This document shows, piece by piece, positions 1 to 64,000 of a stretch of DNA of 64,000 bases. Under the pieces are notes generated by a model. It saw only the letters and a list, made by a program, of their open reading frames with translations, was not told the origin of the DNA and ran no database searches. Origin of the DNA: a virus (Duplodnaviria; Heunggongvirae; Uroviricota; Caudoviricetes); the IMG/VR virus record IMGVR_UViG_3300028800_000057. One strand, written 5' to 3'. The position numbers and the translations under genes were made by a program. Each line of letters starts with the position of its first letter. Position 1 is the first letter of the stretch.

Positions 1-54
1 CAGACTGTAAATCTGTTTCCTTCGGGAGGAGTGGTTCAAATCCACCAGCCACCA
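1..54 (+). tRNA. tRNA-Tyr(GTA), 5'-truncated by window edge
   Basis: Anticodon loop CTGTAAA, long variable arm, T-arm GGTTCAAATCC, 3' acceptor followed by CCA. Confidence 0.6.
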
Positions 55-129
55 CCAAGACACTAGAAAGGTACTCATCATGTTCATCAAACGCGAGCCC
101 GGGAGCGGGCAACTAAAAGCAGAAAGCGA

Positions 130-202
130 GGGTTCGTAGCTCAATTGGCAGAGCAAGCGGCCTTTAACCGCAAGGTTGGGAGATCATTGCTCCCCGAGCC
201 CA
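130..202 (+). tRNA. tRNA-like, possibly Lys(TTT); non-canonical
   Basis: Acceptor stem 7/7 (GGGTTCG/CGAGCCC), canonical D-arm GCTCAATTGGCAGAGC. The T-loop is ATCATTG (no TTC) and position 33 is C in loop CCTTTAA. Confidence 0.35.
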
Positions 203-248
203 CTGAGTTAAAACAATCGATTAATCTTCTTTGGTGTAGGTACCTTGT

Positions 249-935
249 ATGAAGCGAGAGCGCCAACTACACTCTGACTACACTACCCTGAAGTTAAGCA
301 AACGAAACCATGACTTGAAGCGAAGAGCTGTTGAATACAAAGGAGGTTGTTGCCAGGTTTGCGGTTACTCAAAATTCCTAGGTGCTTTGGAGTTCCACCA
401 CACTGATCCATCCCAGAAGGACTGGACAGTGGCTAGAAATCACAGGGCTTGGGAAGTGTTGAGGTTAGAGTTGGATAAATGTGTCTTGCTGTGTTCCAAC
501 TGTCATCGAGAAGAGCACGGTAAGATAATCAGTGAGCACCACGCTAAGTTAGAGCATTCTGTCAGATCGCAAATTCCAATTCGGCATACAAATCCAAAAG
601 TACCTCATACTTGTAAGACTTGTGGTGGGTTATTCTATGCTCGCCCAAGTACAGGTCAAGTTTACTGTAGTAAGAAGTGTCGTGAGACACTTGTGTGGCC
701 AAGTTCAGATGAGTTAGTAGAGATGCTTCATACTATGACCCCTAGTCAGATAGCTACTAAGTTGGGGTGCCACTCAAAGACAGTTAGAGAGAAGCTTCAT
801 AAGATAGGTATCACTTGGAATAGACACGGGCTTGTGGCGCAATTGGTAGCGCAGCGGACTCTTAATCCGAAGGTTGACGGGTTCAACTCCCTCCAGGCTC
901 ACTCAGTTTTTGATCCGACATCGTCCAACGGTTAG
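249..935 (+). CDS. HNH homing endonuclease with C-terminal HTH
   Basis: HNH motif (CQVCG...HH...N...CSNCH) and a C-terminal HTH-like segment shared with the other HNH ORFs here. The 3' end overlaps two tRNA genes (828-985). Confidence 0.6.
   Translation: MKRERQLHSDYTTLKLSKRNHDLKRRAVEYKGGCCQVCGYSKFLGALEFHHTDPSQKDWTVARNHRAWEVLRLELDKCVLLCSNCHREEHGKIISEHHAKLEHSVRSQIPIRHTNPKVPHTCKTCGGLFYARPSTGQVYCSKKCRETLVWPSSDELVEMLHTMTPSQIATKLGCHSKTVREKLHKIGITWNRHGLVAQLVAQRTLNPKVDGFNSLQAHSVFDPTSSNG
828..901 (+). tRNA. tRNA-Lys(CTT)-like
   Basis: Acceptor 828-834/894-900 fully paired, D-arm GCGCAATTGGTAGCGC, anticodon loop CTCTTAA. The T-stem is weak. Lies inside the 3' end of the HNH ORF. Confidence 0.4.
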
Positions 936-985
936 GGCGCGGGCCTTTGAAGCCCGTTATCCTGGTTCGAATCCAGGTGTCGGAA
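914..985 (+). tRNA. tRNA-Gln(TTG)
   Basis: Acceptor TCCGACA/TGTCGGA, anticodon loop CTTTGAA, T-arm CCTGGTTCGAATCCAGG, CCA follows. Confidence 0.7.
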
Positions 986-1254
986 CCAATCGAAGCAAGC
1001 AACCGCTAGCTTAGATCCTTGACAATCTAACAGTGAATGAGTGCTGACCTTACGAGTCTGTTGTGGGCTCGGGAAGCAGACGTGCCGTGATCGACCTCAA
1101 GTAAACCGAGGGCTGCAGCGACCGTGCCTGCCGGGTAGTTTTTCATTCCTGACCGTAATGAAGTAAGGCATTGGCGAGCCCCGTAGGGGCAAGCACAGTG
1201 CCTACGGCACGAGCACCAACTCGTGTCGGGGGAGGCTTGAAACAGCCTCCATAT

Positions 1255-1328
1255 TCCAGGGTTCATGTGTTGGTACATGGGCGTGACTGTTAATCACGAT
1301 TCCGCTAGTTCGATTCTAGCCTCTGGAG
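1255..1328 (+). tRNA. tRNA-Asn(GTT)
   Basis: Acceptor 7 bp, D-stem CATG/CATG, anticodon arm CGTGA-CTGTTAA-TCACG, T-arm GCTAGTTCGATTCTAGC. Confidence 0.65.
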
Positions 1329-1341
1329 CTTAGTGTTTCAT

Positions 1342-1414
1342 TCCAGCTTAGCTCAGTAGGTAGAGCGTTTGTCTGTTAAACAAAGGGTGCCTGGTTCGAG
1401 CCCAGGAGCTGGAG
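1342..1414 (+). tRNA. tRNA-Asn(GTT), second copy
   Basis: GCTCAGTAGGTAGAGC D-arm, anticodon arm TTTGT-CTGTTAA-ACAAA, T-arm CCTGGTTCGAGCCCAGG, CCA follows. Confidence 0.7.
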
Positions 1415-1499
1415 CCAACTCGTCAACCTCATCTCTACGGGAGACGAGTGGGGGAAGTAGAGATCCCCTGGGCGCCCGACAAGGTCGGGAGTGCCCTAT

Positions 1500-1572
1500 G
1501 CTGGCATAGCAATCGTGGGAACGCGCATCTTTCGTAAAGATGTTCAGGGTGGTTCGACTCCACTTGCCAGCT
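1500..1572 (+). tRNA. tRNA-Thr(CGT), weak D-arm
   Basis: Acceptor GCTGGCA/TGCCAGC, anticodon arm CATCT-TTCGTAA-AGATG, T-arm GGTGGTTCGACTCCACT. The D-stem pairs poorly. Confidence 0.5.
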
Positions 1573-1574
1573 CT

Positions 1575-1647
1575 GCGGGAGAGTAAAATGGTTCTACGCC
1601 GGGCTCATAACCCGGAAACAGTGGGGTTCAACTCCTCATTCCCGCTA
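1575..1647 (+). tRNA. tRNA-Met(CAT)-like
   Basis: Anticodon arm CCGGG-CTCATAA-CCCGG, T-arm TGGGGTTCAACTCCTCA. The acceptor has a 1:72 mismatch and the D-arm is imperfect. Confidence 0.45.
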
Positions 1648-1740
1648 CCACTTGAGTTCTCGTCGTCCATATTGCAGGATCTCGTTCTACCCGGGTAGGC
1701 GAAGAAGGGGGATCGTAAACTCCCGAGAACTCAGTTACTA

Positions 1741-1826
1741 CGGAAGGGCCTCCTATAGGTGAGGGAAATTGTCTTGAAAACAATCGAGCGTAACAGCTCT
1801 GCGAGTTCGAATCCCGCTCCTTCCGC
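1741..1826 (+). tRNA. tRNA-Ser(TGA), type II
   Basis: Acceptor CGGAAGG/CCTTCCG, anticodon arm ATTGT-CTTGAAA-ACAAT, long variable arm, T-loop TTCGAAT. Confidence 0.65.
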
Positions 1827-1901
1827 TGGTGAGAATACTGATCTGGAGTACAATCTTGTTAATTGAATCCCTCTAGCTCGTTCCTTGTCTCACCTATCAA
1901 T

Positions 1902-1975
1902 GTCCCTGTCGTCTACGCTGGCTAGGATAGTGCCCTCTCAAGGCGCTGAAAGGGGCTCGACACCCCTCAGGGACG
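1902..1975 (+). tRNA. tRNA-Glu(CTC); T-loop CTCGACA
   Basis: Acceptor GTCCCTG/CAGGGAC perfect, anticodon arm GTGCC-CTCTCAA-GGCGC, T-stem AGGGG/CCCCT. The T-loop begins with C. Confidence 0.5.
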
Positions 1976-1980
1976 CCAAC

Positions 1981-2054
1981 GGCCTTGTCTTCTAAAGGAT
2001 CAGGATAACAGCCTTTCAAGTTGTCAATGTCGGGTTCGAGTCCCACCAAGGTCA
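1981..2054 (+). tRNA. tRNA-Glu(TTC)-like
   Basis: Acceptor GGCCTTG/CAAGGTC, anticodon arm ACAGC-CTTTCAA-GTTGT, T-loop TTCGAGT, CCA follows. The D-stem and T-stem are weak. Confidence 0.4.
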
Positions 2055-2082
2055 CCAAACTCTTCTCGGTGTACTATCTCAC

Positions 2083-2538
2083 ATGACCACGCTTCATGAT
2101 GTTGCTGATACCTTGTCTAGGGTTGAATGTGAAGATCTGCGAGTAGCAGTACTTCTTGTTCACCCAGAAGATGTACCAGTTCTTTCTGCTCATGTTGATT
2201 ATGAGTTGCTTGGTAAGTCAGAACCTAGACCAGAGTGGGGTGGTAGCTTAGTAGGGCATCTTTGGGGAACCTCGGTGATTAGTACTACCAAGGTTGAAGT
2301 TGGGTACCCAGATGCAATACCGGATCCTGGTGGTGTTCAATGTCTGGTAGCATCTTTGAAGGATGCAAGAACTCATTGGCACAAGTATGAGCCCCCACCA
2401 CCCCCAGATCCAAACCGGCTTCAGAAGATGATCTCCAATACCAGGTGCAGGCTCATCAAACTTCTTGGTGGTAAGCCACTGCTCACCCGGGTCAACCATG
2501 AAGTCAACATTGGTCCAGGCCCCATGCCTCAAGGGTAA
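2083..2538 (+). CDS. hypothetical protein
   Basis: 151-aa ORF in a coding-dense region. No recognisable motif. Confidence 0.35.
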   Translation: MTTLHDVADTLSRVECEDLRVAVLLVHPEDVPVLSAHVDYELLGKSEPRPEWGGSLVGHLWGTSVISTTKVEVGYPDAIPDPGGVQCLVASLKDARTHWHKYEPPPPPDPNRLQKMISNTRCRLIKLLGGKPLLTRVNHEVNIGPGPMPQG

Positions 2539-2542
2539 TCAA

Positions 2543-2728
2543 GTGCCAACCTACGAGTACCAATGCAAAGCCTGTCAGCACCTCTGGGAGGCTGACCAGA
2601 AGATTACGGAACCGCCGTTGATGGATTGCCCTGAGTGCAAGAAGCCAGAAGCTAAGAGGCTCATAAGCGGCGGCACAGGCTTCCAACTTCAGGGTAGTGG
2701 TTGGGCTGATTCTGGTTATTCCAAATGA
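2543..2728 (+). CDS. FmdB-family zinc-ribbon protein (GTG start inferred)
   Basis: VPTYEYQCKACQH...CPECK matches the FmdB zinc-ribbon pattern. The ORF track extends upstream to 2465, but the family consensus starts at PTYEY. Confidence 0.45.
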   Translation: MPTYEYQCKACQHLWEADQKITEPPLMDCPECKKPEAKRLISGGTGFQLQGSGWADSGYSK

Positions 2729-3735
2729 CTTTATTGAGAGTTGAGCAAATTGACCACAAGATATCAGGTAAGAGTGGTCGTCCAATCAAACACCAATTGC
2801 TTCATTTGAAGTGTGATGGGATCAGATGTACTATTGAGTTTACTCGAAGGTATCAAACGAGTATCTTCCAGAATCCTTATCACTTTTGTTCAAGATCTTG
2901 TACAGGTAGAACAATCTTTGCTCGTCCTGATGTTCAAGCAAAGATCGAAGTTACAAGCTCACTACCTAATGTGCGAGCCAAGAGGTCACAAAGTCAGAAG
3001 CTTGCTCAGGCTCGTCCTGATGTGCGAGCCAAGATCTCAGAGTCGGTTAAGTTGGCTAAGTCTAAGCCGGGTAGTCGTGAGAGGATGTCAGCTATTCTCA
3101 AGGTGTCCCAGAGTAGGCCTGAAGTTAAAGAAAAACTAGCTTTAGCTATGCGAGAGGTTTTGAGTAGGCCTGAAGTAAAAGAGAAGATCTCAGCAGCTAC
3201 CAAAGAACGTTATAGAAACCCAGAGTTCGCGGCCCATATGTCAGCCGTGCATAGAGAGTGTAACAATAGACCAGAGGTTTTGGCAAAGATGTCAGCCTCT
3301 GTTTCAATCGGTGCCCGTAGGGCTTATGCAGAGGGTAGAGCTGCCCCTCTTGGTACATTCTGTAAGATCTATACCCTTGCTTTACCCTCGGGTCGTATTG
3401 CAAAAGTCCAAGGTACTTGGGAAGCCGTTTACGCAGAGCACTTAGACAAGATTGCTACCAAGTTCCTAACTCAATTTGAAGGTATCGGATCTTTTCAGTA
3501 CACTGATGAATCAGGGGTGTCTCACACATACTTTCCAGATTTCTATCTACCAGAATCGAATACTTATGTTGATGTTAAAGGTGACTCTAAAGTATGGTAC
3601 TCTACTAAGTTACCATCAATCCTAAAGTGTAATCCTGATCTTCATCTTGAAACTGTTGATCAGGAAAGATTTCAAGAACTAGGTATACGAATCATGAGAG
3701 AGTCACGGTTGTTTCGAAAACGACTTGATCTCTAA
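2725..3735 (+). CDS. homing-endonuclease-like protein with tandem NUMOD3 DNA-binding repeats and a PD-(D/E)XK-like C-terminus
   Basis: Repeats RP(D/E)V.AKISE..K (at least five copies), an N-terminal Cys/His cluster, and a C-terminal FPDFY...YVDVKG motif. Confidence 0.5.
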   Translation: MTLLRVEQIDHKISGKSGRPIKHQLLHLKCDGIRCTIEFTRRYQTSIFQNPYHFCSRSCTGRTIFARPDVQAKIEVTSSLPNVRAKRSQSQKLAQARPDVRAKISESVKLAKSKPGSRERMSAILKVSQSRPEVKEKLALAMREVLSRPEVKEKISAATKERYRNPEFAAHMSAVHRECNNRPEVLAKMSASVSIGARRAYAEGRAAPLGTFCKIYTLALPSGRIAKVQGTWEAVYAEHLDKIATKFLTQFEGIGSFQYTDESGVSHTYFPDFYLPESNTYVDVKGDSKVWYSTKLPSILKCNPDLHLETVDQERFQELGIRIMRESRLFRKRLDL

Positions 3736-3738
3736 CAC

Positions 3739-3822
3739 GGTCCCTTGGCGGAACTAGGCAGACGCGGTGGACTTAAAACCCACTACCCACGTGGTGTCCC
3801 GGTTCAAGTCCGGGAGGGACTA
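3739..3822 (+). tRNA. tRNA-Leu(TAA), type II
   Basis: Anticodon loop CTTAAAA, long variable arm, T-arm CCCGGTTCAAGTCCGGG, acceptor paired. Confidence 0.65.
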
Positions 3823-3831
3823 CTACTATAT

Positions 3832-3905
3832 TGGCCGGTAGCTCATCTGGTTAGAGCGCAGACCTGATAAGTCTGAGGTGCCCAGTTCAAGTCTGGGGCG
3901 GCCAA
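3832..3905 (+). tRNA. tRNA-Ile(GAT)
   Basis: GCTCATCTGGTTAGAGC D-arm, anticodon arm CAGAC-CTGATAA-GTCTG, T-arm CCCAGTTCAAGTCTGGG. Confidence 0.75.
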
Positions 3906-3916
3906 CTAAGCCATTG

Positions 3917-3940
3917 GAAAATGCAAGTGGGGACTACAAT
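3917..3940 (+). promoter_or_regulatory. conserved post-tRNA motif, copy A
   Basis: GGAAAATGCAAGTGGGGACTACAAT, 12 nt after the tRNA-Ile 3' end. Confidence 0.4.
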
Positions 3941-4078
3941 CGCAAAAACTGTACACGTCTCTACAACCTTCTTGTTTCCAGTGGTGGCTCTTCTCAGCTC
4001 GATGGTGGGTTGGACTAAATAGTAGGAGCATCAAGGGGTTGCCCCTACTATCTACCACCCTTGAGCGAAACTTTTCAT

Positions 4079-4163
4079 GCAATCGTGGTGGAACTAGGCA
4101 GACACGCGAGTTTCAGAAATTCGTGGGGTAATACCCGTGGAGGTTCGATTCCTCTCGATTGCA
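4079..4163 (+). tRNA. tRNA-Leu(CAG), type II
   Basis: Acceptor GCAATCG/CGATTGC, anticodon loop TTCAGAA, long variable arm, T-arm GGAGGTTCGATTCCTCT. Confidence 0.7.
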
Positions 4164-4169
4164 CTCCAT

Positions 4170-4252
4170 GCATCAGTGGCGGAACTGGCAGACGCGGTAG
4201 CCTCAAACACTACTGTCCTTGTGACGTGGGGGTTCGATTCCCTCCTGATGCA
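4170..4252 (+). tRNA. tRNA-Leu(CAA), type II
   Basis: Acceptor GCATCAG/CTGATGC, anticodon loop CTCAAAC, T-arm GGGGGTTCGATTCCCTC, CCA follows. Confidence 0.65.
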
Positions 4253-4262
4253 CCAAAGCACC

Positions 4263-4284
4263 AAATGCAGTTAGGACTACAAAC
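4263..4284 (+). promoter_or_regulatory. conserved post-tRNA motif, copy B
   Basis: CAAATGCAGTTAGGACTACAAA, 8 nt after the tRNA-Leu(CAA) CCA. Confidence 0.4.
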
Positions 4285-4405
4285 ATCCCCCGCCAAGAGC
4301 CCCGAAGTTTGCTTCGAGCCTCTTGGGGGGATTCGGATGTGTCCGCCCTCCAAAGGCGGTTTGCCTCCGGGTAATAATGTCTTGGCAATCACTTGTTGGT
4401 GCTTC

Positions 4406-5125
4406 CTAACTTGAGACTGTGCGAGGCTTGTACTTCTGTGGTGCAAAGCCGAGCCTTCGTTTGATGTACTTCTTGACTGCATTATCTGACACCCCTAGTC
4501 CAGCAGCTACTTTGGTGTAACTAGTCTGCACTACGGATCTGGCAAGATCTTCTACCGGTGGCCACTTGGTCTTGCTCTCTACATGCCTGCCTAAGCAGGA
4601 CTTACACCTGTCGGACTTTCTGTAGATCACTGCCCCACAAGAGCACCGTCTTGGGTCACTTCGATACCTACCTAGCTTAGATTTACCAGTGAATGTTTTG
4701 GTCTGACTGTGACAATTAGGACATAGGATATGAAGGTTCTCTATCCTGTTATCACTTGAATCCCCATTCTTGTGATCTAGCTGCAAGGTTAGTGGTTTTT
4801 CATTCCACTTTGGGCCTACTCCGCAGTCATCACATTGGTTAGGTAGCAGGCCCTCTTTGATCAACCTTTTTCGTAGTGGGTTACTACCATACTGACTATT
4901 CTCAACCAATATATCTACTAACGGGATCTTGGTTGTTCTTGGGGATGTACCATGCGCAAGGCCTTTGAAGTGTGTGGTGTCTACTCCAATCTTCTTTACA
5001 ACTAGGCCGACACTCTTGTAGTTTCCTGGGCTTGTGGTTAGGTGGAGTGCTCGTAGAACCCCAGCCATTGTGTTGTTGGTTTGAGTTGCCAACCGAAGGG
5101 CTTCATCTGACCAAGATCTTTTCAT
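4406..5125 (-). CDS. HNH homing endonuclease
   Basis: CDDCG...LDHKNG...NLHILCPNCH motif and a C-terminal HTH-like tail. Paralog of 24913..25686. Confidence 0.65.
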   Translation of the reverse strand: MKRSWSDEALRLATQTNNTMAGVLRALHLTTSPGNYKSVGLVVKKIGVDTTHFKGLAHGTSPRTTKIPLVDILVENSQYGSNPLRKRLIKEGLLPNQCDDCGVGPKWNEKPLTLQLDHKNGDSSDNRIENLHILCPNCHSQTKTFTGKSKLGRYRSDPRRCSCGAVIYRKSDRCKSCLGRHVESKTKWPPVEDLARSVVQTSYTKVAAGLGVSDNAVKKYIKRRLGFAPQKYKPRTVSS

Positions 5126-5171
5126 ATAGTAGCACCCTTATAGATAGAGTAGTTACACCAGTTCGATTCAT

Positions 5172-5246
5172 GGACTCTGAGCTAGTTTGGTAATTTAGCG
5201 TTCGGCTGAAGCCCGAAAGAACCTGGTTCGATCCCGGGAGAGTCCA
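5172..5246 (+). tRNA. tRNA-Phe(GAA)
   Basis: GCTAGTTTGGTAATTTAGC D-arm, anticodon arm TTCGG-CTGAAGC-CCGAA, T-arm CCTGGTTCGATCCCGGG. Confidence 0.75.
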
Positions 5247-5250
5247 CCGC

Positions 5251-5276
5251 GAAGAATGACTGCAGGGAGTACATTG
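5251..5276 (+). promoter_or_regulatory. conserved post-tRNA motif, copy C
   Basis: GAAGAATGACTGCAGGGAGTACATTG after tRNA-Phe. Confidence 0.4.
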
Positions 5277-5398
5277 CATTAGGAGCCGTGAACGTGAGTT
5301 CGAATCTCACTCCCCACACTAATCAAAGACCACGTGGGGATCGTCTAGTGGTCAGGACAGCGTACGTTTCTCTCTCAACTACTTGTCTTCGCGAATTA

Positions 5399-5472
5399 CA
5401 GGGTGTAGCTCAGTTTGGTAGAGCATCAGTCTGGGGGACTGAGGGTCGGACGTTCGAGTCGTCTCATCCTGA
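5399..5472 (+). tRNA. tRNA-Pro(GGG)
   Basis: GCTCAGTTTGGTAGAGC D-arm, anticodon arm TCAGT-CTGGGGG-ACTGA, T-arm GGACGTTCGAGTCGTCT. Confidence 0.7.
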
Positions 5473-5626
5473 CAACTTTGGTGTACTATTCAACATGTCA
5501 CTCAAACGAGGAACCCTCATTGGTGATACTCTGGCTCGGATGCCAGCCCCTGTGGTGAGGCACCTAATACCACTTGATGGGTAATGTGGTACCCTGCCCT
5601 CCAAGTGCTAGAAGAGTAATCGTTAC

Positions 5627-5698
5627 CGGGGTGTAGATCAGTGGTAGATCGCGTGCTTTGGGAGCATGAGGCCGTCAGTTCAAGTCTGACCACCCCGA
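5627..5698 (+). tRNA. tRNA-Pro(TGG)
   Basis: Acceptor CGGGGTG/CACCCCG, anticodon arm CGTGC-TTTGGGA-GCATG, T-arm GTCAGTTCAAGTCTGAC. Confidence 0.7.
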
Positions 5699-5726
5699 CT
5701 ATTCTTTTCGTATTCAGATCTACAAT

Positions 5727-6497
5727 ATGAGTTCTCTAGTTTCTCGGGTGGTTGCTAGGTATAAAGCTGCGGTTGATGTCCGAAGACTCAATCTAGCTTG
5801 GTATACATTCAAGGAGTGGAATCTATCGGGGCCTCTCTCTTTATTAGATACCATGAGTAAAGCGTTCGACTCGAAACCCTTGAGTGATAAGACCAGAAAA
5901 CTCCTGGACATTGATTCTAGGTTGAAGAAGTTAGACAAGGAATACACTCATCGATTCAAGTCTTTAATAGATGATCCCTCTGACTTACCCAACCTACAAA
6001 AAGAACTCAAGCGAGAACTTAAGCTAATCGGGCTTCTTCTTCAACGATATGACTTCAATGCTGACGATATCTACAGTGATATTGATGATTCTCCTATAGC
6101 CAAAGTACTTGTTGATTTTGATCGGAACGATCTGATAGATCGTATTGGGTCATTCCCTGAGGATGCTCCTACAGAGGAGGATCTAAGTTGGTTGAAGTCA
6201 TTAGACTTCTCTAAACAACAGAGGGCTCTGGATCAGGTTCATAGCTACATCCCAGACTTCTCACCTTCTGACCATGATTACGGTAGTTTCGCTTTCTTCA
6301 AGGAGTGGATACACAACCTTCCTACTAACTATGATGAGTGGGAGGATGCACTTCCATCTAACTTTGAAGAGATTAGCACTGATGTAGTAGAGACCAAGGT
6401 TGGTCAGGGTGTGACTAAGTACTTTGATGGCAACCAGTCGATCTTCGAGTACATCCAAGGTGACCTAGAGTCTCTTTTAGATGATCTCGAGATTTAG
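5727..6497 (+). CDS. hypothetical acidic protein with N-terminal RVAARY-type leader
   Basis: 256-aa ORF. The N-terminus MSSLVSRVVARYKAA matches a leader shared by at least five other ORFs. Confidence 0.5.
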   Translation: MSSLVSRVVARYKAAVDVRRLNLAWYTFKEWNLSGPLSLLDTMSKAFDSKPLSDKTRKLLDIDSRLKKLDKEYTHRFKSLIDDPSDLPNLQKELKRELKLIGLLLQRYDFNADDIYSDIDDSPIAKVLVDFDRNDLIDRIGSFPEDAPTEEDLSWLKSLDFSKQQRALDQVHSYIPDFSPSDHDYGSFAFFKEWIHNLPTNYDEWEDALPSNFEEISTDVVETKVGQGVTKYFDGNQSIFEYIQGDLESLLDDLEI

Positions 6498-6510
6498 ATC
6501 ACAATTTTAC

Positions 6511-6598
6511 GGAAGGTGCCAGCTAACCGGATGGCAACCAGCTTCGAAAACTGGTGGGTACCTCGTAAGGGGTAAGGGTTCGATTCCTACACTTTCCG
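6511..6598 (+). tRNA. tRNA-Ser(CGA)-like, type II
   Basis: Acceptor GGAAGGT/ACTTTCC, anticodon loop TTCGAAA, long variable arm, T-loop TTCGATT. Stems are imperfect. Confidence 0.45.
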
Positions 6599-6771
6599 CT
6601 AAGCCCGAATCATCAGGGATCATCTTACCTCTGTTACCTGACTTGGGCTGAAGCTGCTGAACTCTTGTAAGATGAGGGAAGCGGAAGCTGAATGGCAGTC
6701 GGTCTTGAGGGTCCGATCCAGCAAGATTTCTGAGGGTGCGCACCCAATAATGAGATCCTGCCAAACTTTAT

Positions 6772-6856
6772 GGAAGGTAAATCTGGATCTGGTCTGGAGC
6801 CCGCCTGCTGAGCGGTGCGTAGGTAACACTATGGCGTTCGAATCGTCTGCCTTCCG
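6772..6856 (+). tRNA. tRNA-Ser(GCT), type II
   Basis: Acceptor GGAAGGT/GCCTTCC, anticodon loop CTGCTGA, long variable arm, T-loop TTCGAAT. Confidence 0.55.
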
Positions 6857-6872
6857 CTGGTGTAACTTTAGT

Positions 6873-7433
6873 ATGCGAGTCTGCTCTTGTGGTAAAGAAG
6901 AAACCCCAGATGAGCCTTTTTACGATAAGAGTGCTGTCTGTAGGAAGTGCTACTACTTGAAGAAGGAGGGTACTGCTAAGATCTATCGAGATAACCAACG
7001 AATTAGGGATATGTATAATAGACTTGATCGGGATCGAAGAGCTAATCCTAGATTCAGATCCGGGTTCATACTCAAGGACTCTAAACAGTCAGATAGGAGG
7101 GCAGGGCGGTCAAATGACTTGACCAAAGAGATTATCGAGAAGTTAATCTCACAAGAGTGTCAGTATTGTGGTGAGACCTCACTTAAAATGACTTTGGATC
7201 GTAGAGGTAACTCACTTGGGCATCTTGAGTCCAATGTAATACCGTGTTGTATACGATGTAACTACATAAGAAGAGATATGCCTTATGAGGCTTGGATTCT
7301 ATTGAGTCCATTTCTTCGATTAGTTCGAGAGTCTGGTTTATTTGGTTCTTGGACTTGTGGTGTGGGTAATCGGACAAATGGAAGGGATGGGGTGAGTGGT
7401 CGCCCGCCAGCTTGGAAACCTGGATGCCCGTAA
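6873..7433 (+). CDS. HNH homing endonuclease
   Basis: CQYCGE...LDRRGNSLGHLESNVIPCCIRCN motif. The ORF track starts at 6672, but that part overlaps tRNA-Ser(GCT), so the start is taken at the ATG after the tRNA. The 3' end overlaps tRNA-Ser(GGA). Confidence 0.55.
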   Translation: MRVCSCGKEETPDEPFYDKSAVCRKCYYLKKEGTAKIYRDNQRIRDMYNRLDRDRRANPRFRSGFILKDSKQSDRRAGRSNDLTKEIIEKLISQECQYCGETSLKMTLDRRGNSLGHLESNVIPCCIRCNYIRRDMPYEAWILLSPFLRLVRESGLFGSWTCGVGNRTNGRDGVSGRPPAWKPGCP

Positions 7434-7462
7434 GGACCGCAGTTCGACTCTGCTCTCTTCCG
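7380..7462 (+). tRNA. tRNA-Ser(GGA), type II
   Basis: Acceptor GGAAGGG/CTCTTCC, anticodon loop TTGGAAA, long variable arm, T-arm CGCAGTTCGACTCTGCT. Confidence 0.55.
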
Positions 7463-7500
7463 CTACTTGATCAAGTTTCACTTATAGGGTACTTCTTGGT

Positions 7501-8370
7501 GTGGAAGATCCTATTGTCCAGAGAGTGGCCCGTCGTTTTCAAGCGGCTGCTCGTAAGAGACCTCTGGATCCAGAGAAGATGACAAAGCTCTTACTCTGGG
7601 TTCGAAAGAATCCAAAGCTAGGGAAAACACTCAAGGAGCTATGGCCAGTCTTCGACTATCTTGGTTGGACAATCGAGCCCCTCAGGGGAGGAACCAAGTT
7701 CACTGCCCCAAACGGAGCTGTATTCGAGACTGGAGTCTTCTTCGATTACATCGGGAGGGAGTACCTATTCATCATTCGAAACGCTGAGGGTGAGACCCTA
7801 GAGAAGTGGTTGACGAAGAATCACTTCCAGGATCAAGTACTCGAAGCTCTGCAGATGGAGTCCTACGAAGCTGAGACCGAGAGGAAGAAGCAAGAGCGTG
7901 AGGAGAGGGCTAGGGTTGGTAAGGCAACCTGCCCATGCTGCTTCAGGGCCTTCATGCTGCTGCCCAGGGCTAAGAAGGGTGACAGGTCGATGCCCGGGGT
8001 CGTCCTCCACGGGTACAAGCGTCCTGGCATAGGCTACCTCCAAGGAGAGTGCTTCGGCAACGGGTGGCCCCCCTTCGAGCTTAGCTCAGAGGGTACCAAG
8101 GAGTACCTCACGCACCTAGGTCCGATACTGAAGGGGCTGACTGAGTACTTGGGTCGACTCGAACGGGACGAAGAAGACACTCTGGTCATCGGTTTCATGA
8201 AGGCATATTACCGAAATGATACGCCTCCTTACGATTGGGATCGTTACCGAGAGATGGCAATCAGCCATCAGAAGGCTCAGGTTCGGGAAGTTACTCAGGT
8301 CATGGGGCTGGTTAGGAGCAAGTTGGGCTCTTGGGAGCCACACCCCGAGCGTTTAGAAATCAAGCTCTAA
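7501..8370 (+). CDS. hypothetical protein with RVAR(R)F leader
   Basis: 289-aa ORF with N-terminus MEDPIVQRVARRFQAA. Confidence 0.5.
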   Translation: MEDPIVQRVARRFQAAARKRPLDPEKMTKLLLWVRKNPKLGKTLKELWPVFDYLGWTIEPLRGGTKFTAPNGAVFETGVFFDYIGREYLFIIRNAEGETLEKWLTKNHFQDQVLEALQMESYEAETERKKQEREERARVGKATCPCCFRAFMLLPRAKKGDRSMPGVVLHGYKRPGIGYLQGECFGNGWPPFELSSEGTKEYLTHLGPILKGLTEYLGRLERDEEDTLVIGFMKAYYRNDTPPYDWDRYREMAISHQKAQVREVTQVMGLVRSKLGSWEPHPERLEIKL

Positions 8371-8690
8371 TAGTCGTCTTATGCTATTGTCCTGATGTGG
8401 AAGACCTGACTATCATCTCCAGAGTGTCCGCTCGTTTCGCTTCATCCACCCTTGCCAAAGGGGACCTTCTTAGGGTTTGGGTGAAGCGTGGTGACTGGTG
8501 GACAGAGATGCGTCGTGGAGTCCAGCTTGAAGTGAAAGCAGTCAATGGTGATGATATCACAGTCAACCACTACGGCTGGGCCACTTCCGGGTGGACAATG
8601 AAGTTACCCCCAGGCCAAGACTTGTCAGGAAAGTTCAAGTTAGAGGGTGATGCAAGGTTTCGTAGATCTCTTGTAGTTGATAAGGTCTGA
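8331..8690 (+). CDS. hypothetical protein
   Basis: 119-aa ORF. Confidence 0.35.
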   Translation: MGATPRAFRNQALIVVLCYCPDVEDLTIISRVSARFASSTLAKGDLLRVWVKRGDWWTEMRRGVQLEVKAVNGDDITVNHYGWATSGWTMKLPPGQDLSGKFKLEGDARFRRSLVVDKV

Positions 8691-8882
8691 GTGATGATAC
8701 CCTTGAGAGTTACTTGGTTCACGACCAAGCCGCTGACGGCGGCAAGGAGGAACCATGGCAAACTTCAAGAGACGGCATCGGCGCCGAGGTGGTATCAAGG
8801 GTTGTTGCGGAATGTGTATGCTCCGTAAGACTGATGGTCGACGGAACCACAGACGATTGACCCAACAAGAACTGGCAAGCAC

Positions 8883-9242
8883 TTGCTCCGAACGGGAGCA
8901 AGTGCAAGACCTTGGTGTAGCACGAGGATGGTGTACGAAGACATCCGCGAGTTGATGACCTCTATCATGGTGTACGTGAAAGAGAACCCGGGATGTGTCG
9001 TCGTCTCCGATGACACCCCCAAAGACTTACTCTTTGGGTTCACCTTGAGGGACATCAATCCATTCTTGCTAACTCGGCCCACCTGGAGAATCAGAACGAG
9101 GGACTTCAGGTCCTCAGTCGCTAAGATTCCGGACAAGCCTCGCGACATCCTGATCGATTACTTCTACTCTGGGTACAAGCGCCAGGTTCTGGCTAACCTA
9201 CTCACCAATAACGGGTCACCAGAGATGAGTATCTCGGTCTAA
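8883..9242 (+). CDS. hypothetical protein
   Basis: 119-aa ORF. Confidence 0.35.
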   Translation: MLRTGASARPWCSTRMVYEDIRELMTSIMVYVKENPGCVVVSDDTPKDLLFGFTLRDINPFLLTRPTWRIRTRDFRSSVAKIPDKPRDILIDYFYSGYKRQVLANLLTNNGSPEMSISV

Positions 9243-9277
9243 GGGTCGAAGTCCGGTAGCTTTAGCTTAGTTTTCAT

Positions 9278-9350
9278 GCCCCAGTAGCTCAGTGGATAGA
9301 GTGTCGGTTTCCTAAACCGAATGCCGCTGGTTCGAGTCCAGCCTGGGGCA
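9278..9350 (+). tRNA. tRNA-Arg(CCT)
   Basis: GCTCAGTGGATAGAG D-arm, anticodon arm TCGGT-TTCCTAA-ACCGA, T-arm GCTGGTTCGAGTCCAGC. Confidence 0.75.
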
Positions 9351-9351
9351 C

Positions 9352-9481
9352 CGCGGAGAATGCAGTAAGGACTACAATTAATCAGCGTGTCACGGGTTCG
9401 AGTCCCGTCGTCCGCTTCGGCGGATGTAGCTCAGTTGGCAGAGCAGCCGAACACAATGTCTTTGCGATTCTTGTCTCCGCA
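9352..9481 (+). ncRNA. tRNA-derived structured element: conserved motif, then T-arm plus 3' acceptor strand, then a 5' acceptor strand plus D-arm
   Basis: AGAATGCAGTAAGGACTACAAT motif, then T-arm ACGGGTTCGAGTCCCGT plus CGTCCGC, a 5-nt spacer, then GCGGATGTAGCTCAGTTGGCAGAGC, ending in TCTCCGC. That end is the exact complement of GCGGAGA at 9352-9358. Confidence 0.3.
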
Positions 9482-9487
9482 AACTAT

Positions 9488-9561
9488 TGCCCTCTGATGC
9501 TGCTTGGGTAGGCAGCCGGCTTGTCACGCCGGTGTTGACGGGTTCAAATCCCGTAGGGGGC
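9488..9561 (+). tRNA. tRNA-Asp(GTC)
   Basis: Acceptor GCCCTCT/AGGGGGC, anticodon arm CCGGC-TTGTCAC-GCCGG, T-arm ACGGGTTCAAATCCCGT, CCA follows. Confidence 0.7.
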
Positions 9562-9589
9562 GCCAATCTTTTAATGCTAGAACCATGGT

Positions 9590-10144
9590 ATGATCCTTCG
9601 TCTGCGTATTTTTGACTTCGATGGGACGCTCTTCAATAGTCCCCAACCACCGAATTGGTGGAAGGACCCCGCTGGGTGGTTCTACAGTATCGAGTCAATG
9701 ACCCCGCCGTGTCTCGCAGAGACACCCTCCGATGACTGGTGGATTGAATCAACCGTCAGTGACGTCAGAGACTCTCTGAGTGATAGGTCCAATTACGTGG
9801 TCCTACTGACAGGTCGCCAGTGGACGGTCTTCGCTGATAGGGTTCATGAGCTTCTGGAGCAGAAGAGTCTGAAGTTCGATGAGATTCACTTGTCGGACCG
9901 AGTTGATACTGTGGACTTCAAGGTCGAGTGTATCAAGAGGTTGCTTTCAGAGCACCCCACGGTTGAGGTCGTCGAGATGTGGGATGACATGTTAGATCGA
10001 ATCCCACCCTGTAGGGCTGCAGTCGATGGCGCCGGTGTCAAGTTCAAGCTCCACAAAGTGGACATGAAAGAGCGCAAGTCTCCTTGCACTGAAGATGAGT
10101 TTCTTACCAAGAAAGTAGTCTCACGCTACGCTTCCTTGGTGTAA
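9590..10144 (+). CDS. HAD-superfamily phosphatase
   Basis: Motif I FDFDGTLF, motif II LLTGR and a C-terminal DD motif (MWDDMLD). Confidence 0.55.
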   Translation: MILRLRIFDFDGTLFNSPQPPNWWKDPAGWFYSIESMTPPCLAETPSDDWWIESTVSDVRDSLSDRSNYVVLLTGRQWTVFADRVHELLEQKSLKFDEIHLSDRVDTVDFKVECIKRLLSEHPTVEVVEMWDDMLDRIPPCRAAVDGAGVKFKLHKVDMKERKSPCTEDEFLTKKVVSRYASLV

Positions 10145-10148
10145 ATAT

Positions 10149-10220
10149 AGGGGTATCTTTCAATTGGTAGGAAAGCGGTCTCCAAAACCGCCAATCGTGG
10201 TTCGAGTCCACGTGCCTCTG
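10149..10220 (+). tRNA. tRNA-Trp(CCA)
   Basis: Anticodon arm GCGGT-CTCCAAA-ACCGC, T-arm CGTGGTTCGAGTCCACG. The acceptor is paired using G-U pairs. Confidence 0.65.
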
Positions 10221-10230
10221 CAAAGTATCT

Positions 10231-10422
10231 ATGAAACATCCTTGTGCTTGGTGCGGACAACGACCTGTTGTCTATCGAGGTACTGAGTACTGTAGCTATC
10301 AGTGCTGGGTCGACTCCTTGCACGCGGTTCAAGGTGAGCCCGTTCGAGAAGACCCACCACCCCCTAAGCTGAATGGTGTAGTTCAACTTGACTTGTTTGA
10401 AAAGCTCATGCATACTCTATGA
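10231..10422 (+). CDS. small Cys-containing hypothetical protein
   Basis: 63-aa ORF with CAWCG...CSYQC. Confidence 0.3.
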   Translation: MKHPCAWCGQRPVVYRGTEYCSYQCWVDSLHAVQGEPVREDPPPPKLNGVVQLDLFEKLMHTL

Positions 10423-10428
10423 GCCTAT

Positions 10429-10499
10429 TGGGATATCGTCTAATGGTAGGGCAGCGGACTCTGAATCCGTCTATCCAGGTTCAAGTCCTGGTATCCCAA
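10429..10499 (+). tRNA. tRNA-Gln(CTG)
   Basis: Acceptor TGGGATA/TATCCCA, anticodon loop CTCTGAA, T-arm CCAGGTTCAAGTCCTGG. Confidence 0.7.
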
Positions 10500-10526
10500 C
10501 TAACTTACCTATGAGCTACTGACTAG

Positions 10527-11012
10527 GTGGACCGCCTAATCAGAAGAATTGTTGCTCGGTGGAACTTCAAGGTCGCTATGTCGGGGTACCGCCCCGATAT
10601 TCCACAGTGGGTCTTTGATCGGTACGCGACCAGAGTATCTTTTCAGGGTAACCCGCAGATTGATCGTGAGCTCCTCAACGAGGGTAGAGAATCAATTAGT
10701 GCTCTTCTTCCTAGCTTTCTTTCAGTACTTAGGAGGTCACTAGGGGACCGGTACTCGATGAACTCGAGTCAAACCTCGACTGACATGTTCTACTTCTTTG
10801 CTCCGCCCCAGCCAATTGACTCTATTGCGATGCACCTAGGGAGTCATGGGGGCAAGCTCAGGTTGGATTTGAGTTACTTGCCACGTGATCTTAAGGGTGG
10901 GATCAACCTATCCAAGATTGTGGAACTCATGGAGATCATCGAAGACCCTGAGTTGGTTGGGCTTCACATGATGCGCATGATTAAGAAGCTCATGGCTAAG
11001 ATTCGTAAGTAA
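10527..11012 (+). CDS. hypothetical protein with RIVARW leader
   Basis: 161-aa ORF with N-terminus MDRLIRRIVARW. Confidence 0.45.
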   Translation: MDRLIRRIVARWNFKVAMSGYRPDIPQWVFDRYATRVSFQGNPQIDRELLNEGRESISALLPSFLSVLRRSLGDRYSMNSSQTSTDMFYFFAPPQPIDSIAMHLGSHGGKLRLDLSYLPRDLKGGINLSKIVELMEIIEDPELVGLHMMRMIKKLMAKIRK

Positions 11013-11014
11013 AT

Positions 11015-11087
<73 letters not shown>

Positions 11088-11091
11088 CTAA

Positions 11092-11337
11092 GGGCGGGAT
11101 AGCCTAAACTGGATAGGCACCATAAAAAACGGAATGTGTATGGGCTGTGATGGCCCCAACGCAAGACAGGAGGGAGGGGAGCTAGGTAGGGCGTCGCTCG
11201 GACCTAGACAACTCCGGATGGTCTCGGGCAAGGTTGCGGATGCACCGAATGGCAGTGAGATCCACGGTCGCTAGGGAAGCGCGTTTCCTAAGAGCCCTTT
11301 GTGTTGAGTGCGGGTTCGATTCCCGTCCCGTCCACCA
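11092..11337 (+). ncRNA. tRNA-like element with a roughly 170-nt internal insertion (intron-containing tRNA or other structured RNA)
   Basis: 5' GGGCGGG plus a D-arm-like segment at 11092-11118. 3' T-arm GCGGGTTCGATTCCCGT plus CCCGTCC-A-CCA at 11305-11340. The two ends are fully complementary. Confidence 0.3.
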
Positions 11338-11515
11338 ATCTTCTTCTTGTGGTTTAGCTGAGGTTACTATGGAAGAGATCTTGAATCAGCCGAAGGCTGA
11401 ACCCAAGAAGGAACCAAACGTTCAAGTTTGTGGTTATTGCAATGGTTGGTGCCATCAAGGTGAGTATCTTCATCATGACCTTGATTGTCAGCGTCCGGAT
11501 CAGAACAATTGATAT

Positions 11516-11587
11516 GGGGCCATCGTCCAATCGGGAGGACACTAGCTTTGCAAGCTAGGAACGTCGGTTCGACTCCGTCTGGTTCCA
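11516..11587 (+). tRNA. tRNA-Ala(TGC)
   Basis: Anticodon arm CTAGC-TTTGCAA-GCTAG, T-loop TTCGACT, CCA follows. Confidence 0.7.
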
Positions 11588-11668
11588 CCACTAATCAAGT
11601 AGGTCGCCTCTCTTGTACGGAGAGCTGGTAAGAGTGAGGGTAGCATCGCCACACTTGATTAGCATTAT

Positions 11669-11741
11669 GGGGCTGTAGCTTAGTTGGGAAAGCGTTTCCC
11701 TCGCACGGGAAAGATTGAGAGTTCGAATCTCTTCAGCTCCA
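11669..11741 (+). tRNA. tRNA-Ala(CGC)
   Basis: Acceptor GGGGCTG/CAGCTCC, anticodon loop CTCGCAC, T-arm GAGAGTTCGAATCTCTT. Confidence 0.55.
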
Positions 11742-11747
11742 CAATAT

Positions 11748-11820
11748 GCTGGTGTAGCTCAATTGGTAGAGCTCCTGCCTTGTAAGCAGGGGGTTGCGGG
11801 TTCAAGTCCCATCACCAGCT
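11748..11820 (+). tRNA. tRNA-Thr(TGT)
   Basis: Acceptor GCTGGTG/CACCAGC perfect, GCTCAATTGGTAGAGC D-arm, anticodon arm CCTGC-CTTGTAA-GCAGG, CCA follows. Confidence 0.75.
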
Positions 11821-11829
11821 CCAATCAAT

Positions 11830-11902
11830 GCGGGAGTAGCTCAGTTGGTAGAGTATTTGCTTCCCAAGCAAAATGTCGAGGGTTCGATTCCCTTCTCCCG
11901 CT
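11830..11902 (+). tRNA. tRNA-Gly(CCC)
   Basis: Acceptor GCGGGAG/CTCCCGC, anticodon arm TTTGC-TTCCCAA-GCAAA, T-arm GAGGGTTCGATTCCCTT. Confidence 0.75.
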
Positions 11903-11927
11903 CTGTTTCATCACCCCTTGTCTCGTA

Positions 11928-11951
11928 TGAGAATGCCGGTGGAACTACATT
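11928..11951 (+). promoter_or_regulatory. conserved post-tRNA motif, copy E
   Basis: GAGAATGCCGGTGGAACTACATTT, 25 nt after tRNA-Gly(CCC) and about 50 nt upstream of ORF 12000. Confidence 0.4.
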
Positions 11952-11999
11952 TCCAGGGTCGTCCAATCGAACTAAGGACACTGGCCTGATTCGCCAGAA

Positions 12000-12398
12000 A
12001 TGCTGGTTAGAGCCCAGCCCCCGGAGCCTAACCCTCTCGGTGTACTGGTCAGTGTGGTATACCGAATGGACTTTCTAGAGCTACCAAACGATCGTAAGCT
12101 TTTTGCTGAGCACCTCGTCACCTTCCTCAACGAGTGCTTCAAGACTGACCCTGAGGCTATCAAGTCCCTGTTCGCTCATCGAGTACCGGTGAACGAGGCT
12201 ATGGCAGACCACCCAACGGTCCAAGTGTCCCCAGGGGACCCTCCGACAATGAGCATCCTCGGTCTCCTCAATGGCTTCGTGGGTGTTATTCCGGGTACAG
12301 ACTCAATCGGGTATGTCTGTGGGAACTACGACGATGAGGACCACGACAAACTACTTGGCTTTAGCGTTCACAAGAAGGCAATAGAAGCCAATGGCTGA
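12000..12398 (+). CDS. hypothetical protein
   Basis: 132-aa ORF. The start is uncertain. Confidence 0.4.
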   Translation: MLVRAQPPEPNPLGVLVSVVYRMDFLELPNDRKLFAEHLVTFLNECFKTDPEAIKSLFAHRVPVNEAMADHPTVQVSPGDPPTMSILGLLNGFVGVIPGTDSIGYVCGNYDDEDHDKLLGFSVHKKAIEANG

Positions 12399-12870
12399 TC
12401 AAGCGGCACTCTCCGACACTAAGTGGGTGTTCCCTCTCTCAGAGGGTTTCCACCAGAAACCTAATAATGATGAGGACTCACCTCTAGCAAAAGAGTTCAA
12501 GTCTTTCTTCCCTGATGGCTTCGTGCCTGATCAGAAAGCTGAGTACATTGTATTCAGGTTTGAGAACGAGGACGGGTCCTATTGGGGCGGTGAGGACATT
12601 GACTTGAAGGCTCGATTTGATGAGTTCTTCAAGTGGGGGTTCCGAAGTCCCAGGGATGGTTCAATTCTCCCTATGCTTTGGCAAAGGCCGGCTTGGCTTA
12701 CCCTCCGAGCTTGGCAGCTCCTCAGGTTGTCCGTATCCCATAGGAACTGGGATGACATACCGCCCAGTGAGTTGACTATAAAGATCCTGCAAGCTAGGAA
12801 AGACTACTTCGACAAAGGGATGTACAAAAAACATGGTTTCCCCGTTCGTTTGATCATCACTTTAGAGTAA
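12391..12870 (+). CDS. hypothetical protein
   Basis: 159-aa ORF overlapping the upstream stop codon. Confidence 0.45.
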   Translation: MADQAALSDTKWVFPLSEGFHQKPNNDEDSPLAKEFKSFFPDGFVPDQKAEYIVFRFENEDGSYWGGEDIDLKARFDEFFKWGFRSPRDGSILPMLWQRPAWLTLRAWQLLRLSVSHRNWDDIPPSELTIKILQARKDYFDKGMYKKHGFPVRLIITLE

Positions 12871-12874
12871 CTAT

Positions 12875-12947
12875 GCCCATGTAGCACAGTTGGTAGTGCG
12901 CATCCTTGGTAAGGATGAGGTCATCGGTTCGATTCCGATCCTGGGCT
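12875..12947 (+). tRNA. tRNA-Thr(GGT)
   Basis: GCACAGTTGGTAGTGC D-arm, anticodon arm CATCC-TTGGTAA-GGATG, T-arm ATCGGTTCGATTCCGAT, CCA follows. Confidence 0.7.
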
Positions 12948-13064
12948 CCACAATCCTTGTATTCCGAAAAACTTCATGCTAGGGTTGTCTCCTACTCAAC
13001 GGGCCATCGTTGAGTAGTGGTGGAGGGTAGCCGGGAACGGCCGCCCCTAGCGAAGCCCGATGCA

Positions 13065-13092
13065 AGTCGGGCTTTCGTCTTTCTATGCGGGT
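13065..13092 (+). terminator. rho-independent terminator-like hairpin plus T-run
   Basis: GCCCGA-TGCAAG-TCGGGC followed by TTTCGTCTTTCT. Confidence 0.4.
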
Positions 13093-13159
13093 AACTCCTC
13101 AATGGTGAGGTGCTTCGTTGCCAACGAAGACCCGGCGGGTTCGATCCCCGCTACCCGCT
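13087..13159 (+). tRNA. tRNA-Gly(GCC)
   Basis: Acceptor GCGGGTA/TACCCGC perfect, anticodon arm CTTCG-TTGCCAA-CGAAG, T-arm GCGGGTTCGATCCCCGC. Confidence 0.7.
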
Positions 13160-13187
13160 CTAAACCTCTTATGGTAGGTTCCAGAGT

Positions 13188-13823
13188 ATGACTCGCGAGC
13201 TGATCGCCTTCCAAGACGCCCTGATTGCCGATAGTGTTGCAACTCGCTTCGTCGAAGCGAGTATCAAGACTCACAAGACGGCAAGCGTCAGCAAGCCGTT
13301 GTATGGCCATGATTCGATGACCAATGCTTTCGTGGTTGACGACTACCCGTACGGCTACCGCCTTCGATGCAAGATTCGGTACTGGGTAGAGTTCAACCCA
13401 ACCAAGGGCTATCGGATGTTTAGTCAGACCACGAATCCCAAGATTACGGGAAAAGAGGTTTGGAACAAGCCAAAGGCTTCAACGTTTACTGAGTTGGCAG
13501 GTTGTCTCTACTTGGATTCGAGTGACAAGGTTCAGTTCGGAACCCTCGGGATATACTCAAGTGCTGAGCAGTGTCTTGAGTTCATGAAGGACTTCCCCAA
13601 GTTCGAGGGTACCAAGAGATTGGGTATTTGGGCCGTCAAGAAGCTAGAGTTCTGCTACAAGATGATGACGGGGAAGGCTCACTGGGTTGTCAATGAGGTG
13701 AAGCAAGAGACCAGTGACTCCGACAAAGGTCGGTATCGAGATGAGGCCAAGCAGTGGTCACAGCTTGCCAAGAAGCTTGGTCAGAACTATCCGGATTTCG
13801 TAGACGAGGAACTAGGCCTGTAG
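13188..13823 (+). CDS. hypothetical protein with VATRFVEA leader variant
   Basis: 211-aa ORF. Confidence 0.5.
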   Translation: MTRELIAFQDALIADSVATRFVEASIKTHKTASVSKPLYGHDSMTNAFVVDDYPYGYRLRCKIRYWVEFNPTKGYRMFSQTTNPKITGKEVWNKPKASTFTELAGCLYLDSSDKVQFGTLGIYSSAEQCLEFMKDFPKFEGTKRLGIWAVKKLEFCYKMMTGKAHWVVNEVKQETSDSDKGRYRDEAKQWSQLAKKLGQNYPDFVDEELGL

Positions 13824-13854
13824 CAGGGTATCGGGTTCCTCGTTTTAGTTACAT

Positions 13855-13927
13855 GTCGAGGTTCCCGAGTGGTAAGGGCGCGGTCTGCAAAACCGTAGTT
13901 TCGTCAGTTCGATCCTGACCCTCGACT
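13855..13927 (+). tRNA. tRNA-Cys(GCA)
   Basis: Acceptor GTCGAGG/CCTCGAC perfect, anticodon loop CTGCAAA, T-arm GTCAGTTCGATCCTGAC. Confidence 0.65.
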
Positions 13928-13931
13928 CTAT

Positions 13932-14004
13932 GCGGACATAGCTCAATTGGTAGAGTTTCTGCCTTCCAAGCAGATCGTTGAGGGTTCGAGTCCCTTTGTC
14001 CGCT
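13932..14004 (+). tRNA. tRNA-Gly(TCC)
   Basis: GCTCAATTGGTAGAG D-arm, anticodon arm TCTGC-CTTCCAA-GCAGA, T-arm GAGGGTTCGAGTCCCTT, CCA follows. Confidence 0.75.
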
Positions 14005-14008
14005 CCAG

Positions 14009-14034
14009 GGAGAATGCTTGCTCGGAAGTACATT
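14009..14034 (+). promoter_or_regulatory. conserved post-tRNA motif, copy F
   Basis: GGAGAATGCTTGCTCGGAAGTACATT after tRNA-Gly(TCC), upstream of ORF 14158. Confidence 0.4.
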
Positions 14035-14157
14035 TAGTTCAAACCTGAAATCCCCCCGCTACTTATGGGGGATCGCCTTATGGAGGCATCTTTCGGCTTC
14101 TCTTGTCTCCCTCAGTCTAATGAACTTATCCAGTGGGTAAGTGTGTTTGATGACCTA

Positions 14158-14982
14158 ATGACCCTTCGTGTTGCGGCTCGGTACGTTCGAGCACGAGCGA
14201 AGATATCACTTAGTACTGGGGAGGATGACGAGACCCAACGAAAGGGTAAGATCCCTCCCAGGTGGAAAGAGTGGTTGGACCTTACACAAGAAGGGGGTAA
14301 GCGTAAGGTTCCTAACCCAAGTGCAGATCCTCAGTCTCGTGAGAGAAACTCGGAGGTTTCCTTCAGTACAGCTCTAAAGAACCCTAGCTTTTATGGCAAG
14401 GCACTCAAGGAGTACTACAACTGGGTAGGGAAGCAGGACGATAAGGGTGGTACTTCACCAAAGAAGCCAACGCCTTCTGAAGAGTCCACTTCAGATGCTA
14501 AGCCCAAAGAAGAAGACTCAAAACCAAAGTCCAAGGGTGATGATTCGAAAGATACTGCTCCGTCCAATCCTTTAGAGTTGGACGACAAGCGACTAGACGC
14601 TATCATCGAGGAGAATAAAGAGCACTTTGACCAGATCACGAAAGAGATGACTGAGTCGGTTAAGGGGTTTAAGTCTAGTCACATGAAGAAGCGCTACCCC
14701 GGGGATCGGTACCCAAGCCTCTTCAAGAAGGCTTTTGATCGACTCACTCCTCAAGAGCAAGCACTCTGGGCTGGTGGGGATAAGCTAGGCAAGCACTTCC
14801 AAGACTACATGTCTAAGAAGGATGCTGAGGGTCAACGAGTAGGTCGAGGTGCTGTTGCTGGTTGGAGGATTGCAGGTGATTTCACTGAATCTGAATCAGC
14901 TCAGAACTTAATTGGTATGGTTGAAGCTTGGGGCATCAAGGGTTGCCAGCAGTTCAACCTGAACTTGACTAAAGTTACTTGA
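14158..14982 (+). CDS. hypothetical Lys/Asp-rich protein with RVAARY leader
   Basis: The ORF track starts at 14065. The leader consensus points to the internal start MTLRVAARYVRA. Confidence 0.45.
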   Translation: MTLRVAARYVRARAKISLSTGEDDETQRKGKIPPRWKEWLDLTQEGGKRKVPNPSADPQSRERNSEVSFSTALKNPSFYGKALKEYYNWVGKQDDKGGTSPKKPTPSEESTSDAKPKEEDSKPKSKGDDSKDTAPSNPLELDDKRLDAIIEENKEHFDQITKEMTESVKGFKSSHMKKRYPGDRYPSLFKKAFDRLTPQEQALWAGGDKLGKHFQDYMSKKDAEGQRVGRGAVAGWRIAGDFTESESAQNLIGMVEAWGIKGCQQFNLNLTKVT

Positions 14983-15177
14983 CTCCGCTCGTCTCATAGA
15001 TAATCATCCTATCAGATCGGATGTACATGAAGATGAAAGTGGTTCGAGTCTCGGCCACTGAGTTCGAATTGGAAGACGGTAGGGTATTTCCCCACGTCAC
15101 CCCACTCGAACCGGTTCCGACCCCCGAAGAGTTTCAAGTACATTACGACCTTTGGTCAGATCGGTTGAAGCGAAAGG

Positions 15178-15801
15178 ATGTCCCATGGACTTGTCTCGCT
15201 CAAAAAAGCGGCTGAAATCCTTGGTTGCGGAACCTCCACACTTCGAACTTGGGATAAGAACAAGAGCCTCGTAGCCGTTCGAACTCCTGGTGGTCAGCGC
15301 CGATACCGCACTGAAGACCTCGACCGCTTCCAGGGAATCATCAAGAAGACCTCCAAGAAGTCGGAGTCCGTGGCAGTCTACGCTCGTGTTTCTAGTCACG
15401 AGCAGAAGGCTAAAGGAGACCTCGACCGCCAGAAGGGAAGGCTTCTAGAGCATTGCGTCAAGCAGAGCTACTCGGTGACCCACGTCATGGAGGAGGTTGG
15501 ATCTGGGATGACGGACACTCGGCCGAAGATGCTACGGCTTCTTGAGCTGGCAACGAGGGGCGAGATTGGGCGAGTGGTTATCGAGCACAAAGATCGGTTA
15601 GCTCGGTTCAATTTCAACATATTCCAGAAGTTCTTCGAGAGTCACGGTGTACAGGTTGAATGGCTGGAAAACGTGCTTCCGAAGTCTTACGAGGCGGAAC
15701 TCGTTGAGGATATGGTCAGCCTTATGTCCAGCTTCTCAGCCAAAGTATATGGGAAACGCTCTGCTGAGAACCGCCGAAAGAAGAAGGCTGAAGCGGCATG
15801 A
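15178..15801 (+). CDS. tnpA: IS607-family TnpA (serine recombinase with N-terminal MerR-like HTH)
   Basis: An N-terminal HTH (AAEILGCGTSTLRTW) followed by a resolvase catalytic core (YARVSSHEQ...DRQ...R). Sits immediately upstream of, and overlapping, a TnpB gene. Confidence 0.7.
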   Translation: MSHGLVSLKKAAEILGCGTSTLRTWDKNKSLVAVRTPGGQRRYRTEDLDRFQGIIKKTSKKSESVAVYARVSSHEQKAKGDLDRQKGRLLEHCVKQSYSVTHVMEEVGSGMTDTRPKMLRLLELATRGEIGRVVIEHKDRLARFNFNIFQKFFESHGVQVEWLENVLPKSYEAELVEDMVSLMSSFSAKVYGKRSAENRRKKKAEAA

Positions 15802-17225
15802 AGAAGTGTAGGTTCTTCATGTTGCACTCCGAGTGCAATCCAGGGAAGGTTAAAGCTATCGAGGCCCTCCATGCTGAGTATGTGCTTTACGTTCGGATAT
15901 GCGTCCAGACGATGCTCTCCGCTCGCCGACTAAGCTTGCCCCGCTCGGAGAAGCAAGAGTTCTTTCCCCGAGCTGAGAACCTAACTTCACAGATTGAGAA
16001 GAACGCCCGTGATCATGCCATCCAGATCGTAAGTACCTGGGCCAAGGGGATCTATGCCAGGAAGCTCAAGACTTTCATCAGGTTATCCTTCAATGAAGGG
16101 ACTTTCGATGAGGACTTTCGGAAGCAACTCTGTACGGTCGGCAAGTATTTGGTTCACGATCCGAGTAAGACCGTGACCCAAGAGGCTATCAATCTGTATT
16201 GGGCTTGGCTCTCTGACCCAGAAGTAGTTGGAAACTTCCCAAGTGTGTCTAGTCGAATCCCAATGAGGATGTCTGAAAACACCTGCTCATTGGAAGATCC
16301 AGAAGAGGCTGTTCACGCTTATCTTTGGCTCAAGATCTCGACCTTAGTTTCTCGTAAGCTTGCCTGGCTCCCGCTGGTTGGAAACCCGTATGTCAAGAAG
16401 TCCTCTGATGTGGGTAAGGGGATTCATGCTAGAAAAGACCGAAAAGGCCGGTGGCGATTCGAAGCTGTTGACACCAAAGAATGGCTGATCTGTGAGGCGG
16501 AGCCAGACCTTCCAATGATCGGAGTAGATGTCGGGCTAAACGTAGTAGCGGCTACTTCGAGCGGACACACGTTTGGGGCAGACTTGAAACCCAAGTTTAA
16601 TCGGCTCTACAACAAGGTCAGGGCGGTTCGAGCGAACCGCCAAAGGCAGGGACTCAAAGAAAACAGCCCTAGACTCGACAGGCTTGAGTCCAAGCTCTCC
16701 GGCTTGACTAAGAGCATCACTGGACGGGTCTCCAATGAGCTTCTTCGAGCTTATCCAGAATCAGTCTTCGTCCTTGAGGACTTGGATCTTCGGGGTTGTC
16801 GTGGTCAAAAACGCTTTTGCTACAGAGCCTTAGCTCACGCTCTTGAGAGCAAAGCTCCGACCGATAAGGTGAATCCCGCTTATTCTAGTCAAACATGCCC
16901 TTCTTGTGGGCATGTCTCCAGGCTCAATCGGTCTGGAACCAGTTTCATCTGCCGCCAATGCGGCAGGATTTCACATGCTGATGTGGTAGGAGGGATCAAT
17001 CTGCTCAGACGTTCTGAGAGCAAACAGATTGGTCTCAATGATCACCCATCGGAAGTGAAGAGAATGCTTGTGAGGCTATACTGGTCTAGGAGGAATCCTA
17101 ACCAGGACTGTCCACAAGACTTCTTGAATAAATACGCGCCATTACCGTATGGCCGGAGGCTTACTACCAAGGGACGTTCTCGAAAGAGAAGCATTGGCAT
17201 AGCTTTTAATCAGGTAGTTGCTTGA
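15798..17225 (+). CDS. tnpB: TnpB (RuvC-like RNA-guided nuclease, IS605/IS607 family)
   Basis: RuvC-I (IGVDVGLN), RuvC-II (VFVLEDLD), zinc finger CPSCGH...CRQCG and RuvC-III (HADVVGGINL). Confidence 0.8.
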   Translation: MKKCRFFMLHSECNPGKVKAIEALHAEYVLYVRICVQTMLSARRLSLPRSEKQEFFPRAENLTSQIEKNARDHAIQIVSTWAKGIYARKLKTFIRLSFNEGTFDEDFRKQLCTVGKYLVHDPSKTVTQEAINLYWAWLSDPEVVGNFPSVSSRIPMRMSENTCSLEDPEEAVHAYLWLKISTLVSRKLAWLPLVGNPYVKKSSDVGKGIHARKDRKGRWRFEAVDTKEWLICEAEPDLPMIGVDVGLNVVAATSSGHTFGADLKPKFNRLYNKVRAVRANRQRQGLKENSPRLDRLESKLSGLTKSITGRVSNELLRAYPESVFVLEDLDLRGCRGQKRFCYRALAHALESKAPTDKVNPAYSSQTCPSCGHVSRLNRSGTSFICRQCGRISHADVVGGINLLRRSESKQIGLNDHPSEVKRMLVRLYWSRRNPNQDCPQDFLNKYAPLPYGRRLTTKGRSRKRSIGIAFNQVVA

Positions 17226-17379
17226 ACCCACGTAAGTTTAAGCAACTTCTTGAGTACGGTTGGACTGATCCAGGCTCAGGATTCTCAGGACAACCCTAAT
17301 ATTGTCAAGATTAAACTGGATGATATCAGTAGAATCATGTTCATCCCAGCTAACAAGTCTAGTAGTTTAGCTGATAGGG

Positions 17380-17964
17380 TTGCGACTCGTTGGTGTATTC
17401 AGCAGGGTGGCAATCGGTAAGGGTCCAATTAATCTCCCCGTAACTCCTGATATGCCCCTAAGTGAGCTTCAAGAGAAGTTGAAGGCTCATGTACGAGGCC
17501 CCGGCGCAGTCTGTCCAGTATGCCGTCAACTCGTGAGGATGGTTGAAAAAGAGCTGAGTGCCCCGATGGCGTACGTCCTCATTCTGATGTACCGTCACTT
17601 CCAGACGGCCTCTGACTGGCTCGACATGAACCAGTACATCTCAAACATGGTGGCGATTGGGTCCGAGGTGAAGGGTGGGGAGTGGTCGAAGATGAAGTAC
17701 TGGCAACTCATCGTCGAGCGCCCGCCGGAGAAGAAGTCAATCGTGAACCCCAAGCCTCCAGTCAAGACTCAGGGGATGTACAAGATGACAGAGCTTGGCG
17801 CAAGGTTCGTTCTCGGCAAGATCAAGATCCCTCGAAGTGTCTGGCTCTACAATGGCAAGGTCATCGAGGTACATAAGAAGTCCGTAAGCATTCAAGAATG
17901 CTTAGGAAAAGACTACAACTACGAAGCACTCATGGCTGGGAACCTAGGAAGCTTCGCAGTCTGA
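17380..17964 (+). CDS. hypothetical protein
   Basis: 194-aa ORF downstream of tnpB. Confidence 0.45.
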   Translation: MRLVGVFSRVAIGKGPINLPVTPDMPLSELQEKLKAHVRGPGAVCPVCRQLVRMVEKELSAPMAYVLILMYRHFQTASDWLDMNQYISNMVAIGSEVKGGEWSKMKYWQLIVERPPEKKSIVNPKPPVKTQGMYKMTELGARFVLGKIKIPRSVWLYNGKVIEVHKKSVSIQECLGKDYNYEALMAGNLGSFAV

Positions 17965-17969
17965 TTTAT

Positions 17970-18042
17970 GCCCCCATAGCTCAGTGGATAGAGCAAAGGT
18001 TTTCTAAACCTGAGGTCGAAAGTTCAAGTCTTTCTGGGGGTA
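17970..18042 (+). tRNA. tRNA-Arg(TCT)
   Basis: GCTCAGTGGATAGAGC D-arm, anticodon loop TTTCTAA, T-arm GAAAGTTCAAGTCTTTC, CCA follows. Confidence 0.7.
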
Positions 18043-18047
18043 CCAAT

Positions 18048-18120
18048 GTCCGCGCAGCTCGATTGGAGGAGCAACAGCTTGCGAAGCTGGAGGTTGGAGG
18101 TTCGACCCCTCTCGCGGACG
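18048..18120 (+). tRNA. tRNA-Arg(GCG)
   Basis: Acceptor GTCCGCG/CGCGGAC perfect, anticodon loop TTGCGAA, T-arm GGAGGTTCGACCCCTCT, CCA follows. Confidence 0.65.
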
Positions 18121-18125
18121 CCAAT

Positions 18126-18199
18126 GATCTCGTAGCATAACGGACTTGTGCAGCGGCCTCCGAAGCCGACGACTGTGGGTTCGAATCCCACCGGGATCA
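18126..18199 (+). tRNA. tRNA-Arg(CCG)
   Basis: Anticodon loop CTCCGAA, T-arm GTGGGTTCGAATCCCAC, CCA follows. The D-arm is weak. Confidence 0.5.
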
Positions 18200-18221
18200 C
18201 CAACTACGGTGTATTAGGGCC

Positions 18222-18557
18222 ATGGCTGTAATCACAATCAATGGCAAACGCATAGAGGTTGATGGCTCAGGTACTGTCTCAATCAACAATGGGGTTATCA
18301 AGGTTGATGGGGTGACCGTCGAGAATGGCCTTCATGGAGTCGTCGAAGTCAAGTGGGAAGGTCCTCTTGCTAACCTTCGATCTGATGCTTCAGTCACTTG
18401 TGGGGACGTCACTGGGAACGTGAGTGCGGGAGGTAGTGTCCATGCTGGTAACATTCAATCTACAGTGACCGCCGGTGGGAGTGTCCACGCTGATGACATC
18501 ATCGGGAACGTTAATGCTGGAGGAAGTGTCAACTGTAGAAGTCAAAGATCTCGTTAG
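18222..18557 (+). CDS. small repeat protein (three copies of G-N-V-x-A-G-G-S-V-H-A)
   Basis: 111-aa ORF with internal tandem repeats. Confidence 0.4.
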   Translation: MAVITINGKRIEVDGSGTVSINNGVIKVDGVTVENGLHGVVEVKWEGPLANLRSDASVTCGDVTGNVSAGGSVHAGNIQSTVTAGGSVHADDIIGNVNAGGSVNCRSQRSR

Positions 18558-18561
18558 TTAC

Positions 18562-18635
18562 ACCCCCATAGCTCAATTGGATAGAGCAGAGGTTTTCGAA
18601 GCCTAAGGTTGGAGATTCGAGTTCTCCTGGGGGTA
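18562..18635 (+). tRNA. tRNA-Arg(TCG)
   Basis: GCTCAATTGGATAGAGC D-arm, anticodon loop TTTCGAA, T-arm GGAGATTCGAGTTCTCC, CCA follows. Confidence 0.6.
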
Positions 18636-18640
18636 CCAAT

Positions 18641-18713
18641 GCTGATGTAGCTCAATCGGTAGAGCGGCGCTTTCATAAGGCGAAGGTTGCGGGTTCGAGT
18701 CCCGCTTTCAGCA
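18641..18713 (+). tRNA. tRNA-Met(CAT) (or Ile2)
   Basis: GCTCAATCGGTAGAGC D-arm, anticodon loop TTCATAA, T-arm GCGGGTTCGAGTCCCGC, CCA follows. Confidence 0.65.
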
Positions 18714-18743
18714 CCAAAGTTCTCACTGGGTGTAGTACCTAGG

Positions 18744-18923
18744 ATGGTGAGAATACTCCGAAGGTCGAAGGACGAAGTAGTGGTCATGGACAACGAAGAC
18801 ATAGTTGGTTCTGTAGTCAACCAAGTTGGATGTGTTCAGGTTGCAACTATTGACGGTTCTTTCGTGGTTGTCGACGATGTAGTCAGAGCGGCCAAGCTCC
18901 TCGATGAGCCTTGGCCTGAGTAA
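18744..18923 (+). CDS. small hypothetical protein
   Basis: The ORF track 18687..18923 begins inside a tRNA. The internal ATG at 18744 lies beyond the tRNA. Confidence 0.3.
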   Translation: MVRILRRSKDEVVVMDNEDIVGSVVNQVGCVQVATIDGSFVVVDDVVRAAKLLDEPWPE

Positions 18924-18930
18924 CTTTCAT

Positions 18931-19005
18931 GCCCCTGTAGCTCAATTGGTAGAGCGCTGGTCCTACAAACCAGAGGTTTTGTACGTTCAAGTCGTATCGG
19001 GGGTA
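18931..19005 (+). tRNA. tRNA-Val(TAC) with C32-C33 anticodon loop
   Basis: GCTCAATTGGTAGAGC D-arm, anticodon arm CTGGT-CCTACAA-ACCAG, T-loop TTCAAGT. Confidence 0.5.
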
Positions 19006-19010
19006 CTAAC

Positions 19011-19095
19011 GCACGAGTGGCGGAACTAGGCAGACGCTCCGGACTTAGAATCCGGCGGGGTAATTCCCATGGAGGTTCAATTCCTCTCTCGTGCA
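19011..19095 (+). tRNA. tRNA-Leu(TAG), type II
   Basis: Acceptor GCACGAG/CTCGTGC perfect, anticodon arm CCGGA-CTTAGAA-TCCGG, long variable arm, T-arm GGAGGTTCAATTCCTCT, CCA follows. Confidence 0.75.
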
Positions 19096-19354
19096 CCAAT
19101 CTCCAATGAAAGAAGGTTTTATGCTCAAGTTCAAGATACGATGGCTTAGTTCAAGACTCGTTATGGGTCGTGGCCTAAGCTGGGTGGTATAGCTGAATCC
19201 AATAGCTCAGTTCTGAGAGGCTCAGCTGCATTCATCGCCTCATTCAGGCAAATGCTAGCGATCTCTGCTCGGAATTGAGCCGGTTTTCTTGGGTTCACCA
19301 AAACTAAGGGCATAGAACTCTCACCTTCAATACGCCGTTTTGTCTTAGATCTTC

Positions 19355-19585
19355 CTACTCACCTGTTGGTAAATAGGTGACCTTCCTAGAAGGTTCATTC
19401 ACGATCGAGGCCTTCTCAATACAGTACCTTGTTCTGAGGTAGAAGTCACCGTCTCTAGCAATCGTCTCCGCAAGATCTGGGGTGGCTCCTCGAACAGTGC
19501 ACTTTCCAGTGTACGTTCGGTTGAACTCGCAATTTATCGAACAACACCTTGTATCAAACGGGATAATTACTCTTAGAGCTGGCAT
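19355..19585 (-). CDS. small Cys-rich hypothetical protein
   Basis: 76-aa ORF on the minus strand between the tRNA block and an AT-rich region. Confidence 0.3.
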   Translation of the reverse strand: MPALRVIIPFDTRCCSINCEFNRTYTGKCTVRGATPDLAETIARDGDFYLRTRYCIEKASIVNEPSRKVTYLPTGE

Positions 19586-19737
19586 GCCATTACTCTACTC
19601 AATAAGATGATAAAACTCAATGACATTTAAGCAACCTTCGATTAATCAAGTCTTCATTCATTGATACATGAGGCTTACAGACCTCAACGTAGGCATGGCT
19701 CGCTCTTAGTTATCTTCTTGTTGGGTTTTCTTCGTAG

Positions 19738-21015
19738 ATGCGCGAAGACGTCTTAACTCTCCGAGTAGCTGCTCGCTTCATTCAAGCAGACATCTTGACC
19801 AAGCAATGGCTCATGGGGGTCAAGAGGGGCTGGACTGCCGTCATCAAGTCCCCGCATGAGATGGATGACAAGCACAAGGCTCTCATTGAGTTCCTGAGGA
19901 ACCTAGGGGATCAGGTACTCTTCCAAAGGCATGGCATGAACATTGTGTTCACCGGTTCTAGGGAGCGGATCAAGTTCGAGAACCTTTTGGCAAAGACCAA
20001 AGGTCAGGTTTTCGAGGTGTACACAGAATACGAAAAAATAGCCAGTAATTACAGAGAGGTAAGTGAGAAGCGCGAGAAGTTCCTGGATGAGATCGAAGAG
20101 CGAACTGGGGACAACATCCGAAAGCTTCACGGATCTGATGAGTTCATTCGCAAATACCCTGAATACGAGCCATATCACGCAAAGTGGACTAAGGCCATGG
20201 ATGCTGTTGATCAGTATCGGTGGCATCCAGAAGTGGTGTGGGCTCCGGCTACCAGAGTCTTCGATGCTTTGATGAAGCACCTCTACGCTGATGCCAAGGC
20301 TACCGCTGAGTACAAGAAGGAACACGGGGAAGATCCAATCGATGACTTCTACTCTACGGTTCCTAAGGAATTTGATCTCAACAGCGCCAAGGTTGTTGTC
20401 ATTGATGACTCAGTGAGTCGGAATGACGTTCGTGATTACATCAAGTACATCAACCGAGCACAACAGATGTTGAAAAACAATGGTTTCGGAAAGTTGTGGT
20501 ACGGGGTGATGTTTGTTGAGGCCAAGAATCACAAGAAAACCCAAGAAGAGATTGAGCTTGCTCAGAAGTGGGGTTACAGTAGTTCTGGGGATGCTGGGGA
20601 GTATAACCACGATCTGGACCAAGTCTATATTAGGAATAAGCCAGAGGGTTTCGTTACCCGTATCGTGATCCATGAGCTTGGGCACCGATACTGGTTCAAG
20701 TTCATGACCCCAGCGAATCGAGCTCGATTCAATGCCTTAGTTCAAACCAAGACTACAGACAGATTCAGGGATTACCCGCAGGGACCTACTGATGAAGAGG
20801 GTAATCCTAAGCCGGTTGCACCATTGGGTGAGTACGCTAGCTCCAACATTGAAGAGGCTTTCGCGGAAGTGTTTGAGGGTTATGTGTCTGGAGGGGGTCT
20901 CACTCGAGACCAACTTGAGTCTTTCCGATCAGTTCTATCCTCTGAGCGGAACCAAGAATATCCTTTGGTTTCTAGTAGTGGACACTATCAGATCCGTCGG
21001 GTAGTAGATCTTTAG
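19738..21015 (+). CDS. putative zinc metallopeptidase (HExxH) with RVAARF leader
   Basis: VIHELGHRYW HExxH motif. N-terminus MREDVLTLRVAARFIQA. Confidence 0.5.
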   Translation: MREDVLTLRVAARFIQADILTKQWLMGVKRGWTAVIKSPHEMDDKHKALIEFLRNLGDQVLFQRHGMNIVFTGSRERIKFENLLAKTKGQVFEVYTEYEKIASNYREVSEKREKFLDEIEERTGDNIRKLHGSDEFIRKYPEYEPYHAKWTKAMDAVDQYRWHPEVVWAPATRVFDALMKHLYADAKATAEYKKEHGEDPIDDFYSTVPKEFDLNSAKVVVIDDSVSRNDVRDYIKYINRAQQMLKNNGFGKLWYGVMFVEAKNHKKTQEEIELAQKWGYSSSGDAGEYNHDLDQVYIRNKPEGFVTRIVIHELGHRYWFKFMTPANRARFNALVQTKTTDRFRDYPQGPTDEEGNPKPVAPLGEYASSNIEEAFAEVFEGYVSGGGLTRDQLESFRSVLSSERNQEYPLVSSSGHYQIRRVVDL

Positions 21016-21020
21016 TTCAG

Positions 21021-21169
21021 TCATGATCACCTTCATCTTGTTCGTTGACAAGCTCTTCTAGAGCCGCTATTGCTTCATCAATGCCTTCGAAAGGTCCTGG
21101 TGAATGTTTCTTTGCCATAGCAATGTACAGTTTGATTAGGTCTCTCTGGGCTGGTGTCATAAATTTCAT
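21021..21169 (-). CDS. small ORF translationally coupled (ATGA overlap) to the tail-fiber-like gene
   Basis: 49-aa minus-strand ORF MKFMTPAQRDLIKLYIAMAKK.... Its ATG overlaps the TGA stop of the 21166..23631 gene. Confidence 0.3.
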
Positions 21170-23631
21170 AGATCAGCGGTTACCCGCTTACAGTGGTTAG
21201 TCGAGTCTACCCTAACAATAGCTGTCTTGCCTCCGGCAATCGTAACTCCGGTATCACCTGCCGCCCTAGAGATAACGAACATCGGGTTTGTGTTGTTATT
21301 TACTACCGTGAACTGAAGTCCAGGTATCCCAGGTAGGCCAACACCACTCGCTGAGGCTGAGGCCGATATCTCTATGGTGGTATTGTAGCACTCACTTAGT
21401 AGTATGAATCGATTGCTGCCAGCATACGAGAGAACCCCACCGGTCTGCTGAAATGTAACCAAACCCGGGGCAATCACGAGAAATTGTTGATTCTCTGTTA
21501 TAGCACTAAAGTCACAGTTTGGCCCTATCTCAATAGTACCACTTGAGCAAGAGATCCCAACACCACCAGCAAAGGTTATGTTGGACAGTCTGATACGAGC
21601 TGCTGTCTGTACACGCAAACAATAACCTGTAGGTCCCGTCTCTATTCTCCCACCATCCAGTAGTAGAGTACCCGTAGTACCAACATCAACCGCGATTCCA
21701 CTTTTCATCTTCAGATCTATGTCGCGGATGATGTTAGTGCCGACTCCAGATACAAACACCCCTGTTGCACCAGGATCAGTTCGAGTGCTGTGGTGATGCC
21801 ACTGTGATATGGTAGCTGCCCCAGAAATAACAATTCCAGTAAGACACTCGTCAGTATTCAGCTGGGTGAATGAGGTTCCAGTTGCAGTAGCGTCGATATA
21901 AATACCAATAGGAGCCTTGGTATAGCTGCAATTTGTAAATGTTGCGGTCTCATTATTGCGATCAACTAGAAGCCCGTACTGGGGGTTCTTAGTGCTCGAT
22001 AACCCAAGGGTTTTTGTTCTTTTAGAACCCCAAAGCCACTGCCCTACTTCACTTCCAATGTCAGCACATGCAACGAATGCACAATCTAAACAACCAAAAG
22101 TACCATCCACAAATACTTGTGCAACTTGACCCCAAACACAGTCAGAGGTTATGTTCCCAATGGCGTTGCAGGCATAACAGTCCATGAAGGAGTACCCCTG
22201 CGCTCTGGCATTGCGGATTCGATTATTCCACAGCAAGGTTCCTTCATTTGACTGACCGTAAAAGCCATTGCTCCCTATGTAGTAGGGGTTATTCGGAAAT
22301 TCAATCGTTGAGTTCGATAGTGTGCATTCGCGACTTGCTACATCAAATGCAAGAGTAGCAGTCCCACCGAGGAACGGGATCTGGTCATTCGTTAGTTGAT
22401 AGTTGAGTCCATTGACTGTAGCCCTTTGGGCCTGCGTGAACTCAATAAGCTGGTTTGCGTACCCACTGACATTAGCTCCTGTGAAGTCAAGTAAGATGTC
22501 CTTCGGGTAGTCGGGGGCACTGGTAACTGAGTCGCCAATTGAATGCTCCCACACAATAGATCGGTCGAGCAGAACAGCAACATAGGTTGGAACACCAGCG
22601 GTGAGACCTAGAGCTGTGTTTGCGGTACCAGCTCCGATCACAATCGACTTCGAGGAGATGAGTAGGTTGTTCCCTGATGCACCACCAGTTCCCACTTGCA
22701 GCAAAGAAGGCCACTTAACAACTATCGCTGCAATGAGAGTGATAAGGGTTGTTGTATTCCCAGCTCCGGATAACGTAAGTGTCTGCTCTCCAGCCCCATC
22801 AATGTTGAGCTTGAGGGTCAGTCCGTTGAGAGTCCCGCCACCCCCATAGAGAGTGGTGGCCGTTACGTCAGTGATCCCTATGGTGGAAACACCAAGTTCC
22901 TTGATAGTATATGTACACCCGCTCACTTGCGGGGTAACTCCCATGTACTGCTCAACCCAGATAACGTACCCAACTGCAGGAGTTATACCCCAGGGGTTGA
23001 CTATAATTATGTTGTTGTTGGCAGCCCTGGTTGCAGGAGGAGAAGCAACGGTGCTCCCAGGGGACAGGTTAGCTCTCCCATACAACCCGAAGCGATAGGT
23101 CATGTCAAACCTGAGATTTGTACCTGGAGCACACGTCATGTACTCCCCACTACTCAGGTTTGGAGTAGAATTTGGTGGAGCATAAGTACCACTACCATCA
23201 GGGGGTGTCTTGAACTGAATTGTATTCCCGGCATTCAGTTGTACTCGATACCCAGTACTTGCTGCTGAAGCTAATTTAGCAGTAAATGCTGGCATGTCAT
23301 CTACACTACCATCGATGGCTACATAGTTGAGAGTCTTGTTCTCAGCTTCGATCTCCGTTCGCATCTCATCGAGTCCACCACCAGTGAGAACAGCTACAAC
23401 GGTCGAACCTGGTGCATGTGAAACCGCGGTAGTCCCTTCGATCCCACGGGTCACTGTCCAAGAGGTACCCGAGACTCCGGTTACCAACATGAGTTCTTGG
23501 CCAATTCGAATCCTGAACTCAGGTTGAGTCGGAAAATGGGTAGTACTCTGGACTGAGAAGGTTAGGTCACCAGCTCCAACCGATGAGGACAAAGCTGTAC
23601 TTGCTTGATTGACGAAGCGTTCAGTTGTCAC
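21166..23631 (-). CDS. tail-fibre / receptor-binding-like structural protein (beta-helix-like, Gly/Thr/Asn/Ser-rich)
   Basis: 821-aa minus-strand ORF. Its composition and repeats resemble a tail fibre or pectate-lyase fold. Confidence 0.5.
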   Translation of the reverse strand: MTTERFVNQASTALSSSVGAGDLTFSVQSTTHFPTQPEFRIRIGQELMLVTGVSGTSWTVTRGIEGTTAVSHAPGSTVVAVLTGGGLDEMRTEIEAENKTLNYVAIDGSVDDMPAFTAKLASAASTGYRVQLNAGNTIQFKTPPDGSGTYAPPNSTPNLSSGEYMTCAPGTNLRFDMTYRFGLYGRANLSPGSTVASPPATRAANNNIIIVNPWGITPAVGYVIWVEQYMGVTPQVSGCTYTIKELGVSTIGITDVTATTLYGGGGTLNGLTLKLNIDGAGEQTLTLSGAGNTTTLITLIAAIVVKWPSLLQVGTGGASGNNLLISSKSIVIGAGTANTALGLTAGVPTYVAVLLDRSIVWEHSIGDSVTSAPDYPKDILLDFTGANVSGYANQLIEFTQAQRATVNGLNYQLTNDQIPFLGGTATLAFDVASRECTLSNSTIEFPNNPYYIGSNGFYGQSNEGTLLWNNRIRNARAQGYSFMDCYACNAIGNITSDCVWGQVAQVFVDGTFGCLDCAFVACADIGSEVGQWLWGSKRTKTLGLSSTKNPQYGLLVDRNNETATFTNCSYTKAPIGIYIDATATGTSFTQLNTDECLTGIVISGAATISQWHHHSTRTDPGATGVFVSGVGTNIIRDIDLKMKSGIAVDVGTTGTLLLDGGRIETGPTGYCLRVQTAARIRLSNITFAGGVGISCSSGTIEIGPNCDFSAITENQQFLVIAPGLVTFQQTGGVLSYAGSNRFILLSECYNTTIEISASASASGVGLPGIPGLQFTVVNNNTNPMFVISRAAGDTGVTIAGGKTAIVRVDSTNHCKRVTADL

Positions 23632-24312
23632 ACCCGAAGCAGGCCCATAGAGACTCTATTGGCCAGTTTAGTTCCCAAGAACTTGATCGCGGTGACCCCC
23701 TCAGATCACCAGAAAATCTCGGATTCAATTCGATGCTTGGATCAACTAAATCAAAGAAGATGTAGCTCTTGACGAAAAACGTCAGAGATGTCAATAGGGA
23801 ACCACTCAGGATTCTTCAATCGACCAGTTGCTTCGTCTCTATGCTTGTGAGAAAGTCTTACTGTGAGTTGAGCTTGCAGAAGTTGGTTCGGTGGTGGAGT
23901 TCGAACTCACCATTGAACCTGAGATTCTCTGGAACCTCTCTGGCTGTGCAAGTACCACCCCTCTTGTTGGTGCAATTATCGGCACAGAGGTTATCACCTT
24001 TGGTTCGGATTATTGATAGGAGCTGGTGAGTTTCTGAGGGTGGGGCTGGCCTGGCTTTGCCTTTTAAATGGCAGCTGCCCAATAAATCCAACACTTGCCT
24101 AATAATTAACCGGCTAGACGAACCAACCATTTTTGAACTTCCAAATACCACAGCAATCACCCACAGCCCTACTACCTGCAAACTCATTCAGCTCGATACC
24201 CTAAGCTCAAAACGAATCAGCACAAATGCCAGACAAAAAAGCAAAGGCCACCTCAGAGGATAGCCTTTGGTCAGTGTCATTGTGGTTAGTTTAATTCATG
24301 TCTATCCGGTTG

Positions 24313-24639
24313 TTACCCATTTCTTACTGACCAATTTTGTAAAGGGCGTGCTGTTGCGAACGAATTCCGAAGCTCAGCCAATTCTACCTGTTCAGCCTTT
24401 CGGTTCCGCTGCGGGAGCCACGCAGTGACGGAAATGACTAACGACTTATCAAGGTGGCGCTCTTGAGCTTCAGCGTAAGCATGGTTTCGACAAAAGGCGT
24501 TTTCTCTACTCCACCGCGAGCCTTCGCGAATGGCGTGCGTGATGGGACGGTACTGCCTATTTTCTATAAGGCAACGTTGGCAGTCAAAGTGGCGAGGCAT
24601 TGAACGTTCAACCGTACCACAGCGTGCACTGTCGGCCAA
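24313..24639 (-). CDS. hypothetical Cys/His-rich protein inside an inverted-repeat-flanked element
   Basis: 108-aa ORF, locally higher GC, flanked by 16-bp perfect inverted repeats at 24053-24068 and 24689-24704. Confidence 0.3.
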   Translation of the reverse strand: MADSARCGTVERSMPRHFDCQRCLIENRQYRPITHAIREGSRWSRENAFCRNHAYAEAQERHLDKSLVISVTAWLPQRNRKAEQVELAELRNSFATARPLQNWSVRNG

Positions 24640-24701
24640 GGTTTGGCCGACAGTGGGATGTTGCCTTTTAAGTCCCCTTGGTGAGGTATTTAAAAGGCAA
24701 A

Positions 24702-24767
24702 GCCGGGTGGTATACCGGCGCCCGTCCTATTAACGGGTGGCGTAGGGGTTCGATTCCTCCATGACCT
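24702..24767 (+). pseudogene. tRNA-like pseudogene (Ile-TAT-like anticodon arm) lacking a pairing acceptor stem
   Basis: D-arm GCCG...CGGC, anticodon arm CCCGT-CCTATTA-ACGGG, T-arm AGGGGTTCGATTCCTCC. The flanks do not pair. Its 5' end coincides with the right inverted repeat. Confidence 0.35.
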
Positions 24768-24772
24768 ACTGA

Positions 24773-24845
24773 GGGAGACTTCTTGACGGGTGTTGAGCAC
24801 GCTGTGACACGGCGTTGATGATGGGTTCGAGTCCCATGTCTCCTA
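24773..24845 (+). tRNA. tRNA-Val(GAC)
   Basis: Acceptor GGGAGAC/GTCTCCT, anticodon arm ACGCT-GTGACAC-GGCGT, T-arm ATGGGTTCGAGTCCCAT. Confidence 0.55.
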
Positions 24846-24912
24846 CTATCTAAAGGTGAGTTAGCTAGGTGGTGTAGTTGATGTCTAAACGTCTTGTACA
24901 TTATCCATACCT

Positions 24913-25686
24913 ATGACCTACTCTCGGGATGTTTTGGCTTCGGCGGTTTCCAAGAGCACATCGATCTTGGGTGTGGTCCATAACCTTGGATTGCAGTACA
25001 GGAGTGGCTCCGCTTGGGTAGCTGTTAAACGGGCCATACTTGAGCAAGGGCTGTCCACATCCCATTTCTGTGGAAGAGCCCATAATAAGGGTAAACCTAG
25101 CGATAAGAAGCTATCTCCTAGTCAGGTTCTGGTTGTTACTGATGGTAGGAACAGAACTAAACCAAAATTGCTTCGTCGCGCTATGACCGAAAGCGGGGTA
25201 CTCTACCAATGCTCATCTTGTGGGGTTGGCCCTGAATGGAATGGCAAGAAGTTGGTGTTAGAGGTGGATCACAAGAATGGCTTGTGGTGTGATTGCAGGT
25301 TAGGTAACCTTAGGTTTTTATGCCCTAACTGCCACTCTCAGGAGCCCACGTCTGTACGTAAGAAGACTCTGGTGCACGCTAAGTGCTCTGGTTGCGGGGT
25401 TGATATCGTATCTAGGGTTGATTCGAATGGGGTTCAAATGATTTCATTTTGTAGTCCGTCCTGCGGGTCAAAGTTCAGCCCCAGGGCAATCCAAGAGAAA
25501 GGTTCTTGGCCAACTAATTCAATCCTAAGTACTATGGTCTGGTCTATGCCAGTAGATAGATTGGCTAAAGAGATCGGAGTTTCTGGGTCTGCTGTCAAAA
25601 AGAGGTGTAGGCGTTTGGGGATCAACACCCCACCACGAGGGTACTGGTCGAAAAAGGTTGACCCTAGTGTATCTTCTGGGGTATGA
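24913..25686 (+). CDS. HNH homing endonuclease
   Basis: CSSCGVGPEWNGKKLVLEVDHKNG...NLRFLCPNCH motif and a C-terminal HTH-like tail. Paralog of 4406..5125 (minus strand). Confidence 0.65.
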   Translation: MTYSRDVLASAVSKSTSILGVVHNLGLQYRSGSAWVAVKRAILEQGLSTSHFCGRAHNKGKPSDKKLSPSQVLVVTDGRNRTKPKLLRRAMTESGVLYQCSSCGVGPEWNGKKLVLEVDHKNGLWCDCRLGNLRFLCPNCHSQEPTSVRKKTLVHAKCSGCGVDIVSRVDSNGVQMISFCSPSCGSKFSPRAIQEKGSWPTNSILSTMVWSMPVDRLAKEIGVSGSAVKKRCRRLGINTPPRGYWSKKVDPSVSSGV

Positions 25687-25747
25687 TTATCCTAATCGAT
25701 GGTTGTGATTACCATTAACTGGGATGTGTAGCAATCATCGTCTTTAT

Positions 25748-26094
25748 GGGAATGATCGGTTTCGACGTTGGGTGAAAGGATCTCTTGCGTGTAAGCGGCT
25801 CTCGAACCGCTCATCAATCGAGAAACGTTAATTGCGAACGACAATGCAATCGCCGCTGCGGCCTAAGAAACCGCGCGACCAGTTCCTAGAGAGATAGTCT
25901 TGGTATCGAAGGAGCTGCCAATCACAAGGCTGGCTTACCTCACGGGCTCCCGGTGAGGTGGCGAGATAAACAGGGTGATAGGTCGTAGGCCGAATCCACG
26001 AACTCAGTCGAGGGGGATACTTCGACTACGCACGTGAATGAGAGAGATACCAGACAACTGACGGACCGGGGTTCGATTCCCCGCATTTCCACCA
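25748..26094 (+). ncRNA. ssrA: tmRNA (ssrA), tag peptide ANDNAIAAAA
   Basis: 5' GGGAATGATCGGTTTCGACG and 3' ACGGACCGGGGTTCGATTCCCCGCATTTCC-A-CCA. The acceptor halves are complementary. Internal reading frame GCG AAC GAC AAT GCA ATC GCC GCT GCG GCC TAA at 25834-25866. Confidence 0.8.
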
Positions 26095-26096
26095 AC

Positions 26097-26127
26097 GAAG
26101 CCTCCTAACGGGGGCTTCGGTGTTTAA
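26097..26127 (+). terminator. rho-independent terminator after tmRNA
   Basis: GAAGCC-TCCTAACGGG-GGCTTC followed by GTGTTT. Confidence 0.5.
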
Positions 26128-26191
26128 TGGTTCTGTGAAAACACATTGGAGAAACATCATGAAAAGGCGAAGGCGAAGGTAAAGGTGCACC

Positions 26192-26755
26192 ATGGAAACT
26201 CGAACACTGCTTCTGAATTCTTGGGCAATGCCCCACGCGATCCTTACGTGGGATGATGCCATCTGCCTGGTTTACCAGGAGAAGGTAACCGTTCTGGAAG
26301 AGTATGACGAGATAGTTAGCTCACCCTCAATCTCATACTTTATCCCGGCGGTCATCCAGCTCCGACAGCCAGTTGCTGCAATGAAGAAGGGTGTTAAGTT
26401 TTCCAGGATTAACGTCTTCACTCGTGATGGCTTCAAGTGCCAGTACTGCGGTGAGCGCAAGACCATGCGCGAATTGAACTACGATCACGTCATCCCTCGC
26501 AAGCAAGGTGGAAAGACCAACTGGGAAAACATCGTGACTTGCTGCTATCCGTGCAACGAGCTCAAGACAAGTCGTACTCCAGAGCAGGCTGGGATGAGGT
26601 TGCTTCGAAAGCCCACCAAGCCGCACGCACTCCCACTTCATGCGGTCTATCTTGATTCAGGGAAGGTGCCTCTCGTTTGGGAGCCCTACTTGGATTGGTC
26701 TCGTGCTCAACAGCATGGGAACGGGTACTACTTAGTAGCACCTTCAGCTGCATAG
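26192..26755 (+). CDS. HNH endonuclease (McrA-like)
   Basis: CQYCGERKTMRELNYDHVIPRKQGGKTNWENIVTCCYPCN motif. Confidence 0.65.
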   Translation: METRTLLLNSWAMPHAILTWDDAICLVYQEKVTVLEEYDEIVSSPSISYFIPAVIQLRQPVAAMKKGVKFSRINVFTRDGFKCQYCGERKTMRELNYDHVIPRKQGGKTNWENIVTCCYPCNELKTSRTPEQAGMRLLRKPTKPHALPLHAVYLDSGKVPLVWEPYLDWSRAQQHGNGYYLVAPSAA

Positions 26756-26914
26756 TTGCTCTTTGCCTCAAAAGTATGAGACCCTCCTAACCGGAGGCTT
26801 TAGCGAGTGGTCGTAACCCTCGCTTTTGGTCGAAGGAATGAGACCTGATTCCAGCGTAATAGAACTTATTCAAAAGTCAACCCTTTTGAGGCAAAGCCGC
26901 ATAGTTGGAGTAGA

Positions 26915-26953
26915 GGAGGTCCCCTGGGGTTGGGGGCCTCCTTTCCTTTTTTG
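26915..26953 (+). terminator. strong rho-independent terminator
   Basis: GGAGGTCCCC-TGGGGTT-GGGGGCCTCC followed by TTTCCTTTTTTG. Confidence 0.6.
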
Positions 26954-26955
26954 AG

Positions 26956-27192
26956 GTGGCTTTAGTAAAGGCCACCTTGCTTACTAGACGTGCAACCATT
27001 GAAGTTGTGAGCCGAGAGCTGACTTGTTGTCAGTGCGGGGAGCATCTCATTCATGGTCGTAGGGTAGCTATGCTTCAATTCTCCGACCACGAGATAGAGC
27101 CATGCTGTATTCGGTGCTTGGTTCAAATTATTTTGGACTCAACCGAGATAATTTTGGTACTCCCCGACCCACTATCGGTGTATAAGGGGTGA
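26956..27192 (+). CDS. small zinc-ribbon-like hypothetical protein
   Basis: 78-aa ORF with CCQCG...CCIRC. Confidence 0.3.
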   Translation: MALVKATLLTRRATIEVVSRELTCCQCGEHLIHGRRVAMLQFSDHEIEPCCIRCLVQIILDSTEIILVLPDPLSVYKG

Positions 27193-27393
27193 CCGAGACC
27201 GCGCTAACGCTTGTCACCCCTTGGAAGTAACCCTTCAAGGTTACAGGCACCCTGCTTGGGTCTCTTTTTCAAAGACGTAGCCGCGCTTTAGTAGCTTGGG
27301 CAAAGTCTCGGACTTAACGGAAACTGTTTGGATTTGGGAGAGTGTCCAATCTCCGCATCCCAACGTCACTCACGTTCAGCGAGAGTATGTATC

Positions 27394-28854
27394 ATGCTAT
27401 TAAATCCGCAATTTACGTTTGAAAAAGTTCGTTTTGACCAGTCCACCGACCTGCACTTGGTGGTATCCGTCACTGCACCCAAGAGCGATTGGCAAACCCA
27501 TCGCCCTCCGTTGTGCATCATCCCAGCTGTTGATCGATCGGGTTCAATGCGCGGGGAGAAGATGGCCTACACGAAGAGGTCATTGCTCAAGCTGATTGAA
27601 CACCTAACGGCGGACGATACCTTTGGTTTGGTGAGCTTCGCTACCGACTCTACGGTTGACTTTCCTGCTGAGAAGATGACCCCGGATGCCAAGGCGCGAG
27701 CCAAGAAGGTTGTCGACGGGTACCGAGACTACGGCAACACCTTCCTCTCCGGAGGCCTCATGAAGGCACTAGAGATGGTGAGTGGACTAGACCTTGGTGA
27801 TACTACGATCACCCGTATCATCCTATTCACTGACGGGCAGCCAAACATTGGTGTGACCCAATTGGATGGGTTGGCTGGTTTAGTTGAAACTAGTCGTGGT
27901 CGCGCGAGTGTTTCAGCTTTTGGGTATGGCTCTGATGCTAACCAAGAGTTGTTGAACGCCATGGCTACAAAAGGTGCTGGCAACTATGCCTTCATCCAGG
28001 ACCCTGACTCGGCTCTTGCGGCTTTCGGCAAGGAACTTGGTGGTCTACTAAGCACCTATGCTCAGGACCTGATCATCGAGCTGACCCCGCACGAAGGTAA
28101 CCAAGTACTTGATATCGTTTCAGACTTTGACGTTGAGGAGATCATCACCGGTGAAGCTCGGATCAAGATCCCCCACATCCTGTCCGAGGAGACGATTGAC
28201 ATTGTCATCAAGGCCAAACTTGCTGCTCAGAAGCATCCAGGTCCACGTCAAGTCAATGCTGTTAGCGCCAAATTGTCTTGTCAGGTACTCGGGGCTGATG
28301 GAAAGATGCAAATTGAAACGGCTGAGGGTAACGCCAAGGTTCAGTTCGTCAAAGTTGGTGAGGAGCAGACTACTCCGACCAAGGAAGTCGATGAGTTGGT
28401 AGCACGGGCTCAGCTTCTTCAGGTGCAGAATCAAGCTGAGGCGGCCGCTCAACGTGGTGACTATGCCACTGCTGGACTCTGCTTCGATAGTATGAGTGCC
28501 AACTTCTCAGCACGTGGCCTAGGTGGAGTAGCTGCAGCTTCACATAGTCTTCGTTCAAAGTATACAGATCAGCACGTCTATGCCAAGAGCGCTGGTAGTC
28601 GTATGGGTTTGAATCGAGGGTTGAATAGGGCTCGGGCCGCTTCAGCCATGGGAGATAAGGATCTTGAGCTGCTCTGTAGCCTTGGGATTAGCGACACTAC
28701 AAGTGCTCAGGATGGTATGATGAGGAGCTTTCAAGAGCCCACCGTCGAGCCTGCAGTCATCAATAACCCGCTTGGTGCAATCGGTATCGAACCCCCAAAG
28801 GAAGAGCCAGTAGTTCGGTCCCCATTGACCAAACGACGTACTACTCAATGGTAA
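27394..28854 (+). CDS. von Willebrand factor A (vWA) domain protein
   Basis: MIDAS motif DRSGSM...T...TDGQPN. An ATG with the upstream RBS-like GAGAG is chosen. The ORF track starts at 27328. Confidence 0.6.
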   Translation: MLLNPQFTFEKVRFDQSTDLHLVVSVTAPKSDWQTHRPPLCIIPAVDRSGSMRGEKMAYTKRSLLKLIEHLTADDTFGLVSFATDSTVDFPAEKMTPDAKARAKKVVDGYRDYGNTFLSGGLMKALEMVSGLDLGDTTITRIILFTDGQPNIGVTQLDGLAGLVETSRGRASVSAFGYGSDANQELLNAMATKGAGNYAFIQDPDSALAAFGKELGGLLSTYAQDLIIELTPHEGNQVLDIVSDFDVEEIITGEARIKIPHILSEETIDIVIKAKLAAQKHPGPRQVNAVSAKLSCQVLGADGKMQIETAEGNAKVQFVKVGEEQTTPTKEVDELVARAQLLQVQNQAEAAAQRGDYATAGLCFDSMSANFSARGLGGVAAASHSLRSKYTDQHVYAKSAGSRMGLNRGLNRARAASAMGDKDLELLCSLGISDTTSAQDGMMRSFQEPTVEPAVINNPLGAIGIEPPKEEPVVRSPLTKRRTTQW

Positions 28855-28904
28855 GCACTTTGGGTGATTGACAGAAAGGGCTCGGTAACTCCGGGCCCTT
28901 TTCA

Positions 28905-29489
28905 TTGGTGTACTTCGTACCCATGATTAATGACGAAGTATACATATCAACCGACATTGAGTCGGATGGACCAATCCCGGGCCCTAATTCAATGCTCAGT
29001 CTTGGATCTGCTGCTTACTTACCAGATGGTAAGCGAGTTGGTACCTTCTCAGTCAACTTGGAGACTCTTCCGGGCGCGCAAGGCGACCCAGATACTATGA
29101 AGTAGTGGTCCGAGAGACCAAAGCAATGGGAGGAGTGTCGTAAGAACCAACAGCCACCTAAAGAGGCTCTCATCTCTTTAGGTGGCTGTTGGGTTGGTAA
29201 GATGCCAGGACGTCCTGTGTTCGTCGGGTATCCAGCTACATACGACTTTGCATTTGTTCATTGGTACTTGATCAAGTTCATCGGGTCTAGTGTGTTTAGC
29301 TTCTCGGCGCTTGACATGAAGTCATTTGCTATGGCGATCCTAGGGGCTAACTTCAGAGGTACCACTAAGAAAAATATGCCTAAAGAGTGGCTCACCGGTC
29401 TACCTAAGCACACGCATGTAGCGGTTGATGACGCCATTGAGCAAGGGGTTTTGTTCATTCGTATGCTTAAAGCTTCTAGGGTAAGCTAA
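28905..29489 (+). pseudogene. DEDDh (DnaQ-like) 3'-5' exonuclease interrupted by one in-frame TAG (29103-29105)
   Basis: Exo I ([10 protein letters not shown]) lies in ORF 28905..29105. Exo II (YDFAFV) and Exo III (HVAVDDA) lie in ORF 29202..29489. Both ORFs are in the same frame and the intervening 32 codons are open apart from the single TAG. Confidence 0.5.
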
Positions 29490-30052
29490 TGACTTGCGAG
29501 TGCTACAAGATACATGTTATTCAGAAAAACCCTCTAGGAGGAGTTTACGCTATACACAACACGATTAACCACCATTGCTATATTGGGAGTACCACTGATT
29601 TTAGAAAGAGATTCGACCTCCACCGTCATCTCTTGAGGGGTGGTAAGCACCACTCACCTCACCTTCAGGCAGCTTGGAATAAATATGGTGAGGATTCATT
29701 CGTATTCTTTAGGCTTGCATTCATAGATGACAAGCAACAGAGATTGTTAATAGAGCAGACCCTACTGGATACTCTGTCCCCGAAATACAACGTGTCCCGC
29801 TCGGCAGTGTCTAGTGAGGGCTGTACTCGAAGCCCTGAAACGAGAGCTAAGTTACGTAAAGCAATGCAGGATCCTAGTAGGTTGAAGTTTATTCGTGAGT
29901 TAGGGCTTAAGCCTAAATCGGAAGAACAACGATCTTTGATGGCAGAAGCTCAACGTGGGAGACATCACTCGGATGAGGCTCGTGCAAAGATGAGAGCCTC
30001 CAGTGCTATTCGTTGGGCTAGGGTTGAATCTAAGGGTAAACCTGCAAGGTAA
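29489..30052 (+). CDS. GIY-YIG homing endonuclease with NUMOD3-like C-terminal repeats
   Basis: GVYAIHN...YIGSTTDFRKRF...H...N GIY-YIG core and C-terminal S/RPE.RAK repeats. Confidence 0.7.
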   Translation: MTCECYKIHVIQKNPLGGVYAIHNTINHHCYIGSTTDFRKRFDLHRHLLRGGKHHSPHLQAAWNKYGEDSFVFFRLAFIDDKQQRLLIEQTLLDTLSPKYNVSRSAVSSEGCTRSPETRAKLRKAMQDPSRLKFIRELGLKPKSEEQRSLMAEAQRGRHHSDEARAKMRASSAIRWARVESKGKPAR

Positions 30053-30120
30053 AGCCTGTACTCCCATAAAACAGCGGTCACAAAAGAGAATCTGAACCGC
30101 TAACCGGTGTAATTACTGAG

Positions 30121-31524
30121 ATGTCCTTCAAGTATCAGGCTCAAAAAGTCGGTGACGCCCATTACGTCCTTCCGCGTTGCGGAACGATGAAAGTGGAGGC
30201 GCATGCTTTTATATCAGAACCTCTCTTCGAGGCTTCTGAGGAGCAGCTTTGGAGGCAACTTGCCAGTGGAGCATCCTATGATGGAGTGACTGGTGCTTAT
30301 TTGATGCCTGATTGCCACCCTGGGTTTGGCATTCCGACTGGGTGTGTCCTAATCACGGACAAAACTCTCATCCAAGCTGGGTCAGGGTACGACATCTCTT
30401 GTGGGGTTCTGTACTTGAAAGTCAATCTCTCTGCTAATTCGGTCAGGAGCTGGGATAAGCGGGAGCGGTGGGTTCAGGAGGTCGAGAAGCGGATCTCTAC
30501 GGGGAAGAACTCTTTTGTCCCTAATATGCGTCCATCCTTCAATAGCCGTCAGGTGCAGGACATTCTTCGATACGGTGCCAAGGCTATTGGGGTGCCACGG
30601 GAGCTCTGCGAGCGGCATTACATACCGATTCCGGATGACACTAAGCTTACAAAGATTGATCGTGCCTACTCAAGGGTGCTTCCCCATATAGCTTCTGTTG
30701 GCGGGGGTAACCACTTTGTGGAGATGCAGGTCGACAGGGATACTGGAGAAGTATTCGTCATGATCCATTGCGGATCCCGCGGGTATGGGTGGCATACGGC
30801 AAACCATTACTTTTACGAAGGGGCTAAGCTACGGAACCTCCACCCAGATGCTCGAGAGGATTCCTGGCTTTACATTGACGAACCTCTTGGGCGAGAGTAC
30901 TGGGCATACCATAATTCGGCCGCTAACTTCGCTATCGCCAATAGGCATCTGATTGTACGTGGGATTCAAGAGTCAATTCAGGAGGTCTTCAACACAGACT
31001 CTGAAGTTTACTACGAGATCTCTCACAACTTGGTCCAAGAGGAAACCCTGGTACTTCCGGATGGTACTACGAAGAAGGGGTTCGTTCACCGGAAGGGTGC
31101 AACCCGAGCATTCCCAGCTGGTCACCCGGAACTGATCGGGACCCGCTGGGAGAAGACCGGCCACCCATGTCTAATACCGGGATCAATGATGGATGGAGCT
31201 GCTATCCTGTTTGCTGAACCAGGGGCCTACCAAACTGCTTGCTCAGTGAATCATGGATCTGGTAGAAAGATGGCTCGTGGTGAAGCCAAGAGGAAGTTGG
31301 AGCCCGAGCAGCTCCGGATTGACGATGAGATGAGGACCGTCAAGCGCGAGTTTGCTGGAGTGTCCATTGAGGGTATTGTTGGAAACCACCAGCACACGCC
31401 ATTGGATGAATGCGAGCACGTGTACAAGGACCTCGATGAGGTCTTGGATGTTCTTGAGGCAAACAAGATCGCGAAGGTTGCCCATCGATTGTATCCTGTA
31501 GCTAATATTAAGGGAAGCGACTGA
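30121..31524 (+). CDS. rtcB: RtcB RNA ligase (3'-phosphate/5'-OH)
   Basis: Conserved RtcB blocks, including HCGSRGYGWHTANHY and NHGSGR, with Cys/His metal ligands. 467 aa. Confidence 0.85.
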   Translation: MSFKYQAQKVGDAHYVLPRCGTMKVEAHAFISEPLFEASEEQLWRQLASGASYDGVTGAYLMPDCHPGFGIPTGCVLITDKTLIQAGSGYDISCGVLYLKVNLSANSVRSWDKRERWVQEVEKRISTGKNSFVPNMRPSFNSRQVQDILRYGAKAIGVPRELCERHYIPIPDDTKLTKIDRAYSRVLPHIASVGGGNHFVEMQVDRDTGEVFVMIHCGSRGYGWHTANHYFYEGAKLRNLHPDAREDSWLYIDEPLGREYWAYHNSAANFAIANRHLIVRGIQESIQEVFNTDSEVYYEISHNLVQEETLVLPDGTTKKGFVHRKGATRAFPAGHPELIGTRWEKTGHPCLIPGSMMDGAAILFAEPGAYQTACSVNHGSGRKMARGEAKRKLEPEQLRIDDEMRTVKREFAGVSIEGIVGNHQHTPLDECEHVYKDLDEVLDVLEANKIAKVAHRLYPVANIKGSD

Positions 31525-31525
31525 A

Positions 31526-32062
31526 ATGGACGAGAAGACCTTAGTCAAGAAGAGCAGGCACCTGAGTAAGGTTCTCCGTCATGAACCGGATTCAGTAGGT
31601 ATTACGCTCACTGAAGCCGGTTGGGCTCCAATATCGTCTATTCTTTCGGCCTTGAACCTCAAGCGAGAAGAACTCAACCAAGTCGTAGCAGAGAACAACA
31701 AGAATCGATTCGAGTTCTCCGAGAACGGGATGTTCATCCGAGCTCGTCAAGGGCACTCAGTAGAAGTGGATCTGGGGTACCCAGAGGCTACCCCACCGGA
31801 TACTCTCTACCATGGTACTTCACGTCAAACAGTATCGGTGGTTCTTCGAGATGGCATCAAGAAGATGCTTCGACACCATGTGCACATGTCACCGGATCTC
31901 GAGACAGCTAAGGTTGTGGCCTCGCGCCGGTCCGACCCAAAAATCCTTAAGGTTGATTCTAAGTCCATGTCAGCTGCAGGGATCAAGTTCTACCTAACAG
32001 GTAATGGTGTATGGTTGACTGATTATGTCGACCCAAAGTACGTCAGCGAGTACCACTCCTGA
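31526..32062 (+). CDS. kptA: Tpt1/KptA RNA 2'-phosphotransferase
   Basis: LSKVLRHEP...GWAPI...RARQGHS...HGTS pattern typical of KptA. 178 aa. Confidence 0.75.
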   Translation: MDEKTLVKKSRHLSKVLRHEPDSVGITLTEAGWAPISSILSALNLKREELNQVVAENNKNRFEFSENGMFIRARQGHSVEVDLGYPEATPPDTLYHGTSRQTVSVVLRDGIKKMLRHHVHMSPDLETAKVVASRRSDPKILKVDSKSMSAAGIKFYLTGNGVWLTDYVDPKYVSEYHS

Positions 32063-32624
32063 GATTTATGGTAAGAACTCGAAGCCACAAGGGGTGACCC
32101 CTTCTGTTGTACTGATCAATCCTAAGTTTCCGCATAATGTTGGAGCCGCCTTACGGGCGGCTTCTTGTTATGGAGCCAAGCAAGTTTGGTTCACAGGGGA
32201 TCGAGTGGAGCTTGGTCTCAAAGGGTCGAAGCGTCTTCCTCGTGAAGAGCGTATGAAGGGGTACAGGGACGTCGAGCTTCGACATTATGACCGGGTATTT
32301 GATCAGTTCGAGGATGTAGTACCGGTAGCGGTAGAGCTACGACCGAACTCCGAGAGCCTTCCTCAGTTTGATCACCCGAAGAACGCCATCTACTTATTTG
32401 GTCCTGAGGATGGCTCTATCCCGCAGATGTACCTGCAGCATTGCCATAGATTCGTGGTCATACCCACACGACATTGCGTGAATCTAGCGGCTGCTGTCTA
32501 CACTGTCCTCTATGATCGTCAATGCAAATTGTGTCCTGATATCACTATCCAAGACAGCCTAGCTGAACAACGATTCGACTTTCCGGAGAACGTTGAGTTA
32601 GCTACCTACCTCGGATTGGGTTGA
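32025..32624 (+). CDS. SpoU/TrmH-family RNA 2'-O-ribose methyltransferase
   Basis: SpoU motifs HNVGAALRAA, LFGPEDGSIP and IPTRHCVNLAAAVYTVLY. Confidence 0.6.
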   Translation: MSTQSTSASTTPEIYGKNSKPQGVTPSVVLINPKFPHNVGAALRAASCYGAKQVWFTGDRVELGLKGSKRLPREERMKGYRDVELRHYDRVFDQFEDVVPVAVELRPNSESLPQFDHPKNAIYLFGPEDGSIPQMYLQHCHRFVVIPTRHCVNLAAAVYTVLYDRQCKLCPDITIQDSLAEQRFDFPENVELATYLGLG

Positions 32625-33016
32625 CTATGAGCCTCGACATTGAAGTTTACACTTGGGATGAAGAGCGAATCAAAGATGAGGTAACGCTCCGTCTCGACCC
32701 TGAATGGGTCTTCAAGATTGGGTCTTCAGAAGACCAAACCTCTTGGGTAGCTTCAATTCTAAATCCGGATGGAGTAGAGGTTTGGGACGGCTCAGCGTTG
32801 ACAGCACAGCTCGTACTTCTTGATGCTCTAGGTTGGTTAGAGAGTCGACAGCACAAGGTAGCAGATACAAGCCCATGGGTTCGTCGGCGCGGGGATCTCA
32901 ACCCTCAACGAGTTCATGAGATTGCGTACTCGAAGTCGTTTGGGCCTCCAGACCCTCCACATCTGGACCTAAATGAGATTGATTCGGTTGTTAGGTCCGT
33001 TAGGAAAGGTAAATGA
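32621..33016 (+). CDS. hypothetical protein
   Basis: 131-aa ORF overlapping the upstream stop. Confidence 0.4.
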   Translation: MTMSLDIEVYTWDEERIKDEVTLRLDPEWVFKIGSSEDQTSWVASILNPDGVEVWDGSALTAQLVLLDALGWLESRQHKVADTSPWVRRRGDLNPQRVHEIAYSKSFGPPDPPHLDLNEIDSVVRSVRKGK

Positions 33017-35349
<2,333 letters not shown>

Positions 35350-35367
35350 TTATCCCTGGTCCTAGTT

Positions 35368-35754
35368 GTGGACCAGAGACTGTTCAAGATAGCGGGACGG
35401 CGCCCAGAGCGGCTCACTAGGGCTGACACTCCAGAAGTAGCCCGAGCGATGGCTGCCTACTATCGTCATCAGGCTCAAGTGACCAAAGGTGTACTCAACG
35501 AGGTCGCCTATGTTCGCTTGTACAACCCTGGTATCATCGATGTCGTCATTAGGTGGGACGATTGGGTCAAGATTCTTCCGTATGTCACGGATGGGTCGTT
35601 TGATACAACCATCATTCCGGAGCCAACCCTGTTCGTGGCTCATATTGCAGTCCTAGCTAGTGCCTCGACGATTGATCAGACTGATGAGTTGTACCAGAGA
35701 ATTCTCGACGTACTCAATCAACTGTTCACTGTAGCGTTCCCTCAATCCTCATAG
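35368..35754 (+). CDS. hypothetical protein
   Basis: 128-aa ORF. Confidence 0.35.
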   Translation: MDQRLFKIAGRRPERLTRADTPEVARAMAAYYRHQAQVTKGVLNEVAYVRLYNPGIIDVVIRWDDWVKILPYVTDGSFDTTIIPEPTLFVAHIAVLASASTIDQTDELYQRILDVLNQLFTVAFPQSS

Positions 35755-35762
35755 GTATTCAA

Positions 35763-35999
35763 ATGCCAGATAGATTCGATGCACAAGGCGTAAACCCAGG
35801 TCTTGCAAACCAAAAAGCACCTCAACCTGAGATCATCCACCTGAAGTGCCCAAACCAGAGGTGCAAGTCGGTTAGAGCTACTGAGTTGAACAAGCAGGTT
35901 ACGAATGAGGTCCAGGGGGCCCCTCACAATCGTATGTATCAATGCGTTGAGTGCATGCATATTTGGGGCGTACCAACTGGCGGCTATGTGGCTTTCTAG
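35763..35999 (+). CDS. small zinc-ribbon protein
   Basis: CPNQRC...CVEC pattern. 78 aa. Confidence 0.35.
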   Translation: MPDRFDAQGVNPGLANQKAPQPEIIHLKCPNQRCKSVRATELNKQVTNEVQGAPHNRMYQCVECMHIWGVPTGGYVAF

Positions 36000-36006
36000 G
36001 TAGATC

Positions 36007-36690
36007 ATGGAACTAAGCACCCTTAAGGAATTTGAGGCTAACACTAGGTCGTATATCCCAACCTTCTCAGTGAAGTGGAAGGACAAGAGCCTAGTTCAGA
36101 AGTTACTAGGGGTGCTTTTGTTCTTTAACCCACTGTACTTGAGTGGGTATATCACCACGTTCTACCCGGTAGTTTGGTTTCCATCTCAGGCTGAGTACGA
36201 GAAGAAACCAGTTGATTCATTGATCGTGCTAGCGCATGAGAGAGTTCACTTACTTGATGCTGTCCAACACGGGTGGTGGTTTAGGTTCTCATACCTCTTA
36301 CCCCAAGTTCTATTCATTCCGCTATTATTTGGCTCTATCGCTTGCGTGATAGGAGGCCATACCTTGTACTCATTGGTTTACTTGGGGTTAGGTCTTGTAG
36401 TCCTAGCGCCTTGGCCAAGTCCGTGGAGAGTCCAGTGGGAGAAGCGAGGGTACGCGATGACCTTTGCAGCTAACTACTGGTTGTTCGGAGTTATCTCGAG
36501 CCAGCTGAAGCAGAAGATTAGGACTCACTTTCTTGATTGGTCCTACTACAAGATGTCTAGAAATCCGAAGGATATCGATAGTTGGATAGCAGGTGTCGTG
36601 GCTGACATTGAAGGGGACACTATTCGTTCAGATGTGGCTTACTACAATGTTCATAGCTTTTTGCTGAGTAAAGGGTTGTTACCAAAATGA
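36007..36690 (+). CDS. predicted membrane protein
   Basis: Several hydrophobic segments, and an HExxH-like HERVH. Confidence 0.4.
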   Translation: MELSTLKEFEANTRSYIPTFSVKWKDKSLVQKLLGVLLFFNPLYLSGYITTFYPVVWFPSQAEYEKKPVDSLIVLAHERVHLLDAVQHGWWFRFSYLLPQVLFIPLLFGSIACVIGGHTLYSLVYLGLGLVVLAPWPSPWRVQWEKRGYAMTFAANYWLFGVISSQLKQKIRTHFLDWSYYKMSRNPKDIDSWIAGVVADIEGDTIRSDVAYYNVHSFLLSKGLLPK

Positions 36691-36884
36691 GTGACCCAGT
36701 ACTCGGCGTGATGCGGTGTACCCAAGAAGGCTGTGGAGGCCATCTCGGATCAAGCGGCCAGGAAGTCACACGGTTACTTTGTGTGAAGTGTGGTCAGAAC
36801 TACAGAGTTTGTGTGTTCCTGGAACCAATTGATCCGAAGAAGTACGAACTATCCCTCCCGCCTTCGGTGGAAAGTGTTAGATGA
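36687..36884 (+). CDS. small zinc-ribbon protein
   Basis: CTQEGCGG...CVKCG. 65 aa. Confidence 0.3.
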   Translation: MSDPVLGVMRCTQEGCGGHLGSSGQEVTRLLCVKCGQNYRVCVFLEPIDPKKYELSLPPSVESVR

Positions 36885-37824
36885 CATAGTCGGCCAAGAA
36901 GAAGCTGTTAAATACCTTCGTCGATTTGTAGCCGGTTTTGTAGATAAGCCGTTGCTACTGGTTGGTGATGAGGGCACAGGGCGGCGATCCTCGGTAATGA
37001 AGGTTGTGCTGGAGATGGTTGTAGCCAAGAGGGGCGCCACCAGTCCAGAGGCTATTCAAGTGAGGAACGGAACTCACCCTGATGTAGTCACTGTATCGGC
37101 TCCAGAGGGTAAGGAGATTGGAGTCGAACCGATACGTGAGATGCTAGACCGCTCGGTAATGCACCCGATCTCAGCACCACATAGATTTTTCATTATCGAT
37201 GGGGTGGATCGGATGACTCCAGCGGCGGCGAACGCTATTCTGAAGAAGATTGAGGAACCACCTGCGTTGTCTAGGTTCTTTCTCCTAGCAGAATCGTACG
37301 ACCAGGTGATACCTACCATTCGCTCAAGGTGTGGTCGGGTGAACTTTCGTCGTTTGCCTGAATCCTTCATATTTCAGAGGTTATCTGAGTTCGAGCTCGA
37401 CCCTAATAAAGCACTTGTCTATGCTCGCCTAGGTGAAGGTTCGGTAGGCCGAGCCATAAAGTATTGGGGCGCTAATCGCCTCACATTAAGAGACTGTGCG
37501 CTTACCATGTTGGAATCCAGCGCGATAGGAGATGTGTCGTCTGCATTCTCAGTAATTGATGAGGTGAGTAAGGAACTGAACCTCACCCTCAAGTTCTTGA
37601 TCTTCTTGGTGCATGATGTCCTTGTTGGCGGTGTCGACCAGTCTAGAGTCATTAATCAGGACCTTGAGGAAGAACTATCTTCTATGAGATCTCGTGTAAA
37701 GTCCTCTACTTGGAGCAAATTGTGGGAGGGCCTACATACTGTTAGTGACAGGAATGAGTCGTCATACGTTAACCTAGGGTTTCAATTGAAGTCGGCGTTT
37801 GCCACGACCTTCTGTGGTGGGTGA
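36874..37824 (+). CDS. clamp-loader delta'-like AAA+ subunit (HolB-like)
   Basis: VLDDIVGQEEA, GDEGTGRRS, FFIIDGVDRMTPAAANAILKKIEEPP, SRC motif. A GTG start is chosen. The ORF track starts at 36790. Confidence 0.55.
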   Translation: MLDDIVGQEEAVKYLRRFVAGFVDKPLLLVGDEGTGRRSSVMKVVLEMVVAKRGATSPEAIQVRNGTHPDVVTVSAPEGKEIGVEPIREMLDRSVMHPISAPHRFFIIDGVDRMTPAAANAILKKIEEPPALSRFFLLAESYDQVIPTIRSRCGRVNFRRLPESFIFQRLSEFELDPNKALVYARLGEGSVGRAIKYWGANRLTLRDCALTMLESSAIGDVSSAFSVIDEVSKELNLTLKFLIFLVHDVLVGGVDQSRVINQDLEEELSSMRSRVKSSTWSKLWEGLHTVSDRNESSYVNLGFQLKSAFATTFCGG

Positions 37825-37827
37825 GTC

Positions 37828-38805
37828 ATGGGATTTCGATTCACAACACCAGTAGTCGTGTCTTTTGGCGAGGAACCATTCTTCCTAGATCAGGATATCA
37901 AGATGTTTGGTAGTACCAAGGGGTACGCGATTACCTATCTTGATGGTTCTGAGGTTAGTGGCTCTAAGGTAGTGTCCACATGCGTCTCTAATCAGATCAA
38001 CTTCGACGACTTAGACAACTCCCCAACTAACTTAGTGATTGTTGATAATGCACACAAGGTAAAGGTTGATAAGGCTCTCAAATCGTACCTGGATGGTCTG
38101 GAAGCCAAGGATCTGTCTGCAATTCTAGTTGGTATTTTTAGGTCTGCTTCGGTTACGGGAGCTTGGTCCAAGTTGGGGCCCAAGGCTGTTATCCGAGAGT
38201 ACAAGAAGCTCAAGACCTGGGAGGACAACAATGATGTTGTGAAGTGGGTTCAGGATGAAGCTGCACGTCTTGGTCTGAAGATCGACAGTGCTATCGGTAC
38301 CTTCATGTTCAAGGTGGCAGGCGATGACCTGTACCGACTTTCAAGTGAGGTCCACAAGCTCAAGTTACTACTCGGCAAGGGTATTGTAACTAAAGAGCAC
38401 TTGGATCTCGTCATGGCCCCCACTAGTAACTTAGCTTCGTGGGATGTAGCCGACTCAGTATTCTTGAAGAATTGGAAGAAAGCTCTAGTTCAAGTATCCC
38501 AGGTTTTCAAGTATGCTCCTGAGGATCCATCACTCATGATCTTGGGAGCTTTGATCAAAGGTGTAGAGCGACTGTTCGTCACTCGTTCACTGTTAGATAA
38601 AGGGGTGTCCCCGGACGATATAGCTGGTCGTTTGGGTATGCACCCGTATCGCTTCAAAAAGGCTGTACTACCTCAAGCTGAGAGGCAAACGGTAGCGAAG
38701 CTTGTCAGCAATATGCAGATGTTATCCAGATTAGATGTAGATCTGAAACGTACCAGCCACCGAAGAACCCTCGTTGAATTGGCTGTGTATGAACTTGCGT
38801 CCTAA
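37828..38805 (+). CDS. putative clamp-loader delta-like subunit
   Basis: Its position between delta' and the downstream replication genes, and its 325-aa size. Weak sequence evidence. Confidence 0.35.
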   Translation: MGFRFTTPVVVSFGEEPFFLDQDIKMFGSTKGYAITYLDGSEVSGSKVVSTCVSNQINFDDLDNSPTNLVIVDNAHKVKVDKALKSYLDGLEAKDLSAILVGIFRSASVTGAWSKLGPKAVIREYKKLKTWEDNNDVVKWVQDEAARLGLKIDSAIGTFMFKVAGDDLYRLSSEVHKLKLLLGKGIVTKEHLDLVMAPTSNLASWDVADSVFLKNWKKALVQVSQVFKYAPEDPSLMILGALIKGVERLFVTRSLLDKGVSPDDIAGRLGMHPYRFKKAVLPQAERQTVAKLVSNMQMLSRLDVDLKRTSHRRTLVELAVYELAS

Positions 38806-38820
38806 AGGAGTTGGCCTCAA

Positions 38821-40767
38821 ATGTTGATCATAAATGCTACTCTGAAACCGAAGAGATTTCGTTTTTCCGAGGACTTCTTATCGCCCTACTATAAAGAGGG
38901 TGATCCGTTTCAGAGCTTGCTGGCGAGGTCTACTTACCTCAACAAGTACTGCAGGGGTAAGGAAACGTGGACTGACACGATACGTCGTGTTGTGGAAGCC
39001 AACCTATCTATGGCTGCAGCGATTAATGAGCAGGAAGCAAAGATCCTGTTCCACCTGTTCTGGACGGGTCAAGCCCTTCCTCCAGGTCGTGGTCTCTGGA
39101 CAGGTGGGGTTGAAGGGATCCCAGCGGATGCTCGTTACAATTGCTGGTACACGACCCTCTATGGGATCGACGACTGGTGCTGGACTGCCAATCAACTTAT
39201 GCTCGGTGGTGGCGTAGGCGTTGGCCTAGGGGAGATCGATACTCTTCCAGTGGTTCAACGAGAGCCTCAGGCTAGGTTCTCTGTGCTCTGCTCGGATATC
39301 CACCCCGACGTCAATGATGTCAATCCGAATGCAAAGAGCTACCTCAACGGTCAGACCCCAATATTCCGAGTACCTGACTCGCGCGAGGGTTGGGTTGAGG
39401 CGCTTCGTACCGTACTCACCTCTGCCTTCTATGCCAAGGACTTGATTGTCGATGTCTCAGAGGTTCGTGCCCGGGGTATGCCGATTCGAACTTTTGGTGG
39501 TATCGCTTGCGGTCCCGGACCGCTCACCAATCTTCTGCGCAACTCATGGCTGATAGTTCGTGGAGCTGCTGGTCGACGTCTCAACTCGGTTGAGGCCTTG
39601 GATATTACCAATTACATCGGTCTTTGCATCAAGGCGGGTAACGTTCGTCGTTCAGCTCTGATTGCTATCGGCGATGCCTATGACCAGGCTTTCCGAGATG
39701 CGAAGAAGGACATGGACAAGGTGATCTCTCACCGACACACGTCCAACAATACGATCGCCTTCCGTTCTTGGGAGCAACTCCAGAACTTCGACTGGGATTC
39801 CCTCGTACAGGACATGGCCGAGAATGGTAGTGGGGAGCCTGGGATCCTCAACTTACCGCTCGTATGGAAGACTGATGCCGGAGCTAAAGGGGTCAATCCT
39901 TGTGGTGAAGTACCTCTTCATGACCGTGAAGCATGCAACCTAGCTGAGGTCTTCCCGGCTAAGTTCGAGGCTAACACTGATTCTGACCTGGTATTCAAGC
40001 TCATCACTCGCTACTGCTTGCGCCAGAGGTTGACTCCACTCCTAGATGAGCGGGCTGACAGCGTTCAGAAGCAGAACATGCGAGTTGGAGTAGGACTCGG
40101 AGGTCTCTGTGACTTCGATTGGACTCAACCCCAATTGAGCCGATGGTATCAGTTGTGTCGTGATGAAGCTACCTCGTACTCCAAAGAACTTGGAGTGGCT
40201 GATCCAATTGCTGTTACAACAGTCAAACCCTCAGGGACTATCTCCTTACTCAATGGGTCAAGCCCAGGCATTCACGCCCCCTACGCTGCTTACTACCTTC
40301 GACGCACCAGGATCGCCAAGAACGACCCTATGGCGTTGGCAATGGCAGAAGCTGGGGTACCCTTCGAAGATGATGTCTACGACACGAGTGGGCATACTTG
40401 GGTGTTCGCTTTCCCAATGAAGTCCTTGAATGATCATGTTACTGTTCAGAATGAGACCATTCGTGATCAGTTCGATCGACAGAAGGCCGTTCAGGGTTCG
40501 TGGGCAGATAATGCTGTCTCTGCTACCTTATCATTTGCCGAGAGTGAGCGCGCTGAGTTGGCTGATTGCTTGAAGGAGTATGTACCGTACCTCAAGAGTA
40601 CCTCTACCCTTCCGAAGGTACATGGGTATGCTCAGGCTCCTCTAGAGGCTTGCTCAAAGGATGAGTATGAACGTCTATACTCCATGATTGACCACAAGCA
40701 TCCTTTGGTGCGTGGTGGCGACTTCGAGGTTGAAGAGTGTTCCAGCGGTGTGTGCCCAGTTCGCTGA
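38821..40767 (+). CDS. nrdJ: class II (adenosylcobalamin-dependent) ribonucleotide reductase NrdJ
   Basis: Active-site motif VNPCGEVPLHDREACNLAEV, an N-terminal ARSTYL...ETW block and a C-terminal CSSGVCPV redox pair. Confidence 0.75.
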   Translation: MLIINATLKPKRFRFSEDFLSPYYKEGDPFQSLLARSTYLNKYCRGKETWTDTIRRVVEANLSMAAAINEQEAKILFHLFWTGQALPPGRGLWTGGVEGIPADARYNCWYTTLYGIDDWCWTANQLMLGGGVGVGLGEIDTLPVVQREPQARFSVLCSDIHPDVNDVNPNAKSYLNGQTPIFRVPDSREGWVEALRTVLTSAFYAKDLIVDVSEVRARGMPIRTFGGIACGPGPLTNLLRNSWLIVRGAAGRRLNSVEALDITNYIGLCIKAGNVRRSALIAIGDAYDQAFRDAKKDMDKVISHRHTSNNTIAFRSWEQLQNFDWDSLVQDMAENGSGEPGILNLPLVWKTDAGAKGVNPCGEVPLHDREACNLAEVFPAKFEANTDSDLVFKLITRYCLRQRLTPLLDERADSVQKQNMRVGVGLGGLCDFDWTQPQLSRWYQLCRDEATSYSKELGVADPIAVTTVKPSGTISLLNGSSPGIHAPYAAYYLRRTRIAKNDPMALAMAEAGVPFEDDVYDTSGHTWVFAFPMKSLNDHVTVQNETIRDQFDRQKAVQGSWADNAVSATLSFAESERAELADCLKEYVPYLKSTSTLPKVHGYAQAPLEACSKDEYERLYSMIDHKHPLVRGGDFEVEECSSGVCPVR

Positions 40768-40856
40768 CGTGATTTAATCTATCCAACAAGGCTCTCTTTC
40801 GGTGTCACTGAAGGGGAGCCTTGGCAATTTAAGGCTTCAACTCGAACGAGGTTCAT

Positions 40857-41135
40857 GTGGCTGATATTGATATCAAGAGCTTGGGGATCTACATTGTCGA
40901 AGGGACTGTCGAGGTTGACCCAGTAACTGGGAGTGTAACCATCCGCACCGTAAACCCCAAGACTGGTGACCCTTTATCCTTTGACCCTATCCCAGCTATT
41001 GCAATGCTGAATGGGAAAGAGGTTAGGTTCGTTCTGACCCCGATGGCCTCAGTCTCGATTCTTGAGGAGTTACACAAGAAGTCCCTTGTTGATCAGTCCG
41101 ACCCTGCAGAAAAACCAGGTTCAAATCAGGGGTAA
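40857..41135 (+). CDS. hypothetical protein
   Basis: 92-aa ORF. Confidence 0.4.
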   Translation: MADIDIKSLGIYIVEGTVEVDPVTGSVTIRTVNPKTGDPLSFDPIPAIAMLNGKEVRFVLTPMASVSILEELHKKSLVDQSDPAEKPGSNQG

Positions 41136-41138
41136 CTC

Positions 41139-43031
41139 ATGACTGACTTCGTAGAAGAAGATCGGATTAAGGAACTTGAGGGTCTGATTGCTAAGGCTCG
41201 GGACGATTACTACAACAAGACGCCGATCGTCTCGGATGAGATATACGACGCTTGGGTCGATGAGCTATCAGATCTGAATGATATCAGCCCATACTTGAAG
41301 GCAGTTGGGGCTCCCCCAGTCTCTGAGTGGTCCAAGGTCAAGCACCTTGTACAGATGGGATCTCTTGACAAGGTAAACACCCTGGAGGAAATGACTGAGT
41401 GGGTTACTACTTATGCTCCGGATGAAGACTTGTTGTACTCAGAGAAGTTGGACGGGATCTCAATCTCTGTACGCTATGTTAATGGTAAGCTCACTCAAGC
41501 GTTGACTCGAGGTGACGGGAAGGTTGGTGAGGACATCACCGCCAATGTAGCAAAGATGCAGGGGGTTCCTAATCGAATCCCAAGGAAGACTACCTGCATA
41601 GTGCGCGGGGAGATCATCATCCGGAAGACGGACTTCGATAACTACTTCAAGGCTAACTACTCCAATACTAGAAATGCTGCTAGTGGAATAGCCAAGCGCT
41701 ACGATGGTCAGAGTTGTGAGCACTTGACAGTCTTGTTCTACAAGGTATTGGGTGGCCCTAAGCTTGATACTGAAGCTGATCAGTTCAAATTCCTTGATTC
41801 AATGGGGTTCAAATCACCTGGGTGGGGCTTGTCGAAGATGAAACCCGGGTCGAGGACTCCGCTCGATGTCTGGGTTGAGTATCATCAGTCCAAGCGTGAT
41901 CAACTGAACTATGACATTGATGGTTTGGTATTTGTCATTAACAACCTAGGTAAGCAAGAAGGTCTTGGCGAGAGGGACATGCGTCCTTTGGGGGCGATAG
42001 CTTTCAAGTTTGCTCCGGCTACCCGAGAGACAGTTCTTCGCTCTATCACTTGGCAAACCGGTAGTACCGGGCGTATCACTCCAGTAGCCAACTTTGATCA
42101 AGTCAACCTTCTAGGGGCTCAGATCGTGAATGCCAGCCTCTATAATTGGAGATACATTAACACCCTGAAGCTCGACGTAGGGTCTAAGATCCTAGTTGCT
42201 CGGGCTAACGATGTCATCCCGCGCGTAGTCTCAGTGATCACCGGGGTGGGGACTATCGCTTCGGCTCCGGCAGTCTGCCCCTCTTGTGGGGCTGAGGTTG
42301 TCTCGGAGGGCGAGTTCCACACTTGCCCTAATAGAGATGGCTGCCCGGCTCAGGTTGTCGGTAGGTTATCTCAGTGGCTTACCAACCTCGGTATTCTAGA
42401 GTGGGGGGACGTCCTGTTGGAGAAGTTGACTTCAACAGGGTTGGTCAAGTCAGTTCCTGACTTGTATCGACTCACCGAGGATCAGATAGCTGGTCTCGAG
42501 CGCATGGGTGCAACTTCAGCGGCCAAGGCTCTTGGTTTGCTTCATGAGAAGAAGATCCTCCCCCTCGACTTGCTGCTCGGGTCCTTGTGTATCCCGGGAA
42601 TCGCTCAGTCCACTATCAGGCTTCTGATGGACTCCGGATACGACGACATCTACAAGTTGCGAGAGCTTAATACTGTAACCCTGAGCAAGATCAAGGGGAT
42701 AGGTCCTGTTAAGGCTTCAGTACTATCCAAGTGGGTCAAAGATAACAGTCAGATCGTAGACGAACTGGACAAGGTAGGGGTTTGGGTACAGGAACCAATC
42801 CGAGGTAAGTTCTCAGGAATGTACTTCTGCTTTACCGGTGAGATGGGACACCCGCGCGGGGACCTTGAGCAGATGGTCAAGGTCAATGGTGGCGAGGTCA
42901 AGGGCTCTGTCACTAAGAAGCTAACCTACCTCGTTCTGGCGGATACTAGTACAACAAAGGCGGCGACGGCGCGCAAGTACGGTACCAAGTGCATCACCGA
43001 GGAGGAGTTCCTCTCCCTTGTAAGTTCATGA
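41139..43031 (+). CDS. ligA: NAD-dependent DNA ligase LigA
   Basis: KxDG adenylation motif (EKLDGISISVRY), Zn finger CPSCG...CPNRDGCPAQ, HhH region and C-terminal BRCT. Confidence 0.85.
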   Translation: MTDFVEEDRIKELEGLIAKARDDYYNKTPIVSDEIYDAWVDELSDLNDISPYLKAVGAPPVSEWSKVKHLVQMGSLDKVNTLEEMTEWVTTYAPDEDLLYSEKLDGISISVRYVNGKLTQALTRGDGKVGEDITANVAKMQGVPNRIPRKTTCIVRGEIIIRKTDFDNYFKANYSNTRNAASGIAKRYDGQSCEHLTVLFYKVLGGPKLDTEADQFKFLDSMGFKSPGWGLSKMKPGSRTPLDVWVEYHQSKRDQLNYDIDGLVFVINNLGKQEGLGERDMRPLGAIAFKFAPATRETVLRSITWQTGSTGRITPVANFDQVNLLGAQIVNASLYNWRYINTLKLDVGSKILVARANDVIPRVVSVITGVGTIASAPAVCPSCGAEVVSEGEFHTCPNRDGCPAQVVGRLSQWLTNLGILEWGDVLLEKLTSTGLVKSVPDLYRLTEDQIAGLERMGATSAAKALGLLHEKKILPLDLLLGSLCIPGIAQSTIRLLMDSGYDDIYKLRELNTVTLSKIKGIGPVKASVLSKWVKDNSQIVDELDKVGVWVQEPIRGKFSGMYFCFTGEMGHPRGDLEQMVKVNGGEVKGSVTKKLTYLVLADTSTTKAATARKYGTKCITEEEFLSLVSS

Positions 43032-45214
43032 CTTCACTAAAGGTTTTGGTTACAGGGATCATCCACAAGGCTGAGGACTTCTACATCATCACTGTAGAGC
43101 CTTTGAATCCTGACCCACGCTCGCGCGACTCTAAAATCATTTGTAAGGGTAGGTTCTTTGGGATTCAGGGTGTTGTCCCCGGGGTCCCCCTTGAACTCTT
43201 CGGTAAGTGGGTACTTCACCCTAAATTTGGGCGACAGTTCGCATTTAATGGTTGGGGGCCCTGGGCTAGTTCAGACGTGGGGGTCGAGAACTTCTTGCGC
43301 TACTGTTTGGGGATCTTGGATGAGAGCAAGATCTTTGATCTGATTGATAAGTTCGGTAAGGACTCATTCCGGATTCTGTCCGAGGAGCCAGCACGTTTAA
43401 TGGAGGTCCCCGGATTCGATGCAGATACAGCCTCATCACTGCTCAGTGCTTGGACTGAGGCTATAACTAGCTCTGAGTTATCGGCTCTTCTTGCTGACCA
43501 TGAGGTGACCTCCGAGCAAATGAAGGCCTTGTTCAATGCCTTCGGATCTGAGGCTCGTAAGACCATCTCAGAAAACCCTTACAGTTTACTGGAGGTTGAC
43601 GGGTTCGAATTTGATAAAGTTGACGAGGTAGCCGAGTCTCGTGGGATCAGCAAGAGTGATCCTCGCCGATTCGAAGGGGCTGTACTGTGGTTACTGCGAG
43701 AGGCATCTCAGTCAGGACACTTGTGTCTTCGCCGGGGCGACCTTTCAATGAATCTCAGGGAGTCTATGAAGGCTGAGGTTGAGTCATTTGAGAGCACAGA
43801 CCTCTCCAAGGACTTGATTGAAGCTACGGCTAGGTTGCAGGAAAAGGGAAAGGTATTCATCGATCCAGACGTCGGAGTCTATCTCCCCTCCTTGTTCAAT
43901 TTCGAGCGTCGGTCAGCAGAGTACCTGGCTAAGTTCATGACCCCACTTGCGCTCGATGTGGACATCAAGGAATTCCTAACTAATTATGAGAATATCCACC
44001 AGATCAGTCTCTCTGAAGCCCAGCAAGATGCAGTACACAAGCTACTTAGCAATCGAGTTCTCGTTCTTACTGGGGGGCCAGGAACTGGAAAGACCACGGT
44101 TATCAAGACCTTTGTCGAGTTATTTGACAGGGCTGGCGTAGGGTTCAAGCTGATGGCTCCCACAGGGATCGCTGCAAAGAGGGTGGCCATGGTAACCGGT
44201 CGCGAGGCAGCCACTATCCACAGGACATTCAGGTTCAATGGTGAGGAGTGGGGTTACAGCGAGTGGAACAAGTACCCTATCGGGGCTGTGATCATTGACG
44301 AAATGTCAATGGTGGATCAGGAGCTATTCTTTAGGGTGGTGAGTTCTCTCGAGGAGGGGACTATCCTTGTTCTCGTCGGCGATGATGCTCAGTTGCCGTC
44401 GGTTGGCCCTGGTAGTGTTCTTCGAGACTTAGTACGTTGCCCAGCGATACCCACAGTACGATTGACTCAGATCTTCAGGCAAGCTCAGAAGAGTGAGATT
44501 GTCGTGAACTCCCATCGAATCAATCGAGGTGATGGCATCTTGACTGGGGATGACAACTCGGACTTTAGGTTTCTGTCCTTGGATGACTCAAGAATTCCAG
44601 ACCTGATCGTGAAGATGGCGGCCAAGCTCAAGGAGCGTGACGCTAACTTCCAAGTACTATCCCCGAAGTATGATGGTATTGTTGGGGTTACAAACCTGAA
44701 TGAGCGTTTACGCGAAGTCCTAAATCCACCAGAGATGGGTAAGATGGAGGTGTCTTTCGGGAAGATGCTCTTCAGGGTTGGCGACCGCCTCATGGTCATT
44801 AAGAATGACTACAAACTTGGGGTTTACAACGGAGATATGGGCAAACTTGTGGACATCCGCTCTGACTTCTTACGTGTCAGGATCCATGGTCTGGGTGAGG
44901 ATGGTCTTGACGCCAACGTTGAAATACAGAAGAGCGATGTACTTCAGAAGCTCCGGCTGGCTTACGCAATCACAGTCCATAAGTGCCAAGGCAGTGAGTT
45001 CGACACTATTATACTGCCAATGGTTCGAGAGCATGGGCGTATGCTTCAACGGAACTTGTTCTATACGGCGGTTACCCGTGCAAAGAAGAAGGTTTGGGTT
45101 CTTGGTGACCGCGGGGCTGTCCAACGTGCAATCGACAATGATAAGGTTATAGCTAGAAACACTGGATTTGGGAAAGCTATCTTGGAAGCGGTTGGTTCTG
45201 GTGTAGTTGAGTGA
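42989..45214 (+). CDS. RecD-like SF1 DNA helicase with long N-terminal extension
   Basis: Walker A VLTGGPGTGKTT, Walker B AVIIDEMSM, and a C-terminal RecD/Dda-type motif YAITVHKCQGSEF. Confidence 0.75.
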   Translation: MHHRGGVPLPCKFMTSLKVLVTGIIHKAEDFYIITVEPLNPDPRSRDSKIICKGRFFGIQGVVPGVPLELFGKWVLHPKFGRQFAFNGWGPWASSDVGVENFLRYCLGILDESKIFDLIDKFGKDSFRILSEEPARLMEVPGFDADTASSLLSAWTEAITSSELSALLADHEVTSEQMKALFNAFGSEARKTISENPYSLLEVDGFEFDKVDEVAESRGISKSDPRRFEGAVLWLLREASQSGHLCLRRGDLSMNLRESMKAEVESFESTDLSKDLIEATARLQEKGKVFIDPDVGVYLPSLFNFERRSAEYLAKFMTPLALDVDIKEFLTNYENIHQISLSEAQQDAVHKLLSNRVLVLTGGPGTGKTTVIKTFVELFDRAGVGFKLMAPTGIAAKRVAMVTGREAATIHRTFRFNGEEWGYSEWNKYPIGAVIIDEMSMVDQELFFRVVSSLEEGTILVLVGDDAQLPSVGPGSVLRDLVRCPAIPTVRLTQIFRQAQKSEIVVNSHRINRGDGILTGDDNSDFRFLSLDDSRIPDLIVKMAAKLKERDANFQVLSPKYDGIVGVTNLNERLREVLNPPEMGKMEVSFGKMLFRVGDRLMVIKNDYKLGVYNGDMGKLVDIRSDFLRVRIHGLGEDGLDANVEIQKSDVLQKLRLAYAITVHKCQGSEFDTIILPMVREHGRMLQRNLFYTAVTRAKKKVWVLGDRGAVQRAIDNDKVIARNTGFGKAILEAVGSGVVE

Positions 45215-46129
45215 GTGGACCAGAAGTACGTTGATGATTTATATCGCGAGATTGGTACGTTCCGAGTTGAGTTGGAGCCGGATCCAACAGTGCTGGGGGC
45301 TAGATACATCCAATCGGTAACTTCAAAGTGTCGCAACTACCTGAACAAGGTGTCCCAGCGTCGAGTTGATCTGAGTCTGAAGCGACGTAACTTGATGGTT
45401 CAGATCGCCGGTGAAGAGACTGCCCTCTCGATAGAGAAGGACCACTTGCTGGCTGAGAATGAGACAGTACAGCGCCAGCCTAACATCCGTGACCGTGAGG
45501 CCGTCGTCAACACGATGCTTCGTCAGCAGGTCCAGAGCATAGCTTCAAAGAAGAGAGACCTGCTCGATGTGGAGACCGTGGATAAGGCAGTCAAGCTGGT
45601 TCACGATGAGTTGATTCGAACCTCCACTGAGATTAAAGTACAGCGGAGCCTTTTATTCTCTGACCGCATGTCTGGGTCCGGTTATGGGGATGAGTCTCCA
45701 GTTGGTAGCAACCCCCCACCCTCTGGAGCCCCTGCTGATATCAACGAGAATGAACTAGAGAACTTGATGAAGGGTACTATACCACTTGTCCCTAGTACTA
45801 CGTCGGAAGACGAAGACAGTGATCTTGCAGCGGCTCTAGCTGGTATTCAAGATGAAGAGCCATCTTCTGAGGTTGTTGTAGCAGAACTAGAGAAGCCTGC
45901 TGAGAAACAAGCTAGTGCACCTGAAGTTTCGAGCGGGGTACCTTCAGTGGTAGAGGTTAGTGATCCAACTTCAACCTCTGATGAAGATGATCTAGCAAGT
46001 TTCTTAGAGGAAAAACCAGCGCCAGCTAAGGCAACTTCAAAGAAACCCAAGGCTGCAGAAGAGTCACCTGCAAAAGTAAAGTTAGATGACATAGACTTCA
46101 ACTTTGAAGACGTTTTAAGTAACGTGTAA
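45215..46129 (+). CDS. coiled-coil acidic protein with conserved C-terminal tail
   Basis: 304 aa with an Asp/Glu-rich C-terminus ending DDIDFNFEDVLSNV. Confidence 0.45.
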   Translation: MDQKYVDDLYREIGTFRVELEPDPTVLGARYIQSVTSKCRNYLNKVSQRRVDLSLKRRNLMVQIAGEETALSIEKDHLLAENETVQRQPNIRDREAVVNTMLRQQVQSIASKKRDLLDVETVDKAVKLVHDELIRTSTEIKVQRSLLFSDRMSGSGYGDESPVGSNPPPSGAPADINENELENLMKGTIPLVPSTTSEDEDSDLAAALAGIQDEEPSSEVVVAELEKPAEKQASAPEVSSGVPSVVEVSDPTSTSDEDDLASFLEEKPAPAKATSKKPKAAEESPAKVKLDDIDFNFEDVLSNV

Positions 46130-46309
46130 GTCGTCTCGCACCGACTGTTGGTGTAACAGATCACTGGTACGTCACTGACATGATCCGTCCGTGGTGACAC
46201 TATCCAGTCCTATGGCGTACTACATTGAAGCACAGACCAGGTTACCCAGCTCTACCTACCAAATTGTAACTGGGGCCACGTCATTGCAAATAAAGGAAAA
46301 CACACAATC

Positions 46310-47179
46310 ATGGCTGAAGAAGATCTAGACATCGAGCTACCCGACGTTAACGAAGACATTGGCCTTGGGGATGAGGACAAGGGGCGAGTCCAGTCCAACA
46401 AGCTTGAGTGGTACAAGGGTGAGAAGGGTCGTACCGACCGCATTGCTCTTGTGTACTTCAACAACTACGAGACTATTCAACTCCGTAACCAGCTCAAGGC
46501 CAAGCCGGATCTGAGTCAGGAGCAACAGAAGGCCATCATCAAGAAGGTCCGCGCAAGCATCGCTGCCAAGCTCAACAAGTCGGTTGACGCTCTTGAACCT
46601 GTCGACCTGTTGGACCTGAGGGAAGCTCGGTTCAAGCCGGCTTCGGCGGTCTACAAGGAAGGTCTTGGATTCCTCTCATGGCCGACGGGGCTTAGCCCAG
46701 CTGACGAGAAGGTTTGGGCCAAGGTTGGTGACCGTAAGGACTACGTGATCACAGTGGTTCTGTGGTACCCAACTGACCGTGAAGGTGAGATCGACAAGGA
46801 GCGTCTCTCCAAGCATTGGAGAGTTCTCCCCTGGCGCACTACTCCCGAGATGTACGGAAACTTCCGCAGGATGAATAAGGGTCTCGTTGGGGATGGTTCT
46901 TCCATCTCACAGATCGACTTGAACCTCACCTGCAGTGACACCAACTTCCAGAAGAATACCATCACACAGGCGGGCAGCGCCATCTACTTGAAGAACGAGA
47001 ACTTCAAGAAGATGGTACTCGAGAAGGCATTCGCCTTGTACGCTAAGTTGAGCCCATTCCGTACGCTGACGACGGATGAGCTTCGAGAGAAGCTTGGTAT
47101 GCCGGCAGCCGGTGGTGGGGGTTCCTCCAGCGTGGATATCAGCGACGAGGACTTCTCCGGAGTCCTCGGTAACGTCTAA
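46310..47179 (+). CDS. putative ssDNA-binding / recombination mediator protein with acidic C-terminal tail
   Basis: 289 aa, ends DISDEDFSGVLGNV. Sits upstream of the RuvC-like and RecA-like genes. Confidence 0.4.
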   Translation: MAEEDLDIELPDVNEDIGLGDEDKGRVQSNKLEWYKGEKGRTDRIALVYFNNYETIQLRNQLKAKPDLSQEQQKAIIKKVRASIAAKLNKSVDALEPVDLLDLREARFKPASAVYKEGLGFLSWPTGLSPADEKVWAKVGDRKDYVITVVLWYPTDREGEIDKERLSKHWRVLPWRTTPEMYGNFRRMNKGLVGDGSSISQIDLNLTCSDTNFQKNTITQAGSAIYLKNENFKKMVLEKAFALYAKLSPFRTLTTDELREKLGMPAAGGGGSSSVDISDEDFSGVLGNV

Positions 47180-47275
47180 CCCGTGGTAACTGTGAGTAGG
47201 GGCGTTAGTGCGTCCCTACTCAGGCACTTTTTCGTCCAGTAGTCAACAACGACTTGTTGACTACTAGCGGTACAG

Positions 47276-47926
47276 GTGTGCTTAATGTATTCCCTCGGGC
47301 TAGATCCATCATTCTCTGATATGGGTTGGTGTGTACACGACCCATGGGCAGTAGGTAAGGCGCGCGTCATAGATAAGGGCCGTTTTTCAAGCCCTGCTGA
47401 TATGGTGTTCGTAGCTCGATACATGGGTTTGCGATCGTGCATTAACAACTTACTTGATGATTACCCTGAGGTTAGCATCGTTGGAGTAGAGTCACCCCCT
47501 TTTGGTGAAGGTTGGTCTGAAGGACTCTACGCCCTGTTCACATATGTAAATGAAGCGATTTATACCCATCGACGAGATGTGGTGTACTTCGATCCTCTAA
47601 CAGTGAAGTCCCTTGCCAAGGAGGATCCCTCCATACGCAAAGGGAAAATGTTCAAGTCTGACATGGTTGCGATGGCCAAAGCGGATACAGGCATCACTCG
47701 TTGGAACAACGACGAAGCTGATGCCTATAACGTGGCGAGATTCGCAGCTCGGTTCTGGCTGCTGTTAGAGGGTGAGATAGATGAAGATGTACTGATCCCG
47801 TCCGAGCGACACACCTTTATTGGGGAGCACACTTTCTCAAAGGGTGTTCGCTCGGGCGAGATCGACAAGTACGGAACGCTATTCAGGGAAAACGATAGGT
47901 TCTTCAGGTTCTCAAAATTGGAGTGA
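47276..47926 (+). CDS. RuvC-like Holliday junction resolvase
   Basis: N-terminal SLGLDPSFSDMGWCV resembles the RuvC IGIDPG.R.GYAV motif. Acidic residues are spaced as in RuvC. Confidence 0.55.
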   Translation: MCLMYSLGLDPSFSDMGWCVHDPWAVGKARVIDKGRFSSPADMVFVARYMGLRSCINNLLDDYPEVSIVGVESPPFGEGWSEGLYALFTYVNEAIYTHRRDVVYFDPLTVKSLAKEDPSIRKGKMFKSDMVAMAKADTGITRWNNDEADAYNVARFAARFWLLLEGEIDEDVLIPSERHTFIGEHTFSKGVRSGEIDKYGTLFRENDRFFRFSKLE

Positions 47927-49152
47927 TTATGGCTGCCTCTAAGAAAAATGCTCAACCCCCTATGGATGAAGTCGACGCCAAGCGAAGAGAGATGATGGCG
48001 CAGACACGAGCCTTCATTAAGAAGGCGACGGACCAAGACCCAATTGGTACCCGGAATGGTTCCTGGCCTCACTTGCAATCAGGAGCTATCGCGGTTGATA
48101 GCTTGATTGGTGGGACTCCAATCCTTGACGGGTCAGGGCTGGTATGTCCTGGGTACCCCCGAGGACGTATCACAGAGATCTACGGAGCTGAGTCAAGTGG
48201 TAAGACTACCCTTGCTTTAGCTGCTGCAGTTCAGGCTCAGCGAGCCAAGCAAGGGGTTCTGTACTTCGACTATGAAAACGCTATCCACCACGGATACGCG
48301 CGGTCGATTGGAGTCAACTTCGATGAGTCCTACCTGAGCTTGTTCGCACCAACCACCTTGGAAGAGGGCATGAAAATGCTCTACATCGCCATCAAACAAG
48401 GGGTTGGACTGGTTGTCATTGACTCGGTAGCCGCGATGGTACCCAAGGCTGAGTTGGAGAAGAAGCTCGATGACGCGGCTGCCATTGGAGTTCTAGCTCG
48501 GTCGATGAGTTCGGTCCTTCCGAAGATGACTCAGTGGCTCAAGGGCAGCCCGACAGTGGTTATCTTCATCAACCAGGTTCGAGCTAACATATCAAAAACT
48601 AGCTATGGTCCTGGTGACGACAACACGGCTGGTGGTAAAGCCGTGAAGTTCTATGCAAGCCTACGCTTGAAGCTGACTCGAATCAAGTCAGAGTTCATCG
48701 AAAAGGTGGACCCAATCACCCTTCAAAAGAAGAAGATCCCCTTCGGTAACGTGGTTCAGGTCAAGGCCGTCAAGAACAAGATGGATGGGAAGCAAGGACA
48801 TGCCTGCGAGATCTTCATTCGGTATGGTACTGGAGTTGATGAGTACCTGTCCTTGGTTGAGGCGGCGGTACCTCGCAAGATCATACTCAAAAGAGCGTCA
48901 GCCTACGACTTCGAGGGTGAGTCCTTCAAGGGTCGAGACAAGCTACGTAGTTATCTAGTGAGTAACCCAAAGGCTTTCGAGAAGCTTCGGGATAGTGTGA
49001 TGCAGAGCCTTCTTTCTGAGGCCCCAACCGCGGTTACCGAGGTTGATGACGATGACATCGTATCTGACATGAGGAAAGAACTCGATGACGATACCCTGTT
49101 TGACGAGGCAGTTGATACCACTCCTGAAGAGGTAGTTTCCGAGGGGTCATGA
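47923..49152 (+). CDS. RecA-family recombinase (UvsX/Sak4-like)
   Basis: Walker A GAESSGKTTLAL, Walker B LVVIDSVAAM, and a RecA-like L-loop region. Confidence 0.8.
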   Translation: MIMAASKKNAQPPMDEVDAKRREMMAQTRAFIKKATDQDPIGTRNGSWPHLQSGAIAVDSLIGGTPILDGSGLVCPGYPRGRITEIYGAESSGKTTLALAAAVQAQRAKQGVLYFDYENAIHHGYARSIGVNFDESYLSLFAPTTLEEGMKMLYIAIKQGVGLVVIDSVAAMVPKAELEKKLDDAAAIGVLARSMSSVLPKMTQWLKGSPTVVIFINQVRANISKTSYGPGDDNTAGGKAVKFYASLRLKLTRIKSEFIEKVDPITLQKKKIPFGNVVQVKAVKNKMDGKQGHACEIFIRYGTGVDEYLSLVEAAVPRKIILKRASAYDFEGESFKGRDKLRSYLVSNPKAFEKLRDSVMQSLLSEAPTAVTEVDDDDIVSDMRKELDDDTLFDEAVDTTPEEVVSEGS

Positions 49153-50495
49153 TCAATATTGAGGTCAAAGGCTTTCAGTCTGTCGAGGACCTCAAGATCT
49201 CCCTCGACGGGTTCACTGCCATCGTTGGCCGAAGCAACATTGGTAAGAGTGCATTGGTGAGAGCGCTCAAGTGCGCTCTCACCAATGCAGAGGGGGTGAA
49301 CTTCGTCAGGCACGGGCTTGATTGTGCTCGCGTTCTTCGAGGTGTTAAGACCTGCAAGTGTGCCTCCTCGGTACACATTGTGATGGATGGGTTCGACTTA
49401 TTTTGGGAGAAAGGGGATGCAGTAAATCGATACTTCTTCAACGGAGAGAAGTACGACAAGCCTGGTAAGGGTATCCCTGAGTTCCTCCTCAAGGACGGTC
49501 TTGCACCGGTCAAGGTCGGCGATGCCTCCAAGAGTATTCAGATTGCTGACCAGTTCTACCCTCTTTTCCTTCTGGACCAATCTGGTGGGGTAGTAGCCGA
49601 GACTATATCCGATGTTTCTAGGTTGGATCGGGTAAGCAAGGCTACCAAGCTGGTCGAGAAAGACCGTCGGGACCTGCAGGGGGTCAAGAAGATTCGAGAG
49701 GCGGATGCTGATAAGCTCAAGATTCGTCTGTGTGCCTATGAGGGGCTGGATAACGCCCTTCAGAAGGTGGTTGACGTAGAGGGTCAGTACAAGGTCATCG
49801 AGGCCAAGGAAGTCAAGCTAGGGGTCATCAAAGAGTTCCTTTCCAAGCTCAAGGACCTAGCGCTCCGGATCAGGTCCTTGGCGAGTGTTGAGTCTGTCCA
49901 GGTACCTGCTATCGACGCTATTGACCAACTAGGTCAGAAGGTTGACCAGCTCACCAAGTTTTCTGAGGACTACGACCGCCGAGAGGCGATTGTGTCTGGC
50001 TTGAGTTGGGTTGAGGACCTGGAGGGCCGTGTTCCGAATATAGCTTCAGTCTCCACCATGAACTCTAAGGTGGTTCAGCTCACCAAGTTTTCTACTGAGC
50101 ACGCGCGCCGGCAATCTCGGGTTGATGGGCTCACATGGGTCGAATCTTTGGTAGTACCAGAGATCTCCGGTCTAGATGCATTGTCTTCCAAGTTCTCACT
50201 CCTGGATTCTTGGATTGGCAAGCTCAGAGCGCTCAAGGCAAAGTTCGAGACCGTAAGTAAGGCGGTCAAGGCTCCTGTTCCAGATATAGAACTAATTCAA
50301 CAGTTGCAGAACAAGCTAAGTACTCTGAATCAATACCACGCCAAGCTTCAGTCCCTGCAGGGGCTGGTTGGGACCCTCGAAAGCGAATTGACTACGGTTG
50401 AAGTCGAGGAGGCTGGTCTTGAGCAAGAGGTCAGCGCGCTCGGTGTCTGTCCAACCTGTGTGCGACCAATGACCCTGGACCACTCACATGCCTAA
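49149..50495 (+). CDS. Rad50/SbcC-like ATPase, N-terminal half (Walker A + coiled coil + CPTC zinc hook)
   Basis: N-terminal IVGRSNIGKSALV, a long coiled coil with an internal tandem repeat, and a C-terminal CPTCVRPMT. No signature or Walker B motifs. Confidence 0.55.
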   Translation: MINIEVKGFQSVEDLKISLDGFTAIVGRSNIGKSALVRALKCALTNAEGVNFVRHGLDCARVLRGVKTCKCASSVHIVMDGFDLFWEKGDAVNRYFFNGEKYDKPGKGIPEFLLKDGLAPVKVGDASKSIQIADQFYPLFLLDQSGGVVAETISDVSRLDRVSKATKLVEKDRRDLQGVKKIREADADKLKIRLCAYEGLDNALQKVVDVEGQYKVIEAKEVKLGVIKEFLSKLKDLALRIRSLASVESVQVPAIDAIDQLGQKVDQLTKFSEDYDRREAIVSGLSWVEDLEGRVPNIASVSTMNSKVVQLTKFSTEHARRQSRVDGLTWVESLVVPEISGLDALSSKFSLLDSWIGKLRALKAKFETVSKAVKAPVPDIELIQQLQNKLSTLNQYHAKLQSLQGLVGTLESELTTVEVEEAGLEQEVSALGVCPTCVRPMTLDHSHA

Positions 50496-51462
50496 ACTAT
50501 CATTCCTTTTCAGGACTGACACTCACTTGTCCGACAATAGTCCAGCCTCTTGGAAGGCGGACTACACGGAAGAAATCTGGGATAGCTTAACTCAGGTAGG
50601 GGAGCTAGCCAAGAACTTTGAGGTTAATGCAGTGCTCGATGGGGGCGACTACTTCCACAACAAGGCCCCTACCCGTAACTCGCATTACTTGGTTCAGAAG
50701 ACAGCCTTGATTCATGCTGGTTACCCATGTCCTATTCTGATGGTGCCAGGAAACCACGATATCCGCTACAACAACCTGGAGACCCTTGATAGGCAGCCTC
50801 TAGGCACCCTCTATGCTAGTAAGGTCTTCGAGCAACTTGACGAGAGAGTTTTTGAGGATGGGGATCTTCGAGTGCGTGTGGTTGGCGTCCCCTACAACCC
50901 CAACCTGACTCTCAATGAGTTGATGAGTATTCAAAAGAAGAAGGGTGATACTCACTTAATAGCAGTTGTTCACACTTTAGCTTCATTGAGTCCGCCGGCT
51001 TCTGTTGAGGATTTCTGGAACGAACCCGTGTTCTCCTATGAATCACTTGTGAGTCGTAATGGCCCTGATGTTTTCATGTTTGGGCATTGGCATAAGGATC
51101 AAGGTGTTGAGGTTGTAGGTGGTAAGTACTTTGTCAATCAAGGTGCACTATCTCGCGGGTCACTGGTGAGGGAGAACCTTGAACGTACTCCGAAGGTTGC
51201 ACTCGTTGAGTTTGATGGTAGTGGGTTGCGAGTCGAAACCTACAAGCTAGCGGTTGCTCCCGCTGAGGATGTCTTCGACTTGGAGAAGAAGGCGGTCCAA
51301 GAACGTGAGCGCCAAGACATTGACCAGTTCGTTCAGCGTTTGGTGTCTGAGGGAGAAGTTGACCCAGATCAGACTATCGAGGACAACATCAAGTCTCTCG
51401 ACTTCGCTGATGACGTTCGATCTGAGGCACTCAAGTATCTAGAAATGGCTGAAGTAGGATGA
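50488..51462 (+). CDS. Mre11/SbcD-like nuclease (calcineurin-like phosphoesterase)
   Basis: Phosphoesterase motifs DTHLSD, GGDYFHN, VPGNHD and GHWH. Confidence 0.75.
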   Translation: MPKLSFLFRTDTHLSDNSPASWKADYTEEIWDSLTQVGELAKNFEVNAVLDGGDYFHNKAPTRNSHYLVQKTALIHAGYPCPILMVPGNHDIRYNNLETLDRQPLGTLYASKVFEQLDERVFEDGDLRVRVVGVPYNPNLTLNELMSIQKKKGDTHLIAVVHTLASLSPPASVEDFWNEPVFSYESLVSRNGPDVFMFGHWHKDQGVEVVGGKYFVNQGALSRGSLVRENLERTPKVALVEFDGSGLRVETYKLAVAPAEDVFDLEKKAVQERERQDIDQFVQRLVSEGEVDPDQTIEDNIKSLDFADDVRSEALKYLEMAEVG

Positions 51463-52424
51463 GCGTCAACTACATCTCATACTCTGGGTACAAGGAATAC
51501 GAGAAGTGTCCGTATGCCTATTGGTTCAAGTATGTGGTCAAGTACAAGCTCAAGGTACAGGAAAACAGTGTAAATTCACTGTACGGTACCACCATTGGTA
51601 CCGTTTTCGAGGCCTTCTACAAGCAAAAGATTTGGAAGGACAAGGACCTTCTGCGGCGCTTGTTGGAGATCGCCCCCGTGCACCTTGATGCAGCCATCAA
51701 CGAGTCTATGGAGAAGGGGCGAGACGTAGATTGGTTTGATGAGAAAGCCAACTATCATAGTAAGGAGGAGATCATTGCAGATCTCGAAGCGACGATCCCT
51801 ATTGGAGTTCAGACCATCCGAGAGAACCGTTTCGTCGGTCCTCGCATGGATACTGAGTTCAAACTCGACTTCAAGTTCGGCAAGTACATCATTGGGGGCC
51901 GCGCCGACTTCATCATTCAACGGGTGAAGCCATTCAATGACCTTGTGATTCTTGATGGCAAGGGCTCCAAGCACCGTGAGACCTATGTCGATGGTCACAG
52001 GTTAGCCAAAGGACAGAAGATCGAAGGGACCCAATTGAAGTGGTACGCCCTGCTATACAAGGCTAAGTTCAGCAGTATACCTGGTGGTATCGGCTACATT
52101 TTCTGGAGATTCGAGGGCGATAAGGCTATTGAGTGGGTAGAATTCTCCGAACAAGACTTGTATCAACTGAGGGTTGAGGTTCTGTCTGTACTAACTCGCA
52201 TTGACGTTGCAACTGATCGTTTAGACAAGGCTGGAAAAGGGTCTCAAGCATATAATGACCTAAGACAGGAGCTTTTCCCATCACAACCCAGTTATGGTTG
52301 TAACTTGTGTGCATTTGCATCGGTGTGTGAGGACGGTAAGAAACAAGTACAGAAATCTCGCCCACGCCCCAGACTAAACCTGCCAGAAGGTGTAACAGAA
52401 CTTGCCCTCGGTATTGACGACTGA
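51459..52424 (+). CDS. PD-(D/E)XK nuclease, Cas4/RecB-like with C-terminal Fe-S cysteines
   Basis: N-terminal YKEYEKCPYAYWFKY, central D...E.K, and C-terminal CNLCAFASVCEDG. Confidence 0.55.
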   Translation: MSVNYISYSGYKEYEKCPYAYWFKYVVKYKLKVQENSVNSLYGTTIGTVFEAFYKQKIWKDKDLLRRLLEIAPVHLDAAINESMEKGRDVDWFDEKANYHSKEEIIADLEATIPIGVQTIRENRFVGPRMDTEFKLDFKFGKYIIGGRADFIIQRVKPFNDLVILDGKGSKHRETYVDGHRLAKGQKIEGTQLKWYALLYKAKFSSIPGGIGYIFWRFEGDKAIEWVEFSEQDLYQLRVEVLSVLTRIDVATDRLDKAGKGSQAYNDLRQELFPSQPSYGCNLCAFASVCEDGKKQVQKSRPRPRLNLPEGVTELALGIDD

Positions 52425-52731
52425 AGCTTCATGGAGAGGTGGTTTGATGTCTCAGCTTTTGACACCAGATAAACTACAAGAGAAGGTGGCCGGTATCCTT
52501 CAGCGCCACACTAGAATACTACGTCGCAAGTCAGAATTATCTGGGGAGTTAAAGTCGAAGAAGGAAGAACTTGCCTCCCTAGTACGAGAGATTGATGCGG
52601 CTGGGTATAACCCCAAGACTCTTGTTGAGGAGCGGAACAAGACCCAAAAGGATCTTGAGGATATGCTCGAAGATTACGACAGACAACTGACTGAGGTAGA
52701 AGGTACTTTCGCAGAGTATGACAGGAAATGA
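52402..52731 (+). CDS. small coiled-coil protein
   Basis: 109-aa charged ORF. Confidence 0.35.
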   Translation: MPSVLTTEASWRGGLMSQLLTPDKLQEKVAGILQRHTRILRRKSELSGELKSKKEELASLVREIDAAGYNPKTLVEERNKTQKDLEDMLEDYDRQLTEVEGTFAEYDRK

Positions 52732-52739
52732 GGAGCTAA

Positions 52740-54002
52740 ATGAAGATTCAAATCAATTTCAACTTGGCCGATATCATTGAGGCCCTTGACATAGTGTCGG
52801 CTGTAGTTCCGCACCAGACTACTAACGAAGCCGCAGGGTACCTTTTCGTTGTGAGCGGCAAGGAGTGCTACTTGTACTCCAGTGGAGATAATTGTGTTGC
52901 TAGGGCCAAGTTCGACTTGATTGATTCGAGTGGTGACGGGGCTTTTGTATTCCCAGCAGTTAATCTGAGTAACTCATTGCGTCCACTAGCCAAGGAGGAA
53001 GAGACTTGTATCATCGAAGCCTCTTCAGATGAGGATGGTCGCCACCTGGTCAAGTATATGACAAGCCCGGATGGGGCTGAGGCTGAGTTCGGTAGCTACG
53101 CCCCTGATAGCATCTCCCGGTACGATGATGACCTAGCGGCTGCTACTGAGACCTATGAGTACAACCCGTCGATCTTGAAGGAGGCAATCAGCCTTGCTCG
53201 GGTTTTCATGGCCGATAAGATTGACCAGAGTGTGTCCGAAGCGTTCCGAGGTGTCGAGGTTATCGACAAGACTCGGCTTGAGAAAGGGGACGGCTACCTG
53301 TACGCTACTGATCGGTACATAGCCTACTACTTCAAGAGCGACCACTTTGTTGGTAAGAGATTGGCTATTCATGCTACGCACATACCAGCATTCTTGAGTT
53401 TCCTTAGTAAGTGCGACAGTGGTAGTGTGGTTGCCATCAAGATCAATGGTAACCTTACCTTTGCAGTCAGTTCCAAAGGGGACGTCTTTGGTTGGAGCAA
53501 GATTGGGGACCTGCACGACAAGTTCATCCACCACAACCTCAAGATGGACTCATTGGTGGTTCGGGTTAACAAGGCCCGTTTCCTACATGCTTTGGAGTCA
53601 TCCAAAGGAGCCTTGAAGGAAAAGGATGACAGCATCGTATTCAACTACGACGCGAAGACCAGCAAGATTTGGTTCAATGTCACCACCTCGAAGTCCAAGT
53701 CAATCAAGATTGAGGCTACTCCTGTTGTCGATACTGAAGAGGGTACTACGGCTTCCACGGCTGACTCTTTCTCCGCCTCTGTGAGTATTAGGCAGCTCAC
53801 CGAGCTAATTCAGAATATGAAGGGCTATGATGTCACCTTTCGCGGGTACATCGGGAAGCCCAAGGCGGGGACGAAAGCGCTCAATCTGTTCAGGACCATT
53901 GACGAATTCTTCCTGAGTTCTGCAGATGGCAAGGTCACTACATCCCAAGAGGACTCTATTCCGTGTCGAATAACGAGGTTCATGTCCTCTCTGACGAAGT
54001 AG
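52740..54002 (+). CDS. putative sliding clamp (DnaN-like)
   Basis: N-terminal MKIQINFNLADIIEALDIVSAVVP resembles beta-clamp N-termini. 420 aa. It sits beside clamp-loader genes. Weak. Confidence 0.35.
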   Translation: MKIQINFNLADIIEALDIVSAVVPHQTTNEAAGYLFVVSGKECYLYSSGDNCVARAKFDLIDSSGDGAFVFPAVNLSNSLRPLAKEEETCIIEASSDEDGRHLVKYMTSPDGAEAEFGSYAPDSISRYDDDLAAATETYEYNPSILKEAISLARVFMADKIDQSVSEAFRGVEVIDKTRLEKGDGYLYATDRYIAYYFKSDHFVGKRLAIHATHIPAFLSFLSKCDSGSVVAIKINGNLTFAVSSKGDVFGWSKIGDLHDKFIHHNLKMDSLVVRVNKARFLHALESSKGALKEKDDSIVFNYDAKTSKIWFNVTTSKSKSIKIEATPVVDTEEGTTASTADSFSASVSIRQLTELIQNMKGYDVTFRGYIGKPKAGTKALNLFRTIDEFFLSSADGKVTTSQEDSIPCRITRFMSSLTK

Positions 54003-54670
54003 GGAGGAAGCAGCGAGTAAATACCCTCCGGCTTCAGGCGACGAGGGTCAAGACTCTGAGAGACCAGTTGAACTTGGAGCTAGGTGAGAAGGAGAGGGAG
54101 CTAGAGACCCTCTCCTCTCGCTTAGCTATCCTTGCAAAGGTCTCAGAGTTATACCTGATTCTATTGGATCGTATGGTGAAGGGCCAGGTCAAGACCATTG
54201 ACGAGGTAATCACCCACGGATTTCAGACTATATTCTACGACCAGGATCTTCGGTTCGAGACCGAGCTATCCACGAAGTACAATCGGGTTAGTGCAGAGTT
54301 CTTCATTCGTGACGGTGACCCAGACAATGGTGGGACTCGAGGCAGTCCGCTGGAGTCCTATGGTGGAGGCCCTGCAACTATCGCAAGCCTAGTTCTGAGG
54401 ATACTGACAATCCTTCGATTGAAGCGCCGAAAGTTCCTTCTGCTTGATGAGACTCTCTCCGCGGTGTCAGACCTCTACGTGGAGAACACCAGCTTATTCC
54501 TCAAGGGCCTAGCTGAGACTATGGGTCTGGACATATTTTTGGTTACTCAACATCAATCCTATGTCGATTACGCTCCTACATCTTACCATGCTGATATCAA
54601 AATCGATGGGGGTAGGAAGCACTTGACACTACGGCGCGCTAAGGGTTCCAAACATGAAAACCAAGTCTGA
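53963..54670 (+). CDS. Rad50/SbcC-like ATPase, C-terminal half (coiled coil + signature-like + Walker B + H-loop)
   Basis: SYGGGPATIASLVL (signature-like), KFLLLDETLSAVSD (Walker B / D-loop) and FLVTQHQ (H-loop). Confidence 0.55.
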   Translation: MSNNEVHVLSDEVGRKQRVNTLRLQATRVKTLRDQLNLELGEKERELETLSSRLAILAKVSELYLILLDRMVKGQVKTIDEVITHGFQTIFYDQDLRFETELSTKYNRVSAEFFIRDGDPDNGGTRGSPLESYGGGPATIASLVLRILTILRLKRRKFLLLDETLSAVSDLYVENTSLFLKGLAETMGLDIFLVTQHQSYVDYAPTSYHADIKIDGGRKHLTLRRAKGSKHENQV

Positions 54671-55196
54671 GGTAGAGACGAGAGTCAGGGAGTTGGTTTG
54701 TGCAGAACTTGACCGTAGGGTGGCCATGGCCTCAGAAAGGCTACCAACCAGATGTGTCAACAACTACCGGCATCCTCTCGATACTCGGAAGAAGCTTGAG
54801 GGGGAATCCAACCCTGAGTATAACCGAATTACTGACAAGCTCGGGTTGCCGGTGATCCAGACTATTGGTTTCTGCATGCTAGGTTGCAGTGACCCCGAGA
54901 ATTGGGAGGGGACAATCTGCGAGGAGCCCATTGATGCCAAGAAGTGCAAGGACTTCAAGGCGGCTCGGGGCAAGGCAGACATCCTTCCTGAACTGTCCCA
55001 GGACTTGAAGAGCACCTCTTGGGTTGAGGAGAACCTCCCGGAGCTGTTCTCACTGTTATGGGTTCTCGGGGCGGTTCAAGAGATCAAGTTCCCGTGGTGG
55101 AAGTTGGTTTGGTTCTGGTTCTGCAGGGTTCGGTTGGAACCGGTAATCCCAAAGATCGATACCTCGAAGCTGCTACCGCCCCCGATTGACTCATGA
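54654..55196 (+). CDS. hypothetical protein
   Basis: 180-aa ORF. Confidence 0.4.
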   Translation: MKTKSEVETRVRELVCAELDRRVAMASERLPTRCVNNYRHPLDTRKKLEGESNPEYNRITDKLGLPVIQTIGFCMLGCSDPENWEGTICEEPIDAKKCKDFKAARGKADILPELSQDLKSTSWVEENLPELFSLLWVLGAVQEIKFPWWKLVWFWFCRVRLEPVIPKIDTSKLLPPPIDS

Positions 55197-55774
55197 GCTT
55201 TTCGATCTTCTCCTACATACTCGTAGCCGAACGTCTTCGCCCGCGAGCTGACTCTGGAGCTGGGTTCTCGGTACCAGCCCTCTCTGAGAGGGGTGTGGCT
55301 GATGGTCTGGACCCGATCCTTGTGACTAATGCCCGTAGGGAGTTCAAGGTTACGCGCAAGAACAGAGAGGGTATGGCTCGCTTCGGATTCTCCTTTTGCA
55401 CCTTGGAGGAGGAGCCAGCGCTCCTGGGAGACCTAATTCGACAGGTTGTGAGTCTGTCTATCCAAAGTAGTTGGGCAAATCGCTTTGGATCAGTCGGGGA
55501 GGCTGTTGAATCCATGCAGGCATCTCGATTCAAGCCGAAGAACCTAGTTCTACCTAAGGGCGTGGTCAGTCGTTTCACCGATGAAAACGGTGTGCAACAC
55601 GGCAATGTTGAGGGGATTCAACTCTTGTCAACTGACCTGCCAGCTAAATGTGCAATTCTTGTGGCCGATGCACCAGCCTTAGGTGTCTATACAAGGGTGG
55701 GAGACTACATCGGTCTTCAACTATACAATGTAGACAAGACTTTGGCGGTAATCGAGTCTCATGAATTGGGCTGA
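55193..55774 (+). CDS. hypothetical protein
   Basis: 193-aa ORF. Confidence 0.4.
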   Translation: MSFSIFSYILVAERLRPRADSGAGFSVPALSERGVADGLDPILVTNARREFKVTRKNREGMARFGFSFCTLEEEPALLGDLIRQVVSLSIQSSWANRFGSVGEAVESMQASRFKPKNLVLPKGVVSRFTDENGVQHGNVEGIQLLSTDLPAKCAILVADAPALGVYTRVGDYIGLQLYNVDKTLAVIESHELG

Positions 55775-56459
55775 TGATCTAGTTGAGTGCGCGCAAGGTA
55801 ACTTGGACGACAGGGTCAAGGATGCCTTGTATGGGCGTGGGGTGTCTCCAGAGCAGATAGTGGGGTTCAAGCTTGGGTATCTGAATGGGGTACTGCCCGC
55901 TGGAGTCGATCCTGAGTTCAGTCAGTGGGCGCACCGGGGAGAGAAGCTGAAGGACTCCTATGTCCTTCCGTTGACCAACGCTCTCGGGACGGTGACTGGG
56001 TTCCAATTCAGATCTGTTGATCAGTCGAACAAGGGGTATCTAGACTACTTCTTGGTACGTGATGAGTTGGTACTCTTTGGGTTGGGTCAGGCTATCCCTC
56101 ATATCTGGACTACTGGATCTATATGCATTGTGGAAGGTGCTTTCGATTTATTTCCTACCCAGAGGGTACTTCCATACACGGTTAGCACAATCACAGCTAA
56201 GGTTACTGAACAACTACTGAGGTGGTTGTTTCGGCTTGTGCATAAGGTGTACATGTTCTACGATGCAGACTCAACTGGAAGATCTGCTTGCAGAGAATTC
56301 AACAATGAGTATCGCTCGGACTTCAGTCACCTTCAGATTCTAGACTACCCGCGCGGTGTCACCCTAAGTGGTAAGCCAGTAAAGGATCCGGCAAACCTTT
56401 GGGAAGCTTGGGGTGACGACCCATTCAAGTCCTACATCATGAATCAGATTAGGGAGTAG
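55761..56459 (+). CDS. TOPRIM-domain protein (primase-like)
   Basis: CIVEGAFD (Toprim Glu) and FYDADSTG (DxD). No zinc-binding domain. Confidence 0.45.
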   Translation: MNWADDLVECAQGNLDDRVKDALYGRGVSPEQIVGFKLGYLNGVLPAGVDPEFSQWAHRGEKLKDSYVLPLTNALGTVTGFQFRSVDQSNKGYLDYFLVRDELVLFGLGQAIPHIWTTGSICIVEGAFDLFPTQRVLPYTVSTITAKVTEQLLRWLFRLVHKVYMFYDADSTGRSACREFNNEYRSDFSHLQILDYPRGVTLSGKPVKDPANLWEAWGDDPFKSYIMNQIRE

Positions 56460-56461
56460 CT

Positions 56462-56956
56462 ATGCCTCAAACCTACGAAGAAGCTCAGGCGGTTCAAACT
56501 ATCGCTGAGAGCTTAATTGGTACACATCATCCAGAGTTAGCCGAAGCCAGCTTCAGGTACATATTCAAGGAGAAGTGCAGCAAGAAGGGTGGAAAGCCCG
56601 TTCTTGGTACGGTTAAGAAGATGAGCGACCTGCAGAAGTTCCTCGTCGCTGGTGAACCAGATTTTTTGATGGAGATACCCCTCGATGTTTGGAATGAGTT
56701 GGATGCAGCTCGCCGAACCGCGCTAGTCGATCACTTACTCGAGTGTTGCACCGGTGAAGAGGATGAGCAGACGGCTGCAATGAAGTGGAAGACACGGGAG
56801 CCCGATGTCTACGAGTTCAGTTCTATCCTTCGACGGCATGGCGCTTGGACCGAGGACTTATCCAACTTTGCAATTGTAGCTCAATCGCTTGACCTCAGTT
56901 TCATGACTGCCGAGAGTGAAGAGGATAACGAGCTTCAAACGGCTGCCAACGAATAA
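56462..56956 (+). CDS. hypothetical protein
   Basis: 164-aa ORF. Confidence 0.4.
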   Translation: MPQTYEEAQAVQTIAESLIGTHHPELAEASFRYIFKEKCSKKGGKPVLGTVKKMSDLQKFLVAGEPDFLMEIPLDVWNELDAARRTALVDHLLECCTGEEDEQTAAMKWKTREPDVYEFSSILRRHGAWTEDLSNFAIVAQSLDLSFMTAESEEDNELQTAANE

Positions 56957-56968
56957 AGGTCATAAAAA

Positions 56969-58405
56969 GTGTGGGATACCACGTATAGGCCTTTGACCTT
57001 TGCAGATGTGCTAGGTCAAGAGGGAACCGTTCAACTACTCAAAGCTCGTCTCAGGAATGGGACCGCGCTGGACACTAGTTACATCTTCAGTGGTGGTAGT
57101 GGTCAGGGAAAGACGACTCTGGCTCGCATCTACGCTAGGGCGATGCTCTGTGAGAACGTAGGTAAGAACAACCCTGAGCCATGCAATCAATGCGAGAGTT
57201 GCAGGTCTATCCTGAACGACTCCTCAATGGCTTTTTCTGAGCAAGACGCAGCTAGCCAGGGTGGAATTGATCAGATTCGAAGGATAGTAGATAGCCTCCC
57301 CTTCTCGGTAGTGGGGGCTTCAAAGAGAATCTACCTCTTTGACGAGTGCCATCGGATGTCTAAGGATGCTCAGGACGTCCTACTCAAGCCGCTGGAAGAG
57401 CGCAAGATGATTGGGATGTTTTGCACCACGGAACCTGAAAAGGTTCGTGGTGCTATCCGATCTCGATGTGAAGAGTATGGGATTAGAAAGGTTACGCGCG
57501 AAGACATCCTAGTTCGGATGAGGCGTATCCTAGAAGCAGAGAAGGTAGAGTTCGATGACGATGGTATCCTAACGGTTATTGACTACGCCGGTGGTCATGT
57601 CCGTGACGTGGTGAGTCGTCTTGAGATGATCGCTCAGGTTGGGCCGGTCACTCTGGACAACGTTCGAGAGCACCTCAATCTGTCTGTGATCTCCACTTAT
57701 TACCACATACTACTCAACTTAACCTCTGACACCAAGAAGGCGCTCCAGCTTGTTGACCAAGCTTGTGAGAGAATGACCGCTGAGGAGGTAGTATCGGGTC
57801 TCTCGGAGGCCGCTATGAACTCTTTCCGGTTAGCAAACGGGATGGGAGCGGACTTCTCTTTCACAGATAAGTTACTGGCTGTAGAGGTCTATAAGCTCTA
57901 CGGTGTTGAGCTGATCAAGATCGCAAGCCACTTCTTGAGGTCCAGGTACGTAACTCAAGTTGGACTGATTTGTGATCTAACTGCACTGGCGTTCTCTGGG
58001 GTGAAGGGATCTTTCATCTCAGCTCAGCCTGTGTCGCAAGGTTCAGTCCTACAAGTATCTGCCCCCGTGGCTACTCAAGCTCCGGTGAGTACACTAGCTC
58101 CAACACCAAAGCCCGCTGAGACGTCGAGCCCACCACCAGTGGTAGAGGCTCAGCAGTCACCTGAGGAGCCCCCAAGTAGCAAGCAAATGCCTAGTGGCGA
58201 TATGCCTATCGGTAATTTGGGCTCTGATGATCCTCGGGCAATGACCATCTACGACACACAGGTCATCCCAGAAGCAAACCCTGGTAAGAGAAAGAAACTG
58301 AATCTAACGCCTAACGAAACCAGTACAAGCGATAGGGACTTAATTAGTCACGAAGCTTGGCGCCGAGGGTTCGCTGAACTCTGGAGTAGAGGGGGAAATG
58401 CCTGA
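56969..58405 (+). CDS. dnaX: DnaX-like clamp-loader ATPase (tau/gamma)
   Basis: GGSGQGKTTLARIYA, Zn module CNQCESCRS, LFDECHRM and SRCEEY (SRC), and a Pro/Ser-rich C-terminal linker. Confidence 0.75.
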   Translation: MWDTTYRPLTFADVLGQEGTVQLLKARLRNGTALDTSYIFSGGSGQGKTTLARIYARAMLCENVGKNNPEPCNQCESCRSILNDSSMAFSEQDAASQGGIDQIRRIVDSLPFSVVGASKRIYLFDECHRMSKDAQDVLLKPLEERKMIGMFCTTEPEKVRGAIRSRCEEYGIRKVTREDILVRMRRILEAEKVEFDDDGILTVIDYAGGHVRDVVSRLEMIAQVGPVTLDNVREHLNLSVISTYYHILLNLTSDTKKALQLVDQACERMTAEEVVSGLSEAAMNSFRLANGMGADFSFTDKLLAVEVYKLYGVELIKIASHFLRSRYVTQVGLICDLTALAFSGVKGSFISAQPVSQGSVLQVSAPVATQAPVSTLAPTPKPAETSSPPPVVEAQQSPEEPPSSKQMPSGDMPIGNLGSDDPRAMTIYDTQVIPEANPGKRKKLNLTPNETSTSDRDLISHEAWRRGFAELWSRGGNA

Positions 58406-60248
58406 GTGGGTTGTCCTAGAGTTAAGCCCTCAAGGTGAGGATGAGGACCCAGAGGTCCTCAGAAAAGCTGTTGGAAAATCTATCAAGAGCTTGAAGGATG
58501 TATTTGTACCAGCCTCAACCATCACACGCGGGCATTCTAGGTCAGTTTACAAGTTAATTGAGAACTACATCTTCGTTAGACGTACACAACCTGACCCCGT
58601 ATACTTCAAGTTGGAGGGTTCCAAGTATATTACCTCAATCCTGACAGTGTATGATCATCGGATTCGTAGGATATCGGCGGTGCCTGATAGCTCCATCGAA
58701 CAGATGCGCCTTCAGCTTCACATTGAGACTGAACAAGGGATTGAGGTAGGCGACGAAGTCTTGGTCATGAGTGGGGCCTACAGCGGGATTGTTGGCAAGG
58801 TAATTGAGAACATCCCTGAGAATAACTCCGTTCAAGTATTCGTTAAGCTCAGGTCGAAGCAGGCGCTGATCACACTACCTCGGAGCTTTTTGAAGTATGT
58901 CTCTAATACCGAAGACCAGCAGTACAACTCCCCGTTCCTAACTAAGTTGTTCAGGATTAAGCAGTGGATTGATCGTGCCAAGGCTCCGAATAAGTATTTG
59001 GTTAGTTCCGAAAAACCCTTACAAGCTAAGTATGACAGGTACCTAAGAATCACCTCGTGGCTTGATACTTTTAGAAGAGCCAGGAAGTTACTAGTAGACC
59101 CAGTGGCACCTGAGATGTTCACGGGATCCGATAGCGAGCCTCTGCTGAAAAAGTTTCATCAAGTTCAGCAAATGAACTCATTCATATCAAGGTCAGGGTT
59201 TTTCTTCTACTTACCTCTGATTCAATTGCCAGAGGTCTCACAACTAGCCAACTCTTCAGCTGCACTAGACCTACTCGACAGCTTCATAGCTAGATACTCA
59301 CAGATTCACAGTGATTGTGACCAACTTGAGAGGTCACTACCAGATTGGAACCCAGATATGGCTAACAACATCGTGTTCGACGGGCATAATCTAGCTTATA
59401 GGGTTGTCAATGCTCTAAGGAACATCCCTGATCAGCTAACCGATAGTGAGGGCAGATCAACTGCACTAGTATTTGGGTTCTTGCGTAGCTTAGCTGCACT
59501 CAAGAAGCGTTTTGAGAGAGCTAATATGTATGTTGTATGGGATGGCTCTAAGCAGCGTAGGGTTGACATGTATCCAGACTACAAGGCAGGCAGGCCAGAG
59601 CATAGTCAGGGTACACACGATGAGATGTCACGACTTCAGTCTATGCTTCCAATGTTTGGCATCTCACAAGTCCATAATCCAGACGAGGAAACAGACGATA
59701 TTATCGCTTGTTTACTGAAGAACAAGCTAAAAGGTAAACACAACATAATCATCTCTACAGACCGTGACTTCCTACAGTTGGTTACATACACTGACTTACT
59801 TTTAGTACCAAAGCAAGGAAGTCGACCTGAGACCCTTTACGACCCCGATAGAGTTGTGTCAGAGTATGGGGTCCCGCCCCGGTTGATGGTTCACCTCAGA
59901 GCACTCTCAGGTGACACATCGGACAATCTGCCCGGGGTCCCAAGAGTACCTCGTAAGATCCTGGCGTCCCTTCTAACAACGCACGGATCGATCGATGGGG
60001 TCTACGCTTCAAGCTTAGCCGGGGTCACCAAGACTCAGTACGACAAGATCCGAGGCTTTGAGAAACAAGCCCGATTAAATGTGGAACTTATGGCTCTTAG
60101 AACGGACCTAGACTACCAGATTACGGAGGCAGCTCCGAACTTTGATAGCGCTTTCGACGCTCTAAAGCAGTGTTCCATTCAACCTGAGATCTTGATTTCA
60201 ACCTTCTTCCAGACCCCTGTTGGGGCTGGGTTCACCAAGAATAGCTGA
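58398..60248 (+). CDS. fusion protein: NusG-like NGN/KOW N-terminus + FEN / 5'-3' exonuclease C-terminus
   Basis: N-terminal WVVLELS...GDEVLVMSGAYSGIVGKVIE...VQVFVKL (KOW). C-terminal VVWDGSKQRRVDMYPDYKAGR, ISTDRDFLQLV and LSGDTSDNLPGVPRV (5' nuclease motifs). Confidence 0.65.
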   Translation: MPEWVVLELSPQGEDEDPEVLRKAVGKSIKSLKDVFVPASTITRGHSRSVYKLIENYIFVRRTQPDPVYFKLEGSKYITSILTVYDHRIRRISAVPDSSIEQMRLQLHIETEQGIEVGDEVLVMSGAYSGIVGKVIENIPENNSVQVFVKLRSKQALITLPRSFLKYVSNTEDQQYNSPFLTKLFRIKQWIDRAKAPNKYLVSSEKPLQAKYDRYLRITSWLDTFRRARKLLVDPVAPEMFTGSDSEPLLKKFHQVQQMNSFISRSGFFFYLPLIQLPEVSQLANSSAALDLLDSFIARYSQIHSDCDQLERSLPDWNPDMANNIVFDGHNLAYRVVNALRNIPDQLTDSEGRSTALVFGFLRSLAALKKRFERANMYVVWDGSKQRRVDMYPDYKAGRPEHSQGTHDEMSRLQSMLPMFGISQVHNPDEETDDIIACLLKNKLKGKHNIIISTDRDFLQLVTYTDLLLVPKQGSRPETLYDPDRVVSEYGVPPRLMVHLRALSGDTSDNLPGVPRVPRKILASLLTTHGSIDGVYASSLAGVTKTQYDKIRGFEKQARLNVELMALRTDLDYQITEAAPNFDSAFDALKQCSIQPEILISTFFQTPVGAGFTKNS

Positions 60249-60254
60249 GGTATT

Positions 60255-60896
60255 ATGGGTAGCGCTGGCTTTACGATCTCGGTTGACCCTGCAGAGTTGG
60301 CAAACCGTTTTGCATCGCCAGAGCCGCTATTCGACGAACCAATTGAGGAAGTGGATGAGGAGCAGGTTGTCTCTATCCTATCCTCGTTGCACTTCGAAAC
60401 GCAGGTCAAACCTCTCCTCGACAGGATACCAGACAGGGAAGCTGACCTGATTGAGTTGTACTACATACAGAAGAAACGTCAGGCAGACATAGCCGAGATC
60501 TTCGATGTAACTCAGGCGGCAATCAGCTATCGATTGGATCGGGGCCTTCAAAGGATCAAGTTCTTGCTATCAATACCTCAGATCACCGAGAGCGAGATGC
60601 GGTATAACCTACCATTTGTACCTCTCAAGCCAATTGATGTTGATATATTGGTTGGCATGTGGAAGACCACTTGCCAGAGTGAAGTAGCAATGCAGCTAGA
60701 GCTTACTCAGGGTCGAGTGAGACATCGTTTCTTTGGGGCGGTGAAGCTACTTGAGCGAAAGGCCACTGAGGACACAACATTTGAGCCTCTATTCAAGGTG
60801 TTCTCATCCATTGCTAGTAAGAACTTCAACATACTTAGAGCAGTGAAACTCCCTCAATGGGAAAATCGTGGCGGCGACGAGTTGTCCGGGTTGTGA
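60255..60896 (+). CDS. sigma-70-family-like transcription factor (region 4 HTH)
   Basis: RQADIAEIFDVTQAAISYRLDRGLQRIKFL resembles a sigma region 4.2 HTH. Confidence 0.5.
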   Translation: MGSAGFTISVDPAELANRFASPEPLFDEPIEEVDEEQVVSILSSLHFETQVKPLLDRIPDREADLIELYYIQKKRQADIAEIFDVTQAAISYRLDRGLQRIKFLLSIPQITESEMRYNLPFVPLKPIDVDILVGMWKTTCQSEVAMQLELTQGRVRHRFFGAVKLLERKATEDTTFEPLFKVFSSIASKNFNILRAVKLPQWENRGGDELSGL

Positions 60897-60942
60897 CTCG
60901 ATTGAGCATTTACTTGTACGCTTGGCAGTTTAGAGGACTGCC

Positions 60943-61848
60943 TTGCCACCTGTACAGAACCTCCGATTCCAAGACTACCAGTTCGAGTATGCGGTACCAG
61001 CCGGTAAGTGGTATTGGACAACTCGAGTTGATGTATCTCAGTCAGTCCCCGCCTATCAGGTTAGGGACATCAAGTCTCCCTATGGGTTGCTAAGGGATTC
61101 AATCCCAATCCTAGGTGAGGTCATCCAAGCGATGGCAGATAGCATCGTTGAGTTGAAGTCCAACTTCGCTCCGAGCATCCTCATCGGACCCCCCGCGTCG
61201 CTCGTGTTCGAGGTTGACGAAGGTCGAGGCTACTCTGATCCTCAGTCGGCTCTCATTACCAACCAAGGAGTGTTCGGTTCAATCCTAGGTGCTAGCCTTA
61301 CAGTATCAGCACCATTCGTTCGAGTGAGCCCCTCCATGGTTGGTGGGTTGGCTATCAACGAGAGTGGTAGCTTCACGGTTGAAGTAGATTCAACTGGGTT
61401 ATTGGCCGCCAATAGTCCGTACCCAGAGTCAATCATAGTTCAAGACCCAACGGCTACCAACAACCCGCAGACGGTCCCTGTGCTAATCAACGTTCGCCCT
61501 AGAGCGCTGATAACCTCGAGCGACACCGTAGTCATCTTCAATGTAGTTCGTCCCCTCAACGGTCAGTATCCGCTGGTCCCGCAGCAGACTTTCAGTATTG
61601 GGAACATGGGACCCCCAGGCTCAGTTCTTGAATATGACATTCGGGCTATCACCGGCCTATGCGGGAACTGGTTGCGGAGTTGGCTACCCTCTGAGGGGAC
61701 ACTTCAGGCCACCGAAGGTGAGTTGATCACGGTTACAGTCCAACCACCTACTGGGATGTTGCAGGGGACTTACTCAGAAAAGCTGCGCATTATTGGTTAT
61801 AGCTCCAACAACTACATAGACGTTGAGATTCGTCTTGTAATTACGTGA
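60943..61848 (+). CDS. hypothetical protein
   Basis: 301-aa ORF. Confidence 0.45.
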   Translation: MPPVQNLRFQDYQFEYAVPAGKWYWTTRVDVSQSVPAYQVRDIKSPYGLLRDSIPILGEVIQAMADSIVELKSNFAPSILIGPPASLVFEVDEGRGYSDPQSALITNQGVFGSILGASLTVSAPFVRVSPSMVGGLAINESGSFTVEVDSTGLLAANSPYPESIIVQDPTATNNPQTVPVLINVRPRALITSSDTVVIFNVVRPLNGQYPLVPQQTFSIGNMGPPGSVLEYDIRAITGLCGNWLRSWLPSEGTLQATEGELITVTVQPPTGMLQGTYSEKLRIIGYSSNNYIDVEIRLVIT

Positions 61849-61855
61849 GGGTAGA

Positions 61856-62122
61856 ATGGCAGACCAAGATTTTGACTTGAGCAGGTTTGAGGTACAACCC
61901 TCCACGGGGCTGGATGCCTTCTTGGCGAGGAACGCCAATATGGTGACTCCCCTTCGACAGAAGGTAGCTTCAATCAAAGATCTTAGCTCATTTGTTCGTC
62001 TATCTGCTGATGAATTGGTCCACAAGTCCACACGGGACCTGTGGACGATTCGTAGGCAGGGCGACGGCGGCATGTTCGTCGAGAGGACCTTTGACGACAA
62101 CGGTGCGCCTCTTAAGGCCTAA
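61856..62122 (+). CDS. hypothetical protein
   Basis: 88-aa ORF. Confidence 0.35.
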   Translation: MADQDFDLSRFEVQPSTGLDAFLARNANMVTPLRQKVASIKDLSSFVRLSADELVHKSTRDLWTIRRQGDGGMFVERTFDDNGAPLKA

Positions 62123-62133
62123 TCGGAGGAACC

Positions 62134-63633
62134 TTGGACAACCGTGAAAAGGTCAGGGTACTAATTGCTAGGGAAGAGGGCTTGCCCTTACCACCACCAG
62201 CTCAAAAACCAGATGGTTTGGAGGGTGACAGTGGCATTGGCGTTGGTAAGCGTGCAATTCCTCAAGGGCATCAGTTTGATCCTAATGCCCTGAAGCCTCT
62301 AGCTCGAACTCTGTTCGCAGCTTCGGTTGCTCTTGGACACTCCCTAACAGCTTATCGAGAGTTTGCACGCATCAAGTCCGCGAGTATCTCCCCTGATGGC
62401 ATGCTTGGAGGCAAAGGGTATGTTCTAAAGGTCAAAGAAGTCAGATCCCAGCTGCAGCAAGCCTGTGAACTACTGTCTTCAATCACGGATACCTTGCATG
62501 ATGAGGTACACGCCCCTCATTGGCAACCCGATGTCACCATACTCGATGAGACCGAGGCTAATGAAATTGAAGGTTTAATTGAAGAGTCTGATGATGTACT
62601 TCAAGACCCCGAGCAGTATGGGGGTAAAGAAGTTGATGAGGCCGAAAAGGCTCCGAAGACTAAGAAGCTAACTGACCGCATCAAGGATGAGGAGAACAAG
62701 GAGTCCGGTGCTTCTAGGGTCCCAGGTGGTGGTGCTCAGGAGACGAGCGAACCTACCCCTGCTGGTGATGTCTTCAAGGTCAAGCAGGCAAGGGATTGGA
62801 AGGCCCCCTTCATCCAGAGAGTAGCCAACTCCTCGCTACCAGTCAACACTCTTCCAGGTCCTCGTGTCGATCACCTCGAACGAGGTGAGCAGACAGGATC
62901 AGAGGGATCCTATAACAAGGACGAACCTACTGTAAATGACGAGTGGGGAAAGTCTGAGGGTGTGGGAGACGAGTATATTTACACTACTCCTTGGGAGAAT
63001 GACACTAGTCGATCTGCTGGTGCAGTTATTATCTGGGGTAAATCAAACCTACCCTCTGATGATGATACCCATGGTGAGGCTAATGACTTTGGTCTAGGGT
63101 ACGGAGCAAAGGGTCAAGGGTCCGAGGGCTACGGTACAACTAGTCCGGATGGGCGCGGAGTCTACGGTCCTCAGAGTGGGTTACCCAATGACCCAGGCGG
63201 GCTCACGCATGACCCTGAGGGAGGTGCAACCCCCTTTGATGACAAGTTGTCCCCGAATAATGTATGGGCCGCGATAGCTGAGTCAGAACTCCCTTTTGAT
63301 GGCCCAGATCCCGTCGCTCGAAGTGACTACTTTGAGGGCGATAAGGGTAATCAATTCAACGTTCAACATCACGGTACCTCAGGGCTACCGGAGATGAACA
63401 TCCACTCTCCAGAAGCTCCTCTAACTCCTCGACCATCGCATAATCTAGAGCACATGTTCGCCGAGTCTCAGATGCCAGGTGATGGTGGAGTCAACTACGA
63501 TCACTACAGGGACACCACCCCTAACGTGGGTGAGAATACAGAACAACAAGATGTCCCCTACATCAAATGGAAGTCGGATGCTCACGACTACCGTAACGAC
63601 CAACAAGACCTGTACCGAGAAGACTACCACTGA
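62134..63633 (+). CDS. acidic Gly/Pro/Asp-rich, probably disordered protein
   Basis: 499 aa with low complexity and strong acidity. Confidence 0.45.
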   Translation: MDNREKVRVLIAREEGLPLPPPAQKPDGLEGDSGIGVGKRAIPQGHQFDPNALKPLARTLFAASVALGHSLTAYREFARIKSASISPDGMLGGKGYVLKVKEVRSQLQQACELLSSITDTLHDEVHAPHWQPDVTILDETEANEIEGLIEESDDVLQDPEQYGGKEVDEAEKAPKTKKLTDRIKDEENKESGASRVPGGGAQETSEPTPAGDVFKVKQARDWKAPFIQRVANSSLPVNTLPGPRVDHLERGEQTGSEGSYNKDEPTVNDEWGKSEGVGDEYIYTTPWENDTSRSAGAVIIWGKSNLPSDDDTHGEANDFGLGYGAKGQGSEGYGTTSPDGRGVYGPQSGLPNDPGGLTHDPEGGATPFDDKLSPNNVWAAIAESELPFDGPDPVARSDYFEGDKGNQFNVQHHGTSGLPEMNIHSPEAPLTPRPSHNLEHMFAESQMPGDGGVNYDHYRDTTPNVGENTEQQDVPYIKWKSDAHDYRNDQQDLYREDYH

Positions 63634-63645
63634 AGGATATTGAAA

Positions 63646-64000
63646 TGGCTGATTTGGGTGACATCTCTGGTTTTCTCAAGGAAGGCGCAGTCAACAATCT
63701 TGATTGGCTTGACGTTAATGATAAAGACTATCGGGAGCTCTCGGACCTTCCGAAGCAAAACCTGGACTTCGCTCCGGACTTGGAGGCTGCTTGGAGTCAC
63801 ACAGGTCAGGCTCCGTCCACTTACTTGGTCCCTAACAAAGACGTTCATCGAACCATGGGCGACTTGAGTGAGGCTCATGGCAAGTTGGCCTCCATGGAGA
63901 CCTTGGCTCAGGTCGAAAAGGTTGCTCGGTTGGCAATCATGCAATCTACTGATCCGGCCAAGATTAGTAGCACCCTGAAGACTAGGTTCGATCCTTGGAC
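63646..64000 (+). CDS. hypothetical protein, 3'-truncated by window edge
   Basis: Open frame from ATG 63646 (MADLGDISGFLKEG...) to the window end, with gene-like codon usage. It is preferred over the listed 63640..63867 ORF in another frame. Confidence 0.4.

What the first reader, a model, noticed from the sequence alone, without database searches (positions are those of the whole stretch)
58398..60248. NusG-like (NGN + KOW) domain fused to a FEN / 5'-3' exonuclease
One 616-aa ORF joins two parts. The N-terminal roughly 170 aa resemble NusG/Spt5, ending in a KOW motif (GDEVLVMSGAYSGIVGKVIE...VQVFVKL). The C-terminus has canonical Pol I-type 5'-nuclease motifs (VWDG...YKAGR, SxDRDxxQLV, GDTSDNLPGVP). 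A transcription-elongation-factor-like module attached to a flap endonuclease is not a standard phage replication protein. It could couple Okazaki-fragment or R-loop processing to RNA polymerase or the ribosome.
Basis: partly seen in the sequence, partly recalled or inferred. Interest (0 to 1): 0.65.

Follow-up and report, generated by a model that had tools for sequence, protein, structure and literature searches.

The report
NusG-like domain fused to flap endonuclease
A large group of giant bacteriophages encodes one protein that joins a module resembling the universal RNA-polymerase-binding factor NusG to an intact DNA-replication flap nuclease, a real, conserved combination we did not find described in the literature we could search, and one that may physically link transcription to the removal of RNA from DNA.

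Summary

It is not a sequencing artefact. The same architecture occurs in 71 of 83 related loci, down to about 30% identity, on phage contigs of 100-530 kb. It always sits between a clamp-loader gene and a sigma-70-region-4 gene.

The evolutionary series is visible:
- 60 of 63 loci from sister huge phages have a stand-alone NusG-like gene in that slot.
- A few loci have a separate FEN gene inserted after it.
- Most of this clade has the two fused through the helical domain.
- At least four lineages are split again, with the helical domain staying on the NusG-like half.

The fusion is essentially absent from cellular genomes (1 mis-binned contig among 185,579 species) and from deposited phage genomes, and was not found in the searchable literature.

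Best reading: an RNAP-docked replication-type FEN that removes RNA:DNA hybrids or flaps at the interface of transcription and replication. RNAP binding and the substrate are inferred, not shown. The main rival is two independent functions fused only because the genes were neighbours.

The parts
58398..60248 (+). Whole NusG-like/FEN fusion gene (616 aa)
58398..58730 (+). NGN-like domain (res 1-111). It contains the invariant L53/Y57/F59 'KLIENYIFV' motif, which aligns to NusG 'KLFPGYVFV'.
58740..58901 (+). KOW beta-barrel (res 115-168) with invariant L151-R152-S153-K154 and P161-R162-S163
58932..59336 (+). Helical middle domain (res 179-313; four long helices). Sequence is variable; W190 and R299 are conserved. 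No known family or fold match.
59358..59360 (+). Junction codon M321, a relic (and possibly still used) start codon of the formerly separate FEN gene
   Evidence: M in 86/117 and V in 18/117 family members within an otherwise variable stretch. ATG or GTG in 35/38 distinct fused genes, with an SD-like core upstream in 37%, versus 10% for control internal Met codons. The window's own junction has no clear SD.
59370..59870 (+). 5'-nuclease catalytic (PIN/resolvase-like) domain, res 325-491. Invariant D328, D382, E431, D433, D434, D455, D457 and arch residues Y395/K396/R399.
   Evidence: PF02739 E 5.8e-31; NCBIfam PolA N-terminus E 8.5e-50; PDB profile hits to Pol I, Taq and FenA; Foldseek; conservation
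59871..60128 (+). H3TH/SAM-fold DNA-binding domain of the 5'-nuclease, res 492-577, with invariant D506, S508, D509 (GDxSDN)
   Evidence: PF01367 E 1.3e-15
60177..60209 (+). C-terminal conserved motif I-Q/N-P-E/D-x-I/L-L/I-x-x-F-F (res 594-604). It is a candidate clamp-binding (PIP-like) peptide or simply the last helix of the FEN fold. Untested.
   Evidence: F603 in 105/117, F604 in 99/117; helix 596-603 in the model
56969..58405 (+). Clamp-loader gamma/tau-like gene. It overlaps the fusion gene's start by 8 nt and is always immediately upstream.
   Evidence: synteny
60255..60896 (+). Sigma-70 region-4 protein. It is always immediately downstream of the NusG-like gene, in the fused, split and stand-alone forms alike.
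   Evidence: Pfam Sigma70_r4 E 3.5e-12; PHROG sigma factor 1e-10; synteny
52740..54002 (+). Sliding-clamp-like gene of the same conserved replisome block
   Evidence: phrog_947 'DNA polymerase processivity factor' E 5.7e-7; conserved in the synteny census
55761..56459 (+). Toprim/DnaG-like primase gene of the same block

Best explanation
The gene encodes a bifunctional core protein of a clade of huge phages.

SHOWN:
- The N-terminal 170 residues adopt the NGN+KOW architecture of NusG/Spt5/RfaH. They keep the family's most conserved motif ((K)L-x-x-G/N-Y-x-F-V).
- The C-terminal 290 residues are a complete two-metal Pol I-type flap endonuclease / 5'-3' exonuclease.
- The two are joined by a lineage-specific helical domain of about 140 residues.
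- The gene lies in an operon-like replisome block (clamp, primase, clamp loader) and is followed by a sigma-region-4 gene.
- Related phages carry the NusG-like gene alone, the two genes side by side, or the fusion.

INFERRED:
- The NGN domain docks on the beta' clamp helices and beta gate loop of the (probably host) RNA polymerase elongation complex. That site is at the upstream fork of the transcription bubble.
- The KOW domain then lies beside the upstream DNA and the RNA exit.
- The helical arm holds the FEN within reach of the DNA and nascent RNA just behind the polymerase.
- There the nuclease cuts 5' flaps or degrades the RNA strand of RNA:DNA hybrids. These could be R-loops, or transcripts left annealed or used as primers when a replisome catches up with RNAP.
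- This would be useful on a genome of about 440 kb whose genes are almost all co-oriented.
- The same FEN is probably also the phage's Okazaki primer-removal nuclease. Free FEN may additionally be made from the retained internal start codon.
For: Domain identity.

Both halves are under equal purifying selection (top-residue frequency NGN 0.60, KOW 0.71, FEN 0.65-0.66) and all FEN carboxylates are invariant.

The fusion is conserved in 71 of 83 loci across deep divergence on 100-530 kb phage contigs.

When the genes are split, they stay adjacent and are usually translationally coupled. One lineage has a 25-nt gap instead.

The helical domain stays with the NusG-like half and is found only where a FEN is adjacent or fused. 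It is absent from the 60 stand-alone loci with no FEN in the slot. This suggests an adaptor rather than an accidental read-through.

NGN motif L53/Y57/F59 is invariant and aligns to NusG 'FPGYVFV'. NGN domains of all three domains of life bind the clamp helices and gate loop at the upstream fork, with KOW near the upstream DNA (papers PMC7819879; 10.1101/324400).

The constant partner gene is a sigma-r4 protein. One contig carries the same NGN-KOW subtype fused to a sigma-70 r2+r4 protein.

Nearly all window genes are on one strand, with monotonic GC skew. There are no terminator-like sites across the block.
Against: No direct evidence of RNAP binding exists.

The NGN Pfam score of this protein is just below the gathering cutoff. 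NCBIfam scores are far below the NusG, RfaH, LoaP and UpxY cutoffs.

The KOW partner loop differs from NusG.

Most related phages have the NusG-like gene without any FEN next to it (60/63 loci). So its ancestral role does not need the nuclease.

Separate and split forms are viable.

The retained start codon and SD-like signal at the junction suggest that free FEN may be what matters for replication.

The sigma fusion is a singleton.

The inter-domain geometry of the model is not confident (pTM 0.55).
Confidence: 0.45

Rival explanations
1. Two independent functions in one polypeptide. A phage NusG-like elongation or antitermination factor (working with the adjacent sigma-like protein) and the replicative primer-removal FEN became fused only because their genes were neighbours in one operon. 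The fusion gives co-expression, not mechanistic coupling.
For: The ancestral slot holds the NusG-like gene alone in 60/63 sister loci and in LR745208.1. FEN appears as a separate inserted gene in L160-L164 and three others. Fission has recurred. The junction keeps ATG or GTG in 35/38 genes, with SD-like signals as frequent as at true starts. So free FEN could be produced.
Against: A simple stop-codon loss does not explain a helical domain of about 140 residues between the halves that occurs only with FEN. The fused state dominates (71/83 loci) and persists to about 30% identity. Split forms keep tight adjacency, usually with translational coupling, as expected for interacting partners.
Confidence: 0.28
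2. The NGN-KOW module has been repurposed. It does not bind RNAP but tethers the FEN, and in other phages acts alone, on the replisome or on nucleic acid (clamp loader, clamp, primase, or DNA/RNA through the basic KOW patch). The protein would then be a replisome-anchored Okazaki-maturation nuclease.
For: The gene is always directly downstream of, and usually overlapping, the clamp-loader gene inside a replisome block. The KOW carries an invariant basic L-R-S-K / P-R-S patch unlike NusG. Scores against NusG family models are weak. A C-terminal ILxxFF motif might bind a clamp.
Against: All best structural matches of the NGN part are RNAP-bound factors. The RNAP-contact motif is invariant. The other constant neighbour is a sigma-region-4 protein. 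I recall no NGN domain that binds anything other than RNAP, but I did not check this.
Confidence: 0.15
3. A torpedo-like termination or RNA-decay factor. The RNAP-docked 5'-3' exonuclease degrades nascent RNA from a 5' end to dislodge RNAP. This would be analogous to Xrn2/Rat1 working with Spt5 in eukaryotes, or FttA with Spt5 in archaea.
Against: The nuclease is a Pol I-type FEN, closest to FenA, Xni and the Taq 5'-nuclease. From general knowledge, these act on duplex or flap substrates rather than processively on single-stranded RNA. The gene context is replication, not RNA decay.
Confidence: 0.05
4. Artefact: two genes joined by a sequencing or assembly error (missed stop or frameshift).
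For: Split versions of the locus exist. One locus (L103) looks frameshifted.
Against: An identical protein occurs on 10 contigs from several samples. More than 100 full-length homologues were found. 71 independently assembled loci carry one uninterrupted ORF.
Confidence: 0.01

Closest known systems
Bacterial NusG and its specialised paralogues (RfaH, LoaP, UpxY)
   Same: NGN + single KOW architecture. The conserved 'GY-x-FV' motif is shared. The best sequence and structure matches are to these proteins. Like RfaH, LoaP and UpxY, it is an accessory, element-encoded paralogue sitting beside the genes it may serve.
   Different: It scores far below every curated family cutoff. The KOW loop that aligns to NusG 'IFGR' (recalled as the S10/Rho-binding loop) is replaced by invariant L-R-S-K. 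It carries a helical domain and an enzymatic nuclease domain at the C-terminus. The NusG review and paper searches used here describe no such NusG-family member.
Stand-alone phage NusG-like proteins (PHROG 6386 'transcription antiterminator'; huge-phage NGN-KOW proteins of 165-190 aa)
   Same: They are direct relatives: E 1e-22 to 1e-32 against the N-terminal profile, and 32-47% identity in NGN-KOW. They occupy the same genomic slot between clamp loader and sigma-r4 gene. BFVD holds phage proteins of this fold.
   Different: They lack the helical domain and the FEN. None has been characterised as far as the searchable literature shows.
Pol I 5'-nuclease domain / stand-alone bacterial FENs (FenA, Xni/ExoIX, ExoR) and phage FENs (T5 D15, T4 RNase H)
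   Same: Both Pfam domains are above cutoff and all carboxylates of both metal sites, the arch K/R and the H3TH motif are present. Foldseek TM about 0.77-0.83 normalised to the target. The replication-module context matches that of phage FENs.
   Different: None of these carries an N-terminal NGN-KOW module. Scores are below the NCBIfam equivalog cutoffs for Xni and the 5'-3' exonucleases. Deposited phage genomes match only the FEN half.
Spt5-dependent recruitment of nucleases to RNA polymerase (Xrn2/Rat1 with Spt5 in eukaryotes; FttA with Spt4/5 in archaea)
   Same: The logic is the same: a NusG/Spt5-family factor positions a nuclease on the elongation complex (PMC11695829 and PMC11616081, listed).
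   Different: Those interactions are non-covalent, the nucleases act on nascent RNA, and the purpose is termination. Here the link is covalent and the nuclease is a DNA-replication-type FEN. This is an analogy, not homology of the system.
T4 replication-coupled late transcription (sliding clamp gp45 with gp55 sigma and gp33)
   Same: Clamp, clamp loader and sigma-like genes, with an RNAP-binding accessory protein linking replication proteins to transcription. This comparison is recalled from general knowledge, not tested here.
   Different: There is no homology between gp33 and NGN-KOW and no nuclease is involved in T4. Clamp binding by this protein is only a guess from a C-terminal ILxxFF motif.

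Membership tests
NusG/Spt5 superfamily (NGN + KOW) | NGN alpha/beta fold | tested here: met
NusG/Spt5 superfamily (NGN + KOW) | KOW motif / five-stranded beta-barrel following the NGN | tested here: met
NusG/Spt5 superfamily (NGN + KOW) | Significant sequence similarity to NusG over both domains | tested here: met
   Family profile versus 2lq8: E 4.2e-8, positions 7-162 against 10-168. Broader phage NGN-KOW profile: 2lq8 at 3e-9, 8ehq_G at 2e-7, E. coli NusG 2jvv at 2.9e-4. Single-sequence Pfam NGN is 21.2 bits, just under the 22.2 cutoff.
NusG/Spt5 superfamily (NGN + KOW) | Conserved RNAP (beta' clamp-helix) contact motif 'FPGYVFV' | tested here: met
   L53, Y57 and F59 are invariant or nearly so in 117 fusions and 44 NGN-KOW proteins. 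They align to 'KLFPGYVFV' of T. maritima NusG. That this motif forms the clamp-helix pocket is from general knowledge.
NusG/Spt5 superfamily (NGN + KOW) | Binding to the RNAP elongation complex | not testable with these tools
   Needs biochemistry or complex prediction. No multimer prediction was available.
Housekeeping NusG (TIGR00922 equivalog) | Score above the curated equivalog cutoff | tested here: not met
   29.4 bits versus 135.7 for the N-terminal fragment. It is a distant paralogue, not a NusG orthologue.
Housekeeping NusG (TIGR00922 equivalog) | KOW loop (I-F-G-R) used for S10 and Rho binding | tested here: not met
   The aligned positions are invariant L151-R152-S153-K154. The role of this loop in S10/Rho binding is from general knowledge.
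RfaH / LoaP / UpxY specialised paralogues | Score above the curated NCBIfam cutoffs | tested here: not met
   UpxY 32.5 versus 100; LoaP 25.4 versus 125; RfaH 16.1 versus 144.5.
Pol I-type 5'-3' exonuclease / FEN (PF02739 + PF01367) | Both Pfam domains above the gathering score | tested here: met
   107.8 bits versus 34.3, and 58.1 bits versus 40.
Pol I-type 5'-3' exonuclease / FEN (PF02739 + PF01367) | Full set of metal-binding carboxylates | tested here: met
   D328, D382, E431, D433, D434, D455, D457, D506 and D509 are 99-100% conserved in 117 sequences.
Pol I-type 5'-3' exonuclease / FEN (PF02739 + PF01367) | Helical-arch basic residues (YKxxR) and H3TH GDxSDN motif | tested here: met
   Y395, K396, R399, G505, D506, S508 and D509 are invariant or nearly so.
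Pol I-type 5'-3' exonuclease / FEN (PF02739 + PF01367) | FEN fold | tested here: met
   Foldseek: FenA 6c33 E 3.4e-18 with TMt 0.77; Xni TMt 0.83; also Taq and T5 FEN. pLDDT about 96.
Pol I-type 5'-3' exonuclease / FEN (PF02739 + PF01367) | Flap endonuclease / 5'-3' exonuclease activity | not testable with these tools
   Requires an enzyme assay.
Xni / stand-alone 5'-3' exonuclease equivalogs (NCBIfam) | Score above the curated cutoffs | tested here: not met
   Xni 98.3 versus 261. PRK14976 models 97.6-111.6 versus 305-434. The best similarity is to the N-terminus of DNA polymerase I (170 bits, local match only).

The most novel reading that the evidence does not exclude
Huge phages encode a dedicated enzyme that is covalently docked on RNA polymerase through a NusG-like domain. 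It carries a replication-type 5'-nuclease to the DNA/RNA just behind the polymerase. This would be a co-transcriptional system for removing R-loops or transcript-derived primers, and a viral, covalent counterpart of Spt5-recruited nucleases. Its function would be to let a replisome pass through, or restart from, heavily transcribed co-oriented DNA. The helical domain would act as the arm or FEN-docking adaptor, and in split lineages the two proteins would form the same complex non-covalently.
Probability: 0.3. Interest if true: 0.8.

Novelty: new variant of a known kind. Interest (0 to 1): 0.6.

Why it matters
NusG/Spt5 is the only transcription factor conserved in all life. Its known bacterial paralogues all act by recruiting other proteins through the KOW domain. 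In the NusG review and paper searches used here, none is described with an enzyme attached.

A conserved NusG-like module joined to an intact flap endonuclease in hundreds of huge-phage genomes gives a concrete, testable handle on an open question. How do very large, densely and unidirectionally transcribed viral genomes reconcile transcription with replication, including R-loops, transcript-primed restart and primer removal?

Nature has also supplied the controls: stand-alone, side-by-side, split and fused forms in the same genomic slot. Comparative and genetic experiments can use these directly.

The work also defines a widespread, uncharacterised family of phage NusG-like proteins. They are always paired with a sigma-region-4 protein inside the replisome gene block, which hints at replication-linked control of phage transcription.

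Tried and rejected
- **Sequencing or assembly artefact:** rejected. 71 uninterrupted fused ORFs in independent assemblies, and the identical protein on 10 contigs.
- **afdb50 fold search** for the same architecture: library unavailable.
- **The search for related loci with the broad NGN-KOW alignment A3:** Replaced by A2 and A4.
- **More sigma–NGN-KOW fusions:** none found. P0182 stays a singleton and is treated as anecdotal.
- **P0187 (NGN-KOW plus extension):** it lies in an unrelated context with a CI-repressor-like domain, so it says nothing about the helical domain.
- **Internal promoter or terminator between the halves or around the gene:** promoter-like sites are no more frequent than in shuffles, and there are no terminator-like sites.
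- **Ribosome (S10) coupling:** judged unlikely from the KOW loop.
- **Canonical PIP box or beta-clamp motif at the C-terminus:** the spacing does not fit. It is kept only as a lead.
- **Literature searches** for the fusion and the NusG review: nothing found.


Full report
**1. The observation**

The ORF at 58398-60248 (+ strand, ATG start, 616 aa) is present exactly as described, and all the quoted motifs are in it.

The C-terminal half is a Pol I-type 5'-nuclease:
- Pfam 5_3_exonuc_N at residues 325-491 (E 5.8e-31) and the H3TH/SAM-fold 5_3_exonuc domain at 492-577 (E 1.3e-15).
- NCBIfam finds the N-terminus of DNA polymerase I as the best local match (E 8.5e-50).

The N-terminal half is NusG-like:
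- Pfam KOW at 117-148 is above its cutoff. The NusG NGN model at 4-104 scores 21.2 bits, one bit under its cutoff.
- NCBIfam gives full-length NGN+KOW matches of the N-terminal 181 aa to UpxY (8e-8), NusG (6e-7, residues 4-159), LoaP (1e-5) and RfaH (8e-3). All are far below those families' curated cutoffs.
- PHROGs places the N-terminus in phrog_6386, 'transcription antiterminator'.

**2. Family-level and structural confirmation**

A search of 5.8 billion proteins returned 176 homologues. More than 100 are full-length at 37-87% identity, and many sit on contigs of 200-512 kb. JGI's automatic pipeline had labelled several '5'-3' exonuclease/transcription antitermination factor NusG'.

In an alignment of 117 full-length members, the NGN (top-residue frequency 0.60), KOW (0.71) and the two FEN domains (0.66, 0.65) are equally constrained. 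Residues 171-320 are variable (0.35).

Every FEN carboxylate is 99-100% conserved: D328, D382, E431, D433, D434, D455, D457, D506 and D509. So are the arch residues Y395/K396/R399. The nuclease should therefore be active.

A profile of the family matches solved NusG (2lq8) over both domains at E 4e-8. The printed alignment puts the family's invariant L53-x-x-x-Y57-x-F59-V on NusG's 'KLFPGYVFV'.

AlphaFold2 models are confident: mean pLDDT 86.8 for the full length and 82.9 for residues 1-321. They show:
- an NGN alpha/beta domain (1-111);
- a five-stranded KOW barrel (117-168);
- four long helices (179-313);
- the FEN (324-603).

**3. What kind of genome this is**

The window carries 37 tRNA genes and a tmRNA. 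Genes are almost all on the + strand and the GC skew rises steadily.

It holds a replication/recombination block:
- class II RNR, NAD-ligase, RecD2, RecA, SbcCD and a PD-(D/E)XK nuclease;
- a beta-clamp-like protein and a Toprim primase;
- a phage metallopeptidase;
- clamp-loader gamma/tau, delta and delta' subunits.

The identical protein lies on ten contigs, the longest over 200 kb (one search lists 443 kb for the cluster). This is a 'huge phage'. No RNAP, DNA polymerase, second FEN or second NusG is in the 64 kb.

The fusion gene overlaps the clamp-loader gene by 8 nt. A sigma-70 region-4 protein follows 6 nt later (Pfam E 3.5e-12; PHROG 'RNA polymerase sigma factor' 1e-10). There are no terminator-like sites across 55-62.2 kb, against 6.1 expected.

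**4. Distribution and evolutionary series**

*Exhaustive profile search.* Searching 1.84 billion representatives with residues 1-321 found 420 proteins at E <= 1e-3. Classified with my own domain HMMs, they fall into:
- NGN-KOW-helical-FEN fusions;
- stand-alone NGN-KOW proteins of 165-190 aa (E 1e-22 to 1e-32; 32-47% identical to the fusions in NGN-KOW);
- NGN-KOW-helical proteins of about 300-320 aa;
- a few other architectures.

*Genomic contexts of the fusion clade*. Of 83 loci found with the fusion's N-terminus:
- 71 are fused.
- At least four lineages are split into an NGN-KOW-helical protein and a separate FEN. These are L089/L090/L136, L091, L108 and L238. The first three have overlapping or ATGA-type junctions; L238 has a 25-nt gap.
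- Five divergent loci (L160-L164) have a ~205-aa NGN-KOW gene followed directly by a separate FEN gene with no helical domain.
- One locus (L008) has no FEN at all.

*Sister group.* In 63 loci carrying stand-alone NGN-KOW genes, 60 read clamp loader - NGN-KOW - sigma-r4 with no FEN, and 3 have a FEN inserted.

*Constant flanks.* In essentially every locus with flanks, the clamp loader is immediately upstream and the sigma-r4 gene immediately downstream.

*Inferred order of events.* The NusG-like gene, paired with the sigma-like gene, is the old core element. A FEN gene was inserted after it. The two were then joined, with acquisition of the helical domain, and were occasionally separated again. 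The split proteins are nested among fused ones (P0145 is 73% identical to fused P0133 in NGN-KOW). The helical domain is seen only where a FEN is fused or adjacent.

*The junction.* It keeps a Met (86/117) or Val (18/117) in an otherwise variable stretch. In 38 distinct fused genes the codon is ATG or GTG in 35. An SD-like core lies upstream in 37%, compared with 46% at the genes' true starts and 10% at control internal Met codons (Fisher p 7e-5). This is a relic of the FEN gene's own start and may still give free FEN. The window's own junction has no clear SD.

**5. Where it is not found**

- Among one genome for each of 185,579 bacterial and archaeal species, only one locus matches full-length. 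It is a 127-kb contig with the same phage synteny, binned into a MAG. All other hits are the 5'-nuclease domain of cellular Pol I at 27-35% identity.
- In 50,697 deposited phage records, no match covers more than the FEN half. The only relative of the NGN-KOW part is the stand-alone form in the unannotated 485-kb record LR745208.1.
- BFVD contains phage NusG/RfaH-like proteins of 173-241 aa but no fusion among the top matches.
- No paper in the searchable library mentions the fusion. A dedicated NusG review does not mention any exonuclease or fused forms.
- Cluster members carry no curated names.

**6. How it most likely works**

*Established for the family.* NGN domains from all domains of life bind the clamp helices of the largest RNAP subunit and the gate loop of the second largest. 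They cover the non-template strand and the upstream fork of the bubble. The KOW of RfaH and KOW1 of Spt5 sit next to the upstream DNA and the RNA exit channel (PMC7819879; 10.1101/324400).

*Shown here.* The fold, the invariant contact motif, a sigma-like partner gene, and an intact FEN held on a helical arm C-terminal to the KOW.

*Inferred.* The protein docks on elongating (probably host) RNAP and places a flap/5'-3' nuclease next to the DNA and nascent RNA just behind the polymerase. Pol I-type 5'-nucleases remove RNA primers and cut 5' flaps (general knowledge). The natural substrates in that position would be:
- R-loops;
- transcripts left annealed after a replisome meets RNAP;
- transcripts used as primers. 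The replisome using mRNA as a primer after a co-directional collision is recalled from Pomerantz and O'Donnell 2008 and was not checked here.

The near-complete co-orientation of genes makes co-directional encounters the expected conflict. The replisome context implies the same FEN also matures Okazaki fragments.

*Confidence.* I put about 0.45 on this RNAP-docked-FEN reading as a whole. The domain identification itself I regard as near certain.

**7. Rivals**

(a) *Independent functions fused because the genes were neighbours (0.28).* Supported by the ancestral stand-alone state, the viable separate and split forms, and the retained start signal. Weakened by the dominance and depth of the fused state, by the FEN-specific helical domain, and by the tight coupling kept after fission.

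(b) *A repurposed NGN-KOW that anchors to the replisome or to nucleic acid rather than RNAP (0.15).* Supported by the constant clamp-loader neighbour, the basic KOW patch (invariant L-R-S-K and P-R-S in place of NusG's I-F-G-R) and the weak family scores. Weakened by the RNAP-type motif and the sigma-like neighbour.

(c) *A torpedo-like RNA exonuclease, analogous to Xrn2-Spt5 or FttA-Spt5 (0.05).*

(d) *Artefact (0.01).* Refuted.

One contig encodes the same NGN-KOW subtype (48% identical) fused behind a sigma-70 region 2 + region 4 protein through a Lys/Pro-rich linker. That favours an RNAP link, but it is a singleton.

**8. Comparison with what is known, and novelty**

The protein works like a NusG paralogue carrying an effector, and like a Pol I-type FEN. 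It is a member of the NusG/Spt5 superfamily by fold, motif and profile similarity. It is not an orthologue of NusG, RfaH, LoaP or UpxY, because every curated cutoff is missed and the KOW partner loop is not conserved.

It is a member of the PF02739/PF01367 5'-nuclease family. It does not reach the curated cutoffs of the Xni or stand-alone 5'-3' exonuclease equivalogs.

The combination, with its helical domain, is a new variant of known kinds. Automated pipelines have seen it, but it is undescribed and uncharacterised.

I score interest 0.6. It is real, widespread in huge phages and mechanistically suggestive, and it comes with natural controls. But its function is inferred, and a neighbour-fusion explanation is not excluded.

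Noticed in passing
window 130-26094: An array of 37 tRNA genes covering most anticodon families, plus a tmRNA (25748-26094, tag ANDNAIAAAA). This translation toolkit is typical of huge phages.
   Followed up: no
window 15178-17225: A serine recombinase (MerR-HTH + Resolvase, 207 aa) is followed, with a 4-nt overlap, by a 475-aa TnpB/Cas12f-like protein. This IS607-type element is inserted within the tRNA region.
   Followed up: no
window 9590-10144 and 30121-32624: RNA-repair gene set: a HAD domain of 'Swiss-army-knife' RNA repair proteins, RtcB ligase (E 7e-84), Tpt1/KptA 2'-phosphotransferase and a SpoU methylase. This suggests tRNA repair against host anticodon nucleases.
   Followed up: no
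window 249-935, 4406-5125 (-), 26192-26755, 29489-30052: Four free-standing homing-endonuclease-like genes (three HNH, one GIY-YIG) are scattered among the tRNA and RNA-repair genes.
   Followed up: no
window 60255-60896 and all related loci: The sigma-like protein has its region-4 HTH in the N-terminal half (residues 54-102) and no detectable region 2. It is the invariable downstream partner of the NusG-like gene in fused, split and stand-alone forms, across about 150 loci. It may form a functional pair with the NusG-like protein.
   Followed up: partly
L007 3612-5237 (protein P0182): A single 18-kb contig encodes a sigma-70 region 2 + region 4 protein. It is joined through a repeated Lys/Pro-rich linker to the same subtype of NGN-KOW (48% identical to the FEN fusions). 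No second example was found.
   Followed up: yes
proteins P0250, P0253 (N-terminal) and P0191, P0196, P0202 (C-terminal extensions): Other members of the phage NGN-KOW family carry extra domains sharing a 'G-x-W-G-L-T-x-x-G-V' motif (possibly winged-helix-like), at either end. P0187 (L239) carries a CI-repressor-like domain. The NGN-KOW module seems to be a reusable docking unit.
   Followed up: partly
L009 8125-10041 and L238 3156-4970: In two lineages the phage metallopeptidase and the clamp-loader subunit, separate genes in the window (56462-56956 and 56969-58405), are fused into one ORF of about 600 aa.
   Followed up: no
L003 1-941 and L005 1-1077: The SbcD-like phosphoesterase upstream is about 700-735 aa instead of 324 aa, with a faint LAGLIDADG hit. 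This may be an intein or homing-endonuclease insertion.
   Followed up: no
window 60177-60209 (residues 594-604): A conserved C-terminal motif I-Q/N-P-E/D-x-I/L-L/I-x-x-F-F is followed in many members by G-F-x-K. It resembles, but does not fit, a PIP box. It could be a clamp-binding peptide or just the last FEN helix.
   Followed up: partly
window 55000-62200: There are no intrinsic-terminator-like sites in 7.2 kb, against a mean of 6.1 in shuffles. This is consistent with a long read-through operon, or with selection against terminators in a block that encodes a NusG-like factor.
   Followed up: no
L103 9983-12023: In this 448-kb contig the FEN part lies in a different frame, overlapping the NGN-KOW-helical ORF by about 160 nt. 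It could be a sequencing frameshift, a pseudogene or a programmed frameshift.
   Followed up: no
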